DNA of 64,000 nt from Patescibacteria group bacterium (GTDB taxonomy: Bacteria > Patescibacteriota > Dojkabacteria > J137): contig BOLA01000001.1 in assembly GCA_016861265.1 (NCBI GenBank), forward strand, positions 1,023,745 to 1,087,744. The letters run 5' to 3'. The notes beneath the pieces were generated by a model. That model did no database searches. It was not told where the DNA came from and saw nothing but the letters and a program-made list of their open reading frames with translations. Of the stretch, positions 1 to 64,000 are shown one piece after another. Position numbers and translations under genes: made by a program. Every line of letters begins with the position of its first letter. Position 1 is the first letter of the stretch.

Positions 1-612
1 TTTAGACCAATCTGCATATTTTTCTTTTAAATCTTCTAAATTTGGTATTCCATATTTCATTCTCAAGTTATCTAGTCGAACTTTTCTATTAGGATCATAT
101 TTAGAAATTCTCTCTGAAATCATCTCATACGGATCAAACGCAGGATATTTAGTATGGAATTTATCGGCATAAGTAACCAGTTCTTCTTCAACTGTTACAG
201 GAACATAATCTTTAATCTCAACTTCTAAATTTTCTCTTTCAATATCCTCTTTGGTAAGACCTGTCGCTGTATGAACTTCGCAAAATCTGGCATACTCTTC
301 TCCGAAGCCTTCTGATCTAACAATATTTCCACCGACAAAAGCATGTTGTAGTGGAATGAGTTTTGATGAAGTATTAAGTTCATCATCGTAACAAGGGTAC
401 ATACCAATATCATGCAATAAAGCACCGGCTTCAAGGAGATCACGATTAACTTTAATACCTTTAGTTTCTTCTAAAGTATCTGCTAATCTGACAGCTATTT
501 GTCTAACAATATCAGAATGTGTCCAGACCAATTCCAAATACAGCTCAGGAAAATTACCTTGTTTATGCTTTTGATGTAATTCTTTAATTTTTTGTTGTAG
601 TTCAGCGTTCAT
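1..612 (-). CDS. HD/HDIG-domain metal-dependent phosphohydrolase (C-terminus runs off window edge)
   Basis: ATG at 610-612 (minus); the frame stays open to position 1; translation contains ...LEAGALLHDIGMYP..., an HDIG-type motif. Missing from the ORF track because no stop lies inside the window. The start is followed 17 nt downstream by the GT2 stop, so it is the last gene of the operon. Confidence 0.55.
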   Translation of the reverse strand, partial: MNAELQQKIKELHQKHKQGNFPELYLELVWTHSDIVRQIAVRLADTLEETKGIKVNRDLLEAGALLHDIGMYPCYDDELNTSSKLIPLQHAFVGGNIVRSEGFGEEYARFCEVHTATGLTKEDIERENLEVEIKDYVPVTVEEELVTYADKFHTKYPAFDPYEMISERISKYDPNRKVRLDNLRMKYGIPNLEDLKEKYADWSK

Positions 613-628
613 TTTTTATAAATAAAAA

Positions 629-1531
629 TTATTTAGTTGAATTAATTGAATTCCAGCTACCGCCTTGAAATTCAGGAATAGTGGATTCGCTATTTTCAGT
701 TATGATTTTACTTAATATATCTTTAAAGTAGAAAAATATTTCTTTTTCAATATTTTCATCCTTTAATTGGTCTACTACTTGGTTAATTATACTATTCTGA
801 TCAATTTTATTCTTTCTTCTACTGTTATAAACCTCCTCGAACTCAGGAAATTTTGCCATGATTTGTAAATATCCTTGATCGAATCTAGTTTCTTGTCGTA
901 AAAAGTCACCCCAACTTAGAGGTGGTTTATAAGCTACAATCGATGTTAAGAGAACTTTTACAGCCTCCCATCCAAACTTTTTAGCAACATTTAGTGTTAA
1001 CCAATTATCTTCAGAATGTATATCTTCGGGATAAATAATATTCAGATCACTTTTAAATGCTAAACATCTGCCTATAGGTATAACTCTTCCTCTTGCTAAC
1101 CTATATAATTCTTGACTTCTGAGGGTTTTATATAAAAGTGTTGTTTTATCTATGGACTCATATGTTGGGACATCTAATGCACCAATCAGTTTTATTAAAG
1201 GATTTTCTAATTCGTTAATTAATAATGCTATAGTATTTTCCTTAATTCTACAATCAGAATCAATTTGCATAATTATCTCTCCCTGGCTTTCTTTGATTCC
1301 TTTATTTAAAGCTTTTGTCTTGCCAGATGTTTTCAGTTTTATAAGTTTAAAGTTGTTTAGCTTCTCATGGATAAGATATTCTTCAACTATCTTTACTGTG
1401 TTATCAATTGATCCATTCTCTAAAATTAAAACCTCATATTCAATATCTAAAATAGAGTTTTGTATATCTTTCAGTAAATTTATGATATTTTTATGTTCAT
1501 TGTGAGCTGGGATTAGAATACTAAGTTTCAT
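629..1531 (-). CDS. family-2 glycosyltransferase (soluble, GT-A fold)
   Basis: N-terminus LSILIPAHNEHKNI...LILENGSIDNT...IDSDC carries the GT2 DxD-type motifs. No TM segments. Its start overlaps the GT9 stop (1528-1531). Confidence 0.7.
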   Translation of the reverse strand: MKLSILIPAHNEHKNIINLLKDIQNSILDIEYEVLILENGSIDNTVKIVEEYLIHEKLNNFKLIKLKTSGKTKALNKGIKESQGEIIMQIDSDCRIKENTIALLINELENPLIKLIGALDVPTYESIDKTTLLYKTLRSQELYRLARGRVIPIGRCLAFKSDLNIIYPEDIHSEDNWLTLNVAKKFGWEAVKVLLTSIVAYKPPLSWGDFLRQETRFDQGYLQIMAKFPEFEEVYNSRRKNKIDQNSIINQVVDQLKDENIEKEIFFYFKDILSKIITENSESTIPEFQGGSWNSINSTK

Positions 1532-2724
1532 TTTATAAATTTTGTAATATGTTGAATAATGATTTTTTCATTTATATTAAACACCCATTCATTTTTTCCT
1601 TTAATCTTTTCATCTATCTCATCTCTTCTAAGGGACATATTATTTTTTGTTAAATACTTAGCCAATTTAGTCGCAATTGGAATGACATTTGATTTCCCAG
1701 TGCTCCATTTCCCAAAATCATGTCTACTATACAATATGAAGACTTTAGGTAATTGATTAGTTGTTGAATTTTTACTCATAGCTGCAAGATGGGAAAACCC
1801 TGTGTCATTACCTATAACAAATTTGCATCTTGAGAAAATGTAGGACAAGATTTCAAAATCTTCAGTATCAATTAGAATAATGTCTTTGTGTTTAGTTAAT
1901 AATTTTTTTACTTTAAACCACTCTTCAGGAGATTCTTCTTTCCAATTTGCTATTAAAAAGCACCTTGATCGACTAAGCTTTCGTTTTAATGTTTTATATA
2001 AATTCAAGAACTTAAGAGTTCCGTACCTTTTTTCAATCTCGCCTGCTTGACTGATAATAGCAATAGATTCAATATTGTCCGAAAGTTTAACCTTATATTT
2101 ATTTTCAACTTTTTCTTCAATACTTTTATCATATTGTAAATTAAATATTGGAAGTGAATCATTTGGATTTGATTTTAATCTAACTCCTAATTCTCGCTCA
2201 AAAGTGAGGAAATATCTTGCTGGTCTAGAAATATATTCAATACTATGTTTTTTATTTATAAACTTGGGATATATATAATTCTCACTATTGAAAATTACTG
2301 GATAATTTTCTAAAGTAAATGGGTCATCATCAGTTACTAAAGCAACTTTTGTTCCTGAATTATGTTTATCTTTAAAATAGTCAATTGCGTTATTCACTAT
2401 TTCTGCACTTTCCAATATATCTATATGTCTTAATAAATTAGAAAATGTACTGTCAAGTATATATTTAGGCAAATTGTTTGGTCTTGTAATCAATAAAAAT
2501 TCGTGAGTAGCCTGAATTACAGATAAGAATAGAAAGGAATCACCTAATGGTTTCCAGTACATACTAAATACAACTTCTTCACATTCAAGTAATCCTTTTT
2601 TTAATGTCTCATTAATTTCATATCCAGTAATGGCCTCTCCATACTTCATTTGAGGTCTATCATAATATAGCTCTACACGAGCAGTTTCAGTTGTAATATA
2701 TTTCTTGTAGGTTAAATTTTTCAT
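1528..2724 (-). CDS. family-9 glycosyltransferase (ADP-heptose:LPS heptosyltransferase-like)
   Basis: C-terminal motif KFVIGNDTGFSHLAAMSK matches the GT9 (WaaC/WaaF/WaaQ) signature GND(S/T)GxxHLAAA. Overlaps its neighbours on both sides by 4 nt. Confidence 0.65.
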   Translation of the reverse strand: MKNLTYKKYITTETARVELYYDRPQMKYGEAITGYEINETLKKGLLECEEVVFSMYWKPLGDSFLFLSVIQATHEFLLITRPNNLPKYILDSTFSNLLRHIDILESAEIVNNAIDYFKDKHNSGTKVALVTDDDPFTLENYPVIFNSENYIYPKFINKKHSIEYISRPARYFLTFERELGVRLKSNPNDSLPIFNLQYDKSIEEKVENKYKVKLSDNIESIAIISQAGEIEKRYGTLKFLNLYKTLKRKLSRSRCFLIANWKEESPEEWFKVKKLLTKHKDIILIDTEDFEILSYIFSRCKFVIGNDTGFSHLAAMSKNSTTNQLPKVFILYSRHDFGKWSTGKSNVIPIATKLAKYLTKNNMSLRRDEIDEKIKGKNEWVFNINEKIIIQHITKFIK

Positions 2725-3323
2725 ACTCTTTTAAACCATAATAGACTTATTTTTTTCTTAGCTCCTGGCTTATAGTGTTCAGGAGGATTTACATAATTAA
2801 TCTCAATATTTGGGTGTTCCTGCCCGTAAATCCCATATTCCATCAATAACTCATTCAATTTATCCAAACCAGCTCTTGGATAAGCAACGTAAACAGAATT
2901 ACCTTCATTATATTCCCAAGTCAAAAAAGCATTAATGTTTCTTGCAACAATTGCAATATCCGTTGAAAATGGCGGATCAAATATAACAGTATTAAATTGA
3001 TGTTGAAATCTTGCAATTAATTCTTTTGTATTTGCATCACTCGCATGGCTATGAAGTCCTCTTTGCAAATCATATAGCCAAAATTGTCCCTCTGGATATA
3101 AATTGACTAATCGTCCATCTGTATCAAATACAAATACATCTCTTCTTCCACTATTTATTAATGCCTCTCCAACTGAAGGAGTACAAAGACATGCTGTACA
3201 GCCCGCAGCTAAATCGGCTAATTGCCTAATAGTATTATTATCAAAAAAATATTGTTCATTGCTCTGATTCTCTTCAATTTTATAGATATCTAAATCATCT
3301 TTTCCTGAGTTCATAATCCACAC
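2721..3323 (-). CDS. class I SAM-dependent methyltransferase with (D/N)PPF amino-methyltransferase motif
   Basis: VFDTDGRL (motif I-like) and VIFDPPFS (motif IV DPPF, as in N6-adenine, glutamine and lysine N-methyltransferases of the N6AMT/EFM5-like family). 200 aa. Confidence 0.5.
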   Translation of the reverse strand: MWIMNSGKDDLDIYKIEENQSNEQYFFDNNTIRQLADLAAGCTACLCTPSVGEALINSGRRDVFVFDTDGRLVNLYPEGQFWLYDLQRGLHSHASDANTKELIARFQHQFNTVIFDPPFSTDIAIVARNINAFLTWEYNEGNSVYVAYPRAGLDKLNELLMEYGIYGQEHPNIEINYVNPPEHYKPGAKKKISLLWFKRV

Positions 3324-5851
3324 TCTCTAATAAATTGTTTATATCTTTCTTCAAAACTTAATCCACGATTAAAGATGAAAAAAGAACTAATATCCACTCG
3401 AGAAGTCTTTAATTTCTCAAGAGTTTTTAATGATAGAAATTCGTAATCAGTGTTTAATCCATATACTCGTCTTAAGTATAGTTCTTGATCTAATTTTGAT
3501 ACAAAATATAATATTGCCCTTACTTCAGAAGTTCGCTCAGGGGAAGAAGCTATAAGACGAGTTAATTCAGCTTCTTTATCCTCATCCCAATAATCTGAGA
3601 TAAATCTCCCAAGTTGGTGTCCTAATATTGCTACTCCTTTGTAAATATCTCTTTTTTCAAAATCTAAAGCATATTGAAAAATTCTGGCATACTCTTCTAA
3701 TGTAATTTCTGTATCTTCGGATTGAAGAAACCTTTTTTCAAAGTTTCCAGTTCTGACCATAACTTTACTTTTATCTGGAATATCAAACTGGTGAAACATC
3801 CTTTGAATTATATCTGTATTAAAAATATCTGCGAACCATGCAAGCCTATTCAAATTTTTCATATATATGTTAATTGCATTATCGTCATCCAATTCGATAA
3901 CATTATCAAAATCAATTACGTATACTTTTCCATCTTCTCCCCTTATCAAATTACGTGGTGCTAAATTTCTAAAGAATATACCTCTTTCAACTAAAGCATC
4001 TTCTATTGCTGTAGTTGTTCTCTGTAATTCTCTATCAAGATATCCTTTATTTTGATCTAATACAGCGGTTTCATAATCAATCCCCATATATTTAGAGATA
4101 AAATAAAAGTCTCCTTCACTCCGTACAATTGCAATCTCTGGAACAACCCCAACATTTTCAAGAGATGCATTATTCAATAATTCTGCAATTCGATAATAAT
4201 TATCTAAATATGTTCTATCATTCCTAAGACTAACTGCTACGTAAGGAACACCTTCGCAAAACATAAGTTTAGGTGAGGTCCCAGATATATCTAATACCAT
4301 TGCACTGCTTGTAATTGGAATGCTTTTTCTAAAAAATTGGGCGAAAGTTCTTCCCCTCAAATCTCTTTCTAGTCCTTTGGCTAACGGATTAGAATTTGTA
4401 TTTACTATTTCCCCTTCTTCGGGTAATTCCAATTTATCTTTATCATTAAAACTTATGGTAGTAGGTATATTTACTTTCTCAGAATCTTCTTGCACTCCGT
4501 CTGTTCCTGAAAGAATCTCATGGATATGTCTTCCTTTCTGTAATTCTTCTAGTAAGTATTCTTCACTAAAATCTCCTCTTCTTATTACATCTACAGCTAT
4601 ATCAATGTAATAATTCTTAATAGTTTCTGAAATATAAGGTGAAGTACTAAGCACCCCTTCAATTCTATTTTTCATAATAGTTATTTCATTCAGTTCTGGA
4701 TTATCTTTAATTGCCGGACCAATTTTAGGTGAAAATTTGGAGTCAACATTTTGTTGCAATTCTCTATAAAATCCGTTTAATTGGTTAGTTCTTTCCGGTG
4801 AAGATTTACCTTCATTCTCAACATACACGCCAAGAACTTCCATAGCATTGCCTCTTGAGAAAATTCTAGGAGTTACATAAATATCGGTTATTCCATACCC
4901 ATCTTGTAATACCCACGTCATTGCAGGCCCTTTGATTAATCTTAAATATGTTCTTGCTTCGTTACTCATATTAGGTTTTAATGCAACAATAAGAGTATAA
5001 AGTTGTTTATAACTTTCATCTGAAAGATGGAACTTAGATAACCATTCTCTTGCAATATTTACTCTTTCTCTTCGAGATAATAAGTTTCCATCAGTCGAAG
5101 TAATTAAATCTTCAAGTTCGGAATAAATAGAATAAGCTTTGAATTGAATTTCATTTAAAAGTATAAAAATTTCCCCACTTAAATCTTCAGGTTCAAATGC
5201 TTTTGATACTGAAATTTGAAGACCCATAGGAAAAGAATTTCCTTTAAATCTGACGGAATATCTATCATTTAAGCTATATCCGTTTATCACTTCATTAACA
5301 ACACATTCCAATATTTCAGTTGCGGCTACTCCATATGGATCATTATGGTCATAAAGATCTTGTCCTTCTAATTCTTCTAAATGTGCTAATGAATAACCAG
5401 ATCTATCTTCTACAAATATATGTGCATGTAGCTGGTCTATTGTTTGCACCTTAACTTCTGTGCCATCTGGTAGATATTTATAAGGTATTGATTGGCAATC
5501 TCTCTGTTGATTGATTGAGATTGTAGGGTATCCATAACCTAACTGCCTATGCATACTATTTGCTAGACTAAATAAAACCCTCATAAACTCTTTACCTTCT
5601 TGTAGATCAAGATCAGTGAGTTGTGAAGCTTTGCTATTTTTAAGTATTAACATACCATCAGCTGGGTTCTCGACATATTGAGTTTTTTTTCTAACAAATT
5701 CTATTTCACCAAGAATATCTGAATGAAGGTGAAGTACACTGTCGTCAAAAATAGTCCCTTCTGATGGGCTTGTAATTTCATTTTGTGGTATTACCCTTTT
5801 TATGACTGTTAAGTCATCATCAAACTTTACATCCATATTTTTTAATTCCAA
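3311..5851 (-). CDS. large protein with C-terminal eukaryotic-like/choline-aminoglycoside kinase fold (probably non-canonical catalytic loop); N-terminal ~550 aa unassigned
   Basis: C-terminal ...GIFFRNLAPRNLIRGEDGKVYVIDFDNVIELDDDN aligns to Brenner's HNDLxxxNIL plus the IDFEY/DFG region of ChoK/APH/ePK-like kinases, but with Asn in place of the catalytic Asp. Overlaps MTase and decarboxylase ORFs. Confidence 0.45.
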   Translation of the reverse strand: MELKNMDVKFDDDLTVIKRVIPQNEITSPSEGTIFDDSVLHLHSDILGEIEFVRKKTQYVENPADGMLILKNSKASQLTDLDLQEGKEFMRVLFSLANSMHRQLGYGYPTISINQQRDCQSIPYKYLPDGTEVKVQTIDQLHAHIFVEDRSGYSLAHLEELEGQDLYDHNDPYGVAATEILECVVNEVINGYSLNDRYSVRFKGNSFPMGLQISVSKAFEPEDLSGEIFILLNEIQFKAYSIYSELEDLITSTDGNLLSRRERVNIAREWLSKFHLSDESYKQLYTLIVALKPNMSNEARTYLRLIKGPAMTWVLQDGYGITDIYVTPRIFSRGNAMEVLGVYVENEGKSSPERTNQLNGFYRELQQNVDSKFSPKIGPAIKDNPELNEITIMKNRIEGVLSTSPYISETIKNYYIDIAVDVIRRGDFSEEYLLEELQKGRHIHEILSGTDGVQEDSEKVNIPTTISFNDKDKLELPEEGEIVNTNSNPLAKGLERDLRGRTFAQFFRKSIPITSSAMVLDISGTSPKLMFCEGVPYVAVSLRNDRTYLDNYYRIAELLNNASLENVGVVPEIAIVRSEGDFYFISKYMGIDYETAVLDQNKGYLDRELQRTTTAIEDALVERGIFFRNLAPRNLIRGEDGKVYVIDFDNVIELDDDNAINIYMKNLNRLAWFADIFNTDIIQRMFHQFDIPDKSKVMVRTGNFEKRFLQSEDTEITLEEYARIFQYALDFEKRDIYKGVAILGHQLGRFISDYWDEDKEAELTRLIASSPERTSEVRAILYFVSKLDQELYLRRVYGLNTDYEFLSLKTLEKLKTSRVDISSFFIFNRGLSFEERYKQFIRECGL

Positions 5852-7500
5852 CCAGCAGGTCCAGTACTTCTAATTAAGTTTTGTTGCTCTTTACCATCAA
5901 AGATAATTTCATTAATTTCTTTATGAATATCTTTGTGATAATGTTTTGCTTTTTCAAATAAATAAGATAAGGAATTGCTCAAACTCTCCTCTGTATACAA
6001 TGGATTTCCTACAGTAATACTCATTACAAAATATCTTTCTGATGAAAGATTTAATCCTATGGTATCCCCAATATCATGTAATTTGAATTCATCTAGGCAA
6101 ACATCACCTGATTCGTACAGCTCTTGATTAATTTTATGTGTATATTTATCGATACAACTTTTAATTGATAGCTTTTGTTTATCAGTTAATTCCTCTTGAT
6201 CTACAATGGACTTTACATCTTTTGGATAATATACAAATGCCATTCTATAAAAATCCATTTCGTGAAAGTTTGTGAAGTATCTGCTATCTTCGATCTTATT
6301 CCAAACAAATTGGGCATCTTCATCTCTTTTCTCAACTACTTCACCTAAATAATCCTTACCCAATGCTTTAATCATTAACCAAATCTTTAAAGATTCAAAA
6401 CCTCTTGATCCAAAGAATGGTGTTATATATCCAAGATCCCATGATTCACCATTTCTTACCTGTTCAGGATATCGAGTGAACTTTACTAAATTATCTCTTT
6501 GTTTAAACATCACATAGCTAGAAGGATAAGTTACAAACATTCCCTTATGTGGATCTAAGGCTACAGAATCCGCCATTTCAATTCCTTTCAAGTCTCTTCC
6601 CTTCAATTTATTTGAGAACAATAAGCTTCCTCCATGACAAGCATCTACATGTAGCCATGTATTATATTTCTGGCAGATTTGAGCAATCTTTTCGATATTA
6701 TCTATACACGCTGTTCTACAATTACCTGCAACTGCTACAACCATAAAAACATCATTTGATCCAACGTGTTCTTTGAGGATATTTTCTAAATCGTTCAAAT
6801 TTGTAGTAAAGTCTGCATTTGATTCTGCTGAAATTATATTGGCGTTTCCCAATCCTAAATGGTGCATTGCCGAGTTATATGAATAGTGGCTTATTTTTCC
6901 TGAGAGAACAATCTTCGGTGTAACGGATAAGGAGGTTAATCCTTTTTCCTTAATTTCGGGATATTTTTGATTTAAAGCTGACATTATTGCTATATGGTTT
7001 GACATATGACCACCTGTAGTCCACATTCCTCCAACTTCTGATAAAGATTTTATCTCACTAGTAGGTTTAAAGTCATATCCAATCAACTCTCTAAGCCATT
7101 CAATAAGTTGAATTTCTATGAAAGTAGCAATTGTTGCACTTCTATCAAAAGCAATAAGATTTTGATTAAGAAACTTTGAAAAAATCTCACCTGCCATTGC
7201 GTGCTTAGAATTTGCGGAATCTGGGAATGCAATATAATTCAAGTCAGATTGAGATATAGAATATTCACCTATCTCTTGTAGTGTGTCCAGCACCGTATCA
7301 TCATCGATTCCATTTGCTGGTAAAGTATCTTTTAATTCCTTCAGGAAAGCTTCAGGTGTTTTATACTTTAATACCTTATTATCTCGAATTTCGCCACTAA
7401 AGAACTTAAGTCCAAGATCTATTATTTTATTAAAAAATTCCTGTTCACTTTCTGATTTCCCAGATATAAAATTGTTAGTTATTTTTTTGTTGCTTTTCAT
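5842..7500 (-). CDS. PLP-dependent group II amino-acid decarboxylase
   Basis: SGGHMSNHIAIMSAL, HVDACHGGS and the PLP-lysine motif DPHKGMFV. The 552-aa size fits the DABA/tyrosine/glutamate decarboxylase family. Confidence 0.75.
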   Translation of the reverse strand: MKSNKKITNNFISGKSESEQEFFNKIIDLGLKFFSGEIRDNKVLKYKTPEAFLKELKDTLPANGIDDDTVLDTLQEIGEYSISQSDLNYIAFPDSANSKHAMAGEIFSKFLNQNLIAFDRSATIATFIEIQLIEWLRELIGYDFKPTSEIKSLSEVGGMWTTGGHMSNHIAIMSALNQKYPEIKEKGLTSLSVTPKIVLSGKISHYSYNSAMHHLGLGNANIISAESNADFTTNLNDLENILKEHVGSNDVFMVVAVAGNCRTACIDNIEKIAQICQKYNTWLHVDACHGGSLLFSNKLKGRDLKGIEMADSVALDPHKGMFVTYPSSYVMFKQRDNLVKFTRYPEQVRNGESWDLGYITPFFGSRGFESLKIWLMIKALGKDYLGEVVEKRDEDAQFVWNKIEDSRYFTNFHEMDFYRMAFVYYPKDVKSIVDQEELTDKQKLSIKSCIDKYTHKINQELYESGDVCLDEFKLHDIGDTIGLNLSSERYFVMSITVGNPLYTEESLSNSLSYLFEKAKHYHKDIHKEINEIIFDGKEQQNLIRSTGPAGWN

Positions 7501-7708
7501 TCATAATTATTTAAAATTAGTGTAAGCTTCACTTCCGACTATGTTAAATTTATCAAAGAGATACAATACTTTGATAAATTTATATAAGAACATCTGTAAG
7601 TCATTATTCACTTAGATTTCACCGATATTTTATTCTAGGGATTATAACACTAAAAGTATTGACAGCCTTTGTATTGCGATACAAATCTTATATATTTGCT
7701 AAAGAAGA

Positions 7709-8129
7709 GTTTCAACTCCATCCTCATCTACAAACTTCCATTTCTTATTACTGCTTGAAGTCTTCTTGTAATTCTTAAAGAATTTCTGATTATCTTTAAC
7801 CATGTAAACTGTAAAGTAAGTTTTGCCTTCTGAATCTTTTAATTCTCGTCCTATAAGTTCACCATTTCGTTTCATTTTGCTAACGGTAGCAGAATGTAAT
7901 CCAAATTCACTTTTAAATTGCCAACTAGCAATCCATAGATCATGATTCTTAATAATTTCAGCAGGAATTATTCCTTCTTTTACATGTCTTCTACAATCAA
8001 CACATTGAATACCATCTAAGTTCCACCAAGATTCACTACCTTTAAGACCTCTAGAACAAAGATTGCATGAATAACCAGATTCTTCAATTTGGAACTCCTG
8101 AGGAAAGATTGAAAATATTATCTGGTATT
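7709..8129 (-). pseudogene. Zn-ribbon-containing ORF (~138 codons stop-to-stop) lacking an ATG/GTG/TTG start
   Basis: Minus-strand frame reads ...SGYSCNLCSRGLKGSESWWNLDGIQCVDCRRHVKEG... (CxxC...CxxC) continuing to ...KKWKFVDEDGVETLL*. The first in-frame Met gives only about 58 aa, which is why the track omits it. Co-directional with the HEPN gene and immediately downstream of it. Confidence 0.25.
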
Positions 8130-8169
8130 CAAACTAGATTTGAATTAACTCAGAGACAACTAATGAAGG

Positions 8170-8934
8170 TCACATCCTAGGGGTATTTTCTTGATGAGTC
8201 TCGATCAAGAAAATTGACATGGAGCCACTCAAATACACAGCTAATTCGGCATGACGAGGTTTAGGTTTTATCTTTTTAATCCCTTTTCCATGAGCATCAC
8301 CGAACTTATTTCTCATTGTACCTAAACCATTCACAACCGCTGAACATCCCCCTAATATTTGCTTAAACAAATCCTCACTGTGTTGATCTGGACTAAGTTT
8401 TAGTTCGTGAGCTACATTTTTATACAAAACTGATAAGTCAGTATTATCTGTATACGGCATACTTCTTTCATCCAAGATGAACTTGCAAGTACTTTCAAGA
8501 ATTGTCCTTGCGGTTGTAATTGCACCCTCAGGATCACTAACCTTTCTTTCTAAAGCTTTCTGTATTTCTTTATGTATTGAATTTGCTCCATATTTCTTTA
8601 ATCTTTCTTCAAAAGTATCGTCTGTAAAGATGCCATTAATTCCAGGTACTTCAAGTACATTTAAGAGATCTTCAAATGATTCCCAAATATACTCCCTTCT
8701 TTCAGCATAAGTATCAAATTTTTTTTTGATAAATTGCCAGAACTGACCTAAATCTCTTTTAGTTCTAACAAAATCAGGTAGTTTTTCGGAGACTGAAGTA
8801 TTATCTAAAAAGTACTTTCTCAGATATGTGTACTCTTGTGCGTCAGATTCTATACCAGTTGCTCTAGAAACCAGTATATCCTGTAAGTATTCTGCTTTTT
8901 CGTAATCATTTTGTAAGTGACTGAGTGAAGGCAT
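8170..8934 (-). CDS. AbiJ-like abortive-infection protein with C-terminal HEPN (Abi_C) domain
   Basis: C-terminal LGTMRNKFGDAHGKG matches the HEPN Rx4-6H motif (R-NKFGDA-H). Size (254 aa) and architecture resemble AbiJ N-terminal domain plus Abi_C. Confidence 0.5.
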   Translation of the reverse strand: MPSLSHLQNDYEKAEYLQDILVSRATGIESDAQEYTYLRKYFLDNTSVSEKLPDFVRTKRDLGQFWQFIKKKFDTYAERREYIWESFEDLLNVLEVPGINGIFTDDTFEERLKKYGANSIHKEIQKALERKVSDPEGAITTARTILESTCKFILDERSMPYTDNTDLSVLYKNVAHELKLSPDQHSEDLFKQILGGCSAVVNGLGTMRNKFGDAHGKGIKKIKPKPRHAELAVYLSGSMSIFLIETHQENTPRM

Positions 8935-9183
8935 GATTAAAACTTTAATATCTCTGTAATTATAGCAATAGAAACGGAATTAGAACGAAAGTTACTAACT
9001 GAGAATCTACAACACCCACAATAAAAAAGCTTAGAACCAAGGATATGAATTTAAAAATTGAATATGGCTATTTTAGAGCAAAAACAACAATTTTAAGAGA
9101 TTTACGAATTACTGCAAGCCAATGTACAACACCATTCGAGGCTTCAAAGGTAGGTAGACGGGTCTTGCGAAACCATTTGAAAA

Positions 9184-9274
9184 TGGCGGAGAGGACAGGA
9201 TTCGAACCTGCGACCCGATTGCTCGAGTACAGTCTTTCCAGGACTGCGCACTAGACCAACTATGCGACCTCTCC
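9184..9274 (-). tRNA. tRNA-Ser (anticodon GGA), long variable arm, encoded CCA
   Basis: Reverse complement GGAGAGG...CAGTC-CTGGAAA-GACTG...long variable arm...CAGGTTCGAATCCTG...CCTCTCC-G-CCA. Anticodon stem 5 bp with a 7-nt loop, U33, anticodon GGA, discriminator G73. Confidence 0.85.
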
Positions 9275-9285
9275 AATAGGATTAA

Positions 9286-9357
9286 AGGTGTTGGCGGGAA
9301 TCGAACCCGCGAATAGCAGTTTTGCAGACTGCCGCCTTACCACTTGGCCACAACACC
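9286..9357 (-). tRNA. tRNA-Cys (anticodon GCA), no encoded CCA
   Basis: Reverse complement GGTGTTG-TGGCCAAGTGGTAAGGCG-GCAGT-CTGCAAA-ACTGC-TATTC-GCGGGTTCGATTCCCGC-CAACACC-T. Acceptor and T stems are perfect; anticodon GCA; discriminator U73, as expected for Cys. Confidence 0.85.
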
Positions 9358-9504
9358 ATAAATACGGTAGATGCAAAAGCAATTATAGCAGAATACCCAG
9401 GCTTTTAATGTTAATTGCTATTAACTTTTTATCTCCTTTACCAAGTAGATAGTTTTTTAATTACTCCCTCATTAGTGTTAGAATTTTTTGTATAACAAAT
9501 TTAT

Positions 9505-10020
9505 ATGGCTACACCAAGAATTAAAGTAATAGTAAACGACAAAATGCAGAATAACTATAGCTACTATAGAACAGAACCTATTGGAGAAAATTTTGATGAA
9601 AGGTTCAAGCCGGGTCTAACTCCAAAGCAGATGTTAGAGTTAGGAGTTTTTGGTGGAAAGTACATGACTGATTGTAAGAATGAATTCCCTGAAGATTGGT
9701 ATAAAAATGCAAAGCTATGTTCCGAAAGACACGATCCCGAACTGAATTTTTTTAAGGTAAATGCTAGCCAACCCTTAAAAGTCTGGATTCAAAAAGGCTG
9801 GATCTACCCTGAAGATCCTCGTGGCTGGTTCCAGTGGTACTGCAGATACTATATGGGAAGAAGAATTCCTATAGAAGACGATAGACAAATAAGGCGTTGG
9901 CTTGCAATTAAAAGACATATTGCACAGGTTCAAAAAAATTGTGTATCAGGAGACTTAACCTGTAGGCATAAGCAAAGACAGGCAATCCTGCATTGGGCTT
10001 ACGATAGTCGAAAAATTTAA
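9505..10020 (+). CDS. conserved hypothetical protein (Trp/Tyr/Arg-rich motif GWFQWYCRYYMGRR)
   Basis: 171-aa ORF with ATG start, coding-like composition and no recognisable family motif. Confidence 0.5.
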   Translation: MATPRIKVIVNDKMQNNYSYYRTEPIGENFDERFKPGLTPKQMLELGVFGGKYMTDCKNEFPEDWYKNAKLCSERHDPELNFFKVNASQPLKVWIQKGWIYPEDPRGWFQWYCRYYMGRRIPIEDDRQIRRWLAIKRHIAQVQKNCVSGDLTCRHKQRQAILHWAYDSRKI

Positions 10021-10067
10021 CTTAATTCTTTGTTATATAATTACCTATCAATTTAGTAAATACTTAT

Positions 10068-11072
10068 ATGGATAATATAAACGCAATTCTGGCTAATGCA
10101 AAATCAATATTAGTTACTTCTCACTTACAGCCCGACCCAGATGCGATATGTTCATCCTTAGGAATGTATGATTATATCCTTAAATCTTTTCCAAATGCTA
10201 AGACCGACATTTACTTAAATGGCGAAAAATTACAGGCATACTCTACCTTAAAAAATTACGATGATATTAAGTGGATTAAGGATGTTTCTGAAGTAGTGAA
10301 TAACTACGACACATTGGTTTTTACAGATGGAAGCCATTTATCGCGTTTTACAAACTCCGAGGAATCCATAGATTTATCAAGGTTTAAAACAATATGTATT
10401 GATCATCATAAGAACGAACAATCAAATTGGGACTCCGTAATACTGGAATCTCAGGAACCATCTGCAGCTCAAATTATATATAAATACTTTTTTAGGGGGA
10501 CTAACTTAATAGAATCCAATATTGCCGAAGTTCTTTTAACAGGAATTCTAAGCGATACGGGAATGCTTAGATTTGTAAGACCATCTGCACTTTCAACATT
10601 CGATTACGTCAAAGAACTGATCGAAATAAGCGACCTTGATTTAAAAATTATTGAAGATAAGTACTTTAATCTAACCGAATCCGATATGGATATTATTAGT
10701 GTACTAACAACCAATATTACAAAGGTTGATGATTATAAACATCCGTTTATTTATTCCTACTTACCTATGGAGTATTTAAATAAGTATTCGTTAAATCTAA
10801 CAAAGCAAGGTAAGTCAAAATTCCAAATGTTCTTTGCAACTTCAATAGGTAAGTATAAGTGGAGTTTTATTGCTACCCCAAACAGTGATTCGGTAATGAA
10901 TATATCATTAAGATCCTCACCAGGAGTGGAAAATGTTAGGTTAATTGGTCAACAATTTGGTGGCGGTGGTCACGACTTAGCCAGCGGGGGTGAATTCCCA
11001 ATCGGACCTGGGCAAGACAGTGCGCAGGTATGTTTAAAGATTGTGGAAAAAATTAAGGGGTTAAATTTATAA
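10068..11072 (+). CDS. DHH/DHHA1-family phosphoesterase (NrnA-like nanoRNase / pAp phosphatase)
   Basis: DHH motif ICIDHHKN and DHHA1 motif FGGGGHDLASGG. Confidence 0.75.
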   Translation: MDNINAILANAKSILVTSHLQPDPDAICSSLGMYDYILKSFPNAKTDIYLNGEKLQAYSTLKNYDDIKWIKDVSEVVNNYDTLVFTDGSHLSRFTNSEESIDLSRFKTICIDHHKNEQSNWDSVILESQEPSAAQIIYKYFFRGTNLIESNIAEVLLTGILSDTGMLRFVRPSALSTFDYVKELIEISDLDLKIIEDKYFNLTESDMDIISVLTTNITKVDDYKHPFIYSYLPMEYLNKYSLNLTKQGKSKFQMFFATSIGKYKWSFIATPNSDSVMNISLRSSPGVENVRLIGQQFGGGGHDLASGGEFPIGPGQDSAQVCLKIVEKIKGLNL

Positions 11073-11075
11073 ATC

Positions 11076-11828
11076 ATGACTGAAAAAGTAATTCCCAAGC
11101 ATGTAGTTTTAATACCCGATGGAAATAGGCGTTGGGCGAGATCTAAAGGTTGGTTGGCTTATGTTGGCCACAGAAAGGCTGGCAGTTTAGAACGTATTGT
11201 CGAATTATTTTATGCATCTAAGCAGTTAGGCATACAATACTTATCGGTATGGGGTTTTTCTACAGAAAACTGGGAAAGGGATTCAAAGGAAGTCGACGAA
11301 ATTTTTAAGGTACTCTTTAAAGCCTTGCATGGTTTAAAAGACTTAATGCACAAAGAGCATATAAGATTTAGACATTTAGGTAGAAAAGACCGACTGCCTA
11401 AGGATTTACTAGCTGCCATGAATAATCTTGAGGAAGATACTAAGGACTATACCGCCTTGAACTTTAATCTTCTGCTAGATTACGGAGGACGTACAAGTCT
11501 TATCGAAGCTGTTAATAGAATATTATCTAAGGGCTACACTCAAATTACCGAAAAAGAGCTAAAAGAGAACCTCGAAACAAATACTATCCCAGATCCAGAT
11601 CTAATTATTAGAACTTCTGGAGAACAACGAACAAGCGGTGTTTATGCCTTTGAAGGAACCTATGCAGAATTATATTTTACCGAAGTCTTATTCCCTGACT
11701 TTACACCTGTAGAATTTACAAAAGCTATAGATGAATTCTCTAAAAGAGTCAGAAGATTTGGTGGTACTAATAAAAAGGATCTAAAAAACATTAAAGATCA
11801 ATTAATTGATCCAGATAAATCGAGCTGA
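11076..11828 (+). CDS. uppS: undecaprenyl-diphosphate synthase (cis-prenyltransferase)
   Basis: HVVLIPDGNRRWA is the canonical UppS N-terminal motif; ...IRTSGEQRTSG... Confidence 0.85.
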   Translation: MTEKVIPKHVVLIPDGNRRWARSKGWLAYVGHRKAGSLERIVELFYASKQLGIQYLSVWGFSTENWERDSKEVDEIFKVLFKALHGLKDLMHKEHIRFRHLGRKDRLPKDLLAAMNNLEEDTKDYTALNFNLLLDYGGRTSLIEAVNRILSKGYTQITEKELKENLETNTIPDPDLIIRTSGEQRTSGVYAFEGTYAELYFTEVLFPDFTPVEFTKAIDEFSKRVRRFGGTNKKDLKNIKDQLIDPDKSS

Positions 11829-12039
11829 GATCGCCTAGAGAAGTGTCTGCAAAATTTATTTTCTTCTAAAAATTACAAATACTTGTGAAAATACTATAGG
11901 TTTTTACAATTTTGTAAGAAAATTTGTGAAAACATATTGCATTAATATTTTTTATGCTCTACAATAACCAATATTATTTTCACAGAAATATATCTGTTTA
12001 ATGACAAGAAAGATTCAAACAAAATTGAATTGCGTTATT

Positions 12040-12232
12040 TATCCGCTTATTGCGGATGGTTCTTGTCGGATAGCTTAACTTTCGTTATTTCCGACAAGCC
12101 ACTATAAGAAGTGCAAGTGTCGGAAGAATTGATTACCTAATTAAAGACGTTGATATTCCTTATGGTAGCTTGTCGGGTGTAATGCCAGTTCGGCTTCACT
12201 CAGCTCGTTGACAATTCTTAAGGAGGTGTCTT
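12040..12232 (+). promoter_or_regulatory. structured 5' leader of the ABC exporter with alternative hairpins and a 25-codon uORF (12001-12078)
   Basis: tccgc-ttatt-gcgga hairpin. cttgtcgga(12062-70)/tccgacaag(12092-12100) form a 9-bp stem, and agcttgtcggg (~12169) could alternatively pair with the second arm. The uORF ATG 12001...TAA 12076 (MTRKIQTKLNCVIYPLIADGSCRIA) ends inside the first stem arm. A perfect SD AAGGAGG lies 9 nt before the GTG start. Confidence 0.3.
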
Positions 12233-14119
12233 GTGTCTAAGCATTACCGCCGTTCCCTGTACAAGGGTCAGTTCAAGCAGAACGCTCTTAGGAGTTTTCT
12301 GGCAATCCTTTGGGAGTACAGGAGTTTTATGTACTTTCCAGCATTGATGGTGTTGCTGCTCGAAGCGGCTCAAATGGGTGCAAGGGTTTTTATTTCTGAA
12401 ATCCTAGCACGAATTGAGCTGGCCGATTGGAGTGCACTAGGCGTTTTGTTGCTGAGCATGTTTTTGTATAACATGCTTACTCTTGCAATCGATGCAAAGA
12501 TGGTTCGCGTTGTAATTGAGCGAGTCGGCTACGACTTTGCATTTGCATACGAAAACAAGGTTCTAAGGCACGTAGCAAGACTGGGACACACATTCAATTC
12601 ATCTTTTCCTATCTCTGTAACCCTGGATAGGATAGCTAAAATCGAACGTGTGTCGGATCTAGTTGAACAGGGTTTCTGGACTTTGTTCAACAATGTTTTT
12701 CAGGGCATAATCAGTTTGATTGTGCTAAGCATTTATCTGCCTGCTGCCGTACCTGTGGTGCTTGTGGTGTTCTTTCTCTTCATAAGGTTTAACAACATTA
12801 TGATTGAGAAACAGGCTATTGTACGCAAACGCCGCAAGGATCGAGGTGAAGATAAGGCTGAAATTCGAATGCGTCTAGTTGCAGCCAATACGACACTGCT
12901 GTCCAATGGCGCATTGGAACGCACTGAGCAGACAGTCTTTAAAAGCTCCTCTCACCTAAAGCGTGTTGGAATTCTGGAGCTGATGCATGTACTTCGTGGA
13001 AATGGAATTATCCGCGATGTGCTGCTCTACTTTGGCCGTTTTGCGGTACTTGCCTTTGCGGTTAGTATGGCTCAGGCTAAGGTAATCGATATTCCCCGCC
13101 TTGTGCTGGTCTACACCGTTTCCGAAACCATGTTCATTGGAATGTGGGGTGTGGTTCGCTTTGTGTACTCGTTCATGTACGAAAGTCCATCAATTCTCAA
13201 GATTGATGAACTCATGCAGATTACACCGACAGTAGTGGAACCTGTAAATCCTGTATCAATTCCTGCTGGTCCGTTAGGGTTTGCATTCAACGATGTAAAC
13301 TTCACGTATCGTGGAATTGAGATTCAAGGTAAAAAGCAGGTTGATCCATACTTTGGCGAAAATCTAGCTCGAGCAAACCATTTAAGGCAACAACTCGGTG
13401 TTCACCCCTATCAGGTAAAAAAGGCTGAAGAACAGCCTTTGCATTTGTGCGGAGTGAACTTAAACATTATGCCAGGGCAGAAGGTTGCCTTGGTAGGACA
13501 TAGTGGCGCAGGTAAGAGCACACTGTCACTGCTGCTTTCTAAGCTTCAGGTGCCTGACTGCGGTCAACTGCTTGTTAACGGAGTGCCGATCGAGCAACTC
13601 GATGGCTACGAACTGCGAAGCAGAATTGCCGTCGTGCCACAAGGTTCGAACGTAGACATATTCAATGACACCCTGTTGCATAACATTACACTTGGCGACG
13701 AGCGTTTTGAAGTGGCAGATGTTATTGAAGCCCTAAAGGTAGCGGAGCTTTGGAACACTGTTCTGGAGTGGCCGCTAATGCTCTACGAAACAATCGGTGA
13801 ACGCGGCAGAACTTTATCGGGAGGTCAGCAGCAGCGGGTTGCAATCGCAAGAGCAGCAATACGTAAGCCTGATCTCATTATTCTAGATGAAGCTACAAGC
13901 GCACTCGATACCGAAACCGAACGTCTGGTTCAGGCTTCGCTTAATCGATTGCTGCAAGGTAGAACAGCAGTGATTATCGCTCATAGACTTTCTACAATCA
14001 AAGACGCGGACATGATTGTAGTAATGCGCGATGGTTCAATCGGCGAAATGGGAACTTGGGACGAGCTTGTACATACGGAAGGAGATTTTGCAAAGCTCGT
14101 TAAGGCACAAACTCTTTAA
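12233..14119 (+). CDS. ABC exporter, fused permease + ATPase (GTG start); GC content far above surroundings
   Basis: Six-TM N-terminal half. NBD with Walker A GHSGAGKST, signature LSGGQQQRVAIARA and Walker B IILDEATSALD. A counted ~100-nt sample is about 52% GC, against about 30% in the flanks. Confidence 0.85.
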   Translation: MSKHYRRSLYKGQFKQNALRSFLAILWEYRSFMYFPALMVLLLEAAQMGARVFISEILARIELADWSALGVLLLSMFLYNMLTLAIDAKMVRVVIERVGYDFAFAYENKVLRHVARLGHTFNSSFPISVTLDRIAKIERVSDLVEQGFWTLFNNVFQGIISLIVLSIYLPAAVPVVLVVFFLFIRFNNIMIEKQAIVRKRRKDRGEDKAEIRMRLVAANTTLLSNGALERTEQTVFKSSSHLKRVGILELMHVLRGNGIIRDVLLYFGRFAVLAFAVSMAQAKVIDIPRLVLVYTVSETMFIGMWGVVRFVYSFMYESPSILKIDELMQITPTVVEPVNPVSIPAGPLGFAFNDVNFTYRGIEIQGKKQVDPYFGENLARANHLRQQLGVHPYQVKKAEEQPLHLCGVNLNIMPGQKVALVGHSGAGKSTLSLLLSKLQVPDCGQLLVNGVPIEQLDGYELRSRIAVVPQGSNVDIFNDTLLHNITLGDERFEVADVIEALKVAELWNTVLEWPLMLYETIGERGRTLSGGQQQRVAIARAAIRKPDLIILDEATSALDTETERLVQASLNRLLQGRTAVIIAHRLSTIKDADMIVVMRDGSIGEMGTWDELVHTEGDFAKLVKAQTL

Positions 14120-14135
14120 GAGTTGCAATAAGCAA

Positions 14136-14182
14136 TAAAAAAGGGGCGAATCTTAGATTAAAAACCTTTGATTCGTCCCCGT
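14136..14182 (-). terminator. hairpin with U-tract on the minus strand (terminator of the 14265-14558 gene; also sits just after the ABC stop)
   Basis: aaaaaa-ggggcgaatc...gattcgtcccc. The minus strand reads stem-loop then TTTTTT. Confidence 0.45.
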
Positions 14183-14264
14183 AACCCACAATAATTATAC
14201 CATAATAGGCGGTAATTCTACGTCTACTTGGGAATATATAAAAAGTTGCTACTTAAAATGGATG

Positions 14265-14558
14265 TTACTCAATTCCTATTTCATCAATCTCTGGGAATAC
14301 TTTTCTTACTTCATCCCAGAATTTTTCAGCGAGTTTAGAAGTATAGTTACCATAGCCCGTGCTTTCACTTCTGCCACAAAGTACACTTTCGTAGTGTCTA
14401 ATAATTTCAATTATCTTTTCACCTTCTTTATTGAATTCTGCCCTATTTGCCTTTGAATCTGCTGCAAATTTTGCATGAGTAATCATAAAATGTTCTAGTT
14501 CGGCTTTATGGTCTGTCCACATATCTTCGAATACTTTTTTAAATTGAGGTTTAGCCAT
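14265..14558 (-). CDS. small hypothetical protein (97 aa)
   Basis: ATG-start ORF, convergent with the ABC gene and followed by the hairpin/U-tract above. Confidence 0.4.
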   Translation of the reverse strand: MAKPQFKKVFEDMWTDHKAELEHFMITHAKFAADSKANRAEFNKEGEKIIEIIRHYESVLCGRSESTGYGNYTSKLAEKFWDEVRKVFPEIDEIGIE

Positions 14559-14662
14559 ACAAAATAACTAATTGAATTGATTGTTTAAAAAGACATGAAT
14601 TATTTTATCAATAAAATGTAAATTTGAATGCTAAAATTTAAAAGTAAATTTAAATAATAAAT

Positions 14663-15355
14663 ATGGACTTAAAAATCGGTGATCTTTTTTACATAAAGGC
14701 AGATGGCAAATATTACGTATATAAACTACTAAGAATAGATTCTGAAACTGGAATTCATCATGTAATTGTATATCAGCCATACGAATATTCCCCAGACGAA
14801 ATTGATTTTAAAACTCTAGAAGTTTTAACAAAACATATTCCAATAGACACGCCAAAGGAATATAAAATTATTGGACATTCAGATGTTACTGAACAAGAAT
14901 TACAAGGTTTTTACGATTATCTAAAATTAACGGATTTTGCCAGATTCTTAGAAGAGACTGGTACTACAATTGAAGAAGTTATAAATACAGCAAACGGTTA
15001 CTTCATGGAAGCCGATAATGCTTATAAATCAGAAGAGTTTAGAGAGGCAATTCAAAAATATACTCAGGCAATAGAAGTTTACCCATTATTTTTTGAAGCA
15101 ATAGATAGACGAGCGTTTACAAAAATGGCTCTAGGTGAATTTTTAGATGCAATAAAAGACTTTGAATTTTCATTAATGGTTAATCCGGATTCTGTAATCG
15201 CAGAGTTTGCAATTGGAGAGTGTTATTTTAAATTAGGTGACTTTGAGAAAGCCGTGGAGCAATTTGAACATACAGCAAAACTTTATCCAGATGATGATTT
15301 AACAATGGAGTGGCTTGAATTAAGCAAACGTGAACTTGCACAATCGCAAGACTAA
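14663..15355 (+). CDS. TPR-repeat protein
   Basis: C-terminal half has TPR-like helices (AYKSEEFREAIQKYTQAIEVYP...AIKDFEFSLMVNPDS...GECYFKLGDFEKAVEQFEHTAKLYPDD). Confidence 0.55.
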   Translation: MDLKIGDLFYIKADGKYYVYKLLRIDSETGIHHVIVYQPYEYSPDEIDFKTLEVLTKHIPIDTPKEYKIIGHSDVTEQELQGFYDYLKLTDFARFLEETGTTIEEVINTANGYFMEADNAYKSEEFREAIQKYTQAIEVYPLFFEAIDRRAFTKMALGEFLDAIKDFEFSLMVNPDSVIAEFAIGECYFKLGDFEKAVEQFEHTAKLYPDDDLTMEWLELSKRELAQSQD

Positions 15356-15359
15356 AAAT

Positions 15360-16514
15360 ATGGACCTATCAGCAGATCAGCAAAATGCAATTACCACATT
15401 GCTTATGTGGTACAAAAATCCAAATAAATCTCCTTTTATTACACTAGGTGGTTATGCTGGTACGGGTAAGACCACTGTTATTTCGCTGTTAAGGAATCAA
15501 TTAAATGAAATTAATAAGACAATTTCCGTTTCCTTTTGCAGCTATACAGGTAAGGCTACTAGGGTGTTGGCGAATAGACTAAAAGATAACTCCTCTATTT
15601 ATCCTGCGGACACCGTAACAACAATACATTCTTTAATCTACACTGCACTTTTAGACGATTCTACTCAAGAAATAATAGGTTGGGAAAGAAAAAAGACACT
15701 GAACACGAATCTAATAATTGTAGACGAGGCTTCGATGGTAGATGAACAAATATGGCGAGATTTATTATCTTATAGAACTCCAATTATTGCTGTAGGTGAC
15801 CATGGACAGTTGCCTCCAATTAATTCGAGTTTTAACTTAATGGAAAATCCTAATCTTAAACTGGAACTAATCCATAGACAGGCAGAAAATAATCCAATTA
15901 TAGAGTTGTCCATAATGGCAAGAACTACGGGAGAAATACCAACAGGAAAATATGGACAAAATATTAAAAAATTTCTAAGGAGTGATTTTGATGCCTCTGA
16001 ATCAATTACTGAATTACTACAAAACTACAGAGAAGACACAATAATTCTATGTGGATTTAACACCACAAGGGTTAAGCTTAATAAATATGTGCGATCATCT
16101 TTGGGATTTGAAAGTCCCTTACCGGAAGCAAGAGATAGAGTTATTTGTTTAAAAAATAATAGAAAGAAAAATATATTTAATGGAATGCTTGGGAAGGTCT
16201 TATATGCAAATGATATTTTTGAATTTGCGTTAGAAATAGGTATAAAGATGGACTACGAGGATGATACATACGAAGGTAAAGTACTAAAGGAGCAATTCGG
16301 CTCAAAGGAAACTCTTACTAAAATGGCTAATAAAGAGTTAGATCTGTTCGATTTTGGATATGCACTAACAGTTCATAAATCACAGGGATCACAATCTAAA
16401 AGAGTAATTTTATTCGAAGAACGTGCGCAAGCAATGGACGATGCTATGTGGAAGAAGTGGCTTTACACTGCAGTAACCAGGGCTGAAGAAGAGCTTTTTA
16501 TTATTGGAAAATAA
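15360..16514 (+). CDS. RecD/Pif1/Dda-like SF1B DNA helicase (AAA_30 + UvrD_C_2)
   Basis: Walker A GGYAGTGKTT, Walker B IIVDEASMV, and C-terminal TVHKSQGSQSKRVILF. The track starts at GTG 15330 inside the TPR gene; the ATG at 15360, directly after the TPR stop, is the more likely start. Confidence 0.7.
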   Translation: MDLSADQQNAITTLLMWYKNPNKSPFITLGGYAGTGKTTVISLLRNQLNEINKTISVSFCSYTGKATRVLANRLKDNSSIYPADTVTTIHSLIYTALLDDSTQEIIGWERKKTLNTNLIIVDEASMVDEQIWRDLLSYRTPIIAVGDHGQLPPINSSFNLMENPNLKLELIHRQAENNPIIELSIMARTTGEIPTGKYGQNIKKFLRSDFDASESITELLQNYREDTIILCGFNTTRVKLNKYVRSSLGFESPLPEARDRVICLKNNRKKNIFNGMLGKVLYANDIFEFALEIGIKMDYEDDTYEGKVLKEQFGSKETLTKMANKELDLFDFGYALTVHKSQGSQSKRVILFEERAQAMDDAMWKKWLYTAVTRAEEELFIIGK

Positions 16515-17307
16515 AATCAAGAATTGAATTTCTTTTATTTACTCCCGCTTTAATAACATCTATAAATTCAATGGTTTTTTCGTAACCCTTTTTATAGAGA
16601 CCTTCTTTGTCTGCATTAAAATCTAGCATGTTGGTATTATCATCAAACCCAATAATTTTAAAATCTACGGGATTCATTTTTTGTTCGTTAATAGAGACTG
16701 TTTGCCATGCTACACCCAGTGCATCTACAAAGTCCTTCATAATTCCGGGCATTGCAGATACATCAATCCATTTTTCCACACTTATTCCTATTACATATTT
16801 TGCGCCGGCCTTTCTAAGATGATTTCCACCGTATGCTGTGCTAAATCCCCCATCTACCAATTTGTGCCCATCTCTATAAATAGGTTTTATTACAGGTGGA
16901 ACAGCACAACTGCCTATTATCGCACTAATTAAATCCCCACTTTTAATAACAACTTGCTCTTTGCTTTCAATGTCAGAGCAAAAGATTACCATTTTTTTGT
17001 TTAGTGAATCAAAGGTAGTTGCTTTAATGTATTGTTTTAATGCATGTTCTAGTAGATCGTGGTTAATTATCTCTCCGGCAATTACCGATGTGGGTCGTAT
17101 AAGTGTAAAAAAATTGGTATTCATTGCAATTTCGAGAATTTGCTTTCCTGAGTAGCCAGAAGCGTATAAAGCACCTACAATAGCACCTCCACTTAGACCT
17201 CCAACTACGTCTACTTCTATTCCATTGTCTTCTAGAGCCTGAAGAACACCGGCATAGATTAGAGCCTTTACTCCACCACCACTTAAAGAGATTCCAACTT
17301 TTTTCAT
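16501..17307 (-). CDS. patatin-like phospholipase
   Basis: Oxyanion/GxSxG region SLSGGGVKALIYAGVLQAL...GLSGGAIVGALYASG and catalytic DGG (LVDGGFST). Its 3' end overlaps the helicase 3' end by 14 nt (convergent). Confidence 0.8.
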   Translation of the reverse strand: MKKVGISLSGGGVKALIYAGVLQALEDNGIEVDVVGGLSGGAIVGALYASGYSGKQILEIAMNTNFFTLIRPTSVIAGEIINHDLLEHALKQYIKATTFDSLNKKMVIFCSDIESKEQVVIKSGDLISAIIGSCAVPPVIKPIYRDGHKLVDGGFSTAYGGNHLRKAGAKYVIGISVEKWIDVSAMPGIMKDFVDALGVAWQTVSINEQKMNPVDFKIIGFDDNTNMLDFNADKEGLYKKGYEKTIEFIDVIKAGVNKRNSILDFIFQ

Positions 17308-17379
17308 ATGAATAACTGATTGCGTTTATTCTATAATACAACAATATAATTTATACTTATAGAAAGTTATCTGTATTAA

Positions 17380-18552
17380 GTGAAAGTTTCAAAATTCATA
17401 ATTCTAATTGTTGGATTACCCTTAATAGGTTGTGTTTTTTTACTTGTAACTTTCTTTCTTTTTCCGATTAGTAAATATCCTCTAAATGATTATCAACTAA
17501 GTGCTACAGAAGTTAACTCGTTGGGTACTGGTAATATTTTCCCGCGTGCAGCTAGCAGCTACAACGTTGATACATTCACTTTCGAAGTCCCTACAATCAC
17601 AAGCCTGGCGTTACCTGAAGGCTACGAACTAGATATGTCTTCAGCTATTCCAAATTTTATTAGCCCAGACCAGAATCAGCTTATAATTAACGCAACAAAA
17701 AACGACACAGGTAAGTATAGAATTTATTTAAAAGATCCCTTAAGTGATTTATACAACGAAGTATTCTTTATCGATATAAATCTAATCTATAAATCGATAG
17801 ATACACAAGCTCTAAATTCACAAATTCAAGATTATCTAGCTGCACAGGCTGCAAATTATGGATACTTTGTATACGATTTAAATAGAGACATCTCTTTTGG
17901 ATGGAATCAAGATATAGATTTTAGGGCAGCCAGTATGGTGAAAGTTCCTATTGCAATTACCGTATTAAGAGAAGTACAGGAAGGACGAATAAGTTTAGAT
18001 ACTGTTTACCCTTTACGAAGTGATTTAGTTTTTAACTATATGGTAGGCGCGGGGGAAAATCCTATAGGTTCTGGTTTAACTGTTAGAGATTACTTGGAAT
18101 ACATGATTATATTAAGCGATAACACTTCGCTAGCCCACCTAGACGCACTACTCAGCGATATTTATGGATCAGCATTAAATAGTAGAATTAAGCAAATTAC
18201 GGGTGTTGATTTTTATGTGTACCCTCCAGAAGTAACTCCAAGAAATGTTGCTACAGTCCTAAAGGGACTTTATAACTACAGTTTTATTGATAAGGTTAAT
18301 AGTGATTATCTTATAAACTTAATGTTTAATGCCGCTCCAGATTTAAAACAAGGAATCGGTTTAGGTATTCTATTTGCAAATAAAATTGGATTCTTAGATA
18401 CTACAGAAGATTTAAGTTATATGGATTCCGCTATTGTTTACGGTACAACAACAAACTATATCCTTGTTATCATGGATAAAAATCAGGATTGGGAAGTTGC
18501 AAAAAATAATATTAAAAATATTTCTACAATAATTTACAACAACTTAAATTGA
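17380..18552 (+). CDS. class A beta-lactamase-family serine hydrolase with N-terminal TM/signal and an extra N-terminal domain
   Basis: SxxK (RAASMVKV), SDN (ILSDNTS) and K(T/S)G-like (NKIGFLDT) motifs. Hydrophobic N-terminus. Confidence 0.6.
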   Translation: MKVSKFIILIVGLPLIGCVFLLVTFFLFPISKYPLNDYQLSATEVNSLGTGNIFPRAASSYNVDTFTFEVPTITSLALPEGYELDMSSAIPNFISPDQNQLIINATKNDTGKYRIYLKDPLSDLYNEVFFIDINLIYKSIDTQALNSQIQDYLAAQAANYGYFVYDLNRDISFGWNQDIDFRAASMVKVPIAITVLREVQEGRISLDTVYPLRSDLVFNYMVGAGENPIGSGLTVRDYLEYMIILSDNTSLAHLDALLSDIYGSALNSRIKQITGVDFYVYPPEVTPRNVATVLKGLYNYSFIDKVNSDYLINLMFNAAPDLKQGIGLGILFANKIGFLDTTEDLSYMDSAIVYGTTTNYILVIMDKNQDWEVAKNNIKNISTIIYNNLN

Positions 18553-18553
18553 T

Positions 18554-19354
18554 ATGAATATTCTAAACACAGTTATATTGGCTTTAATTCAAGGAATTAC
18601 TGAATATTTACCTGTTTCTTCTACAGCCCACCTATTAATTGCTCAGAAATTATTAAATATAGATGCCAATGTTCTATTCACTGTTGTATTGCAGTTTGGA
18701 ACAATAATGGCAAGTATATTTTATTTTAGAAAAAAGATAGCAAATATTATTAACAATTCAATACAGAACCTTAGAACAAAGAACTATAAAAATGATTTAG
18801 GATTATGGATTCTAGTAGGAATAATTCCTGTATTAGTGATCGGTTATTTTGTAAGCGGTTATTTAGATGTAATTTATTCTAATCCGCAAGTGATTGTATT
18901 TACTACAGTGTTCTTTGGAATTGTATTTTATTACGTGGAAGTATTGTATAGAAATGTAAAAATAAAAAAATCCTTTGAACAATTAACAATTAAAAATATT
19001 ATTTTTATTGGTTGTGCTCAGGTTCTTTCGTTAATTCCGGGAGTTTCAAGATCAGGTTCTACAATTACCGGTGGTTTAGCGCAGGGAATTAAATTTAAAG
19101 ATTCAATAGAAATTTCTTTTTTAATGAGTATTCCAGTTATGCTTGCAGCAACTGGCTACGAGTTAGTAAAGAATTTGAATCTATTTAACACAGATTTAGC
19201 GATTAACTTAGGAATTGGAATTGTTGTGGCATTCTTTGCTGGCTTGGTATCTATTAAATTAACTTTAGGTTTTCTGTTAAGAAAAGGTTTTCTTCCTTTC
19301 TTGATTTATAGAATTATTTTTGCCGTATTTATTTTGTTAATCCTTACAAAATAA
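18554..19354 (+). CDS. uppP: undecaprenyl-diphosphatase
   Basis: ALIQGITEYLPVSSTAHL is the canonical BacA/UppP N-terminus; the protein is polytopic. Its stop codon abuts the stop of the convergent ATPase gene. Confidence 0.85.
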   Translation: MNILNTVILALIQGITEYLPVSSTAHLLIAQKLLNIDANVLFTVVLQFGTIMASIFYFRKKIANIINNSIQNLRTKNYKNDLGLWILVGIIPVLVIGYFVSGYLDVIYSNPQVIVFTTVFFGIVFYYVEVLYRNVKIKKSFEQLTIKNIIFIGCAQVLSLIPGVSRSGSTITGGLAQGIKFKDSIEISFLMSIPVMLAATGYELVKNLNLFNTDLAINLGIGIVVAFFAGLVSIKLTLGFLLRKGFLPFLIYRIIFAVFILLILTK

Positions 19355-21715
19355 CTAGAGTTTAAAAAATCTTATTATAGGTACCTTTATTGCTTCGGTA
19401 AAATCAAAATAGACTAAACCTACAAGTAATACAAATGCAATTGAAGGCAATCCGATACTTTCAAATGTACCTGGTAAACCAAATAACGCTAACGCAAGTG
19501 CAACAATAAACGATAATGCAGATAATTGTATGAGCAACCTCGAAGGCCAGCTTGTCTTCGAAAGCAAACTCTTTCTAGTTCGTAGTGAGAATAGAATAAT
19601 TAACTCGGTTAATACCGATAACAAGAACCATTGCGTTTGAATGCTGTGGGGCAACTGATTTCTTACTAAGTAAAAGAATATAAAATCAAATAAAGAAGAT
19701 ATTAAACCAAATATTAGGGCAAACTTGAGTGTCTTTGCCATAGAATGGTGTTTAGGGCTCTTTAGTACTTCAGAATCTACATTATCACTAGCAATAGATA
19801 GTAAAGGAATATCTGTTAATAAATTTGAAATAAAAATTTGAATCGGAAGCATTGGTAAGAATTTTATAAATGCGGAAAGCACACCAATAGTAAAGAATCC
19901 TCCGAAATTGCCTGCTAAAGAATTTCTTAAATATTTATCAATGTTCTCGAATGCCAATCTTCCTTCTTTTATGCCGTTAATGATAACTTTTAAATCACCC
20001 GAAAGTAAGATAATGTCACTTTGTTCCTTTGCAATATCTGTTGCAGTATCTACAGCGATTCCAACATTTGCAAGTGCCAAAGATGGGGCGTCATTAATGC
20101 CATCTCCAAGATAGCCGACATAATGATTATTCTGAAGACATTCAATAATTTTGTATTTCTGTTCGGGATTACACCTAGTGAATACTGAATGTTTAGTAAT
20201 TTGCTCTACTAATTTGTCCGCATTATTAAAGTCTAGTTCTTCTGCGAGAACAACTTCATCGAAAGTCTTAATTAAGCCAACTTTTTGTGCAACGTATGCC
20301 GATACTTCTTTGGAATCTCCAGTGATTATTTTTATTGTAATTCCTAAATTTCTAGCTTCCTGTATTACTTTATCTGCGTCTTCTTTTATCTGATCAGAAA
20401 AAAAATAGGAACCTATATATTTTACTCGACTACCTTTTTTAAGTGCAAAAGATATTGCCCTTAATCCCTTTTGAGAATGCTCCTCAATCAATTTTCTTTC
20501 TTCTGGTTTATCGTTTTTTGTTATTCCAAATATATACTCGGGTGCTCCCTTTATAATTTCAAAGTCCTTAAACTTTCTGGCGGAAAATTTCTTTTCAGGA
20601 TCAAATGGAATTTCCTGCAACATAAATTCACTGTGATCAGCCACGTTATTTTCCTTTAGAAAAGTGAAAATGCACCTATCTAATAATTCAGTATTTTCCA
20701 CCGTTGATAAGTAGCTGTATTTAAGGAAATCGTCTTTATCAATTACTGAATGGTAAAAATCAATCGTGAGTTTATTAAGCGTTAGCGTTCCAGTTTTATC
20801 AGTACAAATTACATCAATATTTCCCAAATCTTCAATTGCTGAATTATGTTTTACAATAACTTTTTGATTACTTAGTTTTAGTGCACTTTTAGAAAGAGTA
20901 AGATTTGCCACAATTGGCAATGCTTCCGGAATAATTGCTACCGAGATTGCAATAGTAAAAAGTAGTAGACTTGTTATTCCTAATTCATGCTTAACAAACA
21001 CATTAACTGCAAAAATAATTAATATTGCAATTGCAGAAACAACCATAAACACTTTGCTTAATTTCTCAAGGTTCTTTTCGTATTCGCTTACTTTAACAGT
21101 AGATTCTGTAAGATAAGCAATCTGCCCCCATTTGCTGTCTTTGCCGGTTGCAAATACCTTTGCAGTACAGCTACCATTATTTATATAAGTTCCAGAGTAA
21201 ACTATTCCACTTTTCTGTCCTCTATGGTGTTTTAAGTTTATATGTTTATGTACTTCCTGGCTTTCTCCTGTAATTGCCGACTCGTCTACGGATAAATTAT
21301 CTTGCTCCAGAACAAAGGCATCTGCACATATAATGTCTCCCTTCTTAATATATATAATATCGCCGGGGACTACTGTAGATTTGTCTATTAGAACCTTGTG
21401 CCCATCTCTTAAAACCCAAACATGACTTCTTACAAGTTTTTCCAAATTCTTGAAAGTATTTTTTGCTCTATACTCTTGAACGAATCCGATTAAAGTATTA
21501 ATACTAACAATTAAAAGAATTATTAGTGCATCAATAATATTCCCCAATAGCAAAGAAATTATTGATGCTAATAATAGCAGTCCTATTAATGGTGACTTAA
21601 TCTGAGAAACTAATAATAAGAATAGACTCTTTTGCTTAATTGAAACTTCGTTGTGCCCGTGCAATCTTAGTGCCTTAGTAGCCTCCTTCCACGTTAGCCC
21701 TTTTATTTCGTTCAT
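19355..21715 (-). CDS. cation-transporting P-type ATPase (P2/P3-like)
   Basis: Phosphorylation motif ICTDKTGTLT, hinge GDGINDAPSL and TGES (ITGESQ). About 10 TM segments. Confidence 0.9.
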   Translation of the reverse strand: MNEIKGLTWKEATKALRLHGHNEVSIKQKSLFLLLVSQIKSPLIGLLLLASIISLLLGNIIDALIILLIVSINTLIGFVQEYRAKNTFKNLEKLVRSHVWVLRDGHKVLIDKSTVVPGDIIYIKKGDIICADAFVLEQDNLSVDESAITGESQEVHKHINLKHHRGQKSGIVYSGTYINNGSCTAKVFATGKDSKWGQIAYLTESTVKVSEYEKNLEKLSKVFMVVSAIAILIIFAVNVFVKHELGITSLLLFTIAISVAIIPEALPIVANLTLSKSALKLSNQKVIVKHNSAIEDLGNIDVICTDKTGTLTLNKLTIDFYHSVIDKDDFLKYSYLSTVENTELLDRCIFTFLKENNVADHSEFMLQEIPFDPEKKFSARKFKDFEIIKGAPEYIFGITKNDKPEERKLIEEHSQKGLRAISFALKKGSRVKYIGSYFFSDQIKEDADKVIQEARNLGITIKIITGDSKEVSAYVAQKVGLIKTFDEVVLAEELDFNNADKLVEQITKHSVFTRCNPEQKYKIIECLQNNHYVGYLGDGINDAPSLALANVGIAVDTATDIAKEQSDIILLSGDLKVIINGIKEGRLAFENIDKYLRNSLAGNFGGFFTIGVLSAFIKFLPMLPIQIFISNLLTDIPLLSIASDNVDSEVLKSPKHHSMAKTLKFALIFGLISSLFDFIFFYLVRNQLPHSIQTQWFLLSVLTELIILFSLRTRKSLLSKTSWPSRLLIQLSALSFIVALALALFGLPGTFESIGLPSIAFVLLVGLVYFDFTEAIKVPIIRFFKL

Positions 21716-21716
21716 A

Positions 21717-22751
21717 TTATCTAAGTAGTATTGATAGATAATCTCCGCTTATGGAAAGTCCAATTTGACTAATATTCTTATCTAGTATTAATGAATTTGT
21801 GCTTAGCTCATTAATTATTAGTGCCTCATTTTTATCTTTTATATTCATGTTTATTTCAGTAACACACTCTATCTGAGCCTGGGAACATCTTTCTTTGTAC
21901 GATAGTCCATTTGATTCGATAGTCGAAGCCTTTTGGTTAATGTCCATCCACACTGCGTGTCCAAGTGTTAAATTATTTAATGTGTCGTCTATTTTAAGAG
22001 TATTCAGAGTATTCTCCGCTCTGAACCTATTTAAATCACAGATAATCTGAAGATTGAGTAGTCCTGAATCACATCCGACATTAAGTTCCGGATCTTCACT
22101 GTCGTTAACTTGAATAACAGCGTTATTCACAGAAGACAAATCCAAAGAAATACTGCTTAAAGAAGATGGTGCTAAATCAATATCTTTTAGTAATTGAATA
22201 AGGTTTGTATAGTTTCTGTTAAGAACGAAATCATCTGTATTTATTTCACTGGTTTTAAAATTGTCCACAAGCCATAATGCTGTCTGATTCGCGGATGCAA
22301 TAATTGCTTCCTTATATATAGCCTTGCCACTTAGTACATAAATTTTAATTGGATTCGAATTAATAATATATTCGCCAGCCGATAGCTCTACGGAAATTAA
22401 TGGGGATAATTTAAGACTTAATGCGTCAATGTTTTTTATAAAAAAGACTCCCGATGCTGTTAAATGGGATTTACCGGTAAAGTTTGCTTTTATATCTTGA
22501 GATACCAGAGTAGTAACATCGTCTTTAATCTTTACCGATTCAGCAGTTTGAATATCCTGTGTATAACTATATGTATTTACACCGGAATTTGTAAATGCGG
22601 TGATTGGTTTACTGCCCAAGCTATTGGCCAAAAATCCATTAGGATTGCTGACTGAAAAGTATAGTGTTAAAACAAATGATATTAAGAAAACAACAAGAGC
22701 AAATGTTGTTATTGTTTTTTGTATTAAATTCAAGTTAAACATAATCAACAA
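21717..22751 (-). CDS. hypothetical membrane-anchored protein, probably co-transcribed with the P-type ATPase
   Basis: N-terminal TM helix. Its stop lies 1 nt from the ATPase start. Confidence 0.5.
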   Translation of the reverse strand: MLIMFNLNLIQKTITTFALVVFLISFVLTLYFSVSNPNGFLANSLGSKPITAFTNSGVNTYSYTQDIQTAESVKIKDDVTTLVSQDIKANFTGKSHLTASGVFFIKNIDALSLKLSPLISVELSAGEYIINSNPIKIYVLSGKAIYKEAIIASANQTALWLVDNFKTSEINTDDFVLNRNYTNLIQLLKDIDLAPSSLSSISLDLSSVNNAVIQVNDSEDPELNVGCDSGLLNLQIICDLNRFRAENTLNTLKIDDTLNNLTLGHAVWMDINQKASTIESNGLSYKERCSQAQIECVTEINMNIKDKNEALIINELSTNSLILDKNISQIGLSISGDYLSILLR

Positions 22752-22874
22752 TATAATATCAGTATTTGCTTTTAAGTTAAATTGAGATAGGCTTACTTCT
22801 TGTTTAAAAATAGCAAAAATTGTATTATCAAATCGTTTAAATGTAATACAACATTAATTTTTTATAAAATTACT

Positions 22875-23519
22875 ATGGCAAATATTGATAGAAAACCAAG
22901 CAAAATTATGCCGAATCTTCAGCATATATTACCTGCATATGCTAATAAAGAGGATGGTGTAGTTAATGCTCTTGTGGAAATAAATGCTACAAGTAGGTAC
23001 AAATTTGAATTAATCACCGAAACTGGCCACATAAAATTAGATAGAGTCGGATATTCAAGTTTGGTTTATCCTCTAGCCTATGGATTAATTCCAATGACAT
23101 GGGATCTAGACGGTGATTTGTTGGATATTGTTATTGCGGGTATTGATGAACCTTTGCCAGCTGGTTGTTTAGTTGAAGCTAGAGTAATAGGAATAATGAA
23201 GTTTATAGATGGAGGCGAAGAAGATGATAAAGTAATTGCAGTATTAAACGACGATAAAAGAATGAATCATATTAAAACAGTAGAAGATTTAGGAGAGCAC
23301 ATGCAAAAGGAATTGGCTTACTACTTTGAGCATTACAAAGATCTGAAAAAACCAGGTACAGGTGAAGTTAAAGGATTCTTAAATTCAGAAGAAGCCCACA
23401 AAACAATAGCTGAATGCGAACAAAGATATAACAGTGACTACGCACCAAAGTTATGCAATTGTGATCATTGTGAAGAATGTAAACAAGATGGAAACTGCTG
23501 TGGAAATTGTGAGTGTTAA
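22875..23519 (+). CDS. ppa: family I inorganic pyrophosphatase with a Cys-rich C-terminal tail
   Basis: ...GLIPMTWDLDGDLLDIVI... (DxDPxD-type PPase active site). The tail is CNCDHCEECKQDGNCCGNCEC. The ATG at 22875 (MANIDRK...) is preferred over the track start at 22800. Confidence 0.8.
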   Translation: MANIDRKPSKIMPNLQHILPAYANKEDGVVNALVEINATSRYKFELITETGHIKLDRVGYSSLVYPLAYGLIPMTWDLDGDLLDIVIAGIDEPLPAGCLVEARVIGIMKFIDGGEEDDKVIAVLNDDKRMNHIKTVEDLGEHMQKELAYYFEHYKDLKKPGTGEVKGFLNSEEAHKTIAECEQRYNSDYAPKLCNCDHCEECKQDGNCCGNCEC

Positions 23520-23542
23520 CTGAAGCTGACTTTTGCACTAAA

Positions 23543-23580
23543 GAAGCCCGAAGAGAATATTATTCTTCTCGGGCTTTTTA
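23543..23580 (+). terminator. rho-independent terminator of ppa
   Basis: gcccgaagagaa-tattat-ttcttctcgggc followed by ttttt. Confidence 0.65.
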
Positions 23581-23662
23581 CGTGCTTGTTAAGTTTATTC
23601 TTATTATAGACCTAAACTTGAAAATTTCCAATAGATTTTGACAGAATTTAAAATAAAGTTAA

Positions 23663-23690
23663 AAAAGCCGGCCTGGGGTCGGCTTTTAAC
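23663..23690. terminator. bidirectional hairpin terminator (serves the minus-strand ABC gene)
   Basis: aaaaaa-gccggcctggggtcggc-tttt. Confidence 0.5.
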
Positions 23691-23705
23691 CTTCGCTAAT
23701 TTATC

Positions 23706-25520
23706 TTAAATATATCCTTTTGCCTGGGTGTTAAAGGCTTCGGCATATTTGCCATTAATATCAAGTAACTCTGAATGGGTACCCTGCTCCACAATTTGAC
23801 CTTTGTCCAACACGTATATTTTGTCTGCCTTACGAACGGTTGAAAACCTATGCGAAACAATTATTACTGATTTTCCAATAGAAAACTCATAAAGTCTTTC
23901 AAATATTTCAAATTCAGCTTTTGCATCTATTGCGCTTGTTGGTTCATCTAATATAAGAATAGGTGCGTCTCTAAAGAATGCTCTAGCTAATGCAATTCTC
24001 TGCCATTGTCCGCCTGAAGGATTAATTCCTCCCTCAATTGATTTATCTAAAATCTGCTCGATTCCTTTTGAATAAGCTTCTACAAAGTTTTGTGCGTCTG
24101 CCTTAAAAATGGCTTCTTCGACTTTTTGTTTATCTCCAATATTTTTTAAATCCCCAAGTTCCACATTAGTTTTTACATCGAATTGAGAGTATCTAATAAA
24201 GTCTTGGAACAATACTCCAATTTTTGTATATAAACTTTCAAATGTTAAGTCCTTAATATTTGTACCATCAATAAGAATTTCCCCCTCTGTTACATCGTAA
24301 AATCTGCAAAGTAACTTTATTAATGTTGTTTTTCCTGCTCCATTAACTCCTACAAGGGCTATTCTCTCACCTGGATTTATTGTTAAGTTAAAATTCTTTA
24401 AAATATAAACATCAGCATTCGTATATTTAAACCAAACATCTTTAAATTCTATTAATGGTGCTCTGCCTGTAGCCTGAGCATTAACTGAACCTTCCTTTAT
24501 TGTATTTTCCAAATTTAAGAATTTAAAGAAATCTACCAAGTACAAACTATCTTCGTATTGGGAACTTAAATACCTAAAGAAACTGGCTAGTGAATTAGAA
24601 AAACTATTAGTGGACGCTACATAAAATGTCAGTAAGCCCAATGTTATTTCTCCATTCAGGGTTGCAACAATTGCAATAATCCAGAAACCTAAAGAACCAA
24701 GTGTGCTTAAGTTACCAAATATAGATTCAAGAAATGCACGTTTTACCTGGTTTTTCTTTTCCTTATCTGTAAAACTGCTATAAATATTCTTGACTAGATT
24801 TAGCAAGTATTGCTGAGTTCTGAATATTCTTAATTCCATTATAGAATCTTCCCTGCTTAGTACATCTTTTGCCCACCAATACTTTCTTCTATCAAGAGAG
24901 CTACCGTCCCAGATATCCCAAGATTCGCTGCCTAGTTTAATATTAGCTATTAACCCTGGAATTGTAGTGGCAAGAACTAGTAAAAACGCCGGTAGTGAGA
25001 AGGTCAAAACAATAACTATACTCGAAATTATCTTTACAAAGTCACCCAGCATCCATACAAATCTATTAGCTACATTTGAAGGTTTATAGTCGTACATGTC
25101 TTTGACTTTTTGAATAAGATTATTGGTCTTATTGTCTTCAAAATGGTACATGTCTAGTTCAGATATCTTTTTTAGGAATATACCTTCTATGTGTTTTCTA
25201 ACTGAAAAATAGTGACTTTTTTCTGCCAAGGCAAAACAAGCCCAGCAAATCTTATCGATTACGGTTATAACTATAATAGCAATTAAAAACGTAATTAAAG
25301 TGCTGAAAACCCTATCCTGCTGTGCAACTGTAAGTAGGTAGACTATCTCGTCAATAACCTTACTATCCAGGAAGTTAATTGCAAATGGCGTTAATGAGAC
25401 TATTAAAAGGCATACTAATAAACCAATAAACGACAGTTTATCGGCCATAAAGGTAAGCTTTATAATCTTTATAAATGCTTTTAGAATTTCTTTTTTACTT
25501 TTTGTAGTTTGTTTTTCCAT
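23706..25520 (-). CDS. ABC exporter, fused permease + ATPase
   Basis: Walker A GVNGAGKTTL, signature PSGGQWQRIALARA, Walker B ILILDEPTSAID. N-terminal six-TM domain. Confidence 0.85.
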   Translation of the reverse strand: MEKQTTKSKKEILKAFIKIIKLTFMADKLSFIGLLVCLLIVSLTPFAINFLDSKVIDEIVYLLTVAQQDRVFSTLITFLIAIIVITVIDKICWACFALAEKSHYFSVRKHIEGIFLKKISELDMYHFEDNKTNNLIQKVKDMYDYKPSNVANRFVWMLGDFVKIISSIVIVLTFSLPAFLLVLATTIPGLIANIKLGSESWDIWDGSSLDRRKYWWAKDVLSREDSIMELRIFRTQQYLLNLVKNIYSSFTDKEKKNQVKRAFLESIFGNLSTLGSLGFWIIAIVATLNGEITLGLLTFYVASTNSFSNSLASFFRYLSSQYEDSLYLVDFFKFLNLENTIKEGSVNAQATGRAPLIEFKDVWFKYTNADVYILKNFNLTINPGERIALVGVNGAGKTTLIKLLCRFYDVTEGEILIDGTNIKDLTFESLYTKIGVLFQDFIRYSQFDVKTNVELGDLKNIGDKQKVEEAIFKADAQNFVEAYSKGIEQILDKSIEGGINPSGGQWQRIALARAFFRDAPILILDEPTSAIDAKAEFEIFERLYEFSIGKSVIIVSHRFSTVRKADKIYVLDKGQIVEQGTHSELLDINGKYAEAFNTQAKGYI

Positions 25521-25625
25521 CTCGGCATTATAACTCCAATTATTAATTTCAGTCTATATCTTTATTATATATACATTTAATTTAGATAAACGATTAAAAT
25601 AGGAAATAAACTAAAAATAATAACA

Positions 25626-26579
25626 ATGAAAAATTTAGTTAAAATTCTACTGATACTTATAATAATAGTTTCTATAGTATGTATTCCACCACTAGTTATA
25701 CAGCTTCCTAGTGCCGAATTCAATTCTTCGCAGGACTCAGTTACATCTTCAGATATAGGTGAATTCATTAATATAGATGGTATTTTAGTTTATGTTGAAG
25801 ATCTTAACTCAAACTCAGATAAGGTAATAACTTTTATCCACGGTTTTGGAGGATCGACCTATTCATGGCGTAACAATAAGCAGTACTTTGCAGAAAATGG
25901 CTTTAGGGTAATATTAATGGATCTTAAAGGCTTTGGATTATCGCAAAAAGGAATAAATCTTGACTATTCACATGGTTCTCAAGCAGATCTTGTAAAAGGC
26001 CTATTAGATTACCTTCAAGTTAGTAATACTATTCTGGTTGGTCATAGCATGGGAGGCAACATTGCAACAGCTCTTACTCAAAAATACCCAGAAATTGTAA
26101 CTAAACTTGTGCTTGTGGATGCTGCAGTTAATGATTCTGCGTACCCCGGAATAAGTAAGATTCTAGGTGTTTTTCCGTTTCAGAACTGGGCGGAAATAAT
26201 CGCTAATGCATATTTTACAAAAGACAGGTTCAAGTCGTTGCTGCAATCAGCTTATCTTAAATCGGACTTTGTAACAGAAGATATACTAGATAATTATTAT
26301 CGACCGTTAAAAATTGAAGGGTGGCAAGGAACCCTGGTAGGCATAATACGAGACAGTAGTCAGAACACTCTTCCAGGTAGTTTATCCACACTTACAAAAC
26401 CCACACTAATTCTTTGGGGCGATAAAGACCCGTGGATAAACATATCTAAAGGTACAGATTTAAATGCAAAAATTGTAAATTCTGCCTTTATTAAGATAGA
26501 AAATTCCGGTCATTTACCAATGGAGGAAAACCCTGATAGTTTTAATAGTATTCTTCTTGATTATGCCAATGGTATATAG
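25626..26579 (+). CDS. alpha/beta-fold hydrolase, secreted or membrane-anchored
   Basis: Nucleophile elbow VGHSMGGN, an HGFGG-like oxyanion region and an N-terminal signal anchor. Confidence 0.7.
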   Translation: MKNLVKILLILIIIVSIVCIPPLVIQLPSAEFNSSQDSVTSSDIGEFINIDGILVYVEDLNSNSDKVITFIHGFGGSTYSWRNNKQYFAENGFRVILMDLKGFGLSQKGINLDYSHGSQADLVKGLLDYLQVSNTILVGHSMGGNIATALTQKYPEIVTKLVLVDAAVNDSAYPGISKILGVFPFQNWAEIIANAYFTKDRFKSLLQSAYLKSDFVTEDILDNYYRPLKIEGWQGTLVGIIRDSSQNTLPGSLSTLTKPTLILWGDKDPWINISKGTDLNAKIVNSAFIKIENSGHLPMEENPDSFNSILLDYANGI

Positions 26580-26644
26580 ATAAGTGTTATACTATGCAAA
26601 TATCAATTTATTAGAGGATTAATCACAAAGATTTGACTTAAATT

Positions 26645-27814
26645 ATGAACCAAGGAATTATTCTACAAAGAGGAAAAGAAAGACCAATTAAAGACAAACA
26701 CCACTGGATATTTTCAGGAGCAATAGCTAAGGCTCCGAACTATAGCAATGGAGATATTCTACCTGTTTATTCCGCATCAGGAGAGCTGCTAGGTCACGCG
26801 ATGATGAATAAAGATACATCTATTGCTGCAAGAATGATTAACTTTGATTCAACAGATCCCGTATCCTCTATAAAATTAAATATAAAAAGAGCTATTAAAT
26901 ATAGACAGGAACTTTTTAGAGATCAGAATACAAACGCCTATAGATTGATTAATGGTGAGGGAGATAATTTGTCTGGCCTAGTAATTGATAAGTATAACAA
27001 TGTATTAGTAGTTCAAATTGTGAGTACAGGAATGGATAAACTAATTAACGAAATAGTATCGGTCCTTACTAATGAGTTGAATGTAGATTGTATTTACGAG
27101 AAATCAACTATTGGAGCAAGGAAGAAAGAAGGCTTACCAGATGTGGAAAGAATATTATTCGGGAAGCTGCCAGAAAAGGTTGAAATACTCGAAAATGGTG
27201 TGAAATTTTTAGTTGATATAAAGAACTCTCAAAAGACCGGTCTGTTTCTTGATCAAAGGGAAATGAGAAAGCTTGTGGGAGAATTTGCAAAGGATAGAAC
27301 TGTACTGAATTGTTTTAGTTATACTGGTGGTTTTAGCTTATACGCGGCAATTAATGGAGCAAGGAAAGTTGTTAGCGTAGATATTGCACAAGATGCTGTA
27401 AACCTATCTAAGGACAATTTTGTTGCAAATAAAATAAGCACTGATAATCACGAATTTAGAGCAGTAGATGCATTCGATTACCTACATAATCAGGAACTAA
27501 ATTTTGATTTTATAATCTTAGATCCTCCAGCATTCGCAAAGAAACGTGAGGATATTCCTAATGCTCGAAGAGGTTATTTAGATATTAATAAGACCGCCTT
27601 AAGAAAAATGCCTTCCAATTCTTTTCTTCTAACTTGTTCATGTTCGTACCATATGGATCAAAGAATGTTCGAAGATATAATAAAACAAGCAGCACTTGAA
27701 ACCGGTAGAAAGGTTAAAATCATTGCTAAGCATAGGTTAGCGAGCGATCATCCTCTCAATATTTTTCACAACGAAATGGACTATTTAAAGAGTCTTCTTT
27801 TGTATATTGATTAA
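26645..27814 (+). CDS. RlmI/RlmK-like SAM-dependent rRNA (m5C) methyltransferase
   Basis: PUA-like N-terminus followed by an MTase core with motif IV ILDPPAF. 389 aa is typical for RlmI. Confidence 0.65.
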   Translation: MNQGIILQRGKERPIKDKHHWIFSGAIAKAPNYSNGDILPVYSASGELLGHAMMNKDTSIAARMINFDSTDPVSSIKLNIKRAIKYRQELFRDQNTNAYRLINGEGDNLSGLVIDKYNNVLVVQIVSTGMDKLINEIVSVLTNELNVDCIYEKSTIGARKKEGLPDVERILFGKLPEKVEILENGVKFLVDIKNSQKTGLFLDQREMRKLVGEFAKDRTVLNCFSYTGGFSLYAAINGARKVVSVDIAQDAVNLSKDNFVANKISTDNHEFRAVDAFDYLHNQELNFDFIILDPPAFAKKREDIPNARRGYLDINKTALRKMPSNSFLLTCSCSYHMDQRMFEDIIKQAALETGRKVKIIAKHRLASDHPLNIFHNEMDYLKSLLLYID

Positions 27815-27917
27815 TCCTGAATTTATTAGGTAACAATTATATAAAAATTACTATAGGCCAAATATCCCTTGCTATACTTGTATAAAACAATACAACATAT
27901 TTTATTTATATCTTTTT

Positions 27918-29225
27918 ATGAGAGAACGTAAAAGTATTTTCAGAAAAGCAATTTATGCCTTTCTGAGCGCTATTTTACTTACCCTCGTAACTACTCCATT
28001 CCTGTTAAAAGCAGATGATGGTGTAGATACGACGCCCCCTGAGATTGGTTATGGATATCAAACTCCTGTCGATGGTTCTATAGTTCAAGGTACTATTGTA
28101 CTTGATGCTAATTTCAATGACGAACAAGGTCTTGCTTATGCAGGAATTGGTTTAGGAAACTCCGAAACCTACTACCTTTACTGTTTCTTTGGAACAGATG
28201 AAGGAATTCTTGAGAGCGGTTATCAGTCATGTTCTGTAGATACAACTGTAATTCCAAACGGATATTACGAAGTAGTTTACTGGGCAATGAATTCAGCTGG
28301 ACTAGAATCTACAACTATTGTAGGTGGAGTTAGAATTTTAAATGTGGACAACCCTGTACTAGATACAGAAGCTCCAGAGTTTTCCTTAAAGGATGTAACT
28401 AGAGATGAAAACGAACAAGTTCCTGGTTACAGTGAATTTATTCAATCAAACCCAGAAGGATTAACTCCTGTATGTTCTGGATTAGATAATTCAACATACT
28501 ATGTGGCTCAACCTCACGGAAATATTTTAGTACCTGTAAGTTGTACAGTAACTGATGCGGCAGGTAATTCAACAACTGCAACAGCCAACTTGATAGTAAA
28601 TAATGTACAACCTCAAGTTGTAATTATTGCAATGCCATCAACAAATGTAACAGCAGGCAATTCAATAACATTAACTGCAAATATTTTGCATGGAAATGGA
28701 AGCTTTAACTATTACTGGACCGGAGCCTGCAGTGGCAATGGGAGTCAGATTAATACAGGCTTAACATCTTCTGTAGTTGCAAATTATTCAGCAGGATCTT
28801 ACCTATGTGGAATTGTAGTTACTGATTCTGATGGAGATGTTGTTGGAGCATCCGTACAATTAGATTTCCTAAATGGAACAGTAAATTCAACAGACAATAA
28901 TTCAACAAACAATACGAATACAGATACTACTTCAGAAAATAATGAAGCTGAAGATACTAATTCTAGCGAATCCACAGAGACCGAAACAGAATCTACTGAT
29001 GGACAAGTAGAAGGTGTTAATACAGATTCACCTGCAAGTAGTTCACAAGACGAAGCACAGCCTGTAAATACAACTAATGCAACAGACTCTACGAACTCAA
29101 CTTCTGGTACATCACCTGTTGTAATTATTTGCTTAGTGGCTGGAGGAATATTAATTATCGGTTTGCTTTTATTCTTATTCTTTAGAGGAGAAGATGACGA
29201 AGAAACTGAGGCTGCAGCTAGCTAA
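27918..29225 (+). CDS. cell-surface protein: signal peptide, Ig-like beta domains, acidic Ser/Thr/Asn-rich stalk, C-terminal TM anchor
   Basis: N-terminal AFLSAILLTLVTTPFLL. Low-complexity stalk NSTDNNSTNNTNTDTTSENNEAEDTNSSESTETETESTDG... C-terminus VVIICLVAGGILIIGLLLFLFFRGEDDEETEAAAS. Confidence 0.55.
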   Translation: MRERKSIFRKAIYAFLSAILLTLVTTPFLLKADDGVDTTPPEIGYGYQTPVDGSIVQGTIVLDANFNDEQGLAYAGIGLGNSETYYLYCFFGTDEGILESGYQSCSVDTTVIPNGYYEVVYWAMNSAGLESTTIVGGVRILNVDNPVLDTEAPEFSLKDVTRDENEQVPGYSEFIQSNPEGLTPVCSGLDNSTYYVAQPHGNILVPVSCTVTDAAGNSTTATANLIVNNVQPQVVIIAMPSTNVTAGNSITLTANILHGNGSFNYYWTGACSGNGSQINTGLTSSVVANYSAGSYLCGIVVTDSDGDVVGASVQLDFLNGTVNSTDNNSTNNTNTDTTSENNEAEDTNSSESTETETESTDGQVEGVNTDSPASSSQDEAQPVNTTNATDSTNSTSGTSPVVIICLVAGGILIIGLLLFLFFRGEDDEETEAAAS

Positions 29226-29249
29226 TTAATAGTAAATAGAAATTATTAC

Positions 29250-29275
29250 AAGGCTCCGAAAGGAGCCTTTTTTAT
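29250..29275 (+). terminator. rho-independent terminator
   Basis: aaggctcc-gaa-aggagcctt followed by tttttt. Confidence 0.7.
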
Positions 29276-29461
29276 TGACCTTCTTGAAAACTTTGCTTGT
29301 TAACGCCTCATGAAGAAGTATTTAGAACTTTGCTATTCCATTATAGTGTCAAAATATTCTACTATAGATTTTCTTTCTACTTCTTTCAAAATTAAAACTA
29401 CGCTTGCTATGTGGGTATATATCTGTGCTAAAATCTCATGTCCAGTTGTTAATTCAGAAGC

Positions 29462-29638
29462 ATGTACGATACAAATAATTCTCAAATCTTAGGTACTAGT
29501 GCAGTATCAGTTCCCGCACTAATTGCTCTGGGAGTTGAGCCAACCTTTGCGATACTAATTTGCGTTGCCATTTTCATTGTACTATTCATCTTTTTTATTG
29601 CATATAAATATAGAAATAGAAATAAGACAAGATGAATA
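29462..29638 (+). CDS. unannotated small single-TM protein (58 aa), translationally coupled to the GT2 synthase
   Basis: ATG 29462 ... MYDTNNSQILGTSAVSVPALIALGVEPTFAILICVAIFIVLFIFFIAYKYRNRNKTR. Its stop TGA overlaps the downstream ATG (ATGA at 29632). Below the 60-aa cutoff of the track. Confidence 0.35.
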
Positions 29639-30825
29639 TTAATCAAATAATTAGCATGTATTTGCTCTTTTCACTCATTAGGTGTGTTTATACTATATGT
29701 GTTGGATTCTTATATGTGCATAGACCACTTAAGCAATCAAGTAATTATTCCCCATTCGTAAGCATTGTAGTACCTGCTTGGAACGAGTCGGTAGGGCTTG
29801 GAAAAACTATCGAATCTATTATAAATAGCAATTATAAGAATTTGGAAGTTATTATAGTTAATGATGGCTCAACAGATAATACTAATGAAGTTGCCTTAGG
29901 TTACACTCAGAATTTCTCGAATGTTAGGTTAATTGATAAGGAAAATGGTGGAAAGTCATCTGCCCTTAACTTAGGTATTAAAAATTCATACGGCGAGATT
30001 ATTATTACGATAGATGCAGATTCATATATTTACCCAGATGCAATAAGCTACTTGATTTCTTCCCTTGAAAATCAGGAAATTGATGGAGCAATTGGTAAAA
30101 TAGTTGTAGGTAATAGAAACAATTTTATCGGAGTGATCCAATATTTTGAATATCTTTTCGGATTTCACAGTAAGAAAAGTCAAGAAATTCTTAATTCGAT
30201 TTATATTTTACCCGGAGCCCTTACAGCATTAAGGAAGAATGCAATAGAATCAGTTGGTTATTTTGAAGATTATTCAAAGACAGAAGATTTTGATATCTCT
30301 ATTAAGCTGAAAAGTGAAGGACATAAAATAACTTATGTTGATGATGCCATTTGTATAACTGAGGGTGCTTCGGACTTTAAAGGATTGCTAAATCAGAGAA
30401 CTAGATGGAGACATGGTTTTCTACAATGCATTATCCATAGAAAGGAGTTTTTGGTTCAAACAAAAAAGGGGTACTATCTCACATTTGTAGAACTACCTTT
30501 TGCACTTCTAGGAATAATTGATATTCTGCTATATCCTTTATTACTAGGGTTTATTATTTTCAGTATTCTAACTATTTCAAGTTCAGCCATATTTGTTCTT
30601 TCATACCTCGTACTTCCATATAGTTATTTACTTTTAATGGATAAGGATTTATTAAAGAATCTTAGACTGCTTAAATATTTTGCCTTAATCCCAATATTAT
30701 TTAGTATTGTCAATGCGATCGAGTTTGTTGCACTTATCAAATCACTTTATAGAATAGTTACAAAGAAGCAAACAAATTGGACTAATTGGGTAAGAACTGG
30801 AATCGACCTGAAACCTGAAAGATAA
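29632..30825 (+). CDS. processive membrane GT2 synthase (NodC/HasA/IcaA/cellulose-synthase-like)
   Basis: N-terminal TM. GT-A core VVPAWNE...VNDGSTDNT...IDADS. Processivity motif QRTRWRHG (QxxRW) followed by C-terminal TM helices. Confidence 0.75.
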   Translation: MNINQIISMYLLFSLIRCVYTICVGFLYVHRPLKQSSNYSPFVSIVVPAWNESVGLGKTIESIINSNYKNLEVIIVNDGSTDNTNEVALGYTQNFSNVRLIDKENGGKSSALNLGIKNSYGEIIITIDADSYIYPDAISYLISSLENQEIDGAIGKIVVGNRNNFIGVIQYFEYLFGFHSKKSQEILNSIYILPGALTALRKNAIESVGYFEDYSKTEDFDISIKLKSEGHKITYVDDAICITEGASDFKGLLNQRTRWRHGFLQCIIHRKEFLVQTKKGYYLTFVELPFALLGIIDILLYPLLLGFIIFSILTISSSAIFVLSYLVLPYSYLLLMDKDLLKNLRLLKYFALIPILFSIVNAIEFVALIKSLYRIVTKKQTNWTNWVRTGIDLKPER

Positions 30826-30858
30826 TTGAAAGTTCATTTATCATTGGGTTGAGTTAGG

Positions 30859-31341
30859 TTAATCTAATCCTTCATTCACTCTAACCACAAACTCCCTCTG
30901 CGTCTCGTTAATTTTTTCCAAAGCTTCTCCCACACTAAAAAATACACCCTTATCTATTTCTGGAGCCTGGAATTGTTTAATGCCTAGGTTAATTGTAATC
31001 TTATTAGACTTCTCTTTCAGGTCTGCAAACCCATTTGAGTCTACAATTTCTGGTAATTCATATTCTAATGCCCACGCAAATACTTGTTTCCCATTCTTTT
31101 GAATAACACTTCCGAGTTCAATCATTTTATTTCTATAATTTGAAATATCAACTGAAGTCTCTTCATTGAACTCTCTAATGGCACAATCAACCTTCTCTTC
31201 GTTTTTATTTAATTCACCCTTTGGAATACTCCAGTATCCATTATCTTTTTTTGCAAAAAAAGGGCCTCCCGGATGCACCAAGAATACTTGCAATTCATTG
31301 TTTTGTACCCTATAAACTAATACACCACAGCTAATTTTCAT
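30859..31341 (-). CDS. NUDIX hydrolase
   Basis: Nudix box GELNKNEEKVDCAIREFNEETSV (Gx5Ex7REUxEExGU). Confidence 0.75.
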   Translation of the reverse strand: MKISCGVLVYRVQNNELQVFLVHPGGPFFAKKDNGYWSIPKGELNKNEEKVDCAIREFNEETSVDISNYRNKMIELGSVIQKNGKQVFAWALEYELPEIVDSNGFADLKEKSNKITINLGIKQFQAPEIDKGVFFSVGEALEKINETQREFVVRVNEGLD

Positions 31342-31578
31342 AAAATTATTCTTGCCTAAAGAAATATATACGTCTATACTTTAATTTGTTTCTACAGTTA
31401 TGGCAAATCAAGTACTCTTGGCTAAGCGAGAGTTGGCTTATGGCCGTCTATTTGGTAAATACTTTTTATGGGTAAATGCATTTGAAAATCCTAAGTAAGC
31501 TACTTAGGAATTCTGCCCCATCTTCACCCCAATTCGTTTTTGAAATTAAACACACCCTACTTCTTATAAATTATTTAT

Positions 31579-33219
31579 ATGAGTAGACGTAATAAGATTT
31601 CTCCAAATCAAAGGCGCTTGTTCAGCATAGATGATAGCGATAATGTTACATATTTTTTGAACGGTTATCCTCAAACTCTGGAGCAACTTCAGCAAGGTGG
31701 GGATTTTGAAGATATTGATATATTTCTACAAGATACTTCATTAGATTTATTAGGCTATACGGATCAAATAGAAGCCATCCACGAAATTGCAAACCCTGAA
31801 AAAAAAGACGATAACACAGTGCAGTTGTCAATTTCGGATCTGGAAAAAATTAGGCGTATATTAACTGCAATTCCGCAGTTTAGAGATTTGGCAGCAGAAA
31901 AAAACGACGATATAGAATCAATTGAATTCCTAGCCGAAGCTGTGCAAACTATAGACTTTATGAGTCTGCCTCATTTTGATATCGATATGTCAATTTTCGA
32001 TGTGTTGGTTAAGAATAATCCTGAATATAGGGAATTTGTATTCGGAACACTAATGAGCCTTGTTAATGATATAGGCAGAAGTAATAAATTCCCTACCAGA
32101 AGGTATTTATCCAGGGTGTTTATTGACTTTACTGATAGTGAACTTGAAAAAGTTTATCAATTACTTAAAAGATTTTTAAGTATGTTAAATGCATGGGGGG
32201 GTATTCAAATACATTATTTTGAACAAACCGTAAGAGATTGGATGTATATAGTTTATGAACGCGGCGGGAATATGGATGTTGAGCAAATCTACAAATACTT
32301 GCAAACAAGGTATGCATGCAAGCCAGATTTTGAATTAAAGTATGTAGCAAATATGATTGCTAATTCAATATCATTTAATACAAACTTAGATGAGTTTGTG
32401 GATGAATTTATAAGATATATACATTGTTTTTCACCAGAAAAAAATATTTTCTTAACCCAAGAAGAAGTTTTCAGGTTGTGGACAAGTGAATTTCTAGTGC
32501 AAAGAATTAAGGATGCTGCACAAAAATGGAAGCATCGTATGTATGAATCAAGAGTTACAAGTCCAGAAGACGATTTAGAGGCGTATTTCGGAATTAGTAG
32601 AAGATTGTCTACAAGAGTTATGCAGAATCAACTGCCGCCAGAGGTCTGTTCAGAAGATTGCTTGAATGAATCGGTTATTAAACTAAAGATGTACTTTCCG
32701 GAGGGACATAGAACGCTTATCGAGGCAAGGCTCGATAGATTTATTAGAGTGAATGGTAGGGCTGAAATTTATGATTGGAAAACTAGGAAAAAGCAGATAG
32801 ATGAAATGAATGATTTTGAGAAGCTTCAAATTGTTTTGCAATGTATAGCACTACAAAATGTATTGGTGAGAACCTCGGAAGGTTCTATTTATACTCCTAT
32901 GGTTAATCAAGATTACAAGTTTTTTATTCAATCCACAAATCTAGAGTGGGTAAATTTACAAAGCCTGCCCAGTTTTTCACACATACCTGAGCAATCTGAA
33001 GGTCTATATGATTATGTTCAATTAAATATTGGTGAACAAGAGGCTCTTAGACTATTACAGAGTTTTTCTAGAATAGTTCATTTTTTAATTTGTAATAAAA
33101 AACAATTTGCAAGAATACGCCGTCACTTGAAAAATGTTGATAGTTACATTCCTGCTCCAAGGATCTTGGCACCGATATATGTTGAACAGAAAAATGTATT
33201 GGAACCGGTCGAAGCTTAA
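31579..33219 (+). CDS. hypothetical protein (546 aa), no recognisable motif
   Basis: Long ATG-start ORF with coding-like composition. By eye its GC looks slightly higher than the local average. Confidence 0.5.
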   Translation: MSRRNKISPNQRRLFSIDDSDNVTYFLNGYPQTLEQLQQGGDFEDIDIFLQDTSLDLLGYTDQIEAIHEIANPEKKDDNTVQLSISDLEKIRRILTAIPQFRDLAAEKNDDIESIEFLAEAVQTIDFMSLPHFDIDMSIFDVLVKNNPEYREFVFGTLMSLVNDIGRSNKFPTRRYLSRVFIDFTDSELEKVYQLLKRFLSMLNAWGGIQIHYFEQTVRDWMYIVYERGGNMDVEQIYKYLQTRYACKPDFELKYVANMIANSISFNTNLDEFVDEFIRYIHCFSPEKNIFLTQEEVFRLWTSEFLVQRIKDAAQKWKHRMYESRVTSPEDDLEAYFGISRRLSTRVMQNQLPPEVCSEDCLNESVIKLKMYFPEGHRTLIEARLDRFIRVNGRAEIYDWKTRKKQIDEMNDFEKLQIVLQCIALQNVLVRTSEGSIYTPMVNQDYKFFIQSTNLEWVNLQSLPSFSHIPEQSEGLYDYVQLNIGEQEALRLLQSFSRIVHFLICNKKQFARIRRHLKNVDSYIPAPRILAPIYVEQKNVLEPVEA

Positions 33220-33240
33220 TATAATTTTAATATATGCAAT

Positions 33241-33627
33241 ATGTCTTACTCCATTCTAAGTAGAAGAAGATTACATGAATTTGCTGAAGAGAGATCACAA
33301 CTTAGTGAGCTTGATACAAGACCACTACGATGCTCACATAACACTCATCTAAAGGGCTTAAAAGAATACGATGACACTGCATTCGGGCTACTGGTAACCG
33401 ATATTGAACACTATGCTTATCACTTAATCTTTAGAAAGGAACCTTACGTTATTGAGGTCCTAGGCTTAACTTATGAACAAAATTTATGGAGTCTAAACGA
33501 GATGTGGAAACAAATTATGTGGATCTCAGATAGTTTATGTTTAACTAAGGAGCAGGTACTGGAACAGGTAGAGAAAGCTAAGTTATATTGGTATGCAATG
33601 TTAGCAATTGATCCTATTGAGGCTTAA
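33241..33627 (+). CDS. hypothetical protein (128 aa)
   Basis: ATG-start ORF 21 nt after the 546-aa gene. Its 3' end overlaps the 3' end of the convergent helicase-nuclease by 14 nt. Confidence 0.45.
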   Translation: MSYSILSRRRLHEFAEERSQLSELDTRPLRCSHNTHLKGLKEYDDTAFGLLVTDIEHYAYHLIFRKEPYVIEVLGLTYEQNLWSLNEMWKQIMWISDSLCLTKEQVLEQVEKAKLYWYAMLAIDPIEA

Positions 33628-36600
33628 TTTCCTCCTCAATTTCGTTGAAGGTCTTACAGTATAGACATTCCTTACATGTTGGGTATTGCTCACTTCCAAA
33701 ATCCAAATTTCTTATTCTTGTTATAACATCTTTTATTTTCTCTTTTAAATCTGCAATATCTTCCGGAGTAATCTTAAATGATACACTTTTAAATTCTCCA
33801 TTGACTGCCGGCTTTAAATACTGAACAGTACTTTCAATTACTTTATAGTTGAGCATTGAATTAAATGGTTTAAAATTCTTATCCAAATCGGCAATTAATT
33901 TATAAAAAACTAATTGTCTAAATGTATCTCCCGTTGCGTTCTTATTCTCTCCCATTATTTCTTTCACTGATTTTGGTTTTGAAGTTTTATAGTCCACAAC
34001 TCTAACTTCGCCCCGAGTCTTATCTATCCACTCTATTCTATCTATCTTCCCACTTAATTTTAGTGGTTTAGTATTTTCATCCTCAAAATCCAATATTACA
34101 TTTTTGTTATTAAAACTATACTCAACATCCGCAGGTATACTAAACTCACCGTTGTAAAATTTATAATAGTCTTCAAGAATTTCTATGCCTTCCTCAAGTA
34201 TTACCTTATAATCATCAGGATCAATAATTTGTCTTTCTAAATTTGATATAAACATTTGAGTTAGGAACTCTAGATCTTTAGTCGTACCTTTAATTTGATT
34301 TCTTGCATATTGTTCTAAAGCATAGTGAATTGCAGTTCCTAATATTAAACTATTGTTTTTAGAATGGGGGGCATTTAGTAAATCCTCGAATTTAAATCTT
34401 AATGGGCAGTCAATGTACTTATTTAGTGAGGTAGCACTCAAGGAAAATCTATCTATCACCGAATTTAGGTACTCCTGCTCGGTGACTGAATACGGAGAAA
34501 AGCTATTGAATTTAAGCTTATTTAAGGCCTTTTGTTTATCAAATATATTTTCAGTTACCGCATTGACTTCTAGTAATTTATCTTGAAGTTCATTTATGAA
34601 CAAACTCGGTACTGTGGTCTTAACATTGTTGCCTTGAGGGTATTCTTTGGCATAGGTAATAAATAACTTTTCCTTTGCTCTTGTTAAGGCTACAAAGAAT
34701 AAACGTCTTTCGTCTTCGAGCTTATCCATTTTCAGACTTTCCGTGTCCTGTTCTCCCGTAAGATTATATATTTCGTCGGGCAGCGTGATTAATGAGCTAA
34801 CTTTTTTATTTCCCCACTTCTTATCCACACACTTTATTATGAATACATACTTATATTCTAATCCCTTTGACTTATGGGCCGTCATTAGGTTAACACCTTC
34901 TTTGTTTACCGAAACTTCAGTTTCTTGAATAGAAATAAAGTTATCTTCGAGTAATTTTAAATCTAATAGAAACTCCTCTAGCGATAGTTCTTTATTTGTT
35001 TGATTTATGCTTTTAACATACTCAAAAAAGGATTGAATCGAATTTATATTTTCAACATTATTTTGGATAAAGTAATGGTCCAAATAACCTGTTAAATCCA
35101 TTACCTTTTTAATAAAGTTGAGGAACATGTGATTAACTGAATCGCCCTTGAACTCCAATAACATTTCAGCAATATTATTAATTTTTTCTATTTCGGTAAT
35201 TCCGTTTAGTTGCAATTGCTCTTTATCCAGCATTAACTCAAATATACTTAGTCTTTTGTCATGGGCTATTTTTGTTAATTTAAAGCAATCGAGTCTTGAA
35301 ATCTTGAAAAATGGGTAGAAAATAATCTTAAAAATAATAGAGTCTCTATCTTTATCGGTGTAGCTAATTGCTTTTAGCAAGTTTATAAGCTGGATTACTG
35401 GTAATTGATTTAAAGAATTCTTCCCGGCAGCTAGTCTTACAGGTATATTGTTGTTTATTAAATCTAAGGCTATGTCCTCTCCATCCGAATGTTCTTTATA
35501 GAATATTGCAATATCAGAGTATTTAACTCCATTTGTTTCTAATTCTTTTATCTTATTAACTACGAAATTATTTTCTGCATCCTGGTTATTAAACTCAAAG
35601 ACTTCAGTTGGATGGTTAGGTATATTTAGACCCGCTTTTAGGTTCTTATTCAGACCCTCTATAAGTTTATTTAATCTTGCCTGATTATGGTCTACCAGTT
35701 TAGAAGATAAGTCTAAAATGTGTTGTGAAGATCGATAATTAATTGTGAGGCTAATAGTCTTTACGTCTTCAAATTGTTTTTTAAAGAAAAGTAAATTTTC
35801 GACGTTAGCTCCTTGAAATCTAAATATTGCTTGGTCGTCATCACCTACAGCAAATATATTGGGTCTTGTATCAAAGGAACCAAGAACCTTTAGAATTTCG
35901 TTTTGGGCACCATTAGTATCTTGATATTCATCTACAAGTATATATAAGTATTTTTCTTGAAGGCTAGCTAATAATTCGTCATCGGATTTTAGCTTGTCTA
36001 TTACAAATAGAATCATATCCTCGTAATCATAGAAGCCTTCCTCTGAAAGTGCATCGGTATACAACTGATATATTTCTGCCAACTCAAGATTCTTTGTGTA
36101 TTTATTTACTTTATCGGTATATTTACCTAACGGTTTACCGGTTTTCTTATTTAGTTCCGGATTTGCCTTTAACTCTTCTAGGACTTCTTCACAGATAGCT
36201 TTTAGTTCACTGGCTTTCTTGCCTTCTCTTTTGAGTGTTTGTATGCTGTCCAGAATGCTTTTTTGGTAGTAATACTTATCTCCGAAGGTAACTAACGAAG
36301 ACTTTCCGGTTTCTGCAACCTTATCAATAATTGATCGTATAATTTTAATTTTATTTAAATCGTCCAGTTGCTTAAGTTCTTTTTTGAATACAAATTTTTC
36401 GGGATTACTTTGAATTACATCGTTACAGAAGCTATGGAAAGTAAAGATTTTTACATACAGAGCGTCGTTACCTATAAGACCTAATAGTCTATTTCGCATA
36501 GCGTTTACACCAGAATCGGTGAAGGTTAGGCACAATATATTCTGTGATGATGCGTCTGTTTTGCTAAGTATATTGGCTATTCTATAGCTTAGAACCTGAG

Positions 36601-36712
36601 TCTTACCTGTTCCAGGCCCTGCTATAACTAAAACTGGTCCATCTATAGTGTTTACAGCTTCCTGCTGAGAAGGGTTCAGTCCTTTAATTTGTTCGTCAAG
36701 ATTAATCTTCAT
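33614..36712 (-). CDS. UvrD/PcrA-like SF1A helicase fused to a C-terminal RecB-family PD-(D/E)xK nuclease with Cas4/AddB-type Cys cluster
   Basis: N-terminus LNPSQQEAVNTIDGPVLVIAGPGTGKTQVLSYRIANIL (Walker A) and VDEYQDTN (motif II). C-terminus GKIDRIEWIDKTRGEVRVVDYKTSK (RecB nuclease motif), an upstream Cys (YIDCPLRF) and a terminal TCKECLYCKTF. Confidence 0.75.
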   Translation of the reverse strand: MKINLDEQIKGLNPSQQEAVNTIDGPVLVIAGPGTGKTQVLSYRIANILSKTDASSQNILCLTFTDSGVNAMRNRLLGLIGNDALYVKIFTFHSFCNDVIQSNPEKFVFKKELKQLDDLNKIKIIRSIIDKVAETGKSSLVTFGDKYYYQKSILDSIQTLKREGKKASELKAICEEVLEELKANPELNKKTGKPLGKYTDKVNKYTKNLELAEIYQLYTDALSEEGFYDYEDMILFVIDKLKSDDELLASLQEKYLYILVDEYQDTNGAQNEILKVLGSFDTRPNIFAVGDDDQAIFRFQGANVENLLFFKKQFEDVKTISLTINYRSSQHILDLSSKLVDHNQARLNKLIEGLNKNLKAGLNIPNHPTEVFEFNNQDAENNFVVNKIKELETNGVKYSDIAIFYKEHSDGEDIALDLINNNIPVRLAAGKNSLNQLPVIQLINLLKAISYTDKDRDSIIFKIIFYPFFKISRLDCFKLTKIAHDKRLSIFELMLDKEQLQLNGITEIEKINNIAEMLLEFKGDSVNHMFLNFIKKVMDLTGYLDHYFIQNNVENINSIQSFFEYVKSINQTNKELSLEEFLLDLKLLEDNFISIQETEVSVNKEGVNLMTAHKSKGLEYKYVFIIKCVDKKWGNKKVSSLITLPDEIYNLTGEQDTESLKMDKLEDERRLFFVALTRAKEKLFITYAKEYPQGNNVKTTVPSLFINELQDKLLEVNAVTENIFDKQKALNKLKFNSFSPYSVTEQEYLNSVIDRFSLSATSLNKYIDCPLRFKFEDLLNAPHSKNNSLILGTAIHYALEQYARNQIKGTTKDLEFLTQMFISNLERQIIDPDDYKVILEEGIEILEDYYKFYNGEFSIPADVEYSFNNKNVILDFEDENTKPLKLSGKIDRIEWIDKTRGEVRVVDYKTSKPKSVKEIMGENKNATGDTFRQLVFYKLIADLDKNFKPFNSMLNYKVIESTVQYLKPAVNGEFKSVSFKITPEDIADLKEKIKDVITRIRNLDFGSEQYPTCKECLYCKTFNEIEEEIKPQ

Positions 36713-36760
36713 ACACTAAGAGGTTACCACTAGTATACCCTTTATTTGAAGCAAAATTTT

Positions 36761-36783
36761 TGGTGGAGTTGTTTACTCCACCA
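36761..36783 (-). terminator. perfect 9-bp hairpin between the 75-aa ORF and the helicase-nuclease start (weak U-tract)
   Basis: tggtggagt-tgttt-actccacca. The flanks are AAAATTTT rather than a clean U-run. Confidence 0.3.
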
Positions 36784-36800
36784 CTAGGGATATGTAGGAC

Positions 36801-37028
36801 CTATTCCAAGTCTTCTTCCGTTTTGGTTGATGACTTGGGTGTTTCTGATCTATCCATAACATGAGTAATGAATTGCTCTTGCAGGTATCGATTATCGCGT
36901 TTAATATCTTCCTTTAGTATTTCTAGCTCTAACCATCTTTGGAAGGGAGCTAGTAATACATCGAAGATAAAATCAATAAACTTAGCCCACAAGTACCCAG
37001 GTATCTTGAGCATCATTATACCTTTCAT
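36801..37028 (-). CDS. small hypothetical protein (75 aa)
   Basis: ATG-start ORF upstream of the helicase-nuclease on the same strand. Confidence 0.35.
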   Translation of the reverse strand: MKGIMMLKIPGYLWAKFIDFIFDVLLAPFQRWLELEILKEDIKRDNRYLQEQFITHVMDRSETPKSSTKTEEDLE

Positions 37029-37135
37029 ATCTCGCTATATATTTTGATTATATATCTCTTTGTCATTTTCTGTCAAAGCTTAAACTGTGATTGAATTACT
37101 AGCAACTTGATTAATCAATTGATACAATATTTATT

Positions 37136-38863
37136 ATGAGATTTAATGCATCGGCAAAAGAGGTTAAGGCATTTATTCTACTATTAATATTAATGATTGT
37201 AGTTGGATTTATTAATGGCGTACCCTTTGTTTTCGGCGATGCTTACGGTTACTTTCATGTCGCAAAATCTTCAATTGACAATGGCTATTACCCCTCATCT
37301 CAACAACCGGAATACTTTGATTATACGGGACATGCAGTAGTTGAATCCAATGAGAAATACATAACTCCATATAGTGTTGGGCAAACAATTTTATATTTCC
37401 CCTTCTTAACAACGTCGATGTTATTTAGTAAGGGAACAATATATACAGATTATTACAAGGCATTTAATGGTCATTCATTTGCTGATGGCATGGCAATTCT
37501 TGCAGCTGCAATGTTCTTTGCATATCTAGGAATAATTTTCTGTTATTTATTTCTTAAACAGTTGGGTTTTACAAAAAAGGTATCATTTTATTCCTCACTA
37601 GCAATGTTTATTGGAGTTTACTTAACATCGTATACCTTTGAACAACCTGGTTATAGTCATGTCTATGAGTTCTTTTCTTATTCAGCATTCTTGTATTTCT
37701 TTATAAAATTTTTCTTTGAGAGAAGTTCTAAATATTTATATATTGCTACAATTTTTGCGGGACTTTTAGTGTTAATTAGAATAGTCGATTCTGTGTTGTT
37801 AATCCCTCCATTTTTATTTGTGCTTTATAAAATGCGTAGCAAGAAGCTTCTACTGACTACTAGTCTTATTGTGGCTGTATTTGGAATCTTCTTTTTACTG
37901 TACAACTATATATCTTATGAAAATCCGTTAACTGTTGGTTATTCTACAAATGGGCAGAATGGGTTTAATTTTGGACTAAATATTATAAATTTGCTATTTA
38001 GTGATACACGAGGCTTGCTTGTCTGGTCGCCAATAGTATTTGTTGCACTAATTGGCATAGCGCTGTATGCAAGAAAATCAAAAATTGCGTTAGTCTTCTT
38101 CCTTATACCAGCACTTTTTCTAATGGTTGTTTATAACTTTTGGGGAAACTGGTGGGGAGGAGTTTCTACTGGACAAAGATTTTTAACTGTACTAGCACCA
38201 ATTTTTGCTCTAGGAATTGCATATTTCTACAATCAGATTAAATTTAAGAGACTTACCAAGTTTGGTCTTCTCGTACTTGTTCTATTTTCAACTGTTACAG
38301 CAATATTTTACAGATTAACTCCAGTATTAAGAGTTAGTTCAGAGTTTAGAAATGACCAGTATGCGTTAACGACACCCGTAACGGAAGACTACAGACTAAC
38401 CGATTTATTTAAATACCACATTAACTTAATTTCGAATAAAAAAAGTCTTAGTGGTTATTTAAATCAGCTTAAAGATAGCTTTAATGGAGGTAGAAGTATT
38501 CTTTTGCTTGCCTTGGGGCAAACCGATCCACTTGTTAGGATTAACCAGGTTGAGGATTTAAAATACAAGGTTTACTTTATACCAAATAATATCAATAAGA
38601 ATATAAAGGCTAATTTAATATTAAGCATAAATTACAAGGATTTATACAAGTCATTTTTAGTATCTGGGGTTGATATGCATAAGGCTGAAAGTGCATTCAT
38701 TACCTGCACCAAATCATTAGACTGCAGCTCCACTGAAATTAATCTAATTCCAATTCTCGCGGATAAATCAAAAGAAAACTTTGCCAGAGTAAGCAATAAT
38801 TCAAAAATCTCTGTGTATGGTGAAAATGTAAGGGTTAACTATGTAAATCTTAAACTTAAATAA
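37136..38863 (+). CDS. polytopic membrane protein (many TM helices plus C-terminal soluble domain); possible GT-C-type glycosyltransferase
   Basis: More than 10 hydrophobic segments in residues 1-400 followed by a roughly 170-aa hydrophilic tail. No diagnostic motif. Confidence 0.5.
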   Translation: MRFNASAKEVKAFILLLILMIVVGFINGVPFVFGDAYGYFHVAKSSIDNGYYPSSQQPEYFDYTGHAVVESNEKYITPYSVGQTILYFPFLTTSMLFSKGTIYTDYYKAFNGHSFADGMAILAAAMFFAYLGIIFCYLFLKQLGFTKKVSFYSSLAMFIGVYLTSYTFEQPGYSHVYEFFSYSAFLYFFIKFFFERSSKYLYIATIFAGLLVLIRIVDSVLLIPPFLFVLYKMRSKKLLLTTSLIVAVFGIFFLLYNYISYENPLTVGYSTNGQNGFNFGLNIINLLFSDTRGLLVWSPIVFVALIGIALYARKSKIALVFFLIPALFLMVVYNFWGNWWGGVSTGQRFLTVLAPIFALGIAYFYNQIKFKRLTKFGLLVLVLFSTVTAIFYRLTPVLRVSSEFRNDQYALTTPVTEDYRLTDLFKYHINLISNKKSLSGYLNQLKDSFNGGRSILLLALGQTDPLVRINQVEDLKYKVYFIPNNINKNIKANLILSINYKDLYKSFLVSGVDMHKAESAFITCTKSLDCSSTEINLIPILADKSKENFARVSNNSKISVYGENVRVNYVNLKLK

Positions 38864-38935
38864 GCCGACAACAGGAATCGAACCTGCAACCTACGGTTTA
38901 CGATACCGTTGCTCTACCAATTGAGCTACATCGGC
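38863..38935 (-). tRNA. tRNA-Thr (anticodon CGT), no encoded CCA
   Basis: Reverse complement GCCGATG-TA-GCTC-AATTGGTA-GAGC-A-ACGGT-ATCGTAA-ACCGT-AGGTT-GCAGGTTCGATTCCTGT-TGTCGGC-T. Anticodon stem perfect; loop A-U-CGU-A-A. Confidence 0.8.
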
Positions 38936-39084
38936 GTACCAGAATCATACCACTTTTTAAAAATTTTTAAGATAGGTATACTAAGCTAATCACAAGATTG
39001 TATAAATTATTTCTTTGACAATATTGTTATAAAGACTGTATTATTTTCGTATCAACTATGCAAAAATTTTAAAAAATTTCACTT

Positions 39085-40128
39085 ATGTTCAGACCAAATT
39101 TCAACTACACAGATAAACTTGTTACCTCTTTAGTAAAACTCGAAAATCTAAAGGCACAATTGGCATCAATGGATTTTTCTTATCCAGTAAAGCATAAGCT
39201 TTCAATGAATGCCAAAACTCAAGACATATTTCATCTAGGTCATATTCTTGGCTTAGACATGACACTAAAGGATGCCGAAAAAATTGCTGGTGGCTTAAGA
39301 CTAGATGGTTTCAAGGATCAAAACGCATACATTTTGGGTAATTTCAGAAATGCTTTGGAATTCAATAGATCTAATATTGCCGATACATATTCAGAAATTG
39401 ACTTTACAGTTTTATTACATGTAAATAAATTAATTACTTCTTCCTGGAGAGAATCATGGGATTCAAGATTCCGAAACGAAAATGATGAATTCGTAGACAA
39501 AGATGAATGGTCAGGTTTAAGAGATATTTCAGTAACTGGTGACCAGGTTCAAAACTCTATGATTGAACTGGTTGAATGGTATAAATCTGCAGCACCATCA
39601 ATTACTCCAATTATAAGAATAGGAATTACTCTATTTAGAATTACGGAAGTAGCACCATATTACACGGCTAATATGCTTAGTGTAATTGGTTTAGCTGATT
39701 ATCTATTTGTAAAAAACGGATTTGCGGGTAAAATCTACTCATCTTTTGTTCGAAACTTTGATTTAAACAAAGCAGCATACAAGGAAGCCTTTGAAGTTTC
39801 AAAAAAAGCTAACGATATTACTTATTGGCTAGAAGTTCTTTCTGATAATTTAATAAAAGAGTTATCCGAAACACGGGAAGACATGAGTAAATTAAATGAA
39901 GATGATGAGAAGGCTAAGAATCAACCTTTCTTAGATCTAAACAAAAGGCAGTTAAAAGTATTAAGGTACCTACAAACTGTACCTATGATTAAAAGAGAAG
40001 ATTATTGTCATATGATGGAAGTTTCTACTATGACTGCATTCAGAGACCTAAATGATTTAGTAAGGAAAAAGCTTATTAAAGTCGAAGGCAAAGGAAGAGG
40101 GACTAAATATAGATTATCAAGCATGTAA
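39085..40128 (+). CDS. Fic/DOC-family-like protein with degenerate active-site motif and C-terminal winged HTH
   Basis: APYYTANMLSVIGLADYLFVKNGF aligns to HPFx(D/E)GNGRxxRLLxxLxLxxxGY, but His, Asp/Glu and Gly-Arg are replaced. C-terminus ...AFRDLNDLVRKKLIKVEGKGRGTKYRL is wHTH-like. Confidence 0.4.
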   Translation: MFRPNFNYTDKLVTSLVKLENLKAQLASMDFSYPVKHKLSMNAKTQDIFHLGHILGLDMTLKDAEKIAGGLRLDGFKDQNAYILGNFRNALEFNRSNIADTYSEIDFTVLLHVNKLITSSWRESWDSRFRNENDEFVDKDEWSGLRDISVTGDQVQNSMIELVEWYKSAAPSITPIIRIGITLFRITEVAPYYTANMLSVIGLADYLFVKNGFAGKIYSSFVRNFDLNKAAYKEAFEVSKKANDITYWLEVLSDNLIKELSETREDMSKLNEDDEKAKNQPFLDLNKRQLKVLRYLQTVPMIKREDYCHMMEVSTMTAFRDLNDLVRKKLIKVEGKGRGTKYRLSSM

Positions 40129-40142
40129 TTAACAATTAATTT

Positions 40143-41438
40143 ATGAAAAGACTAAAACAGATTTATATCTTTGTTTTTATTATAGTTTTAGGTTTATTGA
40201 TACTTCCTCAATTTAATCTAAAGATTGGTGAAAACGAATTTCAATACCCTAACATTGATTTTAGCTCTGTTAATTCAAGTGCTACTTTGGGTAACTTTAG
40301 TAGAGGCTATGACTTATACGATTCCAAAATGTATACAGCTACAGTGAATGTAGATTCAACTCTAACTATAGAAGAAAGAGAAAGGCAATTAAGAGATTTA
40401 GTAGAAGTTATCAGAAATAGAATTAATTATTCTAATTTACACGACATTTATGTAAATGGTGCAATTGAAAACGACACTTATAAATTAAATCTTTCATTCC
40501 CAGACTATATTCAGGAAAGTGATATTATTGCAAAATACTTGGTCGGTAAGGGAGAAATCTTCTTTGAGAATGATCCTCAGGTGTCCCAAACGGGTGTTGC
40601 ATTAAAAGATACAGACATTGTGGGACAAATTAAGAGCATCTACGATGAACAGTATGGAAATGTTTTATCGTTTAAGTTTGCTAATACTGCTTTAACAAAC
40701 TTTTACTTTGCACTGCAAAATACTAATAACTACTTTTTAATGCGAGTAGATTCTACTTACTTTGCAGTTATTCAAGACCCAAATTATACCAACACACAGA
40801 GCCTTGATCTTCAGACTTCTGCAATTGCAGTCCCGTTCGCCGAAGTAAAACTTAGTCCAAATGTAGCAATGTATACAAATATTGTTAGGTCTTACTTTTT
40901 AACTTCTCCTTTAGTAGTTGATGTAAATCTTGATCCAAACTTTAAAACCATTAAAAGAGACTTTGTAGCAGATAAAATCAGCTACATTGCTATATTTATT
41001 GTAGCGGCTGTTGCACTATTAATGTTAATGTACGCTTCTAAAAAAGGCATGACAAAAACAATTAAATTTGTCTTAATGTTAGGTAGTTACATGGTTCTAT
41101 TAACCTTCCTATTAAAGCTTTTATCAGCAACTTTATCGGTAAATTTATTATTAGGCTTTATTCTCGGTTTAATAATAGTTGTATATGCTATAGAAAAGTT
41201 ATTATCGACTGAAGAGGATCAACAAAGGACTTTCTTAAATGTAATAAATTATTATTGCATCTTTATTGCACTAGTAATATTTACAATATATAGATTCTTG
41301 CTTGCGGGAAATACAATGACAGATGCGTTTGGTACATTATTAGCATCGGTAATTTCCTTGCTGTTTCTTTCATATGTTAACTTTAAATTCATACTTGACT
41401 TAGAACCAAATTTTAAACCTTTTAGAAAAAGATTATGA
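40143..41438 (+). CDS. membrane protein: N-terminal anchor, large extracytoplasmic domain, C-terminal 4-5 TM bundle
   Basis: Hydropathy pattern. Its stop overlaps the next start (ATGA at 41435). Confidence 0.5.
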   Translation: MKRLKQIYIFVFIIVLGLLILPQFNLKIGENEFQYPNIDFSSVNSSATLGNFSRGYDLYDSKMYTATVNVDSTLTIEERERQLRDLVEVIRNRINYSNLHDIYVNGAIENDTYKLNLSFPDYIQESDIIAKYLVGKGEIFFENDPQVSQTGVALKDTDIVGQIKSIYDEQYGNVLSFKFANTALTNFYFALQNTNNYFLMRVDSTYFAVIQDPNYTNTQSLDLQTSAIAVPFAEVKLSPNVAMYTNIVRSYFLTSPLVVDVNLDPNFKTIKRDFVADKISYIAIFIVAAVALLMLMYASKKGMTKTIKFVLMLGSYMVLLTFLLKLLSATLSVNLLLGFILGLIIVVYAIEKLLSTEEDQQRTFLNVINYYCIFIALVIFTIYRFLLAGNTMTDAFGTLLASVISLLFLSYVNFKFILDLEPNFKPFRKRL

Positions 41439-42364
41439 ACAGACTTAAATTAGCATTACCTTACATTACAGTAATATTATTTGTAGCTTCGCTTGGTTTA
41501 TTTGTATTTAACCATGGATTTAAATACGATGACTACGAGAATTATATTAGGGTTCAGATTAATGGAACCGAAAATGTAGATTTATTTATAGAAAGACTTA
41601 GAGATACAAGTGGATTAATAGAATTAGATAAGGCAAATAACTTTGCCTACTATCAACAAGTAGATAAGACAGTTGTAGAAGAAAATCTCAATAATGTTAA
41701 AGAGGATTATCCTGAAATTGAGACTACTGTTGAAACTATTTATCCATCAGTTTCAAAAAAACAAAGAATCATTGATTTAGCTTTAACTACAACTTTGATT
41801 ATTGTATTGTTTGCGGCATTCAGTTATGTAACCAAAACACGTGCCTTTAACTGGAACCTAAAAGAATATGCTAAGTATTATGGTCTATATTTTGCAGATA
41901 ATATATTATCTTTAGGAATATTGGCTGGACTTGTTAGTTTATTATCATTGGTATATAAAATAAACGATTATGTACTATTCTCATTCTTTGTGTTGGTAAT
42001 TGTAAAAACATCAATTTATTGGTTTAAATTACTTCAAGAAGACATTAACCAAATGAAGACTCATTTTGTGGAAAATTTTGTTAATGACTCAAGAAAAATC
42101 TTTGTAGTCGCATTAATACTTTGCGTGTTATTGGCTGTAGGTATGGGAGTAAGAAGTGTTATTCCACTAGCCTTTATTTTAGTAGCTATTATTGTTAATT
42201 TCTTGACTAACTACTCGATATTAACGTTTCAAGTTCCTAAATTCAGAAGGGCCCTTGAGCATCAGGTGGAAAATAGAGAAAAGACTCAAACCAAACCAGA
42301 AAAAACAGAGAAAAAGTATGTTCCAAACCCTAAATTAAAGAAAAAGAATAAAAAGAAGAAATAA
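41435..42364 (+). CDS. membrane protein with similar topology and a Lys-rich C-terminal tail (KKKNKKKK)
   Basis: Translationally coupled to the upstream gene. Followed by a strong terminator. Confidence 0.5.
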   Translation: MNRLKLALPYITVILFVASLGLFVFNHGFKYDDYENYIRVQINGTENVDLFIERLRDTSGLIELDKANNFAYYQQVDKTVVEENLNNVKEDYPEIETTVETIYPSVSKKQRIIDLALTTTLIIVLFAAFSYVTKTRAFNWNLKEYAKYYGLYFADNILSLGILAGLVSLLSLVYKINDYVLFSFFVLVIVKTSIYWFKLLQEDINQMKTHFVENFVNDSRKIFVVALILCVLLAVGMGVRSVIPLAFILVAIIVNFLTNYSILTFQVPKFRRALEHQVENREKTQTKPEKTEKKYVPNPKLKKKNKKKK

Positions 42365-42367
42365 ACT

Positions 42368-42391
42368 AAGCCCTCGAAAGAGGGTTTTTTT
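42368..42391 (+). terminator. rho-independent terminator
   Basis: aagccctc-gaaa-gagggtt followed by ttttttt. Confidence 0.75.
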
Positions 42392-42421
42392 ATGCTAAAA
42401 TAAATCGTTTAAAAACCATAT

Positions 42422-43504
42422 ATGAACTTATCTTTAGGCATTGTAGGGCTACCGAATGTGGGAAAATCCACTCTTTTTAATGCATTAACAAAACAGAATG
42501 TATTAGCTGCGAATTATCCATTTGCTACTATTGATCCAAATGTTGGTATTGTACCAGTAAGTGATGAACGACTATATAAAATAGCTGAGATTGCAAAACC
42601 TGCAAAAATTACACCCGCGGTAGTAGAATTCGTAGACATTGCCGGCTTGGTTAAGGGTGCTGCAAGTGGTGAAGGTCTAGGAAATAAGTTTCTAAGTAAT
42701 ATTAAGGAAGTTTCTGCAATTGTACACCTAGTAAGAGTATTCAAGAATGCAAATATAACCCATGTGGAAAATAGTGTTGACCCAACGAGAGATATTGAGC
42801 TTATTAATACTGAACTAATATTAAAGGATGCAGACACCGTAGAAAATAGAATTAATACAATAAAAAGAAACGCAAGATTTGATAAAGATGCGGCTGAGCA
42901 ACTTGATCATTTAACAAGACTAGCGGCACATCTAAATGCAGGCTTTCTTGCAATTGACTTTAATGAACCAGTCTCTGATGTAGTTGCAACCGAAAGAAAA
43001 TCCTTATTTTTATTAACTGACAAACCTGTAATTTATCTAGCAAATTCAGACGATGCAACTTCTGCAGAGGCTATAGAAGCCGTAAAAAAGGTAGTAGGTA
43101 ATAAAACCGTATTGGCTCTAGATGTTAAAACCGAAAGCGAGCTTGCATCTATGGATGAGGATGAACGAAAAATGTTTATGGATGAACTTGGCATTGTTGA
43201 AACAGGAATTAACAGGTTAACCAAGGAAGCCTACGACTTATTAGGACTAATTTCGTTCTTTACTGAGGGACCTGAAGAAGTTAGGGCTTGGACAATTAGA
43301 AAAGGCTCAACTGCTCCCGAGGCTGCCTCAGCAATTCACACAGATTTTCAGAAAAGATTTATTGCTGCGGAAGTATGTCTTTATAGTGACTACTTAACAG
43401 CTGGAAGCTGGGTAAAAGCTAAAGAAAACGGGAAAGTAAGACTAGAGGGTAAGACTTACATCGTTAAGGATGGAGATATAATGATTATCAAGCACAACGC
43501 TTAA
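42422..43504 (+). CDS. ychF: ribosome-binding ATPase YchF (Obg-family GTPase/ATPase)
   Basis: N-terminal LGIVGLPNVGKSTLFNALT (G1 motif) and a C-terminal TGS domain. Confidence 0.9.
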   Translation: MNLSLGIVGLPNVGKSTLFNALTKQNVLAANYPFATIDPNVGIVPVSDERLYKIAEIAKPAKITPAVVEFVDIAGLVKGAASGEGLGNKFLSNIKEVSAIVHLVRVFKNANITHVENSVDPTRDIELINTELILKDADTVENRINTIKRNARFDKDAAEQLDHLTRLAAHLNAGFLAIDFNEPVSDVVATERKSLFLLTDKPVIYLANSDDATSAEAIEAVKKVVGNKTVLALDVKTESELASMDEDERKMFMDELGIVETGINRLTKEAYDLLGLISFFTEGPEEVRAWTIRKGSTAPEAASAIHTDFQKRFIAAEVCLYSDYLTAGSWVKAKENGKVRLEGKTYIVKDGDIMIIKHNA

Positions 43505-43743
43505 CTCTTCCTTTTTAAAAGATACATTAAGCAATCTTTTAGGCTGAATAGTCCCCATACTGCATTTACAATTATAAATGGCAGAGAATTTGTATATATT
43601 GCATAAATAAGTAAAAAAACACTTCCTAGAAAGTTTGCGAAGTCATAAATAAACGAATTGTTCTTTAGTTTATTTAATTGATTTAACAAAAAAGCCACCA
43701 GAACTAAGGCCGAACCGGCAATTCCAACTATAGTTAAGTCCAT
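43501..43743 (-). CDS. small two-TM membrane protein (80 aa)
   Basis: Hydrophobic ORF convergent with ychF (the 3' ends overlap by 4 nt). Confidence 0.4.
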   Translation of the reverse strand: MDLTIVGIAGSALVLVAFLLNQLNKLKNNSFIYDFANFLGSVFLLIYAIYTNSLPFIIVNAVWGLFSLKDCLMYLLKRKS

Positions 43744-43808
43744 ATTTAATTGAATAGATAAGTAAAGGTGTATACAATATAAGTATAAAATAAATTTATA
43801 CTTTTACA

Positions 43809-44612
43809 ATGGAATCAATAATTATAGATAATGTAAAAATTACTCATCCAAATAAGGTATTGTTTCCTGAGTCAGGTATTACTAAGCTTGACCTGATAAA
43901 TTATTATAAAAGTGTATCAGATAAATTTATAAAGGAAGTAATGAATAGGCCAATAAGCATGGTAAGAAGTCCTAATGGAATTAAAGGTCCCAAATTCTAC
44001 CAGAAACACCCTACCGAATCCTTTCCCGAATACGTAGAAAGAGTCAAGATAAAAGAAAAAGATGAATACGATGCTTATATAACTATAGATCAATTGAACG
44101 ATATTTTATATTTAGTAAATATTGGTGTATTAGAATTTCACATCTGGGGTAGCAAAATTCAAGATATTGAAACCCCAGACAGAATTATCTTTGACTTAGA
44201 TCCATCAAATCAAGACGACTCAAAATTAAGGGAGCTAGCATTACTCATAAAAAAAATACTTGAAGATAATGGCTATAAGCCGCTCCTAAAGACTTCCGGT
44301 TCTAAAGGCTTTCATGTTTACGCCGATGTTAGCGAAAGAAGATTCTCCTGGGACGATATTAAACTTATTTCTAAGACAATTGCAGAATCTATTGTAAGAA
44401 TAAATCCCAAGGAATATACAATTGAATTTAGAAAGGAAAAGAGACAAGAAAAAATATTTATTGATTATTTAAGAAATGAACGAGGGTCGACTATGGTCGC
44501 ACCCTACTCCATTAGAATTAAGGAACACGCTCCCATTTCAATGCCTATAAGCTGGAGTGAACTAAAAAATATAAGTCCACAAAGCTATAACATAAATAAC
44601 TATAAAAAATAG
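43809..44612 (+). CDS. stand-alone LigD-type polymerase domain (archaeo-eukaryotic primase, NHEJ PolDom)
   Basis: All three AEP motifs are present: I IIFDLDPS, II LKTSGSKGFHVY, III IFIDYLRNERGSTMVAPYSIR. The N-terminus ...THPNKVLFPESGITKLDLINYY... matches LigD Pol. Confidence 0.8.
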   Translation: MESIIIDNVKITHPNKVLFPESGITKLDLINYYKSVSDKFIKEVMNRPISMVRSPNGIKGPKFYQKHPTESFPEYVERVKIKEKDEYDAYITIDQLNDILYLVNIGVLEFHIWGSKIQDIETPDRIIFDLDPSNQDDSKLRELALLIKKILEDNGYKPLLKTSGSKGFHVYADVSERRFSWDDIKLISKTIAESIVRINPKEYTIEFRKEKRQEKIFIDYLRNERGSTMVAPYSIRIKEHAPISMPISWSELKNISPQSYNINNYKK

Positions 44613-44774
44613 ATGTTTAAACCCTCTTAAAAAGTGACTTAAACTATTATAGAATGTCTTAAATTAAGAAAATAAAATGCCAGAAGTATCTATATTACGT
44701 GTAAAAGTTAACTATACCGATCTACAGACATTCGCACTCCTATTTCTTGAATTAACACACTTTCACCGTTTCTG

Positions 44775-45713
44775 TTGATTTGTGCAGTATATTTTATAAG
44801 AGAAGTTATATTCTGGTTTATTTCCATGGTTAATGGAAATAAGTACTGGAAGTTCATTTATCTATTGAATAACTATGTATTTAGAAAAAGGTATTGGGGT
44901 TTAGTAATTAATGATAAGACCTTCAAACCCGTTAGTTATGCAAAAGTGAAGCTAATAAGGTTTGAAAAGAATAAAGAATCTGTAAGTAAAAAAGTTCTTG
45001 CATCCACTCTATCCGATTTTAACGGTAGATATAATTTTAACTACAAAGGACCATATAAAAATCTATTCTTGGAAGTGCATGGTATTGGTTATAAAGATTT
45101 CTATAAAGAAATTGATACTCTGGAACACTTGTCCAAAAATTCGGAAATGGTTTATGACATATATTTAACTCCTGGCAAGAAGGCATTAACGTTACAAATG
45201 CCTATAATAATCATCAATAAAATTACGAATTTATTAATTTTTACAGCAGCAGCAATTGGTCTAGTAGTGAGCATTTATTCACAATTAACCTACGGATTAT
45301 TTACTGACTTTGTTCTTTCCGCTATATATATTTTTATTCTTTACTACTCATTAAGTCATTTGTTTAGAAGATACACATTAAAAAAATTAGAAGTAATAGA
45401 ATCTTTATTAATGCAAAAAATTCCCGGTGCTGTAGTAAGACTGTATGATAGAAAACATCAACTGCATTTAGCTGTTACCAACTCAAAAGGCTACGTATTG
45501 CTGGATTGGATTCCTGGTGAACATCAAATTTTAGTTACAAAGAAAGGTTATGAACTAATAGATGATAATACAGGAGTTACGAATAGTAAGGCTTATTTAA
45601 CAAATAATAAACATATAAAACTAAAGAAAAGATTTAAGTCCTCGCAGAGTCTTACAACCACACCTAAAGATATTAAAATTAGAACATCTCTTCAAAACCC
45701 CTTTGCTAAGTAG
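44775..45713 (+). CDS. membrane protein with two carboxypeptidase-regulatory-like beta-sandwich domains
   Basis: VINDKTFKPVSYAKVKLIRFEKN...NGRYNF and GAVVRLYDRKHQ...NSKGYVLLDWIPGEHQILVTKKGYE are CarboxypepD_reg-like. Central TM helices. Confidence 0.45.
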   Translation: MICAVYFIREVIFWFISMVNGNKYWKFIYLLNNYVFRKRYWGLVINDKTFKPVSYAKVKLIRFEKNKESVSKKVLASTLSDFNGRYNFNYKGPYKNLFLEVHGIGYKDFYKEIDTLEHLSKNSEMVYDIYLTPGKKALTLQMPIIIINKITNLLIFTAAAIGLVVSIYSQLTYGLFTDFVLSAIYIFILYYSLSHLFRRYTLKKLEVIESLLMQKIPGAVVRLYDRKHQLHLAVTNSKGYVLLDWIPGEHQILVTKKGYELIDDNTGVTNSKAYLTNNKHIKLKKRFKSSQSLTTTPKDIKIRTSLQNPFAK

Positions 45714-45781
45714 AATTAGTAACAATATTTACTATAATAGGTATACAAGTATTATAATAAAGTAATTGTTAATATAATATT

Positions 45782-47014
45782 TTGTTCGAACCCATACCCT
45801 CAAAATTTAGACCGGAGACTCTAGATGAATTTATTGGACAACAGCATTTGGTGGGGAAAGGCATGCCTATTCGTAATTTTATTGAATCAGGTAATATTCC
45901 ATCAATGATATTTTGGGGACCTCCTGGAACAGGTAAGACTACGCTTGCAAATATTATTTCTAAAAGTGTTAATGCGAATATCCATAAATTATCCGCGGTC
46001 ATGGCAGGAAAAACTCAGTTAATGGAAATTGTTGATCAGGCTATTCACGAAAATAAAGATAATAAACTATTTGAACCTAAAAAAACAATTTTATTCCTAG
46101 ATGAAATTCACAGATGGAATAAATCTCAACAAGACTCGCTATTGCCTTATGTGGAAAAAGGAATAATTATATTGATTGGAGCAACAACAGAAAATCCATC
46201 ATTCTCATTAAATCCTGCTTTACTATCAAGAGCCAGAGTATTTACATTTAAAAAACATACATCAGAAGATGTAAAAAAATATCTGCTTTATTTAATAGAG
46301 AAGGTAAAACTAGAAACACCAACCCTGGATTACGATCCCGATGTTATTGAACTAATTGCAAAGTCTTCTGATGGAGACTTAAGAACATCGGGCAATATTT
46401 TAGAAACTGCAATTTATTTATCTAATGGCAATAAGATAAATAAAGACACCTTAAAGAATGCATTGGAAAACTTTCTTCAATACGAAAAAACCGGTGAGGA
46501 TCACTACAATATAATATCTGCAGTTCATAAATCACTGCGAGACTCCGATGCCACCGCTGCAGTTTACTGGGTAGTGCGAATGTTGCAGGCTGGAGACGAT
46601 CCTCTTTATATCTGCAGAAGGTTACTAAGGTTTGCTTCCGAGGATATAGGTAACGCTATGCCAAATGCGGTAGTGCTTGCCAACTCTGTGTTTGAATCAT
46701 GTCAAAAACTGGGTCGACCTGAGTGTGATATTTTTATTGTACAGCTAGTAGAATATTTAGCTAAGGCGCCCAAAAGTAATGCGGCTTATCTAGCATTGGC
46801 ACAAGCTCAATCCGATGTTTCGGAATTTGGTTCATTGCCGGTACCATTAAATATTCGCAATGGTGTTACAAAGTTAATGAAGGATTTAGGTTACGGCAAG
46901 GGGTATAAATACGCTCATGACTTTAAAAATGCCAAAGTGAACCAACAGCACCTACCCGATGAACTTAAAAATAGAAATTACTTTAAGCAGGAAATAAAAA
47001 AGGAAGACAATTAA
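45782..47014 (+). CDS. rarA: replication-associated recombination protein A (AAA+ ATPase)
   Basis: Walker A MIFWGPPGTGKTTLA, Walker B ILFLDEIHRWNKSQQD and a MgsA C-terminal domain. The track start is TTG. Confidence 0.85.
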   Translation: MFEPIPSKFRPETLDEFIGQQHLVGKGMPIRNFIESGNIPSMIFWGPPGTGKTTLANIISKSVNANIHKLSAVMAGKTQLMEIVDQAIHENKDNKLFEPKKTILFLDEIHRWNKSQQDSLLPYVEKGIIILIGATTENPSFSLNPALLSRARVFTFKKHTSEDVKKYLLYLIEKVKLETPTLDYDPDVIELIAKSSDGDLRTSGNILETAIYLSNGNKINKDTLKNALENFLQYEKTGEDHYNIISAVHKSLRDSDATAAVYWVVRMLQAGDDPLYICRRLLRFASEDIGNAMPNAVVLANSVFESCQKLGRPECDIFIVQLVEYLAKAPKSNAAYLALAQAQSDVSEFGSLPVPLNIRNGVTKLMKDLGYGKGYKYAHDFKNAKVNQQHLPDELKNRNYFKQEIKKEDN

Positions 47015-47388
47015 AATCTTAAAGTCTTAATTTGCTCTACTATTTCTATGGAGTAACTAGTGCCGCACTCTGTAATAAAACCATCTACATAACTGTTATG
47101 CACATTTGTATAAGCTTCCCTGACTTTTGCTTCAGGTATCGTGCTTCTAAAATAACTCTGAAATAGTTCTGGATTATCAGCATGCTTCTTCAACTCTTCA
47201 ATTACCTGTTTATCAGCAATTTTAAGAATATCGTTAAAAGACTTTAAACAAATATATCTCAGTGCATCTTTTACAAATTTTTCATCCTGATTTGTTAATT
47301 CCGCTAATCTAAGTAAATACTCTCTACTTTTCTCAGTGAATTCGTAGTTTCCTATATTATTCATATTAAAATAGAATACCTGCTCCAA
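47011..47388 (-). CDS. hypothetical protein (125 aa; TTG start in track, internal ATG at 47364 also possible)
   Basis: ORF only; no motif recognised. Confidence 0.35.
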   Translation of the reverse strand: MEQVFYFNMNNIGNYEFTEKSREYLLRLAELTNQDEKFVKDALRYICLKSFNDILKIADKQVIEELKKHADNPELFQSYFRSTIPEAKVREAYTNVHNSYVDGFITECGTSYSIEIVEQIKTLRF

Positions 47389-47530
47389 TTACGCTAAAGA
47401 AAATACTGCCAACTACAGATGCAGATATATTACCAATTTCACTTGCAGCATCGGGTAAAGTGTTGATTAATCCTGCATTGTATTCAGATCCAGATTTAAC
47501 ATTTTTAGTCTCGAGGTTTTCAGTTGACAT
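47366..47530 (-). CDS. possible small membrane protein (54 aa), unannotated
   Basis: ATG 47530 ... MSTENLETKNVKSGSEYNAGLINTLPDAASEIGNISASVVGSIFFSVIGAGILF with a hydrophobic C-terminal half. Its stop overlaps the start region of the downstream 125-aa ORF. Confidence 0.25.
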   Translation of the reverse strand: MSTENLETKNVKSGSEYNAGLINTLPDAASEIGNISASVVGSIFFSVIGAGILF

Positions 47531-47596
47531 AGTAAGTTGATAATATATTTAAGACATTTTAAAATTATGTTATGAAAATTACAATAAAACCACTTC

Positions 47597-48361
47597 ATGA
47601 ATGAATTCCAATCCAAACAAATAATTGTCAATAATCATTTAGTTAATTACTATAGTTCAATTGTCCCTAATTCAGACTACAATATAATCTTTATACACGG
47701 ATGGCTTTCAAACTCAAAAGTCTGGTTTCATTTAATGCATGCACTAAATAAAATAGGATTAACCTCTTATGCTTTAGACTTACCCGGATTTGGTGATTCA
47801 CAAATTCCCAATATTTCTGTAGATAATAATTTTTACGCAAGAACTGTTGAAGAATTTATTAATAAGTTAAATTTAAGGAATGTAATTTTAGTTGGGCACT
47901 CAAATGGAGGAGCTATTGCTGTTAAGCTTCAAGTACAAAGCAATGTTTGTAAAAAGATAGCATTAATTGATTCTGCTGGTATAAGAAGACGTACTTTTTC
48001 GAAGATAGCTAAAAATACTCTAGCTAAGGTGCTAAAGCCCGTATTTAAATTACCCTTACTAAAAAATCTAAGGAAAAAGATTTACACCGAAATGGGTGCG
48101 GAAGATTATATAAATTCTGAATATCTGCAAAAGACTTACAATAATGTTATAAGTGAAGATATTAGCGGACTTTATAAATATATCGAAATACCTACTCTAA
48201 TAATTTGGGGTAATCAAGATAAAGCAACTCCTGTAAGCTATGCACATTTTATTAACGAAAATATTAAAAATTCCGAATTAAAGCTAATAGATGCAGGCCA
48301 CTTTCCTTTTGTAGATAAACCGGATTTGGTAATAAATTATTTAATAAATTTTATAAAATGA
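47597..48361 (+). CDS. alpha/beta-fold hydrolase
   Basis: IIFIHGWLSN... and the nucleophile elbow VGHSNGGA. Confidence 0.7.
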   Translation: MNEFQSKQIIVNNHLVNYYSSIVPNSDYNIIFIHGWLSNSKVWFHLMHALNKIGLTSYALDLPGFGDSQIPNISVDNNFYARTVEEFINKLNLRNVILVGHSNGGAIAVKLQVQSNVCKKIALIDSAGIRRRTFSKIAKNTLAKVLKPVFKLPLLKNLRKKIYTEMGAEDYINSEYLQKTYNNVISEDISGLYKYIEIPTLIIWGNQDKATPVSYAHFINENIKNSELKLIDAGHFPFVDKPDLVINYLINFIK

Positions 48362-49107
48362 ATATATTCGAAGACAGCATTAATTTATTAAAGGGAGCTG
48401 CCTTTAGTAATATTCAGGTGGAAGATTCCTTTATTTTTCTTGAAAGCCCCGCGATCTTTAGTGAGTACATTGTACCTCTAACTTTTCTAGATAAATTTGA
48501 CACTGCCTATGCAGATGATATTTTTAACATTGAGCTAGAGAAGGAAAAGAATATTTCATACTATATTAGACAAACTCTTGTAGACGATTATTATGAATAC
48601 CTTAAAGGCTTAAAATTAAGTCAGGATTACATTGATTCCTATATGGTCTTAACTCCAGTGGACCTCCTTGATTTTGATGATAAGAACACCTCATTAATTG
48701 AAGTTACTGAGGAAAATTTTGATGCGTTTAAAGCGACTGCTCTTGAAATATTTGCTAGTTGGAGCAACGAGGAAGACTATGTAGACTACTTTAGTAATTT
48801 AAGTAAAACGAATACAGAAACCAGAATGTTTAAGGATTATATATTGGAATATAACGGTGCGATTGTAAGTATTGCTTCTGTAATCTTAGATAAAGATCTT
48901 AATATAGCTTATATACATAACGCGGGTACTGTAGAAGAATTCAGGCGTAACGGATACTTTAATATAATAAACAGCTTTATAATTAATAAATCATTGCAGC
49001 AAGGTGTCTCAAGAATATACTCTATTACAGAAAAGGATGGGGAATCTTATAATGCATATAAGAATTTGGGCTTTAAAGAACAGGATTCATATTACTCCTT
49101 TAGTTAA
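48358..49107 (+). CDS. hypothetical protein with GNAT-like C-terminal half
   Basis: ...YIHNAGTVEEFRRNGYFNIINSFII... resembles the acetyl-CoA-binding Q/RxxGxG/A region. Its start overlaps the upstream stop. Confidence 0.4.
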   Translation: MNIFEDSINLLKGAAFSNIQVEDSFIFLESPAIFSEYIVPLTFLDKFDTAYADDIFNIELEKEKNISYYIRQTLVDDYYEYLKGLKLSQDYIDSYMVLTPVDLLDFDDKNTSLIEVTEENFDAFKATALEIFASWSNEEDYVDYFSNLSKTNTETRMFKDYILEYNGAIVSIASVILDKDLNIAYIHNAGTVEEFRRNGYFNIINSFIINKSLQQGVSRIYSITEKDGESYNAYKNLGFKEQDSYYSFS

Positions 49108-49115
49108 ATTAAATT

Positions 49116-50579
49116 ATGAAATTTTTACCTCACAAAATTGTCTTTTACCAGTTATATATTTTTCAATTAGAAGAATACGATTCCAAAAGGTTTATAACGG
49201 CATTATCTAAAAAAGGTCTTTTCCCAAGCAATAGTTTAAGAAAAAAAGCAATCTTTACGAAAAAAGCAATTTTACTGGTTGCCTTAAATTTTATTCAAAA
49301 ACTAATCGTTCTTTTTGCTCTTGGTTTTTTACTTCACACAGTTTTCAATAATATATTCATATTAGCTATTACTCTATTAATTATATTTTATATTTTTGAT
49401 ATATTTTCCTTCGTTTTTCTAATACAAGCGAAAGATTTACTTTCTCCGATTGACTACTACACAAAAAAGCAGATGATTAAAAAAGCAAAGGCCAAGCTTT
49501 TATTATTACCTGATTTAAAGATTATCGGTATTACAGGTAGCTATGGTAAGACCACAATGAAGGAAACCTTATACGATTTTCTTAAGGAAGAATATAATGT
49601 GGTTAAAACCGAAGGTAATAATAATACTCCTTTAGGTATTTCCCGTACAATCCTAAACAAGCTTACAAAGAATACAGATATATTTATAGTAGAAATGGGT
49701 GAATACGTAAAAGGTGATGTAAAAGCACTATGCGAGATCGCACAACCCGATATCTCAGTAATAACCGGAATTAATGAAGCACACTTAGAACGTTACCTTA
49801 CAATGGAAAATGCAATTTCTACTAAATTTGAAATTGTAGAGTATGCAAAACCCGAAGCGTTTGTATTACTAAATGCCGATGATCAACTAACAATCGATAA
49901 CTATAAAAAATATATTAAAGGTAATAAGGTTGGGTTCTTTTCATCACATAATAATTCAATGAGCGATTATAAAATCTCAAACTATGAATTTGATCAGAAT
50001 GGAAACGGACAATCCTTCAAATTGAGTTTGGGTCAAGAAGAATTGGGAACCATAAAAACTACAATTTTGGGGGAATACATAATTGGCAACATTATTGCAG
50101 GCTACATCCTTGGTAAGCATTTTAATATCTCGGATAGTAAACTAAAATACGCTGCAAACAATCTAAAGGGTGTAGAACATAGACTCCAGCCAATATATAA
50201 CAATCAAAGCAATATACTTGTTATTGATGATACTTATAACGGGAACTCGGATGGCTTTAAAGAAGGAATAAATATGTTGAATAAATTTAAACAGCGAAGA
50301 AAGGTCTATGTTACACCAGGTCTTGTAGAAACGGGAGATCTGGCTGAACAATTACATCTAGAAATTGGAAAAAACTTATCTAATGTTGCAGACTTAGTAA
50401 TTCTAGTTAAGAATAGTGTTACAGGATTTATTGCAAAAGGTTTGATTGATAATGGTTTCAGCGAAGATAAAATTGTGTGGTATGATAATTCTAAGAACGT
50501 CTGGGAAGAATTAAATAATAATATAAAAAGCGGAGACGTTGTCATGCTTCAAAACGATTGGAGCGATAATTACTATTAA
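49116..50579 (+). CDS. murF: UDP-N-acetylmuramoyl-tripeptide--D-alanyl-D-alanine ligase
   Basis: Mur-ligase P-loop IGITGSYGKTTMKE and overall Mur-ligase length and architecture. Confidence 0.8.
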   Translation: MKFLPHKIVFYQLYIFQLEEYDSKRFITALSKKGLFPSNSLRKKAIFTKKAILLVALNFIQKLIVLFALGFLLHTVFNNIFILAITLLIIFYIFDIFSFVFLIQAKDLLSPIDYYTKKQMIKKAKAKLLLLPDLKIIGITGSYGKTTMKETLYDFLKEEYNVVKTEGNNNTPLGISRTILNKLTKNTDIFIVEMGEYVKGDVKALCEIAQPDISVITGINEAHLERYLTMENAISTKFEIVEYAKPEAFVLLNADDQLTIDNYKKYIKGNKVGFFSSHNNSMSDYKISNYEFDQNGNGQSFKLSLGQEELGTIKTTILGEYIIGNIIAGYILGKHFNISDSKLKYAANNLKGVEHRLQPIYNNQSNILVIDDTYNGNSDGFKEGINMLNKFKQRRKVYVTPGLVETGDLAEQLHLEIGKNLSNVADLVILVKNSVTGFIAKGLIDNGFSEDKIVWYDNSKNVWEELNNNIKSGDVVMLQNDWSDNYY

Positions 50580-50586
50580 TAAATTT

Positions 50587-51753
50587 ATGAATATAGCAGT
50601 TTTTTTTGGAGGAAGAAATACAGAACACGATGTTTCAATCATTACGGGAGAGCTAGTAATATCCGGACTAAAAGGCCTGGGACATACAGTCTATCCTGTT
50701 TACATATCCAAGGAGGGTAAGTGGTATATCTCCGAGAAAATGGATAATGTAGAATTCTTTAAGAATCCAAATCTAAAACTTGAAGGCGAAGTAAATTTAA
50801 ATTTATCGCAAAATCTAAATGGATCAGTTGTTCTTAAGACAGGGGGATTATTTAATTCAAAGCAATATGTAATAGATTTAGCTTTCCCCGCACTTCACGG
50901 TAAAAATGGTGAAGATGGTACAATTCAAGGTTTGTTTGAATTGTTGAATATTCCCTATGTTGGTTGTGATGTTGTTTCCAGTGCAATTTCAATGGATAAG
51001 GCTTTAACAAAACTGTTCTATCAAAGATTTAACTTTCCAACAACTAAATTTGTTACTCTAGACACAAATATCTGGGAAAAAGAAAAAGATTTAGTCCTAA
51101 AAGATATTAAAACAAATTTAACATGGCCAGTATTTGTTAAACCAGCTAGACTGGGTTCTTCTATAGGCATGACAAAAGTTAAGTCAGAGGACGATCTTGA
51201 ATTTGCTATAGAAGTCGCTCTTCATTACGATACAAAAGTATTAGTTGAAGAAAGCGTTGAGGATTTAATGGATATTACAGTTGCCTTAATAGGTAACGAA
51301 GAACCTACATATTCACTTATACAGGAATCTGCTTATTCAAAGGACTTCTTTTCCTATGAGGATAAATATTTGAACGAAGGTGGTGCTCAATTAGGAAATG
51401 CAGAAAAAAGCATTGTAATTCCCGCTAGGTTAGACGAAAAGACAACAAAGGAGATACAAGAAATGGCTAAGGAAATTTATAAGTTATTAGGGCTGTCTGG
51501 AATTGCAAGAGTTGATTTTCTCTACAGCAAAACCTATAAAAAGTTCTATGCCAACGAGGTTAATACCATGCCAGGAACAATATATCATCACTTATGGAAG
51601 AAAAGTGGAGTTGAACTTCCAGAGCTATTAAAAACATTAGTAGACTTAGCAATTTCAAAAAAACAAAAGGAAAATAAGCTCACTTTCACATTTGAATCTG
51701 CTATTCTAAAGAAGGCTAATTCAAACAAACTACAGCTAAAAGGACAAAATTAA
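50587..51753 (+). CDS. ddl: D-alanine--D-alanine ligase
   Basis: MNIAVFFGGRNTEHDVS...LHGKNGEDGTIQGLFELLNIPYVGCDV... and an ATP-grasp C-terminus. The ATG at 50587 is preferred over the track start at 50539, which overlaps murF by 41 nt. Confidence 0.85.
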   Translation: MNIAVFFGGRNTEHDVSIITGELVISGLKGLGHTVYPVYISKEGKWYISEKMDNVEFFKNPNLKLEGEVNLNLSQNLNGSVVLKTGGLFNSKQYVIDLAFPALHGKNGEDGTIQGLFELLNIPYVGCDVVSSAISMDKALTKLFYQRFNFPTTKFVTLDTNIWEKEKDLVLKDIKTNLTWPVFVKPARLGSSIGMTKVKSEDDLEFAIEVALHYDTKVLVEESVEDLMDITVALIGNEEPTYSLIQESAYSKDFFSYEDKYLNEGGAQLGNAEKSIVIPARLDEKTTKEIQEMAKEIYKLLGLSGIARVDFLYSKTYKKFYANEVNTMPGTIYHHLWKKSGVELPELLKTLVDLAISKKQKENKLTFTFESAILKKANSNKLQLKGQN

Positions 51754-51819
51754 TCTAAATCCTTGCATTCTTTGTACACTTAAATATACTAGATATTAGT
51801 ATTATTTATTTATATACCT

Positions 51820-53610
51820 ATGCAAAGATTGTTAGAAAAGATTAATGCCCATCCAAGGGCTACACTTATTGCGGTCGGAACAACTGTTTTCGGAGCCGCC
51901 GCATTAGTTATTTTACTTATGTTCCTTTCGTTAAGAGAGAGTGTTGTTAACCCCACTGTAACTCCAGAAGAGGAAAAAATGGTTTTATCCGAGGTTATAA
52001 AGAACAATCCAAGTGGAGTTATTAATAATCCAGGTAATTCAAGCACACCGATGCCTTCACCTAACCCTACACCTGTGCCAACACCAAACCCTACACCAGG
52101 TGTAGTGAATCCGAATCCTGAGACTCCTCAGCCAGAACAACCAGTGGCCCCAAATATAAATGAGTATAACTATAGAGTTACTAGGGTTACTAACCAAAGA
52201 GGTCCATCCTTTGATGCATGCCAAATGTATTATGGCGGAGGTTATGGTTATGGACCGGATGTAACAGAAAGCGATTCAGTATCTGAATATTATGAATATT
52301 TTGAAAGATACGTGAGCATTTATAAGAATCAAACAAAAGAAGATAATAAATTATCCTCTTACTACTTAAGCAAGTATGGAAGAAATGTTAATTCAACAAC
52401 ATATTACCTAGGAGGTAGTTATGCTGTAGAGAATTCTTATAAACCGTATGATCAATTTGATAATCAGCAAGACACTCAAGTTGTCTCTTACCCTACTTAT
52501 ACTGCTGACGAATATATTAAGTTATATTTTGGTTCCAATGCATCTGTTACAGGTGTTGAAACTGATTCAAATGGAGTTAAACACTATACAATAAGAAGCA
52601 GTTATACTTCTTATTGTGATCCGTCTTACGAGCAATACCTAGTTAGTGATGTAGTTCCACCGGCTTTAAGAACTATTTATTCAGTTTATAGAGTTAACGG
52701 TCAAACCTTCTCAATAGAACAAATAAAGACTTACATTGATGAAGTAAAAGATGCGAATTTAATTAAGGTATCAACTACAGAATCAACAAGATCTAAGGTA
52801 ACTTACACTCAAGTAGAGGCTCAGTTTAGGATTGCTTCTAATGTTCCGATAACAAAAAATGATTATAGTCATATTACATATAACTACGATCCTCTAAAAT
52901 CAATTAGGGATAATCTAACGTATCTTGCCATGATAAATGACGATATTTTATTACCATCTTCTACAGAAGGCCTTACAAATTTATGGGTAGATGGTTATGT
53001 GGATGCTAATTATGTAAATTCCACAGAATTCTATCAGGATAGAGACTTTTTCCCTGACTCTGACTGGGGAGATGAATTATATGCAAGATATAATACATCT
53101 GCTAATTATGTTAATAAGACATTGTATTCGATATCAATAACTCCTGAGTATGGTAAATACTACTCTATTTCTGCATATAAAGATGATCAACTATTTGATG
53201 ATATTATTTCAGAATTAATGAAGGGTACTGCTACTTCTAAGAGTATTGAAGATATTACAATAAATGTATCGGGTTTACCTGTAGAAGGTAAGAAGATTTC
53301 TAAAGTATTTACATATAAATTCCCAACATCCTACGGTGTATCTTACCCTGTATCTTATAGCTCAGATTCAAATACTAATTATTTTACTAACTATGTATTT
53401 GAGTACAATGGGAGAGTTTATGGCGTAAGCTACTATAGTTACAACCAACAAATGGATTTAGATATGAATGAATATAGTATTTATCCACTAACAACAGAAC
53501 TTGAAGCAGAAACAATGAGGAATTTGTTAACAGATATGTGGTCTAGGTATTTACAAATAGTAAATCCTGTTAGCTACCCTACGAGTTTTCCAGTAAGTTA
53601 TTCTTACTAA
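51820..53610 (+). CDS. secreted or membrane-anchored Pro/Thr-rich, Tyr-rich protein with C-terminal (V)SYP(V/T)S(Y/F) repeats
   Basis: Signal anchor AVGTTVFGAAALVILLMFLSL. Linker PSPNPTPVPTPNPTPGVVNPNPETPQPEQPVAPN. Repeats SYGVSYPVSYSS and VSYPTSFPVSYSY near the C-terminus. Confidence 0.55.
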   Translation: MQRLLEKINAHPRATLIAVGTTVFGAAALVILLMFLSLRESVVNPTVTPEEEKMVLSEVIKNNPSGVINNPGNSSTPMPSPNPTPVPTPNPTPGVVNPNPETPQPEQPVAPNINEYNYRVTRVTNQRGPSFDACQMYYGGGYGYGPDVTESDSVSEYYEYFERYVSIYKNQTKEDNKLSSYYLSKYGRNVNSTTYYLGGSYAVENSYKPYDQFDNQQDTQVVSYPTYTADEYIKLYFGSNASVTGVETDSNGVKHYTIRSSYTSYCDPSYEQYLVSDVVPPALRTIYSVYRVNGQTFSIEQIKTYIDEVKDANLIKVSTTESTRSKVTYTQVEAQFRIASNVPITKNDYSHITYNYDPLKSIRDNLTYLAMINDDILLPSSTEGLTNLWVDGYVDANYVNSTEFYQDRDFFPDSDWGDELYARYNTSANYVNKTLYSISITPEYGKYYSISAYKDDQLFDDIISELMKGTATSKSIEDITINVSGLPVEGKKISKVFTYKFPTSYGVSYPVSYSSDSNTNYFTNYVFEYNGRVYGVSYYSYNQQMDLDMNEYSIYPLTTELEAETMRNLLTDMWSRYLQIVNPVSYPTSFPVSYSY

Positions 53611-53617
53611 TTAAATA

Positions 53618-53652
53618 GCACGTAATACAGCGGGCCTCGTAAAGAGGCCCGC
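53618..53652. terminator. bidirectional rho-independent terminator between convergent genes
   Basis: gcgggcctc-gtaaa-gaggcccgc followed by tttgtttgtt; an A-run lies upstream. Confidence 0.7.
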
Positions 53653-53673
53653 TTTGTTTGTTATATTATTTTA

Positions 53674-54588
53674 TTATCTTTCTAGTTCTGTAACTATATC
53701 TCTTAATTCTGCAGCCTTCTCAAATTCCAGCATATCTGCAAATAGCTGCATTTGGAATTTTATTTCTTTTAAGAGCTTCTTCTGATCCGATTTACTCATT
53801 GCTCTAAATCCTTCAGCTTTTTTAACAATATCTTGTTCTTTTTCCTCATCGGACATATTTTCATTAGATTGTTCTGAGAATGCCGAAAGCTGATCTTTTA
53901 TTTCTTTGACTATAGTTCTAGGAGTTATTCCATGAGCCTTATTAAACTCATCTTGTATTTTTCGTCTTCTACGTGTCTCTTCAATCGCGAATTGCATCGA
54001 ATCTGTGATCTTATCGGCATACATTATTACTCGACCTTCCTGGTGCCTTGCAGCTCTACCAATAACCTGAATTAAGCTGGTCCTTGACCTTAGAAAACCT
54101 TCTTTGTCTGCATCTAAAATTGCTACTAAGGATACCTCCGGTAAGTCTAATCCTTCCCTTAATAAGTTTATGCCAACTAATACATCGTAAACTCCTAGTC
54201 TTAAGTCTTTTAGAATTCGCACTCTTTCCATTGAATCGATGTCGGAGTGTAGGTACTTAGCCTTAATTCCCTTCTCAGTTAAGTAATCGGAAAGCTCCTC
54301 GGACATTCTTTTTGTTAGTGTTGTAACTAGTACTCTTTGTTTCTTTTCTACTGTTTTATCAATTTCATCTATTAGATTAGGTACTTGAGGTTGTGACCAA
54401 GAAGATTCATTCAATATTGGCATCTCAGTAAAACCCTTTTCTATAAGGTTTTTCTTTAGGTTCTCGAAGGTTTCAGGTAACGATGGTCTTACTTCTACTA
54501 TAGGATCCAAAAGACCTGTCGGTCTAATTATTTGGTAGACAATTCCATTGTAGTCTTTTGGTAGTGTACTCATGCCTAATTTTAACAT
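53674..54588 (-). CDS. uvrB: UvrB C-terminal half only (helicase domain 3 + UvrC-interacting UVR domain); N-terminal ~410 aa absent
   Basis: [17 protein letters not shown]...[27 protein letters not shown]...VIGRAARH... and the C-terminal UVR helix-hairpin ...[24 protein letters not shown]. The dcd stop is only 27 nt upstream, so there is no room for the Walker-A N-terminal half. Confidence 0.7.
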
Positions 54589-54615
54589 TAAATGTCTACC
54601 CTAATAGGTATACTG

Positions 54616-55179
54616 TTAACGTTTTTTGTTAGATTTTTTACTTTCAATATCTTTAAATACTCTGCTGCCAACAGTATCTTTTTGTCCTTGATATTTACCT
54701 ACATAAGGACTCTCGGCATGGTCATCCATAAAACAGAATACAAACTGACAAATTCGTCTATTTTTCTCTAAGATTATTGGAAGAGAATTAGCATTGTAAA
54801 GTTCCAATGTAACCTTTCCCTTAAAACCTGGATCTACCCAACCTGCATTTTGAATAAACAGGCCCATTCTACCTATTGAACTTCTTCCTTCAACAAATGC
54901 GGTAATGTTATCCGGTAATTCAATATACTCTACTGTTGTAGCTAGTATAAAACTATGAGCGGGTATTGTTATGGAGTCCTTAACTACTTTTCTGTAAATA
55001 ATTTCATCACTCATACTAATTGCACTCATAGCAGAGCTGTCAATTTCTAAGAATGTATCTCCTAACCTACAATCAATAGATGCTGGTTGAATTGATTGTT
55101 CGTTTATTGGATCTACAACTAAGTCACCTGATTTTATGAGTTTCTTTAAAGTTTTATCTGAAATAATCATACTAAACAA
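54616..55179 (-). CDS. dcd: dCTP deaminase
   Basis: ...SIQPASIDCRLGDTF...GRSSIGRMGLFIQNAGWVDPGFKGKVTLELYN... matches the Dcd/dUTPase-fold signature. Confidence 0.85.
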   Translation of the reverse strand: MFSMIISDKTLKKLIKSGDLVVDPINEQSIQPASIDCRLGDTFLEIDSSAMSAISMSDEIIYRKVVKDSITIPAHSFILATTVEYIELPDNITAFVEGRSSIGRMGLFIQNAGWVDPGFKGKVTLELYNANSLPIILEKNRRICQFVFCFMDDHAESPYVGKYQGQKDTVGSRVFKDIESKKSNKKR

Positions 55180-55186
55180 ATAATAA

Positions 55187-57013
55187 TTATGTTCTATCCC
55201 TGAATGCTACCGGATCGTTGTAATCGAATTCAGCAATTTGAGCATACAGTCCTGCCAAGGAAGGATCGGTTTCTAGGGTATCAATCATTTTTGCAACAAT
55301 GTCGGCGTTTGATTGATCGTTGCCCGGTGTGCTTCTCTGATCAAGAAAATAATCTAAATGTGCAGGTGAAGCACTTAGGTGCATTCGGGTATTATGCCCT
55401 AAAGGCAGTAATTTTCGTATTAAATGCAAATCGGTATTAGGAAATCTCTGTCTTAGGAAGTTATAAAAATCCATGACTCTTGTATAGTAAATATTGGCAT
55501 CTGCGGCCCATTCTGCCCTAAGATGCTGTAATCCTGTAGTTTCAACTATCTTAGAACTCATATTAAATCCTTCACTAATCATAGCTTCGTAGTCTACCTG
55601 ACCGTCGTGTGCATAATCAATTTGAGAAAGGAATGCTATATCTTGTCTTCCAAATGTTCTATGTCTGTTTAAATCTCTTAATTGTGCAATAGCTGTATTC
55701 AAAACAAATATTCTATCGCCTCTAATATCACCTAGATTCCCCATTTTCTCGTGTCTAGTGTGGCCTTTAAATACAATAATACTAAGAGCTCTAATTTGAT
55801 TAGCGTCCAGACAACCTAACCATTCCAAAACTACTTCTTCAGTTAGTCTAGGGTATGCTACTAGTATATATTGCATTATGGTTAATATTCCTACCGAAGT
55901 TTTATCTATTACGCTTACTTGAGTTTCTCTTACATAGTATGCAGGACCCATTTTGGTACTTTCAAGTAGATCGCTAAAGCCAGGCATTTCAATTATGGCA
56001 GTCTTTAGTTCAGCGATATTTTCCCTGATCCTAAAGGTAGGTTCGGTGTGCTTAATTAGTGGTTCAAGATTAGCATTTACATCTTTTCCTTCTTCGGTGT
56101 TGCTTAGAGATAGTGCTGCTTTTATTTGTTTTGCTAATTCAATGTACTCTTCTTCTCCAGTTTCTTGAAGAATCTTAATATAGTTATTCCATATTCTTAA
56201 ATTACCAAGTAAACACATTGAAGTTGTTGCCCCCATAGGAATCCAGCTTCGAACAACATCAAGTATTCTTGCTTTTAAAGTGCTATCTTCAATTGGACTA
56301 TCACCTTCCTCGAATTGAGCTTTGTAACCTTCTTCAATTAGTGCATACCACTTCTTATAATTATTTTCGGCTAATTGAAGAATGTCTAACCATTCCTGTT
56401 GAATATGCTCTAAGTCTTCTCTTGCCTCTTGGGGAATTGCAGATAAATCTAAAAAGCCTTCAATTTTAGGGAAATTCATTCTGGAAAACTTTACATATCT
56501 ACTTGAGCTTTCCTGGCCGTCTCCATACCATAATCTATTAAATATCCAGTATGCCTGTTCCAAGGGAATATTATTAAAGAACAGGAATACAGGAATCATT
56601 CCTAGTATTGACTGATGTCCGTAATTTAATCCAAATTCCTTAATCTTTTCAGCAGCAGCTGCAGGATCCATTTTTACAAGCTCTAAAACTTCATCAAATA
56701 TTTCTTCGTATGATTTTCTAGTTCTAGAAGTTCTAGCACCCGACCAAGCGGAGAAAATATGTTTATCTATACCTCCTTCGGACTTAGGTTCGCTAAAAGG
56801 GAAAAAAGATACAATCGGTTTTGTGTCGTCTGGTTCACCATCTTGATCTATTCGTTTGACTTGATATAAAAGGTTTCTTTCTTCGCCATCTATATTTCGT
56901 GTTACAACATCAATTGCATAAGGGTACTCTTGTGGAGTTTGTTCATCGAGAGTTAAGACCTTGTCGGCCATAGCTTGGAAGAATAAAAGGTATCTGACTA
57001 TTCTAAAGCTCAA
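55187..57013 (-). CDS. hypothetical 608-aa protein; C-terminal ~200 aa weakly resembles flavin-dependent thymidylate synthase (ThyX)
   Basis: NRHRTFGRQD... (RHR motif region) and LLPLGHNTRMHLSASPAHLDYFLDQR aligned to ThyX ...LPLxxxTRxxxxxNARSLxxFLxLR.... Its start is 8 nt upstream of the dcd stop, so co-transcription is likely. The ThyX assignment is tentative. Confidence 0.3.
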   Translation of the reverse strand: MSFRIVRYLLFFQAMADKVLTLDEQTPQEYPYAIDVVTRNIDGEERNLLYQVKRIDQDGEPDDTKPIVSFFPFSEPKSEGGIDKHIFSAWSGARTSRTRKSYEEIFDEVLELVKMDPAAAAEKIKEFGLNYGHQSILGMIPVFLFFNNIPLEQAYWIFNRLWYGDGQESSSRYVKFSRMNFPKIEGFLDLSAIPQEAREDLEHIQQEWLDILQLAENNYKKWYALIEEGYKAQFEEGDSPIEDSTLKARILDVVRSWIPMGATTSMCLLGNLRIWNNYIKILQETGEEEYIELAKQIKAALSLSNTEEGKDVNANLEPLIKHTEPTFRIRENIAELKTAIIEMPGFSDLLESTKMGPAYYVRETQVSVIDKTSVGILTIMQYILVAYPRLTEEVVLEWLGCLDANQIRALSIIVFKGHTRHEKMGNLGDIRGDRIFVLNTAIAQLRDLNRHRTFGRQDIAFLSQIDYAHDGQVDYEAMISEGFNMSSKIVETTGLQHLRAEWAADANIYYTRVMDFYNFLRQRFPNTDLHLIRKLLPLGHNTRMHLSASPAHLDYFLDQRSTPGNDQSNADIVAKMIDTLETDPSLAGLYAQIAEFDYNDPVAFRDRT

Positions 57014-57110
57014 ATTTAAAAACTGTCAAATTATTCCGGAATGTTTTTACAAAATGCTTGCTTGTAAAGTAAAATGAATATGTAGGTATTTTACTTGTTA
57101 GTTTCTTACT

Positions 57111-57461
57111 ATGAAGTACCTGTTTGTAGCTCCATCGTTAACTCCACCAACATACGAAACCTTCGAGCAGCAAGTTTATAAATCATTCTCTAAAGTTGAT
57201 AAACTCATGTCAAATGAGGAAGCCACACTTAGAGTATCTGTTTCTAAAGAAGGGGAAGAATTTTGCGTTACTGCCGAATTATGGAATTCTGAGAATCTAT
57301 TGTCAAAAGAAAAGAACCGGGATTTAAGGGCAGCGGTAGATGTTGTTTCTAAGGAAATTAAAAATCAACTCTTAAAAAAGAAAGATAAAAAAGGTCTTAG
57401 AAAAATGAATGAAAAAATAAAAGATTTAAGAAACAAGCTGCTTAGTAGAAATGTGGAATAA
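57111..57461 (+). CDS. hpf: ribosome hibernation-promoting factor / RaiA family (short form)
   Basis: ...ATLRVSVSKEGEEFCVTAELW...RDLRAAVDVVSKEIKNQLLKKKDK matches the YfiA/HPF beta-alpha-beta-beta-beta-alpha pattern and C-terminal basic tail. Confidence 0.6.
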   Translation: MKYLFVAPSLTPPTYETFEQQVYKSFSKVDKLMSNEEATLRVSVSKEGEEFCVTAELWNSENLLSKEKNRDLRAAVDVVSKEIKNQLLKKKDKKGLRKMNEKIKDLRNKLLSRNVE

Positions 57462-57532
57462 ACTCTTGTGTAGCCAAGGGAATTCTATTAAAATCAGTGT
57501 AGTCTAAATAATTTACATTTTAAAAAGATACC

Positions 57533-57952
57533 ATGAAAAGACTAGCAAGCAAGGCTATTGCAGCTGGAGCGACTATTGTAGGTTCCTCTATTGCATTTGC
57601 AACAACAGTTGCAGCACAAACTTACTCATATGACTACACACCATACACAACATACAGTGCAGGTGATGCAGCAGCCGGTGGATTATTCGCCACATTCGGA
57701 ATTGCTCTGTATTGCTGTATTGCATGCGTACCACTAGTTATATTAGTTGCCTTGGCTTACTATGTATACAAAGATGCTCAGAAGAACAATGTTGAAAACG
57801 CAGCACTGTGGGCTGTATTAACATTCTTTACAGGATTAATCGGATTATTAATCTACTTCTTAGCAATTAGACCAGATGCTATTAAGAAAATGGAATCAAA
57901 AGGTGTAACACACTCTGAACCAGTAAAAGTAGAAGAACCAAAAGCTGAATAA
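57533..57952 (+). CDS. small membrane protein (signal peptide + 2 TM, CCIAC motif)
   Basis: Hydropathy. Followed by a strong terminator. Confidence 0.5.
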   Translation: MKRLASKAIAAGATIVGSSIAFATTVAAQTYSYDYTPYTTYSAGDAAAGGLFATFGIALYCCIACVPLVILVALAYYVYKDAQKNNVENAALWAVLTFFTGLIGLLIYFLAIRPDAIKKMESKGVTHSEPVKVEEPKAE

Positions 57953-57966
57953 TTTTTCAGATATTA

Positions 57967-57998
57967 AAAAGCCCCTCTTAGGAGGGGCTTTTTGTTTT
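57967..57998. terminator. bidirectional rho-independent terminator
   Basis: aaaaa-gcccctc-ttag-gaggggc-tttttgtttt. Confidence 0.75.
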
Positions 57999-58004
57999 CT
58001 TATA

Positions 58005-58550
58005 TTAGTAACCCGCCTGTTTAAAAAATTCAATTAAATTACTAATATGCTCGTTTATAGGAATGTTTATCATTTGTGTACCATTTGTAATATCTTCCCT
58101 ACTTACATTCGCAGCAAACCGCTTATCCTTTAATCTTTTACTTACAGAGCTGGCTTGCATATCGCTTAGTCCATTTGGTCGAATTAGGCTTACTGCATTA
58201 ATAAAACCAGATAGCTCGTCGCAGGCAAATAAGAATTTTTCGATTTGGCTTTCAGGGGTTTTTCCCGTTCTGCTGGTTGCATGAGCTTTGACAGCTTCGA
58301 TTACAGCATTTGAATAGTTCTTTTGAGGTAGAATATTAGTTACCGCATAATTTGGATGTTCGTCAGGATATTTTTCCCAGTCAATATCATGAACCATGCC
58401 TGCTGACCACCATTCCTCAATTTCATCGGCTGGTAAATTCAACTTTCTGGCATATCCTTCCATTGCTACTGCAACCATTTCGCAATGTCTATATAATGCT
58501 TCGTTTTTAATATATTCCTTTACTAGATCAATTGTTTCCTGTCTTGTCAT
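58005..58550 (-). CDS. HD-domain phosphohydrolase
   Basis: ...HCEMVAVAMEGYARKL...SAGMVHDIDWEKYPDEH... gives an H...HD...D metal-binding pattern. Confidence 0.55.
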   Translation of the reverse strand: MTRQETIDLVKEYIKNEALYRHCEMVAVAMEGYARKLNLPADEIEEWWSAGMVHDIDWEKYPDEHPNYAVTNILPQKNYSNAVIEAVKAHATSRTGKTPESQIEKFLFACDELSGFINAVSLIRPNGLSDMQASSVSKRLKDKRFAANVSREDITNGTQMINIPINEHISNLIEFFKQAGY

Positions 58551-58566
58551 ATTTTTATTATAAAAT

Positions 58567-59649
58567 TTAGAAAGGTTCAGAATATAAAATAAATCCGTTT
58601 AATCCGTAGCTTTTTGCTAGGTCTTTTAAACTAGATATTTGTGTTAGGCTTGGGTAAACAAGGTAGTTGATATTACCATTTAATAGCAATTGTCCCAAAT
58701 TTTCTCCATTGTCTAAGTTTCTAACAAGTTTAAAATCAGTACTGCTTAAATATTGATTGAGTTCATTTTCCCCAATAATAATTACTTGTTGCGAGTCTAA
58801 TACATAGTTATACAAGTACTGAGAAGCAAATGATCTGTTAGCCCACATATATGCCCTATTATTTATTACCAAGTCTATTTTTAATCTGCTTAAACCTTTA
58901 GAAATATAATACTTAATTGAGTCTCTAGTAAGTTCTGGGATTGTTATAGGACCAGCACTAGATGAATTTACAGAAGTATAGCCATATGCACTAATTCTAA
59001 CTTTATTGCATAGATTATTAAGAATTTCTATTGATGCACTAGATTTATAAAATCTTGAAACTGAGTCTAAATATGTATAATCCATATTATCCGACCATTT
59101 TAGTGGTAATCCAATATTAATTCTAAGATTTGTAGGGTTTAGATTCGATAGAATAGTTTTCACTACATCTTCAATATTTTTTACTTTATTTACAATACTT
59201 ACATCTATGTCAATTTCGGTAAGATTTTCCTGTTTTACCTTTGAAGTTATTAGACTAATTATTGCTGAGTCTTCAAGATCCGCAGAATTAATATCGGTGT
59301 AGAACATTGGTACAATAACTGGCTTTGCATCTTGGGTATAATTTTCAAGAATTGTATTATCGGTAATTTTGTATGCAGGTTGAATTATGACTTGTGATTG
59401 GGTATCTGAATTACTATTAAAAGTACTCTCACTAAAGTTGGGGTTATCCTGAGGTTTTATTAATGAATCCAGCGTTAGACTTTCAGCTTGAATTTTGCTT
59501 ATCGAGTTGTCGTTAACATCTACTCTTACATCAACATAATTAATCTCTTCTTTAAATCGAAGGTTATAAAGGTAGTAAATTAATACTCCTAAAGCAGTTA
59601 TGGTGAGTAGTTGAAATAGTATTATTGTTGTTAAGGCCTTTTTAAGCAT
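58567..59649 (-). CDS. hypothetical membrane-anchored extracytoplasmic protein (360 aa)
   Basis: N-terminal TM TTIILFQLLTITALGVLIYYLY. No motif recognised. Confidence 0.45.
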   Translation of the reverse strand: MLKKALTTIILFQLLTITALGVLIYYLYNLRFKEEINYVDVRVDVNDNSISKIQAESLTLDSLIKPQDNPNFSESTFNSNSDTQSQVIIQPAYKITDNTILENYTQDAKPVIVPMFYTDINSADLEDSAIISLITSKVKQENLTEIDIDVSIVNKVKNIEDVVKTILSNLNPTNLRINIGLPLKWSDNMDYTYLDSVSRFYKSSASIEILNNLCNKVRISAYGYTSVNSSSAGPITIPELTRDSIKYYISKGLSRLKIDLVINNRAYMWANRSFASQYLYNYVLDSQQVIIIGENELNQYLSSTDFKLVRNLDNGENLGQLLLNGNINYLVYPSLTQISSLKDLAKSYGLNGFILYSEPF

Positions 59650-60091
59650 TTAATGCTTCTTGTGTATCTAAAATAATATTTACCATCTTATCGGCTATCT
59701 TATTTTGTGCCCTTGGAACATGGGTAAATGTTATTTGCTTAAATTCTTTTTTCAATTCAACAATTTTATTGAATAAAGGCTTTATGTCTGGACTAGATAT
59801 TTTATATTGTCCTGTAACCTGTTTTACAACTAACTCACTATCAAGATAACATTCAAGCTCTTGGGTATGTTTTTTTGCGAGTTTTAGACCATCTATTAAA
59901 GCGTTATATTCTGCATAATTATTTGTAGCAGTACCTATGAATTTTGCACCAATATCAACTAATTCACTTTCACTGTACAAAACAAAAGCTATTGCACTGT
60001 TGCCGGGATTTCCTCTTGAACCCCCATCTGTAAATAATTTAAATGACATATCTATAATTGATTTATAAAATAAGTTACGTTTCTTATCCAT
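59642..60091 (-). CDS. rnhA: ribonuclease HI
   Basis: LFTDGGSRGNPGNSAIAFVL... plus a C-terminal DEDD-type arrangement (...ADKMVN...). Confidence 0.8.
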   Translation of the reverse strand: MDKKRNLFYKSIIDMSFKLFTDGGSRGNPGNSAIAFVLYSESELVDIGAKFIGTATNNYAEYNALIDGLKLAKKHTQELECYLDSELVVKQVTGQYKISSPDIKPLFNKIVELKKEFKQITFTHVPRAQNKIADKMVNIILDTQEALNA

Positions 60092-60672
60092 TGTGATTTA
60101 TCGTCACTTGGTCCCGCATATTTATTGATTATACAGGTTAAGTCGTTATTGCATGGAACAATAAATCTCTGAGTAATTACACAAGATAAGAATGTGAGTG
60201 AATCGTTCCAATCTGCATACTGTTTACCATCAAGGTAACCATATGGATTGTACAGTTTGTAAGGCACTCTTCCTAGTCCTGATTCATTACCGGCAATACC
60301 TATTAGTACTCTATAATCTGCATCTCCATTACTGCAATCTTCAACTCTTCTAAGTATTAGTTCAGCATATCCTTGCATAGGTGAATTATATCTAGCGAAT
60401 AAATCTTCAATTCGATTAATTTTGTCTTGTCTTTCTTTTTCCGCAATCTTTTGCTTTTGTTCAATCTTTAGTCTTCCTATACTGTCAACAACTGGATCTG
60501 CAGCAATAAACTCTTCTGTCGGTTTATAAGACAATGAACTTATATAAGAAACATTTGGGTTATATGTTATTCTTTGGGGTTCGCTATATCTATAGAATAG
60601 ATCTGTGATTACTAACAGCGAAACTAAGCAAATAGAAATGTAAAACCATTTTTTGATAAATTTTGTCTTCAC
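60052..60672 (-). CDS. hypothetical N-terminally anchored protein (206 aa)
   Basis: TM helix FYISICLVSLLVITDLFY. No motif recognised. Confidence 0.45.
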   Translation of the reverse strand: MKTKFIKKWFYISICLVSLLVITDLFYRYSEPQRITYNPNVSYISSLSYKPTEEFIAADPVVDSIGRLKIEQKQKIAEKERQDKINRIEDLFARYNSPMQGYAELILRRVEDCSNGDADYRVLIGIAGNESGLGRVPYKLYNPYGYLDGKQYADWNDSLTFLSCVITQRFIVPCNNDLTCIINKYAGPSDDKSQWIRNVTYFINQL

Positions 60673-60692
60673 CTGTATTGTATTACTAACTT

Positions 60693-61898
60693 TTAATCTC
60701 TTTTCTTAGACAGTAAAGTCAGTATATCAGATTCTTGATTTTGCATAAAATCTGCAAGAAGACTGGAATCAAGTGATACAAAGTTAAATCTTTTTGGTTT
60801 TATTTTTAATATATTCATTGCATAGCTAACTTGGGAGCCAAATGCAATCTTATAGCAATCTTTTGAAGTCGACAAAGCAATATATTCTCCAATAGCTTCT
60901 GTTCCTTTATTGAACTGCTCATTTGTAAATAGACCCATTGTTCCTTGCCATATTACTAAATTCGAAGCCTCTATTATTTCCCTATAACTTACTAGAGTCT
61001 TAGGACCAATATCTAGACTTATTAGGTCTTTATTTATTTGCTGTGTAGGAACTTCAATTACTTTCTTGCTTTCGTCTTTTGAATTTGCACACAAATGATC
61101 TACTGGCATTATTATTTCGCATCCTGATTTTTTTGCAGATTTAATTATCTTATTAACCTTTGTTAATACTTTTGATTCAGGGCTAAAAGTTCCCGTTTTA
61201 ACTCCATTAGCATTCAAGAAATATAGTGATGGTTGTCCGCCAAGTAATATTTTATTTTTACCCGCAGAGGCGATCTCTAATAGTGAGATACTCTTATTTA
61301 TATTTTCATCACCAATAATTAATGTATAAGGATTTCTTGCCTTTTTTAAGACTTCTTTTGCTATCTCAATTTCTTGCTCTAAGTGTAGCCCCATGTAGGT
61401 AGGTAGCTTTGTGGCAATCGCTGATACAGAAGCGACATTGTAGTCCATTCCATAGCCTTCGAATATGTATAGGTCAGCCAATCTTACCAATGTTTGCATA
61501 TACTCGGTTCTGTCAGCCTCTTTTTTACTTGTCTCGAATGGTGAAAACTTTAAATTTTCCAACATAAGAACCTCACCAAAGTCCATGAATTTTATAGAAT
61601 TTTCGCAGGCTGAAATATTTGCAAATTTAATCTGCTTTTCAAGGATTCTGCCTAATGCAAATCTAACATCCATTAGAGATAAACTATCCTCAGTTTTACC
61701 TTTAGGTTCACCAATGTGGGAAAGAAGAATTACCTTACAGTTGTTCTTAAGCAAATGCTCAATGGTAGCTACTGAAGATCTAATTTTAGAGTCGTCAATA
61801 ATAGTTCCATCTATTACAGGAACATCATAATCTACTCTAACCAAAACAGTTTTATTAACTAAGTTCGCATTTTTTAGCGATTTTGGTAAATTTTTCAT
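60693..61898 (-). CDS. pgk: phosphoglycerate kinase
   Basis: N-terminal ...LVNKTVLVRVDYDVPV...KVILLSHIGEPKG and overall PGK length. Confidence 0.85.
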   Translation of the reverse strand: MKNLPKSLKNANLVNKTVLVRVDYDVPVIDGTIIDDSKIRSSVATIEHLLKNNCKVILLSHIGEPKGKTEDSLSLMDVRFALGRILEKQIKFANISACENSIKFMDFGEVLMLENLKFSPFETSKKEADRTEYMQTLVRLADLYIFEGYGMDYNVASVSAIATKLPTYMGLHLEQEIEIAKEVLKKARNPYTLIIGDENINKSISLLEIASAGKNKILLGGQPSLYFLNANGVKTGTFSPESKVLTKVNKIIKSAKKSGCEIIMPVDHLCANSKDESKKVIEVPTQQINKDLISLDIGPKTLVSYREIIEASNLVIWQGTMGLFTNEQFNKGTEAIGEYIALSTSKDCYKIAFGSQVSYAMNILKIKPKRFNFVSLDSSLLADFMQNQESDILTLLSKKRD

Positions 61899-61979
61899 AC
61901 CAATGATTATAACACCAATGGGTAATTAAATCCACGTTTTTAGACCATTTATGATATGTTTTTGATATATCTTTGCTGC

Positions 61980-62009
61980 CTAAAAAGGGCATCTTAATTG
62001 ATGCCCTTA
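61980..62009 (-). terminator. rho-independent terminator of serS (minus strand)
   Basis: Minus strand reads agggcatc-aattaa-gatgccct followed by ttttta. Confidence 0.65.
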
Positions 62010-62033
62010 TATATACATTTGTATACAATACTT

Positions 62034-63389
62034 TTAGCCGATAACCGACTTCCCAACAAAATCTTGTAGAGCCTCTGGAACCAATAGCTTACCATCTTGA
62101 GTCTGGTAATGCTCGATAATTGCTATTAAAAGCCTGTGTGTTGCTCCAGTATCGTTTAAAGTGTAAGCATATTTTAGGTTGTTTTCTGAATCCTTATACC
62201 GAATATTTAGTCTTCTTGTTTGATAGTCGGTAGTAATACTATCCGACATTACTTCCATATATTCTCCTGCCGATGGCAACCAGACTTCTACATCGTATTT
62301 CTTAGCTGCAGCAAAGTAGCCTAAGTCGCCGGTACACATATTAATTACATGATAAGGAAGTTTTAGGGTCTGTAATAACCATTCATTTAACGATAACAAA
62401 TACTCGTGCATTTCTCTTGCCTTATCTATATTTGCCTCCGTTATCACATTCATTTCTAATTTATCGAATTGATGGGTTCTTTTTATTCCTCTTACATCCT
62501 TACCCCATGAACCTACTTCCGATCTAAAACATGGTGTTTGAGCCATTACCTTAACTGGTAAGTCTTTTTCAATTAGAACAGAATCAGCAAAGTAAGCAAA
62601 ATTACTTGGCTCAGAAGAGCCTATTAAGTATAGTTGATTATTATCTTCAAGATATTTGCTTTCAATTTTGTATATTTGATCTGCATCTCCAGGTATTTGG
62701 CTGGAACCGTATAGTGCTCTTTCCTTAACTAGAACAGGAACTATCATTGGGTCAAATCCATCTTGTATTAGTTTCCGCATTAAAAGATTAAATACTCCCA
62801 TTATTAAAAGAGCGCCCTCTTTTTTTATATAATAGAATCTGCTACCAGACACCTTTGCACCTGCCTCTAGGTCAATAATATCTAAAGCTTTACCAAGTTC
62901 CCAATGAGGTTTTACTGCAAAATCTGCCCCTCCATTAGCTGCAAATTTGGACATATGTTCACCACTTCCTTCTGCCGCACTAAGTTTCTCAATCGGCAGG
63001 TAGCCATTTACAGGTTCCCACGCCTTAAACTCAATATTATCGTCGGCTCCTTTACCTATAGGTACTTCCGTAAATGGGATATTCGGAATCCAGTCCATTA
63101 TTGTTTGCCACTGTGTAGTAATGTCGGCTAATTGTTCGTTTAGCTTGTTGCTTTCTTCTTTTAATCTTTTTCCATCCTCACGTAAACCTTCCACATCTCC
63201 CGATTTTCCTCTTTCTGCAAGTTTGTTCTTTTCTCTATTAATTTGATCTAGTTGTAATAAAACTTCCTTTCTTTGTGAATCAAGTTTTAGCCATAAATCT
63301 ACATCCACTTTTTCGGAGGAAGCTCTGCCTATGTTTACAAGTTCTTTTATTTTCTCTGCATTCTGCCTTATATAGTTAGGATCCAACAT
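62034..63389 (-). CDS. serS: seryl-tRNA synthetase
   Basis: N-terminal coiled-coil MLDPNYIRQNAEKIKE... and a class II core (...FRSEVGSWGKDVRGIKRTHQFDKLEM...). Confidence 0.9.
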   Translation of the reverse strand: MLDPNYIRQNAEKIKELVNIGRASSEKVDVDLWLKLDSQRKEVLLQLDQINREKNKLAERGKSGDVEGLREDGKRLKEESNKLNEQLADITTQWQTIMDWIPNIPFTEVPIGKGADDNIEFKAWEPVNGYLPIEKLSAAEGSGEHMSKFAANGGADFAVKPHWELGKALDIIDLEAGAKVSGSRFYYIKKEGALLIMGVFNLLMRKLIQDGFDPMIVPVLVKERALYGSSQIPGDADQIYKIESKYLEDNNQLYLIGSSEPSNFAYFADSVLIEKDLPVKVMAQTPCFRSEVGSWGKDVRGIKRTHQFDKLEMNVITEANIDKAREMHEYLLSLNEWLLQTLKLPYHVINMCTGDLGYFAAAKKYDVEVWLPSAGEYMEVMSDSITTDYQTRRLNIRYKDSENNLKYAYTLNDTGATHRLLIAIIEHYQTQDGKLLVPEALQDFVGKSVIG

Positions 63390-63559
63390 TCTGGCTAAAA
63401 TAATATGTAATAAGCGAATTATACAATATTTTGAGTAATTTACATTCTAATCACATGTATCAAAAAATGACTTTCTAATTATAATAAAAACTAATTTTTA
63501 CAATGTGCTTACATTTGTGTATTTTCGTGGCTAAATGCCTAAAATTAGACATTAATTAA

Positions 63560-63728
63560 TTGATTAGCTATAATTACTTATATTTACGTTGATTGCTAGT
63601 GGCGCAGCAGGAGTAAATTAAACAATTTAAAGGTGCCTGAATTAAATTCAGGAATTTGGGTGGAACCGCGGTAAAAACCGTCCCTTGTATTTAAGCAATA
63701 GCTTGGAATACAGAGGACGGTTTTTTTA
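63560..63728 (+). promoter_or_regulatory. T-box riboswitch leader (antiterminator/terminator resolved; Stem I boundaries approximate)
   Basis: T-box sequence AATTTGGGTGGAACCGCGG at 63652-63671 (consensus AANNNGGGUGGNACCGCGG). The antiterminator is GGG[UGGAACC]GCGG-UAAAAA-CCGU-CCC. The competing terminator ccgtccc...gaggacgg plus TTTTTTT lies at 63678-63727. A hairpin cctgaat-taaa-attcagg sits upstream. Confidence 0.7.
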
Positions 63729-63735
63729 TTTGTTT

Positions 63736-64000
63736 ATGGTAAGTTTCGCTAAAAGATTATCCGAATTGCAGAATGTGCAATGGGATAACGAAGATTGTGC
63801 TGAACAAATTGACAATAGCCTAAAGGATTTTTTAATTTATCCGGACTATTTTGCCGGTTTTCTGGTTGAGGCTTTTACAAAAAATAATACAGAAATAATT
63901 GAACAACTCAGAGGTATTTTGTTTTTTATTGTGCATAGATACCCAGAAATATTTATACTGATAAGAATATCTGTTGATTGTTTTGGGGAAACAGTAGATA
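63736..64000 (+). CDS. hypothetical protein, 5' part (runs off window)
   Basis: ATG at 63736, 8 nt after the T-box terminator U-tract. The 88 codons to the window end are open and carry no aaRS signature. Confidence 0.4.
   Translation, partial: MVSFAKRLSELQNVQWDNEDCAEQIDNSLKDFLIYPDYFAGFLVEAFTKNNTEIIEQLRGILFFIVHRYPEIFILIRISVDCFGETVD

Follow-up and report, generated by a model that had tools for sequence, protein, structure and literature searches.

A kinase step followed by a nucleotidyltransferase step is found in both the Kennedy and Lic pathways, and in the ADP-heptose pathway HldE, a fused kinase and adenylyltransferase, works with the phosphatase GmhB and the GT9 enzyme WaaC. In the amidation of the C. 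jejuni capsule, a PLP decarboxylase makes an amine phosphate, which is coupled to a sugar and afterwards loses its phosphate to a phosphatase dedicated to this step; the genes concerned are Cj1436 (L-serine-phosphate decarboxylase), Cj1437, Cj1438 (ligase) and Cj1435 (phosphatase). An operon at one end of a 64,000-nucleotide stretch of DNA from a Patescibacteria group bacterium (the window) resembles these systems in part; it has a rare, conserved and undescribed core, which probably nucleotide-activates an amino-acid-derived amine unit and hands it to glycosyltransferases. A first-pass annotation had proposed a phosphoethanolamine- or phosphocholine-like glycan decoration pathway and had not recognized the gene order as a described system; literature searches on the module came back empty.

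Like the ADP-heptose pathway (HldE, GmhB, WaaC/WaaF; also TibC/AAH), the operon combines a putative kinase-nucleotidyltransferase fusion with a phosphohydrolase and a GT9-type GT-B enzyme, and the latter keeps the GNDTGxxHLA and LGD motifs of the ADP-heptose GT9s. However, none of the upstream enzymes is homologous between the two systems: the kinase-like domain is protein-kinase-like (PKL) and not ribokinase-like, the predicted nucleotidyltransferase is of HIT and not cytidylyltransferase-like type, and the hydrolase is HD and not HAD. Moreover, the PLP decarboxylase, which is obligatory in this module, is absent from the ADP-heptose pathway, the GT9 match is weak, and the hosts here are monoderm Candidate Phyla Radiation (CPR) bacteria without LPS.

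The order of chemistry in the Kennedy/Lic pathways (serine decarboxylase, ChoK/LicA, CCT/ECT/LicC, PEAMT, LicD) could match that of the module, and both kinase-type proteins belong to the PKL superfamily. On the other hand, the PKL domain of the module has no ChoK/APH family match and lacks the canonical Lys and Asp, the nucleotidyltransferase is of HIT or Polβ type instead of LicC/CCT type, the decarboxylase comes from the DABA/GAD/CSAD side of group II rather than being a Kennedy serine decarboxylase, and neither LicD nor LicB accompanies the module. In the GNB/LNB pathway, a PKL-fold small-molecule kinase, NahK (N-acetylhexosamine 1-kinase), supplies a GalT-branch HIT nucleotidyltransferase, LnpC (uridylyltransferase). 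This pair has the same two folds as the halves of the fused protein described below, but no sequence relationship could be detected (no APH or GalT Pfam hits); the two parts are fused here, and their partners are a PLP decarboxylase and an HD hydrolase instead of a phosphorylase and an epimerase. The C. jejuni amidation system differs from the module in using another fold-type I decarboxylase family, an ATP-grasp ligase and a HAD phosphatase, and it has no nucleotidyltransferase or PKL enzyme.

Layout of the operon

An ORF check of the window placed six minus-strand ORFs within positions 1-7500. The features of this region are listed below.

5842-7500, minus strand: decarboxylase gene (552 aa), the first gene of the operon
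3311-5851, minus strand: gene for the kinase-like fusion protein (846 aa from TTG; 841 aa from the ATG at 5836)
4682-5836, minus strand: N-terminal half of the fusion, a GalT/Apa2-branch HIT-fold domain (N-terminal 385 residues of the 846-aa protein)
3311-4681, minus strand: C-terminal half of the fusion, an atypical PKL domain
2721-3323, minus strand: DPPF methyltransferase gene (200 aa from GTG; 2721-3314, 197 aa, from ATG)
1528-2724, minus strand: GT9-like gene (398 aa)
629-1531, minus strand: GT2 gene (300 aa)
1-612, minus strand: HD gene, cut by the window edge (204 of 216 codons seen)
7501-7698, minus strand: upstream non-coding DNA, about 200 nt before the decarboxylase gene

The junctions were measured with the ATG starts picked by gene callers in two other assemblies. 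For the fusion protein the likely start is the ATG at 5836, although a TTG at 5851 would give a longer ORF. With these starts, a 5-nt gap separates the genes for the decarboxylase and the 841-aa protein (a 10-nt overlap arises only with the TTG start), the 841-aa protein and methyltransferase genes overlap by 4 nt at an ATGA, the methyltransferase/GT9-like and GT9-like/GT2 junctions are also ATGA, and the GT2/HD gap is 16 nt. The earlier description had put the GT2/HD gap at 17 nt. These reading frames and the fusion protein recur in Logan contig L001 (97.5 % identical) and in NCBI MAG contig L002 (82.6 % identical), so that the arrangement is not a frameshift artefact and the overlaps are real.

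In both of these contigs the operon continues beyond the point that corresponds to the window start, with genes for an agmatinase, a GT2, a CmcI-like methyltransferase and a NUDIX protein, which brings the genes in common to 10; those after NUDIX differ between the two. Thus, the six genes in the window, initially taken as the whole operon, are the front end of one with at least 10 genes, in an ultra-small, Saccharibacteria-like host. The operon sits in a variable spot beside tRNA genes and an AbiJ-like gene. Upstream of the decarboxylase gene, 7501-7698 is likely the candidate promoter region of the operon: no ORF of at least 40 aa was found on its minus strand, similarity to L002 stops at 7477, and there is a weak promoter-consensus match at 7547-7519. 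In this AT-rich DNA, the promoter and terminator consensus scan was uninformative (35 promoter-like sites versus 48 expected).

Protein families and conserved residues

The family labels first given to the decarboxylase, DPPF methyltransferase, GT9, GT2 and HD proteins were all matched by Pfam or NCBIfam profile hits. By its match to Pyridoxal_deC (PF00282; E 6e-46, 157 bits against a cut-off of 27; residues 56-422 on profile positions 8-372 of 375), the 552-aa protein is predicted to be a group II PLP-dependent amino-acid decarboxylase. It carries DPHK at residue 316, which we take to be the PLP-binding lysine motif, and HVDA at residue 284, whose Asp is presumably the pyridine-nitrogen contact. 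Its nearest solved relatives are DABA, Glu, cysteine-sulfinate, Asp and GADL1 decarboxylases; it falls below the NCBIfam equivalog cut-offs for PanP (144 of 606 bits), DABA decarboxylase (107 of 900) and MfnA (95 of 299), and it forms a distinct clade with 50-62 % identity in every related locus.

Searches of Pfam and NCBIfam with the 846-aa protein gave only sub-threshold matches to Pkinase (E 3e-3) and HIT (E 0.03). Among 1.84 billion cluster representatives searched, only 65 match it, and all of these except its single orthologue match one half only. The protein is thus a fusion, and neither of its two families is covered by a Pfam or NCBIfam model. In other loci each half is encoded by a gene of its own, and both genes always adjoin the decarboxylase gene. 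Structure prediction, which had been suggested as a check on this protein, yielded two confident halves, a HIT fold and a PKL fold, in agreement with a fusion of two enzymes.

The model of the N-terminal half (pLDDT 90.7) has a two-lobed alpha+beta HIT fold of the GalT/Apa2 branch. Characterized enzymes among its hits include GalT, Apa2, ADP-glucose phosphorylase and CDP-DAG pyrophosphatase, which transfer or hydrolyse NMP at pyrophosphate bonds, and the fold is nearest to the adenylyl-transferring Apa2 and to ADP-glucose phosphorylase. Invariant residues (846-aa numbering) are Q136, T137, H142 and H144 in LHAHIF, and S332, G334 and N335 in SRGNAME. H142 and H144 are invariant in 24 sequences and the third motif position is F or Y, giving HxHxF in place of the HxHxH of HIT or the HxHxQ of GalT/Apa proteins. 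Judging from this model, the N-terminal half is a putative NMP-transferase, and the nucleotidyltransferase that the first-pass annotation had reported missing appears to be present in a non-canonical form, as the GalT/Apa2-type HIT fold.

The C-terminal half consists of an N-terminal helical extension, a PKL domain and a conserved C-terminal helical region, and its model (pLDDT 92.6) shows a bilobal PKL fold. The catalytic loop is F-R-N629-L-A-P-R-N634, the metal-binding motif is ID647FD, and the motif GH745xLGRFISD753 is invariant. Across 27 sequences there is no variation at N634 and D647, which by role are the Mg-ATP ligands (the catalytic-loop Asn and the DFG Asp) and which align to HRDLKPxN...DF of CIPK23. 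At residue 629, the site of the HRD Asp, the window protein and most of its close relatives have Asn, and the distant subfamily has Asp; the same Asp-to-Asn substitution is carried by the pseudokinase HER3. No conserved lysine was found in the VAIK-equivalent column. Among known structures the domain comes closest to ADCK3/COQ8, with 10 % identity over 173 aligned residues; ADCK3/COQ8 is a member of the UbiB family whose context, ubiquinone synthesis, is unrelated to that of this operon. Because the VAIK lysine is missing, Asn629 replaces the HRD Asp and the nearest neighbour ADCK3 is an ATPase, the domain may not be a conventional kinase. The ChoK/APH-fold kinase proposed earlier is not borne out, since neither Choline_kinase nor APH of Pfam matches this half.

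The methyltransferase matches PF10237 (N6-adenineMlase, EFM5/N6AMT2-type; E 7e-17, 62 bits against a cut-off of 23.2), the match being confined to profile positions 1-101 of 166. Its DPPF motif is at residue 113, and a PDB search gave no match. The protein occurs only in the Saccharibacteria version of the operon (the window, L001 and L002) and is an accessory to the module. The 398-aa protein may be assigned as a GT9-like GT-B glycosyltransferase on a weak, partial hit to PF01075 (Glyco_transf_9; E 8.5e-6, 25.7 bits against a cut-off of 22; positions 103-199 of 247), together with a match to NCBIfam heptosyltransferase I (E 1e-5) and weak profile matches to WaaC and WaaF in the PDB (E 0.3-0.55). 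The PF01075 hit is unmarked in the precomputed annotation of L002 and L011. In six loci, the distant L011 among them, an orthologue of 39-51 % identity is located next to the module. The motifs LGDS (60-63) and GNDTGFSHLAA (305-315) are kept, and G61, D62, S63, G305, N306, D307, T308, G309, H312, L313 and A314 are invariant in the six orthologues; by comparison with WaaC, GNDTGxxHLA and LGD presumably mark the regions in which GT9 enzymes bind ADP-heptose and carry out catalysis. CPR bacteria are unlikely to offer an LPS acceptor.

The GT2 protein matches PF00535 (Glycos_transf_2; E 2.4e-22, 80 bits against a cut-off of 23.3) and is of the soluble GT-A type, with DSD at residue 91 as its DxD-type motif; orthologues of 36-38 % identity come after the GT9-like gene in L004, L006 and L008. 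The HD protein, whose full-length gene is present in L001 and L002, matches Pfam HD (E 3.7e-12, 47 bits against a cut-off of 22) and falls below the TIGR00295 cut-off (73 versus 172 bits). Its ligands H32, H67-D68, H90, H114 and D150 are invariant in 7 orthologues, and its best PDB matches are PgpH (Lmo1466; E 1.6e-3) and PhnZ (E 0.02). This six-ligand binuclear pattern and these nearest relatives make a phosphodiesterase or some other binuclear HD enzyme likelier than the simple phosphate trimmer that the protein, correctly placed in the HD family at first, was taken for.

Related loci in other lineages

Synteny of the core genes is kept in more than 10 independent loci, which belong to different phyla, so that their association is more than chance. 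The hosts are CPR bacteria, TM6 and one archaeon, and the decarboxylase, PKL and HIT genes are adjacent in Saccharibacteria, Amesbacteria, an unclassified MAG, TM6, metagenome contigs and the distant subfamily. The earlier view that the six genes form one unit is supported by their conservation in related loci. Among the partners, HD is found in 8 loci, the GT9-like gene in 6 and GT2 in 5, and GT9-like and GT2 genes accompany the module in most loci. The three findings that the first-pass annotation had named as fatal to its proposal (proteins of unrelated families, scattered genes and frameshifts) were not encountered.

Rosetta-stone fusions tie all three parts of the core together: HIT with PKL (window), PKL with decarboxylase (P0061) and a Polβ nucleotidyltransferase with PKL (P0037). 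In Berkelbacteria and an archaeon, a Polβ nucleotidyltransferase takes the place of the HIT protein, which indicates that NMP transfer is the required activity. The accompanying hydrolase also alternates between loci (HD, NUDIX or PHP), which is consistent with a nucleotide-linked intermediate. Comparison of the core proteins with PADLOC defence and PHROGs phage families gave generic fold-level hits only, and no relatives were found in viral contigs.

Candidate pathways and products

The folds, conserved residues, gene fusions and synteny of the module are established by these comparisons, and a pathway logic of an amine, phosphoryl or NMP transfer and glycosyl transfer is well supported. The logic proposed at first (amine, phosphotransfer, methyl and glycosyl transfer, phosphohydrolase) is still the most economical reading, with methyl transfer reduced to an accessory step. 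The reading that is tentatively preferred takes the decarboxylase, PKL, NMP-transferase, HD, GT9-like and GT2 proteins as the core. First, an amino acid or a phosphorylated derivative would be decarboxylated to an amine-bearing unit, which the PKL domain would then phosphorylate with ATP. The HIT domain would form a covalent His144-NMP and turn the phosphate ester into a donor linked to a nucleoside diphosphate, probably ADP. The GT9-like and GT2 proteins would join the amine unit and one or more sugars to a cytoplasmic acceptor, and HD (elsewhere NUDIX or PHP) would cleave the phosphodiester or pyrophosphate of an intermediate or by-product. In the Saccharibacteria version, the DPPF methyltransferase may N-methylate the amine, and the agmatinase-type ureohydrolase, second GT2, CmcI-like O-methyltransferase and NUDIX hydrolase may provide further tailoring. 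That the relatives of the decarboxylase act on Glu, Asp, cysteine sulfinate and DABA and not on serine appears to count against the amine-activation scheme, and it speaks against the ethanolamine or choline identity first proposed. The atypical residues of the PKL domain, the HxHxF form of the HIT motif and the weak GT9 hit also weigh against the scheme. The arginine-related neighbours, namely the agmatinase in the operon and the ArgRS and ADI genes described next, are left unexplained by this scheme.

These neighbours suggest a possible specialized metabolite. Decarboxylases of this clade (42-46 % identical) occur with a distant PKL homologue in BGC-like islands of Bacillus velezensis, together with AMP-binding and carrier-protein genes and a GT2, and of Kitasatospora, together with two radical-SAM genes, a GT4, a sulfotransferase, an APS kinase and a methyltransferase. 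Both islands contain an extra ArgRS copy, which is typical of self-resistance or tRNA-dependent steps: in Bacillus it comes immediately downstream of the decarboxylase gene, and in Kitasatospora it is on the other strand, about 6.4 kb upstream. ArgRS and ADI genes also lie within 10 kb of the module in an archaeon and Berkelbacteria, which brings to four the other lineages with ArgRS or ADI genes near the decarboxylase gene. Moreover, the agmatinase inside the Saccharibacteria operon scores above the TIGR01230 cut-off, the distant subfamily comes with a carbamoyltransferase and an acetyltransferase, the module in L002 and L024 has Nuc_deoxyrib_tr genes (the BlsM and MilB family) on its flanks, and all proteins are soluble. 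The product could then be diffusible and not part of the envelope: a glycosylated, nucleotide-linked or phosphorylated amine, possibly derived from or mimicking arginine (e.g., an aminoacyl-adenylate-like antimetabolite). This is possible, though on the unlikely side: secondary-metabolite clusters are seldom found in the tiny genomes of CPR and TM6, the module has no linked exporter, the ArgRS genes of the archaeon and Berkelbacteria may be housekeeping copies, no ArgRS or ADI gene is present in the window, and neither a known compound nor a published report matches.

A non-canonical Lic/Kennedy-type route, in which serine or phosphoserine would give ethanolamine (phosphate) that is phosphorylated, nucleotide-activated, N-methylated towards choline and used as a phospho-amine decoration of a surface glycan built by the GT9-like and GT2 proteins, is quite unlikely. 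The enzyme classes fit its order of decarboxylase, kinase, nucleotidyltransferase and N-methyltransferase, the DPPF methyltransferase belongs to the operon, and the fusions of PKL with decarboxylase and of nucleotidyltransferase with PKL suggest consecutive steps on one small molecule; sugar O-methyltransferase-like extras and strain-variable content past NUDIX resemble surface-glycan loci, and the variable spot near tRNA genes and the AbiJ-like gene is a further point in favour. However, no Choline_kinase/APH, LicC-type, LicD or LicB match is among the Pfam/NCBIfam hits of the operon genes, the methyltransferase is missing from every non-Saccharibacteria version, the decarboxylase groups with acidic-amino-acid and DABA decarboxylases, and the agmatinase has no role. 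The surface-glycan target itself, as first proposed, is not supported: none of the six window proteins has a TM segment, and no membrane, export, flippase, polymerase or priming-transferase gene accompanies the module in any locus examined.

Salvage sugar activation, with PKL as an anomeric sugar 1-kinase (NahK, AmgK or maltokinase type), HIT as a GalT-type maker of NDP-sugars for the GT9-like and GT2 proteins, and the decarboxylase supplying only a side substituent, has in its favour the established NahK/LnpC pair, the GalT/ADP-glucose phosphorylase-type fold, the glycosyltransferases nearby in most loci and the suitability of scavenging to CPR metabolism, but it is very unlikely, as a side role is hard to reconcile with a decarboxylase that is the best-conserved and tightest-linked partner, even fused to PKL, and the Polβ nucleotidyltransferases that replace HIT normally nucleotidylate hydroxyls and not sugar phosphates.

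Finally, it is unlikely that the decarboxylase, the atypical PKL domain and the NMP-transferase embody a new biosynthetic principle, making an aminoalkyl-nucleotide (amine-phosphate-AMP/NMP) that is then glycosylated. The PKL domain would in that case be no kinase and would catalyse a different ATP-dependent reaction, such as AMPylation or ligation, like SelO and SidJ. If true, this principle would be common to ultra-small symbionts (CPR, TM6 and DPANN-like archaea) as well as to cryptic Bacillus and Kitasatospora clusters, and the aminoalkyl-nucleotide could be an ArgRS-aimed aminoacyl-adenylate mimic or a new nucleotide-derived surface or signalling molecule.

Extent and setting of the operon

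The six adjoining same-strand genes described in the first-pass annotation are present as five complete open reading frames and one truncated at the window edge (1-7500, minus strand), and the same frames are found in two other assemblies. These genes and two features upstream of them are as follows.

5842-7500, minus strand: decarboxylase, 552 aa
3311-5851, minus strand: fusion protein, 846 aa counted from TTG
2721-3323, minus strand: methyltransferase, 200 aa counted from GTG
1528-2724, minus strand: GT9-like protein, 398 aa
629-1531, minus strand: GT2 protein, 300 aa
1-612, minus strand: HD protein, start at 612, cut by the window edge, 204 codons visible
8170-8934, minus strand: AbiJ-like Abi_C gene (Pfam Abi_C E 7e-21; PADLOC AbiJ E 3e-22)
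9184-9357, minus strand: tRNA-Ser(GGA) and tRNA-Cys(GCA), just upstream of the operon

The overlaps between the genes are not sequencing frameshifts, because the reading frames and the long protein recur in a Logan contig (L001, 97.5 % DNA identity to the window) and in an NCBI MAG contig (L002, 82.6 %), the latter labelled 'uncultured Candidatus Saccharibacteria' and 81-96 % identical at the protein level. This protein identity makes a CPR bacterium related to L002 the very probable source of the window. A Prochlorococcus-type island, suggested at first by the 31 % GC and the tRNA genes alongside, was rejected on the Saccharibacteria label of L002 and on the CPR or TM6 affiliation of the other relatives. 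Overlaps had been claimed for every junction but the last, which was given as a 17-nt gap; with the ATG starts called in two independent assemblies, three ATGA overlaps hold, the first junction becomes a 5-nt gap and the last is a 16-nt gap. The fusion product recorded in databases begins at Met6 (841 aa), and an exact look-up of the 846-aa form starting at TTG gave no match. Scans of the AT-rich DNA for promoters and terminators were uninformative, and no hydrophobic segment compatible with a transmembrane helix was found in any of the six proteins. Profile searches confirmed five of the family labels, namely Pyridoxal_deC (E 6e-46), PF10237 (E 7e-17), Glyco_transf_9 (E 8.5e-6), Glycos_transf_2 (E 2e-22) and HD (E 4e-12).

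The operon is longer than the six genes initially delimited, with at least four more directly following the HD gene (216 aa) in both L001 and L002: a member of the arginase family scoring above the agmatinase equivalog cut-off (201 bits vs 174), a further GT2, a methyltransferase of the CmcI/Methyltransf_24 type and a NUDIX hydrolase. Beyond the NUDIX gene, L001 carries another Methyltransf_24 protein, a Polβ/DUF4037-like protein and a ThDP enzyme, and L002 carries DUF4915. The whole operon spans 398-10773 in L001. The window, L001 and L002 also diverge from one another on the side upstream of the decarboxylase, and synteny between the window and L002 ends exactly at the decarboxylase start, so that this side looks like a variable insertion spot of the chromosome.

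Several other features of these flanks were observed. A short minus-strand frame (7699-8070), ending at 7699, separates the AbiJ-like gene from the operon; counted from the first ATG it encodes 58 aa, but it remains open beyond that point in the upstream direction and, translated by eye, shows Cys-x2-Cys pairs. At 12000-14200 the GC content rises to 0.43-0.47, compared with about 0.31 elsewhere; within this segment, an ORF of 628 aa (12233-14119) matches MsbA/HepA-type ABC exporters in its C-terminal part only (from about residue 372), possibly reflecting horizontal acquisition or a divergent N-terminal domain. In L002 (792-6778) and in a Berkelbacteria locus (L024, 9499-9984 and 18926-21653), the genes are flanked by a Nuc_deoxyrib_tr-family gene, a HisKA_7TM histidine kinase and a response regulator, which may be regulatory or pathway partners; the two kinases share 25 % identity over about 780 residues.

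The two halves of the fusion protein

Initial Pfam and NCBIfam profile searches matched the 846-aa protein to nothing but Pkinase, and that below threshold (E 3e-3), a word-indexed search of 5.8 G clusters returned only the identical protein and the L002 orthologue, and a PDB sequence search with the whole protein found no match. An exhaustive HMMER search of 1.84 billion cluster representatives identified 65 matching proteins, all of which, except the L002 orthologue, cover one half (residues ~8-376 or ~390-836); the stand-alone homologues measure about 370 aa for the N-half group and about 440 aa for the C-half group. Judging from these sequence matches, the protein is a fusion of two predicted enzymes, each outside the Pfam and NCBIfam families, since no family in either collection covers either half.

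In the alignment of the N half, Q, T and both histidines (H142 and H144) are invariant in the motif GTE(L/V)KVQTIxxLHxHxF, and a second invariant motif, SRGNAME, was found. The AF2 model of this half is confident (pLDDT 90.7), and its neighbours are listed below.

Neighbours of the N half and their scores
Yeast Ap4A phosphorylase Apa2: 11.5 (193 residues)
DUF4931: 11.0
CWF19-like proteins: about 10.5
ADP-glucose phosphorylase: 10.1
GalT: 9.4-10.1
CDP-diacylglycerol pyrophosphatase: 9.5

Weak but consistent matches were also obtained at the sequence level, to Pfam HIT over the HxH strand (E 0.03) and to HIT and Ap4A phosphorylase entries in the PDB (E 0.1-0.2). Where these neighbours are characterised enzymes, they move an NMP across a pyrophosphate bond via a His-NMP intermediate. 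The model thus points to a GalT/Apa2-like HIT enzyme and predicted NMP-transferase, which would supply the nucleotidyltransferase that the first-pass annotation did not see.

The C half was also modelled well (pLDDT 92.6), and the catalytic loop and metal-binding Asp of its family profile align to HRDLKPxN...DF of CIPK23 (E 1.3e-5). Invariant residues are P632, R633, N634, D647, D675, G744, H745, G748, D753 and E760, together with S408 in an N-terminal helical extension, where H442 and H444 are nearly so. No conserved Lys occupies the VAIK column in the family alignment. The HRD Asp position is Asn629 in the window protein (FRNLAPRN) and in most close relatives, a distant subfamily keeps Asp, and the two residues alternate among otherwise well-conserved members; the same Asp-to-Asn substitution occurs in the pseudokinase HER3 (HRNLAARN). 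The kinase-like assignment therefore stands at the level of fold, but the proposed ChoK/APH affiliation is unsupported, with no such Pfam or NCBIfam match. Conventional kinase chemistry appears plausible but not assured from these residues, and the protein-kinase-like (PKL) domain, with Asn at the catalytic-base position, may be a non-canonical PKL enzyme.

Partner enzymes and conservation of the module

The decarboxylase is the best-conserved partner, at 50-62 % identity across all versions of the module compared with 24-35 % for PKL and HIT. It forms its own clade and falls below the cut-off of every named NCBIfam equivalog; among solved structures, those closest to it are DABA, Glu, cysteine-sulfinate and GADL1 decarboxylases. 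The Pfam match of the GT9-like protein is partial and just above threshold, and orthologues occur in six loci (39-51 % identity). Its conserved motifs, LGDS (60-63; G61, D62 and S63 invariant) and GNDTGFSHLAA (305-315; G305, N306, D307, T308, G309, H312, L313 and A314 invariant), are taken here, by comparison with WaaC, to be the region of the catalytic Asp and the loop that binds ADP-heptose in GT9, respectively, and profile comparison with WaaC and WaaF gave E-values of only 0.3-0.55. The PF10237 'N6-adenineMlase' methyltransferase has DPPF at residue 113 and no match in a PDB sequence search; among the loci compared, this enzyme and the agmatinase are confined to the Saccharibacteria version. 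Six ligands in a binuclear pattern (H32, H67-D68, H90, H114 and D150) are invariant across the HD family, whose closest matches are PhnZ (E 0.02) and, with the better score, the c-di-AMP phosphodiesterase PgpH (E 1.6e-3). Thus, the HD assignment holds, but a phosphodiesterase or pyrophosphatase is at least as likely as the phosphate-trimming role first suggested.

Loci for comparison were collected from genomes, metagenomes and exact look-up and were compared by BLASTP and clustering. The pattern for the genome-contig search was built from the closer 11-sequence alignment, as the 24-sequence alignment was too diverse; a single-protein query gave no match.

Gene content of the compared loci
Amesbacteria (L006), an unclassified MAG (L004) and TM6 (L008): GT9-like, GT2, HD, HIT, decarboxylase, PKL
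Shapirobacteria-type (L005, L007, L009): an unclassified ~585-aa protein in place of GT9 and GT2; MgsA_C-like and GT4 genes
Distant subfamily (L017-L020): decarboxylase, PKL, HIT, NUDIX, ~585-aa protein; divergent NodU/CmcH carbamoyltransferase alongside
L011: distant HIT member adjoining a GT9-like gene
Berkelbacteria (L024-28): Nuc_deoxyrib_tr, decarboxylase, Polβ nucleotidyltransferase, PKL
Archaeon (L014): decarboxylase, then a Polβ-nucleotidyltransferase~PKL fusion
Homologue P0061: PKL~decarboxylase fusion; neighbours PhyH, PHP, GT2
Homologue P0039: HIT~RelA/SpoT-like fusion; HD_4 gene follows
Homologue P0059: PKL~APH fusion

The invariant set emerging from this comparison is therefore a decarboxylase, a PKL protein and an NMP-transferase of HIT or Polβ type, accompanied by a nucleotide or phosphoester hydrolase (HD, NUDIX or PHP) and at least one glycosyltransferase. 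The operon core is real, conserved and very rare. The ~585-aa family (about 530-590 aa) lies beside the module in six loci (L007 7499-9259, L005 7463-9190, L008 1446-3047, L009 991-2718, L017 8831-10576 and L020 8978-10756) and substitutes for GT9 and GT2 in three of them. It matched nothing in Pfam or the PDB, and its motifs SGTSANEA and S-A-T-K-H-Q-D-G-G resemble those of a fold-type I PLP enzyme with a Schiff-base lysine.

Two further observations concern individual loci. Upstream of the module in L004, a 666-aa ORF of unusual architecture (1090-3090; GlutR_N and Shikimate_DH, glutamyl-tRNA-reductase-like, fused to a class II aaRS core, tRNA-synt_2) occurs with Amidohydro_2, AAA_18 kinase and NUDIX genes and could reduce an activated amino acid. 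The HIT-like gene of L009 is split into two ORFs (3391-4227 and 4282-4581), either by a sequencing-error frameshift or stop or as a pseudogene.

Proposed chemistry and biological implications

The gene fusions and the replacement of HIT by Polβ suggest that a single small molecule is acted on by all three activities: decarboxylation, NMP transfer and the ATP-dependent PKL step. An amine or alcohol derived from an amino acid would be phosphorylated, the phosphorylated unit would be converted on His144 into an NDP-linked donor, the GT9-like and GT2 enzymes would transfer this unit, and HD or NUDIX would cut a nucleotide-linked intermediate or by-product. This scheme requires the fewest assumptions, and as a general mechanism we consider it tentative, at slightly less than an even chance. 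Two hints, the motifs of GT9 and the adenylyl transfer carried out by the nearest HIT neighbours, suggest that the donor would be ADP-linked, and any specific product can be named only with low confidence. The scheme mirrors the logic of the HldE/GmhB/WaaC route, the NahK/LnpC pair and the Kennedy/Lic pathways, although the parts of the module are non-homologous to theirs. The earlier idea of a pathway and most of its family calls are thus retained, whereas the phosphoethanolamine/choline identity and a surface-glycan target lack direct support.

Alternatively, the product is possibly an arginine-related specialised metabolite, with ArgRS as a resistance or biosynthetic partner. The same decarboxylase clade occurs in cultivable bacteria (Bacillus velezensis and Kitasatospora, 42-46 % identity), and in both an ArgRS gene sits inside the BGC-like island, hinting at an arginine-related product or self-resistance. 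In B. velezensis CP178718, the decarboxylase lies in an inserted island, spanning 1.428-1.442 Mb, with AMP-binding, carrier-protein, GT2 and HAD genes and a distant PKL homologue, and the ArgRS immediately downstream (L021 11717-13450) appears to be an extra copy. The Kitasatospora decarboxylase is accompanied by a pair of radical-SAM genes, by GT4, sulfotransferase, APS kinase and methyltransferase genes and by a distant PKL homologue; the ArgRS gene there (L022 1794-3554) is encoded on the other strand, some 6.4 kb upstream. The agmatinase inside the Saccharibacteria operon also fits this reading. On the other hand, the window has neither an ArgRS nor an ADI gene, and the ArgRS and ADI genes that lie no more than 10 kb from the decarboxylase in the archaeon and in Berkelbacteria (ArgRS: L014 1600-3534; L024 811-2667) may be housekeeping.

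Other candidates were rejected: Pfam and NCBIfam profile searches found no canonical Lic/Kennedy enzymes, for a phage origin or phage DNA hypermodification, there were no relatives in viral contigs and no PHROG match except a generic GT2, and PADLOC matches to known defence systems were generic, with just the neighbouring gene at 8170-8934 AbiJ-like.

No account of this gene set turned up in full-text literature searches. It is not a categorically new system, as its components all fall within known superfamilies and precedents exist for the logic of the pathway. Nevertheless, two core families that match nothing in Pfam, NCBIfam or PDB sequences (the predicted GalT/Apa2-like HIT enzyme and the atypical PKL protein) and a dedicated decarboxylase clade constitute a tightly linked, rare module. 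With four to six soluble enzymes, the gene set is experimentally tractable, and the cryptic clusters of B. velezensis and Kitasatospora, with their extra ArgRS copies, offer a cultivable route to its chemistry. The module is concentrated in minimal-genome organisms that attach to other cells or live within them, and genes retained in minimal symbiont genomes usually matter for symbiosis, through surface recognition, host manipulation or competition.

Follow-up and report, generated by a model that had tools for sequence, protein, structure and literature searches.

What might be the function of a protein that joins a GalT-type HIT transferase module to a kinase-fold domain lacking the usual catalytic Asp? 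Such a protein is encoded on the minus strand of a 64,000-nucleotide stretch of DNA from a Patescibacteria group bacterium, the whole of which is called the window below (Table 1). This type of fusion is rare, and we found no description in the literature of its order and combination of folds. It is limited to this window, to a contig nearly identical to it and to a single Saccharibacteria MAG, and the two modules are separate genes in the other lineages that were read. An exhaustive homologue search yielded 65 matches that cleanly cover either the N-terminal or the C-terminal module, with P0002 as the sole full-length protein among the matches listed. Each module also occurs in other fusions. 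The protein-kinase-like (PKL) module is joined to a decarboxylase in P0061, to a Pol-beta nucleotidyltransferase in P0037 and to an APH domain in P0059, and the HIT module is joined to a RelA/SpoT-like domain in P0039.

Gene boundaries and module organization

An upstream TTG at position 5851 opens an ORF of 846 codons (3311 to 5851, minus strand), and the initial annotation described the protein at this length. However, the start codon is most likely the ATG at 5836, because two database proteins, P0001 (100% identity) and P0002 (81%), both begin there, which gives a protein of 841 amino acids. The first approximately 550 residues, initially considered to match nothing recognisable, can now be divided into a HIT module, a linker and a helical extension specific to the family of the C-terminal module. 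No Pfam or NCBIfam model was found for either module.

Table 1. Features of the fusion gene and its neighbours (positions in the window; residues in 841-amino-acid numbering)
Feature	Positions	Strand	Residues	Remarks
HD (HDIG) phosphohydrolase gene	1..612	-		Starts at 612, cut by window edge; kept in 5 loci
GT2-family glycosyltransferase gene	629..1531	-		Kept in 6 loci
GT9-family glycosyltransferase gene	1528..2724	-		Kept in 6 loci
PF10237-type methyltransferase gene (N6-adenine / lysine-amine methyltransferase family)	2721..3323	-		Overlaps end of fusion gene
Fusion-protein gene	3311..5836	-	1-841	ATG 5834-5836, stop TGA 3311-3313
C-module	3314..4669	-	390-841	Predicted atypical protein-kinase-like domain (stand-alone homologues, AF2, Foldseek, conservation)
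GHQLGRFISD	3593..3622	-	739-748	C-lobe family signature
D642-F-D644	3905..3913	-	642-644	DFG equivalent; Asp642 invariant, third position always acidic (D or E)
Catalytic loop FFRNLAPRN	3950..3976	-	621-629	Asn624 codon AAT 3965-3967
H437-I-H439	4520..4528	-	437-439	Within helical extension (390 to about 520)
Linker KDNPELNEITIMK	4670..4708	-	377-389	Between the modules; pLDDT <50 over last seven residues (383-389)
N-module	4709..5836	-	1-376	Predicted GalT-branch HIT-fold nucleotidyl transferase-like domain, two HIT-like halves
PRIFSRGN	4847..4870	-	323-330	Motif of degenerate second HIT-like half; Gly329, Asn330 nearly invariant
HIT motif VQTIDQLHAHIFV	5411..5449	-	130-142	His137 5426-5428, His139 5420-5422
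Group II PLP-dependent decarboxylase gene	5842..7500	-		Immediately upstream of fusion gene, 5-nt gap

The N-terminal module

Profile and model evidence identifies the N-module as a nucleotidyl transferase-like member of the GalT branch of HIT proteins. A faint HIT/GalT resemblance had been proposed for LHAHIFVED (residues 136-144), which overlaps the HIT motif, and this hint proved sound. In an alignment of 29 homologues, His137 and His139 never vary, and the motif is VQTxxxLHxHx[F/Y/V], with Phe at the third triad position in the fusion protein. The profile matches a HIT protein, Ap4A phosphorylase and FHIT, wherein QTVKHVHVHVL of FHIT is aligned to QTIDQLHAHIF. The AF2 model (pLDDT 91.6) matches DUF4931, the GalT-like ADP-glucose phosphorylase of Arabidopsis and E. 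coli GalT in Foldseek searches, with TM-scores of only 0.26-0.34. The Pfam HIT model scores below its threshold (E 0.0056, 17.7 bits versus 21.5), and there is no GalT Pfam match for this module. Stand-alone homologues are 360-390 amino acids long.

GalT enzymes operate through a covalent nucleotidyl-histidine and use phosphate esters as acceptors, and His139 is the presumed nucleotidyl-accepting residue of the N-module. Like the GalT branch, including the Arabidopsis enzyme and DUF4931, the module has tandem HIT-like halves, the first of which ends with H-x-H preceded by N-Q...Q-T. It differs in carrying H-x-H-x-[F/Y/V] rather than H-x-H-x-Q or H-x-H-x-H, and its homologue alignment contains no conserved Cys/His metal ligands. 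The strongest argument for a role in nucleotidyl transfer comes from archaeal-type contigs, because a Pol-beta nucleotidyltransferase is located there in the position of the HIT module.

The C-terminal module

The match of residues 390-841 to kinases is beyond chance, and these residues are best described, from their profile and model, as a divergent PKL module. A profile of 31 homologues matches solved Ser/Thr and Tyr kinases (E 6e-5), with R-N-L-A-P-R-N...I-D-F placed over the kinase H-R-D-L-K-P-E-N...S-D-F. Foldseek searches of the PDB with the AlphaFold model (pLDDT 93, pTM 0.91) return only protein kinases (probability 1.0, E about 1e-5), at a TM-score of only about 0.25. The Pfam Pkinase model gives a marginal match to the whole protein (E 0.003) and an E of 0.0009 with the C-terminal third. 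These results agree with the initial annotation in assigning a protein-kinase-like domain to the C terminus, and speak against its more specific assignment to the choline/aminoglycoside kinases. The protein itself has no APH or Choline_kinase Pfam match, and its loop is nearer to the tyrosine-kinase sequence HRDLAARN than to Brenner's motif. Among the 31 family members, which as stand-alone proteins have 420-460 amino acids, all Pfam matches are weak (Pkinase in 11, APH in four and Choline_kinase in two).

Since eukaryotic-type protein kinases are the best sequence and structure matches, and since the L-A-P-R-N loop is tyrosine-kinase-like with Arg628 placed as in those enzymes, one could imagine a Hanks-type signalling kinase or pseudokinase that phosphorylates proteins to regulate the neighbouring enzymes. 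We consider this highly improbable. In the family alignment, the Gly-rich loop, beta3 Lys and alphaC Glu are not conserved, and without a conserved Lys and Glu the binding of ATP is predicted to be non-canonical too. In the AlphaFold model, the DFG equivalent leads straight into a helix, at the place expected for an activation segment. Moreover, across phyla the module is found in strict synteny with metabolic enzymes or fused to them. Its C-lobe, which is large, helical, conserved and marked by an acidic signature, is of a kind typical of small-molecule kinases.

A variable catalytic-base position

The segment IFFRNLAPRNLIRGEDGKVYVIDFDN (residues 620-645), which first drew attention to this protein, includes both the catalytic loop and the DFG equivalent. 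Asn624 occupies the position of the catalytic Asp and Phe replaces the preceding His, as originally proposed and as both the alignment and the kinase profile indicate. The metal-binding residues Asn629 and Asp642 are retained and are invariant in homologues. The spacing between Asn624 and Asn629 (5 residues) and between Asn629 and Asp642 (13) is equal to that of Asp166, Asn171 and Asp184 in PKA. Pro627, Arg628 and Asn629 and the D-F-[DE] motif are likewise invariant in the family, with I-D-F-E in the homologues of the Asp clade. The C-lobe signature includes four residues (Gly739, His740, Gly743 and Asp748) that are invariant in the 31-sequence alignment, and a distant Bacillus relative carries Lys in place of His740.

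Of the 31 homologues, 15 have Asn at the catalytic-base position itself, 12 have Asp and four have Gly. A conserved Asp would have pointed to a misalignment; Asp is not conserved, so the alignment was correct, but Asn is not conserved either. The residue at this position appears from these sequences to be dispensable for whatever the family does. The simple interpretation that this protein is a dead kinase, raised initially alongside an altered mechanism, is weakened because the base position varies across the family. Asn, Asp and Gly are all tolerated, and therefore the phosphoryl acceptor probably needs no general base at this site. The accepting group might be anionic or might have been activated beforehand. 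Perhaps another conserved residue, such as His437, His439, His740, Asp670 or Asp748, could serve as the base.

One possibility is that the Asn clade comprises true pseudokinases, which would bind ATP or another ligand through Asn629 and Asp642 without phosphate transfer and act as a scaffold or allosteric partner that regulates the HIT module and the decarboxylase or keeps substrate in place for them, which is how HER3 and the JAK JH2 domains operate. The replacement of the catalytic Asp and the unconserved beta3 Lys and alphaC Glu favour this view, and a regulatory subunit might well be permanently fused or adjacent to two genuine enzymes. The HER3 loop is HRNLAARN, compared with FRNLAPRN in the fusion protein, and Arg at +4 is common to both. 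HER3 and JAK JH2 carry the same Asp-to-Asn change and keep the catalytic-loop Asn and DFG Asp (Asn171 and Asp184 equivalents), and they bind ATP with one cation and have at most weak activity (PMC4718504). However, these are eukaryotic signalling domains with a retained beta3 Lys and a fixed Asn, whereas the PKL family lacks this Lys, alternates among Asn, Asp and Gly, and has metabolic enzymes as partners. The C-lobes are unrelated, and beyond membership of the superfamily no specific homology can be detected. Two Asp forms (P0005 and P0013) nest separately within the Asn clade with an otherwise unchanged active site, and this interchange within one orthologous clade suggests that both states function alike and are not the live and dead versions of an enzyme. 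In addition, more than 15 polar residues near the loop and in the C-lobe are invariant at about 20% identity, a very deep divergence, which is more typical of a catalytic site. A pseudokinase would also leave the pathway without an ATP-using step to prepare a phosphate ester for the HIT module. We therefore regard this explanation as unlikely.

Alternatively, the module might carry out chemistry that requires no general base at the HRD position. This could be phosphorylation of an anionic acceptor (a carboxylate to an acyl phosphate or a phosphate to a pyrophosphate) or nucleotidylation or ligation as in SelO and SidJ. For example, a carboxylate could be activated so that a decarboxylase-derived amine forms a glycan amide. 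SelO (AMPylation) and SidJ (glutamylation via an acyl-adenylate) demonstrate that the kinase fold is capable of such reactions. This possibility is consistent with a base site that tolerates Asn, Asp and Gly next to invariant metal ligands, and with the loss of the canonical Lys/Glu pair, which suggests an altered mode of nucleotide binding. The closest solved relatives of the decarboxylase also yield beta-alanine, GABA, hypotaurine or diaminopropane-type products, which have carboxylate or amine groups. Against it, there is no sequence or fold match to SelO or SidJ, the matches being to ordinary Ser/Thr and Tyr kinases, and the simplest reason for a HIT partner of the GalT type would be that the product is a phosphate monoester. 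Such chemistry is a further candidate that we judge to be improbable.

Gene associations

The cassette genes overlap or are separated by 5-16 nucleotides, and the neighbourhood is conserved in Saccharibacteria, Amesbacteria, Shapirobacteria and other metagenomic contigs. At 48-63% identity across all contexts read, the decarboxylase is the best-conserved partner; both modules adjoin it and are always accompanied by it. Genes for GT9, GT2 and GT4 glycosyltransferases, HD or NUDIX enzymes and a carbamoyltransferase are recurrent nearby, and NUDIX replaces HD in other loci. The PF10237 methyltransferase (amine-type), restricted to the Saccharibacteria version, and the carbamoyltransferase are optional members. 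The nearest solved relatives of the decarboxylase are DABA decarboxylase, GAD65/67, CSAD and GADL1, whose substrates are small polar or acidic amino acids.

In one context (L007/L008), which counts against the pathway proposed below, the decarboxylase and PKL genes are present and the HIT module is absent within 16 kb. Orthologous decarboxylase genes in four unrelated non-CPR contexts (two archaeal-type contigs, Bacillus velezensis and Kitasatospora) have an ArgRS gene located 1-5 genes away, an association that the pathway proposed below does not explain. Perhaps the decarboxylase and PKL pair belongs to an arginine- or ArgRS-centred pathway, of which the CPR cassette is a variant. The product could be agmatine or another amine derived from arginine; alternatively, it could be an ArgRS inhibitor linked to a nucleotide, in which case the neighbouring ArgRS would be the immunity copy. 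There is an ADI-family gene in locus L016 and an arginase-family gene in a Saccharibacteria relative (L001), and the conserved acidic pocket could bind guanidinium or a polyamine. However, neither this window nor any CPR locus with a HIT module has an ArgRS gene, no group II decarboxylase is known to act on arginine, and the ArgRS gene of a small archaeal genome may be nothing more than its housekeeping copy. These considerations make an arginine-centred pathway quite doubtful.

A candidate pathway to an activated amine

Our preferred, though still tentative, explanation is that decarboxylation, phosphoryl transfer and nucleotidyl transfer act in concert to yield an amine, activated by a nucleotide, with which glycans are decorated. 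In this short three-enzyme pathway ('decarboxylate, phosphorylate, nucleotidylate'), an amine-bearing small molecule would be made or acted on by the decarboxylase and then phosphorylated by the PKL module at the expense of ATP. The HIT module would convert the phosphate ester into an NDP-linked donor via a covalent nucleotidyl-His139 intermediate. The donor would be used or decorated by the neighbouring glycosyltransferases, and the HD or NUDIX enzymes would hydrolyse surplus donor or nucleotide by-products. The alignment suggests a cationic (amine) ligand, as Asp670, Glu700, Glu727, Asp748, Glu755 and Asp783 in the C-lobe are invariant. On the other hand, hydroxyl-directed kinases of the PKL fold normally need the catalytic Asp, and a choline/ethanolamine-type kinase with Asn or Gly there should be severely impaired. 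The fusion protein, like the rest of the Asn clade, could be inactive or perform other chemistry. Also, GT2, GT4 and GT9 enzymes use NDP-sugars.

The same three-step logic is evident in the eukaryotic CDP-ethanolamine route, which employs serine decarboxylase, ethanolamine kinase and a cytidylyltransferase. This route in plants and Plasmodium (with ECT as the last enzyme) and the LicA/LicC system provide NDP-amino-alcohols for lipid or glycan decoration. The likeness extends to the enzymes combined, namely a PLP decarboxylase of group II, a small-molecule kinase with the kinase fold and a nucleotidyltransferase, and the I-D-F-E motif of Asp-clade homologues resembles choline kinases. However, the fusion protein lacks the His and Asp of Brenner's motif as well as the corresponding Pfam matches, its nucleotidyltransferase is of the HIT/GalT type rather than the cytidylyltransferase fold, and no gene for a LicD-type or CDP-alcohol phosphotransferase, which could transfer a phospho-amine, was seen in the neighbourhoods.

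Sugar salvage by NahK with GalT (LnpC) or AmgK with MurU follows a similar phosphorylate-nucleotidylate logic. NahK and AmgK are kinase-fold anomeric kinases that feed a sugar-1-phosphate nucleotidyltransferase, whereas in HldE and Bacteroides FKP one protein carries both activities. The products feed glycosyltransferases, with GT9 enzymes classically using ADP-heptose. These systems share with the cassette the proposed pairing of kinase and nucleotidyltransferase, and GT9, GT2 and GT4 genes are syntenic with the latter. They differ in their domain families and lack a PLP decarboxylase. In the assembly of the cobamide nucleotide loop, a kinase (the L-threonine kinase PduX), a PLP decarboxylase acting on a phospho-amino acid (the threonine-phosphate decarboxylase CobD), nucleotidyl transfer (CobU-CobY) and finally a phosphatase are used. 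This logic parallels the PKL-decarboxylase fusion P0061 and the HD, NUDIX and PHP neighbours, but as an analogy only, since the enzyme folds are entirely unlike and no cobamide genes are found near the cassette.

The conserved operon thus probably encodes an uncharacterised pathway whose product, an activated amine, would be built into a glycan of the cell surface. Joining the HIT and PKL modules in one protein, as in the clade represented by this window, would serve to channel the phosphorylated intermediate.

Gene, start codon and operon

There is an open reading frame (ORF) of 846 codons at 3311 to 5851, as the initial annotation had it; it lies on the minus strand and is opened by a TTG codon. 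The ATG at 5836 is the start of both P0001, a database protein 100% identical to the product, and P0002, its one close relative (81% identical, from a Candidatus Saccharibacteria MAG), which makes a length of 841 rather than 846 amino acids most likely. Residue numbers throughout are those of the 841-amino-acid form.

The gene is part of a tight minus-strand operon (Table) in which neighbouring genes overlap or are separated by 5 to 16 nucleotides. The window is AT-rich, with a GC content of about 0.32, and its gene order is that of the Saccharibacteria MAG contig, with 81-96% amino acid identity. In the roughly 670 nucleotides upstream of the decarboxylase only a 58-amino-acid ORF is called, and a protein with an Abi_C domain (abortive-infection C-terminus) is located between these genes and a tRNA-Ser/tRNA-Cys pair.

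Several other genes of the window deserve mention. The ABC-transporter ORF (PF00005) has a GC content of 0.42-0.50, compared to about 0.32 in the rest of the window, and this sharp compositional island suggests recent horizontal acquisition. The sole Pfam match of a 608-amino-acid protein is to ThyX (Thy1), at residues 95-300, and the protein is about twice the size expected for ThyX. Two further ORFs match no Pfam family at E<=1e-5, and are unrelated to the protein of about 580 amino acids that accompanies homologous genes in other genomes.

Table. Coordinates of features in the window and in loci (L numbers) of other genomes and contigs
Feature	Location	Coordinates	Strand	Remark
HD phosphohydrolase	window	612 to window edge	minus	operon
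GT2 glycosyltransferase	window	629-1531	minus	operon
GT9 glycosyltransferase	window	1528-2724	minus	operon
PF10237 methyltransferase	window	2721-3323	minus	operon, after fusion gene
Fusion gene	window	3311-5836	minus	operon
DFD motif	window	3905-3913	minus	in fusion gene
Catalytic loop	window	3950-3976	minus	in fusion gene
PLP decarboxylase	window	5842-7500	minus	first in operon, before fusion gene
Region of the Abi_C-domain protein	window	8170-8934; 9184-9357	minus	
ABC transporter	window	12233-14119	plus	628 amino acids
ORF without Pfam family	window	37136-38863	plus	575 amino acids
ORF without Pfam family	window	51820-53610	plus	596 amino acids
ThyX-matching protein	window	55187-57013	minus	608 amino acids
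Genes upstream of cassette	L001	1190-5368		Saccharibacteria relative
570-592-amino-acid protein	L002	3180-4892		
570-592-amino-acid protein	L008	6911-8689		
570-592-amino-acid protein	L009	14969-16699		
570-592-amino-acid protein	L010	9073-10851		
Apparent natural-product cluster	L014	605-12402		GC 0.63
~260-amino-acid protein	L013	1016-1801		
~260-amino-acid protein	L020	804-1586		
~260-amino-acid protein	L021	11647-12456		
ArgRS gene	L016	1600-3534		near decarboxylase
ArgRS gene	L019	6834-8540		near decarboxylase
ArgRS gene	L020	11717-13450		near decarboxylase
ArgRS gene	L021	1794-3554		near decarboxylase

A gene fusion of two families

When 1.84 billion representative proteins were searched exhaustively with P0001 as the query, 65 matched. 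These split cleanly into stand-alone proteins of 360-390 amino acids that match residues 8-376 only and proteins of 420-460 amino acids that match residues 390-835 only, and among the matches listed P0002 alone covers both parts. Because all these matches but P0002 divide in this manner, comparison of their sequences indicates that the protein is a gene fusion of an N-module (residues 1-376) and a C-module (residues 390-841), so far found in the window, P0001 and one Saccharibacteria MAG. The exhaustive search was needed to reveal the family, as a word-index search found only two proteins with a single sequence and six with a profile. There are no relatives on viral contigs, and a phage origin was rejected on this ground.

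Neither module attains a Pfam or NCBIfam threshold, and searches of the full-text literature turned up no account of either family or of the gene cassette in which they occur. The fusion protein would work in the manner of enzymes that pair a kinase with a nucleotidyltransferase for activation, but it falls outside every curated family. It is a member of two unmodelled families, one within the protein-kinase-like (PKL) superfamily and one within the histidine triad (HIT) superfamily, that are joined in an undescribed cassette.

The C-module has a kinase fold

The segment FFRNLAPRN...IDFD, read by eye as a catalytic loop and metal-binding region, is present. With the single sequence its similarity to kinases is marginal: Pfam Pkinase matches the whole protein under threshold (E 0.003), and the sole match among PDB sequences is TBK1, whose VHRNIKPGNIM aligns to the loop at E 1.2. 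A profile of 31 homologues matches Ser/Thr and Tyr kinases of solved structure (E 6e-5), placing R-N-L-A-P-R-N...I-D-F over H-R-D-L-K-P-E-N...S-D-F, and 11 of the 31 match Pfam Pkinase individually. The AlphaFold (AF2) model of residues 390-841 has a pLDDT of 93 and a pTM of 0.91, and a Foldseek search of the PDB with this model returns protein kinases only (probability 1.0, E ~1e-5, TM only ~0.25), the Foldseek similarities of both modules being local. The bilobal PKL fold predicted from these profiles and this model is a solid assignment.

The PKL metal ligands Asn629 and Asp642 are invariant in the 31 homologues. Asn629 follows Asn624 by 5 residues and precedes Asp642 by 13, which is the same spacing as in Asp166-Asn171-Asp184 of PKA. 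Thus, the profile, the model and the spacing place Asn624 at the catalytic-base position and Phe622 at that of the HRD His, where the initial annotation had put them.

Other kinase hallmarks are missing. The column of the beta3 (VAIK) Lys holds Ser in the fusion protein and N, D, G, K or E in homologues, and no Glu of the alphaC helix is invariant in the 31-homologue alignment. Lys523 of S-P-K-L, a position that is mostly K or R, might substitute for the beta3 Lys. A role as a signalling protein kinase is unlikely, given these missing hallmarks, the strict synteny of the gene and the fusions of its relatives with metabolic enzymes (see below).

The proposal that this is a choline/aminoglycoside kinase did not hold. 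There is no match of PF01633 or PF01636 to the isolated C-terminal third, even at E<=10, and matches among the 31 homologues are all weak (APH four, Choline_kinase two). Only the Asn of the Brenner motif H-x-D-x-x-x-x-N is left in F-R-N-L-A-P-R-N, with both His and Asp replaced. The metal-binding motif, I-D-F-D here and I-D-F-E in the clade of homologues with Asp at position 624, has an acidic third position throughout, which is compatible with these kinases and not specific to them. A class III lanthionine synthetase (LanKC) was likewise rejected: the NF038151 match covers only 43 catalytic-loop residues (14.7 bits versus a cut-off of 575), and the fusion protein has no LanKC lyase or cyclase domains. 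Kdo kinase and CotS membership were rejected too, as the matches to these families and to LanKC are only catalytic-loop fragments far under their cut-offs.

A variable residue in a frozen site

Of the 31 aligned homologues, 15 have Asn at position 624, 12 have Asp and 4 have Gly. The alignment on which the initial annotation relied was right, but the Asn is not conserved across the family. In a simple neighbour-joining tree, the fusion protein falls within an Asn clade of 17, in which two Asp-form homologues (P0005 and P0013) nest separately, while the Asp clade is monophyletic and Gly occurs in one archaeal-type member and in GC-rich members. More distant relatives carry FWGDFAPRN (Asp, Bacillus velezensis) and SGCIPRN (Gly, Kitasatospora).

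By contrast, a set of other positions shows little or no variation among sequences that share about 20% identity overall. These are Pro627, Arg628, Asn629, Asp642 and an acidic residue at 644, followed by Trp667, Asp670, Glu700, Glu727, Gly739, His740, Gly743, Asp748, Glu755 and Asp783, as well as the N-terminal signature S403...Y410...H437-P-H439. Judged from these alignments, the kinase-fold family as a whole is not dependent on the side chain at 624, which weakens the earlier reading that a change from Asp to Asn makes a dead enzyme, even though the Asn had been placed correctly. Since Asn, Asp and Gly are all tolerated at the HRD position, the acceptor may need no base there, or the base may come from elsewhere. 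The family can be viewed as a natural experiment in which an 'essential' Asp switches among Asp, Asn and Gly with the rest of the site frozen.

The loop L-A-P-R-N has Arg at +4, placed as in tyrosine kinases (HRDLAARN), and the corresponding loop of the HER3 pseudokinase is HRNLAARN. Asn624 and the kept Asn629 and Asp642 match the pattern of the HER3 and JAK JH2 pseudokinases, which have Asn in place of the HRD Asp and retain the equivalents of the metal-binding Asn171 and Asp184 (PMC4718504). The Asn-clade C-modules could accordingly be true pseudokinase scaffolds of that type. However, Asn and Asp swap inside one clade, where two Asp members nest among 15 with Asn, and conservation of the site is very strong, which makes a pseudokinase rather improbable. 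Non-canonical chemistry on a kinase fold, either with an anionic acceptor or by AMPylation or ligation as in SelO and SidJ, would suit the variable base position and the absent Lys/Glu pair, but no specific similarity speaks for it, and we do not consider it likely.

The N-module is a GalT-branch HIT domain

The roughly 550 residues preceding the kinase-like region, initially said to match nothing recognisable, include the N-module, which can now be recognised as a HIT module. An accompanying hint that one stretch is faintly HIT/GalT-like was well founded. In an alignment of 29 sequences, Lys50, Tyr54, Gln131, Thr132, His137, His139, Asp166 and Gly205 are invariant and Asn109, Gln110, Gly329 and Asn330 nearly so, with the motif VQTxxxLHxHx[F/Y/V]. 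The HIT histidine motif is H-phi-H-phi-[H/Q], with a nucleophilic middle His and a preceding N...Q-[ST]. Asn109, Gln110, Gln131, Thr132, His137 and His139 align to the FHIT and HIT motifs, but the third position is F, Y or V, neither His nor Gln. The Pfam HIT model matches residues 62-144 under threshold (17.7 bits versus a cut-off of 21.5, E 0.0056) and gives a weak match in only 4 of the 29 homologues, and GalT models match none.

A profile of the N-module matches FHIT, a HIT protein and the Ap4A phosphorylase of mycobacteria, aligning QTIDQLHAHIF to QTVKHVHVHVL of FHIT. The AlphaFold model (pLDDT 91.6) has two tandem alpha+beta halves, and its best Foldseek matches (E 8e-4 to 3e-2, probability up to 1.0) are 4qvu (DUF4931), 1zwj/1z84/2h39 (Arabidopsis GalT-like ADP-glucose phosphorylase), 6k5z (uridylyltransferase) and 1gup/1hxq (E. 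coli GalT). There is no invariant Cys and no extra invariant His in the 29 sequences that could form the class I GalT structural metal site. The N-module shares the HIT/GalT fold but departs from canonical members in its third triad residue, in lacking the metal site and in scoring under the HMM threshold. By alignment and predicted structure it is a GalT-branch HIT module with an aromatic third triad position, and by analogy with His166 of GalT, His139 is the likely nucleotidyl-accepting residue.

A conserved cassette in other genomes

Loci with relatives of these genes come from Saccharibacteria, an unclassified MAG, Amesbacteria, Shapirobacteria and several metagenomic contigs. The C-module gene adjoins a group II PLP decarboxylase orthologue in every such locus. 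The decarboxylases are 48-63% identical between loci, and the two modules are far less conserved, at 24-36%. The N-module is adjacent in all loci except one pair (L007/L008). Other companions are GT9 with GT2 (6 loci), HD (5), NUDIX (4), GT4 (4) and a NodU/CmcH-type carbamoyltransferase (3), along with a protein of about 580 amino acids and no assigned family, which is full-length in 4 loci and a 123-amino-acid fragment in a fifth. Neither the latter nor the HD protein nor GT9 has an informative match among solved structures or NCBIfam models. The full-length companion (570-592 amino acids) is 33-42% identical between loci, has faint similarity to Cys/Met-metabolism PLP enzymes and usually follows NUDIX or precedes the HD gene; it is absent from the window.

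The modules also occur in other fusions: PKL with decarboxylase (P0061, 1029 amino acids), Pol-beta nucleotidyltransferase with PKL (P0037, on a contig with archaeal GatD/GatB genes), HIT with a RelA/SpoT-like domain (P0039) and PKL with APH (P0059). In two archaeal-type contexts, the decarboxylase and PKL genes have a Pol-beta nucleotidyltransferase as neighbour where the HIT module would otherwise lie. This non-homologous replacement at the same place is the best evidence that the task of the N-module in the cassette is nucleotidyl transfer.

In the Saccharibacteria relative L001, genes for a response regulator, a ThiF-like protein, an unassigned 322-amino-acid protein and a 7TM histidine kinase lie upstream of the cassette, followed by a methyltransferase and a nucleoside 2-deoxyribosyltransferase. 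Downstream are genes for an arginase-family protein, GT2, a CmcI-type methyltransferase, NUDIX and DUF4915; the counterpart region is outside the window. The Gly-form homologue P0063 resides in an apparent natural-product cluster (L014) with two radical-SAM genes, a TPP enzyme, two APH-type kinases, an aldo-keto reductase, a histidine phosphatase, a TyrRS/TrpRS-like gene and GT2, and without a PLP decarboxylase.

A proposed activation pathway

The decarboxylase, PKL and nucleotidyltransferase triad may constitute a short activation pathway for an NDP-linked amine, a model we put forward tentatively and with far less confidence than the fold assignments and the fusion. The decarboxylase would yield a small molecule that bears an amine. 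Among solved structures the enzyme is closest to DABA decarboxylase, GAD65/67, CSAD and GADL1, whose substrates are small and polar or acidic, and a phospho-amino acid, as in CobD chemistry, could be an alternative substrate. The PKL module would phosphorylate this molecule with ATP as donor, and the HIT module would convert the phosphate ester to an NDP-linked donor via nucleotidyl-His139. Glycosyltransferases could then use or decorate the donor, HD or NUDIX enzymes could remove nucleotide by-products, and optional methyl- or carbamoyl-transferases could modify the amine. A cationic ligand would seem to fit the C-lobe, where many acidic residues are invariant. Serine decarboxylase with ethanolamine kinase and cytidylyltransferase, NahK with GalT, and AmgK with MurU follow the same pathway logic. 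An analogue of the ADP-heptose pathway (kinase, phosphatase and adenylyltransferase leading to GT9) would account for GT9 and HD; it explains neither the ubiquitous decarboxylase nor the archaeal trio that lacks glycosyltransferases, and is kept only as an analogy.

The decarboxylase orthogroup reaches far wider than the modules, to TM6, Berkelbacteria, Bacilli, Bacillus velezensis, Kitasatospora and Streptomyces. An ArgRS gene lies 1-5 genes from the decarboxylase in four unrelated contexts, two on archaeal-type contigs and one each in Bacillus velezensis and Kitasatospora. A C-module relative adjoins the decarboxylase in two of these contexts (L016 and L019) and is several genes off in the same cluster in the others (L020 and L021). 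This ArgRS might serve as an immunity copy, supply Arg-tRNA or hint at the substrate. A pathway centred on arginine or ArgRS would draw on these four contexts, all lacking the HIT module, but there is no ArgRS in the CPR loci with a HIT module or in the window, and we regard it as very unlikely. A tRNA-dependent conversion like that of PSTK/SepSecS, considered because ArgRS lies nearby and Pfam gives a secondary SepSecS match on the decarboxylase, was set aside because the decarboxylase has a full-length Pyridoxal_deC match (E 6e-46) and would presumably need a free carboxylate. A protein of about 260 amino acids without a Pfam family is common to three non-CPR clusters (L013, L020 and L021) that contain the decarboxylase and a C-module relative.

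Implications

Two sizeable families that lack a Pfam or NCBIfam model are now placed in known superfamilies and in one PLP-decarboxylase cassette. The decarboxylase and kinase-fold pair has relatives in Bacillus and Kitasatospora as well as in candidate-phyla bacteria and on archaeal-type contigs. A broader reading, possible though doubtful, is that the decarboxylase, an atypical kinase-fold enzyme and an interchangeable nucleotidyltransferase (GalT-like HIT or Pol-beta) form an unrecognised biosynthetic module, in which the kinase fold uses neither the canonical catalytic Asp nor the beta3 Lys, for example to phosphorylate or nucleotidylate an acceptor, anionic or an amine, by means of a relocated base, and whose product would be a new nucleotide-linked amine. 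The replacement of HIT by Pol-beta and the ArgRS linkage provide concrete handles on this product.

Little is known of the envelope biochemistry of Saccharibacteria and other candidate-phyla episymbionts. The putative activated-amine pathway beside GT9, GT2 and GT4 points to decoration of surface glycans, which may matter for host attachment. If the unrecognised module is real, its amine metabolite would decorate the surface glycans of episymbionts, or would be directed at an aminoacyl-tRNA synthetase where ArgRS adjoins.

Follow-up and report, generated by a model that had tools for sequence, protein, structure and literature searches.

AbiJ-type proteins have been described as single-polypeptide systems in which a variable N-terminal sensor domain is joined to a HEPN domain, and they are often tied to restriction-modification (R-M) operons (PMC3710099); the mechanism of the lactococcal protein AbiJ is still unknown (PMC13064643). 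A second kind of described system comprises the elements and prophages that carry a large serine recombinase of the CcrB/XisF-like type (PHROG 95), in which the recombinase gene adjoins the attachment site. In a third kind, a fixed slot lies between conserved genes of the element, and its defence or accessory contents vary from one relative to another. The use of a tRNA 3' end as the integration target, with the tRNA end carried by the element, is more typical of tyrosine integrases.

We analysed a stretch of 64,000 nucleotides from a Dojkabacteria genome (contig BOLA01000001.1), referred to here as the window, whose numbering is used throughout. As in the AbiJ family (Abi_C, PF14355; PMC3710099), the protein encoded at the locus of interest is a single polypeptide with a C-terminal HEPN domain that bears an invariant R-x6-H motif and with a separate N-terminal domain, and its homologues are found inside R-M operons and in prophages. 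Unlike lactococcal AbiJ, its N-terminal part falls outside the AbiJ profile, and over its full length the protein corresponds instead to PHROG 23253. The recombinases encoded by the relatives of the locus share the domains of the CcrB/XisF-like group, and their genes also adjoin the attachment site; here, however, the apparent target is the 3' end of tRNA-Ser, which is carried by the element, and the window keeps only 33 codons of the recombinase gene. The locus also shares a fixed slot of variable content with the known slot-bearing elements, from which it differs in that the slot separates the 3' end of the recombinase gene from the attachment arm, in that the genomes are of the CPR/Saccharibacteria type, in that the recombinase is a large serine recombinase, and in that the window holds a relic.

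From this analysis we conclude that the locus combines a defence gene of a known kind, the cargo of a decayed element, with a gene remnant made by a deletion. According to the reading that we favour, with a probability of roughly 0.85, positions 7640-9212 of the window are a relic of about 1.6 kb derived from a prophage-like element integrated at tRNA-Ser, which retains its HEPN cargo and in which a deletion fused the tails of the recombinase and zinc-ribbon genes (Table 1). This reading corrects the original prediction, since the apparent HEPN toxin with a start-less partner becomes a single-gene AbiJ-type cargo beside a deletion scar. The comparison also outlines tRNA-Ser-associated serine-recombinase elements in Saccharibacteria-type genomes, with an exchangeable slot and an uncharacterised multi-zinc-ribbon protein, and it could aid annotators of defence islands and prophages in these small and poorly annotated genomes.

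Table 1. Features of the locus, listed from low to high coordinates of the window.
Feature	Position	Strand	Remarks
Tract 3' of the remnant, shared with L029	7640-7698	-	Probable distal end of the relic
Short AT-rich inverted repeat	7668-7685		Within the tract 7640-7698
3' remnant of the 416/541-aa multi-zinc-ribbon gene	7699-8083	-	128 codons and stop; no start codon
Excisionase/MerR-like winged helix of the remnant	about 7795-7941	-	From fold matches
4-Cys ribbon of the remnant	7993-8067	-	CxxC..CxxC
Deletion junction	8076-8083		8-nt overlap of two homologies; imperfect microhomology GAAGAAT(C/G)TG in a four-way alignment
3' stub of the large serine recombinase gene	8079-8180	+	Last 33 codons and stop; overlaps the HEPN gene's 3' end, which is on the (-) strand
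Variable cargo slot of the element	about 8157-8978		Holds the HEPN gene in the window
HEPN gene	8170-8934	-	254 aa, ATG start, intact; Abi_C/AbiJ-type, in the variable cargo slot
HEPN catalytic motif R208-N-K-F-G-D-A-H215 (R-x6-H)	8290-8313	-	From the alignment of 24 homologues
Conserved attachment-proximal arm	8979-9189		Common to elements with different cargo
tRNA-Ser(GGA)	9184-9274	-	ARAGORN, Rfam; integration target or attachment side
Last 29 nt of tRNA-Ser	9184-9212	-	Within the segment common to L020 and L021
tRNA-Cys(GCA)	9286-9357	-	ARAGORN; Rfam tRNA, 71 bits; host gene flanking the element site

The HEPN protein and its homologues

The gene at 8170-8934 had been predicted to encode a HEPN/Abi_C protein with the motif RNKFGDAH, and this assignment was confirmed. 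The Pfam family Abi_C (PF14355) matched residues 170-244 with E = 7.2e-21 and 74.5 bits (cut-off 24), and the alignment of 24 homologues from several phyla revealed that R208, N209, G212, D213, A214, H215 and G216 are invariant. The description of the protein as AbiJ-like held for its HEPN half but not for its N-terminal half. The PADLOC AbiJ model recognised the protein with E = 3e-22, exclusively through the C-terminal half, in which residues 119-249 aligned with profile positions 152-279 of 281; the N-terminal 118-165 residues were left unmatched by this lactococcal profile. Similarly, the HMM search that recovered PF14355 gave no credible Pfam family for the N-terminal half at E ≤ 1, including the families of AbiJ N-terminal domains, and the sole other match of the protein at this threshold was a marginal one to Cation_ATPase_N. 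The family that covers the protein over its full length is PHROG 23253, an uncharacterised phage family (E = 2e-81). The AF2 model of the protein had a pLDDT of 77.9 overall and of 54-57 around the motif, and the best Foldseek matches of the HEPN domain, both of them HEPN proteins, were weak (1wol, probability 0.92 and E = 0.95; 2hsb, probability 0.69). Given the moderate confidence of the model and the weakness of these fold matches, the HEPN assignment rests on sequence.

Homologues of the protein are numerous (3592 at E ≤ 1e-5), have a length of about 250 aa and are conserved along their whole length; the best 120 show 53-65% identity. Their genes are found in different surroundings. In loci L009 and L010, the gene is located between those of HsdR and a methylase, L009 being a type I R-M operon, and in L011 it is surrounded by unrelated genes. 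A homologue is also present in 43 contigs of IMG/VR, in about 18 of which the gene lies no more than 1 kb from a contig end. The recombinase was absent near these 43 viral-contig homologues, which indicates that only in the closest relatives is the HEPN gene linked to the recombinase. When close relatives were sought in JGI metagenomes, a single locus was obtained, which at 42% identity was uninformative. The HEPN protein is thus a single-gene unit that occurs in many contexts. Its putative RNase activity and defence phenotype are those predicted by its family membership.

The parent element and its integration site

The closest relatives of the HEPN protein, P0275 and P0274 (at least 90% protein identity), are encoded on L020 and L021. 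At the DNA level, window positions 8076-9212 aligned with positions 5-1140 of L020 at 92.6% identity and with positions 569-1704 of L021 at 88.2%. This segment, a unit distinct from the zinc-ribbon remnant, runs from the 3'-terminal 29 nt of tRNA-Ser through the arm and the HEPN gene to the final 33 recombinase codons, which are encoded on the (+) strand. In L020, the HEPN gene and the gene of a 440-aa recombinase converge and overlap; the recombinase is a CcrB/XisF-like protein with Resolvase, Recombinase and Zn_ribbon_recom domains that matches the PHROG 95 integrase. The (+) strand of the window at 8079-8180 reads ILQFGTPEERLKILSGIQTRFELTQRQLMKVTS followed by a stop codon, which is the C-terminus of this protein, and a tblastn search of the window with the recombinase of L029 matched residues 416-444 of the query. 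The original prediction had reported that no integrase was found; this is correct for an intact gene, given that the window contains only the last 33 of 440 codons, but a stub of a large serine recombinase gene is present on the opposite strand.

The recombinase gene is intact in L020, L022-L027 and L029; in L028 it is almost whole, and in L021 the contig end truncates it. The scan of reference genomes for this recombinase gave eight loci, from CPR MAGs (Dojkabacteria, Saccharibacteria and the Microgenomates group) and two labelled Gammaproteobacteria. Among the relatives, L029, from a Saccharibacteria MAG, is collinear with the window: its positions 552-994 correspond to 7640-8083, 9219-9260 to 8076-8117, and 10191-10401 to 8979-9189. 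Between the first two of these blocks, L029 carries the rest of a 541-aa zinc-ribbon gene, HamA (Hachiman-like), a helicase-methylase, a TerS-like protein, TerL and the complete recombinase; about 8.2 kb of this layout are missing from the window. Between the recombinase and the arm, the relatives have different genes, namely those of a 277-aa protein in L029, of a 248-aa DUF4160 protein in L024, and of a 203-aa protein and a 282-aa APH-like protein in L023. This variation indicates that the slot filled by the HEPN gene is one whose cargo can be exchanged.

Besides the match in L029, the arm was identified in L024 (10134-10313, corresponding to 9010-9189) and, in its tRNA-proximal portion, in L023 (11239-11299, corresponding to 9152-9212). 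A tRNA-Ser gene is located at the arm or within 700 nt of it in the window, L021, L023 and L024. The left end of the element abuts or includes the 3' end of this tRNA gene in the first three and is separated from it by 627 nt in L024. In L021, the shared segment abuts another isoacceptor, tRNA-Ser(GCT). Furthermore, seven contigs of related strains break at the tRNAs (9183-9282), as expected of a strain-variable site.

Several statements of the original prediction about this site were in agreement with our results. ARAGORN and Rfam both detected the tRNA-Ser/tRNA-Cys pair, and Rfam found no other non-coding RNA at the locus. The suggestion that defence cargo had been integrated beside a tRNA 3' end is supported by the segment shared with the relatives, which begins within the last 29 nt of tRNA-Ser. 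Likewise, no duplicated tRNA 3' end is present in the window beyond chance matches of 11-17 nt. Since the window contains neither a second attachment site nor a repeat of the tRNA end, the far boundary of the element, at about 7640, is placed by the loss of homology to L029 alone. The tract adjacent to this boundary might have a role as a terminator; the terminator scan, which included 7640-7698, detected no intrinsic terminator, and promoter-like sites occurred at the shuffled expectation.

The zinc-ribbon frame and the deletion junction

The start-less CxxC...CxxC frame of about 138 codons that had been noticed downstream of the HEPN gene does exist, and measured 144 codons on the (-) strand, from 8133 to the TAG at 7699-7701. 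The first ATG, GTG or TTG codon in this frame is a Met codon at 7875, far past the Cys cluster. The frame is real coding sequence and not the non-conserved noise that the original prediction had contemplated, because it belongs to a protein family with 259 representatives (E ≤ 1e-3). This number was obtained by an exhaustive profile search, whereas a word-indexed search with the frame retrieved three relatives only; the HMM matched the frame of the window with E = 9e-49. Many of the representatives are stand-alone proteins of 130-200 aa, and many others, of about 415 and 540 aa, carry the module at their C-terminus. Residues C23, C26, C44 and C47 are invariant in the alignment of 46 sequences of the family, and the AF2 model of the frame reached a pLDDT of 91.5.

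Intact versions of the gene were found in relatives, as the 541-aa gene of L029 and as a 416-aa protein, P0124, in L012. L012, from a near-identical strain, aligns from 8867 to 16948 with positions 8083-1 of the window; mismatches number 0-3 in each 200 nt, except in two divergent tracts (8083-7484 and 2283-1284). P0124 is the best match of the zinc-ribbon frame and is encoded directly upstream of a PLP-decarboxylase operon, the same operon that follows the frame in the window. Beyond 8083, which precedes the first Cys by 5-6 codons, the window is no longer homologous to L012; the frame is therefore the last 128 codons of a longer gene and no partner gene. Of the three options offered for it originally, a pseudogene is the correct one, given the intact gene in L012 and the homology broken at the junction. 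Upstream of its zinc-ribbon gene, L012 lacks the genes of the element, and the history of the locus must therefore include more than one event.

At the junction, the homology to L020 and L021 ends at 8076 and that to L012 and L029 at 8083. Read from these alignments, the 8-nt microhomology that joins two gene tails appears as the signature of an illegitimate deletion. Such a deletion would explain both the start-less zinc-ribbon frame behind the HEPN gene and the lack of a visible integrase. The exact junction gave 0 matches in JGI metagenomes and is known from one assembly.

The comparison of the remnant with the intact allele of L012 revealed 21 synonymous and 10 non-synonymous differences (pN/pS 0.11) and neither frameshifts nor stops, so the remnant bears no positive sign of decay. 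The tract of the remnant is 8% diverged from L012 and lies beside flanking DNA that is more than 99.9% identical, which implies that the alleles split long before any recent truncation; the low pN/pS is therefore silent on present function. When the changes were polarised with L001, relaxed selection was not detected in the remnant (5 synonymous and 3 non-synonymous changes in the window vs 4 and 2 in L012), with numbers too small to be decisive.

The zinc-ribbon frame is in phase with the HEPN gene, from which it is separated by a TGA, 11 codons and a TAG. This shared phase is a coincidence, given that all three stop codons terminate genes of the window (TAA 38, TGA 8 and TAG 6 of 52 ORFs) and that the intervening DNA is of different origin. 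Read-through, a fusion of the two frames and an alternative code were considered and discarded: TGA and TAG end genes, the ORFs read with table 11 account for 90% of the window, and what lies between the two frames is the recombinase stub.

We propose that a prophage-like element was integrated at the 3' end of tRNA-Ser by a large serine recombinase. Intact relatives of this element run in the order arm, variable slot, recombinase, large and small terminases, further defence or methylase genes and, at the end, the 541-aa zinc-ribbon gene; in the strain of the window, the cargo slot is occupied by the intact gene of the AbiJ-type HEPN protein, a single-gene system. The tail of the recombinase gene (33 codons) would then have been fused to that of the zinc-ribbon gene (128 codons) by an illegitimate deletion corresponding to some 8.2 kb in L029, leaving an element that presumably can no longer move. 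By itself, the HEPN protein may serve as an RNase that phage infection triggers, the C-terminal HEPN nuclease being restrained beforehand by the conserved N-terminal domain, in line with what has been proposed for proteins of the AbiJ type. In all likelihood the remnant is not translated; it may ride on the 3' end of the HEPN transcript.

Alternative readings and the zinc-ribbon family

A different reading of the remnant is that it is a working gene, which would encode a 128-aa DNA-binding protein with a zinc ribbon and a winged helix, perhaps a regulator, and would be translated from a non-canonical start (ATT at 8086-8088) or through coupling to the HEPN gene. The frame has remained open over 144 codons with no frameshift at 8% divergence, its pN/pS is low, its model is confident, and the module stands alone as a short protein elsewhere. 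In addition, an in-frame AGGAG-N6-ATT is present right at the junction, and in a second chimera, P0001 of L001, which occurs on 6 contigs, the final 81 residues follow in frame a DUF1016_N domain that has an ATG start. However, a low pN/pS is expected if the divergence predates the deletion and arose between intact alleles, and the remnant lacks a canonical start as well as the RKKRLxxEPxGFxL motif, which is strongly conserved ahead of the ribbon across the family. The rare start that the original prediction had suggested is also unlikely, because the genome does not use Shine-Dalgarno sequences (an SD-like motif precedes 3 of the 52 ORFs, below the 8% background) and because synonymous variation in the recombinase frame accounts for AGGAG and ATT, which were inherited and not selected after the deletion. 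For these reasons, we regard a working gene as quite improbable.

Still less credit can be given to the model of the original prediction, a toxin/partner or abortive-infection system made up of the HEPN gene and, as its decaying partner, the zinc-ribbon ORF. The two are co-directional, adjacent and in the same frame, and in L003 a stand-alone member of the zinc-ribbon family is located 9 bp behind a gene predicted to encode a DUF4365 nuclease-like protein. In the window, by contrast, the recombinase stub and the deletion junction lie between the HEPN gene and the frame, which would have been brought together by the illegitimate deletion of about 8 kb. A search of 322 kb, covering 47 loci at which a HEPN homologue is encoded, found the zinc-ribbon module at none of them, and the closest HEPN relatives, in L020 and L021, have the recombinase downstream instead. 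Moreover, the intact zinc-ribbon orthologues of L012 and L029 have no Abi_C neighbour, and an Abi_C gene was absent near the intact zinc-ribbon gene at every such locus examined. It is comparably hard to credit that the junction is an assembly artefact joining two strain variants. The locus is strain-variable, as the seven contigs that break at the tRNAs indicate, and the junction was not found elsewhere; nevertheless, the join has an overlap of only 8 imperfect nt, far under any assembler k-mer, and to either side of it the order and orientation are those of L029, which is what a simple internal deletion would produce. The relic of a tRNA-Ser-integrated element with an internal deletion is the reading that we retain.

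The family to which the remnant belongs was also characterised. In its module, a small winged helix comes after a 4-Cys ribbon, and in the full-length proteins 290-410 further residues with more zinc ribbons precede the module; no family of Pfam, NCBIfam or PADLOC covers it. About 55 structured residues at the end of the remnant can be superposed on domains of the MerR/excisionase type (BldC, phage P2 4lhf, PrtN and phage HTH_17-type) at 2.2-3.4 Å, and Foldseek gave the winged helix a probability of up to 0.99, with E-values of only 0.02-0.2. Unlike the domains of the BldC, P2 and PrtN type, the winged helix is preceded here by a 4-Cys ribbon.

The contig with the stand-alone member, L003, is phage-like and encodes a LexA-like repressor, and its TerS, TerL and methylase share 59-72% identity with those of L029. 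The presence of a family member on a contig related in this way to L029 suggests that the zinc-ribbon gene family is a component of this element lineage. A broader proposal is that the zinc-ribbon/winged-helix family constitutes a conserved and so far undescribed terminal gene of the prophage-like tRNA-Ser elements of CPR/Saccharibacteria that have a large serine recombinase, maybe as a recombination directionality factor or lysogeny regulator, and that the remnant and the L001 chimera are functional, salvaged modules. We consider this proposal unlikely; if it were true, the C-terminal module of the family could act alone as a DNA-binding module. A role of the family in the regulation or excision of the element is speculative. 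The 541-aa form of the gene is present in L029 and as P0276, which is a second, full-length zinc-ribbon copy in the source genome of the window.

A second chimera and the setting of the zinc-ribbon family

P0001 is a second chimera involving the tail of the zinc-ribbon family. The N-terminal part of this protein, which begins with an ATG start, corresponds to a DUF1016_N domain (Pfam E = 1.5e-6); behind it, in frame, comes the C-terminal stretch of 81 residues from the zinc-ribbon family. The zinc-ribbon tail of P0001 has 245 nt in common with the window and with L012, the near-identical strain carrying the intact allele, at 91-92% identity; beyond these 245 nt, no other common sequence was found between the 10.6-kb L001 locus and either of them. 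Within the first 26 common codons, P0001 and the window differ at five positions, and all of these differences are synonymous. P0001 was present on six contigs.

In the phage-like contig L003, a stand-alone member of the family begins 9 bp past the end of a DUF4365 gene, whose product we take to be nuclease-like, and a LexA-like repressor and an Apyc1-like gene are found nearby. This neighbourhood may hint at the normal working context of the family. P0276, a full-length protein of 541 aa, represents a paralogue of the parent gene of the remnant, and the source genome probably carries this gene outside the window as an intact second copy. The P0276 gene possibly sits inside a complete element.

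Coordinates of the features described in this section
Feature	Location	Remarks
P0001, 218 aa	L001 5001-5657; L002 1069-1725	DUF1016_N and zinc-ribbon family tail
Stand-alone zinc-ribbon family member (193 aa) and preceding DUF4365 gene	L003 5318-6582	phage-like contig
Second divergent tract relative to L012	window 1284-2283	within 398-aa and 300-aa genes
ABC-ATPase ORF, 628 aa	window 12233-14119	
tRNA-Ser(GCT), hairpin, partial second tRNA copy, element arm	L023 11215-11500	
Spacer between element arm and tRNA-Ser(GGA)	L024 10314-10940	complete Saccharibacteria chromosome OZ246402.1

Probable insertion sites at tRNA-Ser genes in relatives

L023 is a relative's locus with the recombinase and other cargo. 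Its tRNA-Ser(GCT) gene is complete but does not encode the CCA end; next come a GC-rich hairpin and then the same tRNA again in incomplete form, extending from the D-arm to the 3' end, including CCA and fused to the element arm. The presence of both the complete copy and the arm-fused partial copy is suggestive of integrations here in tandem or one after another. At L024, the arm and tRNA-Ser(GGA) are separated by 627 nt of unrelated DNA that includes an 83-aa ORF; this spacer may be the remnant of another insertion.

Other features of the window

The divergent tract accumulates approximately 121 mismatches in 1 kb (~12%) relative to the otherwise almost identical L012, and the L012 counterparts of the two affected genes match glycosyltransferase families. 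The tract has the look of a stretch imported by recombination into genes for surface polysaccharides.

Shine-Dalgarno motifs are essentially absent from translation starts in the source genome, as they precede only 3 of the 52 ORFs in the window, compared with 8% of random 17-mers, and this bears on the assessment of any start codon proposed within the window. The ABC-ATPase ORF is the sole case of a strong AAGGAGG motif among the long ORFs of the window; its GC content is 43-49%, against ~32% for the genome, and it may have been acquired horizontally.
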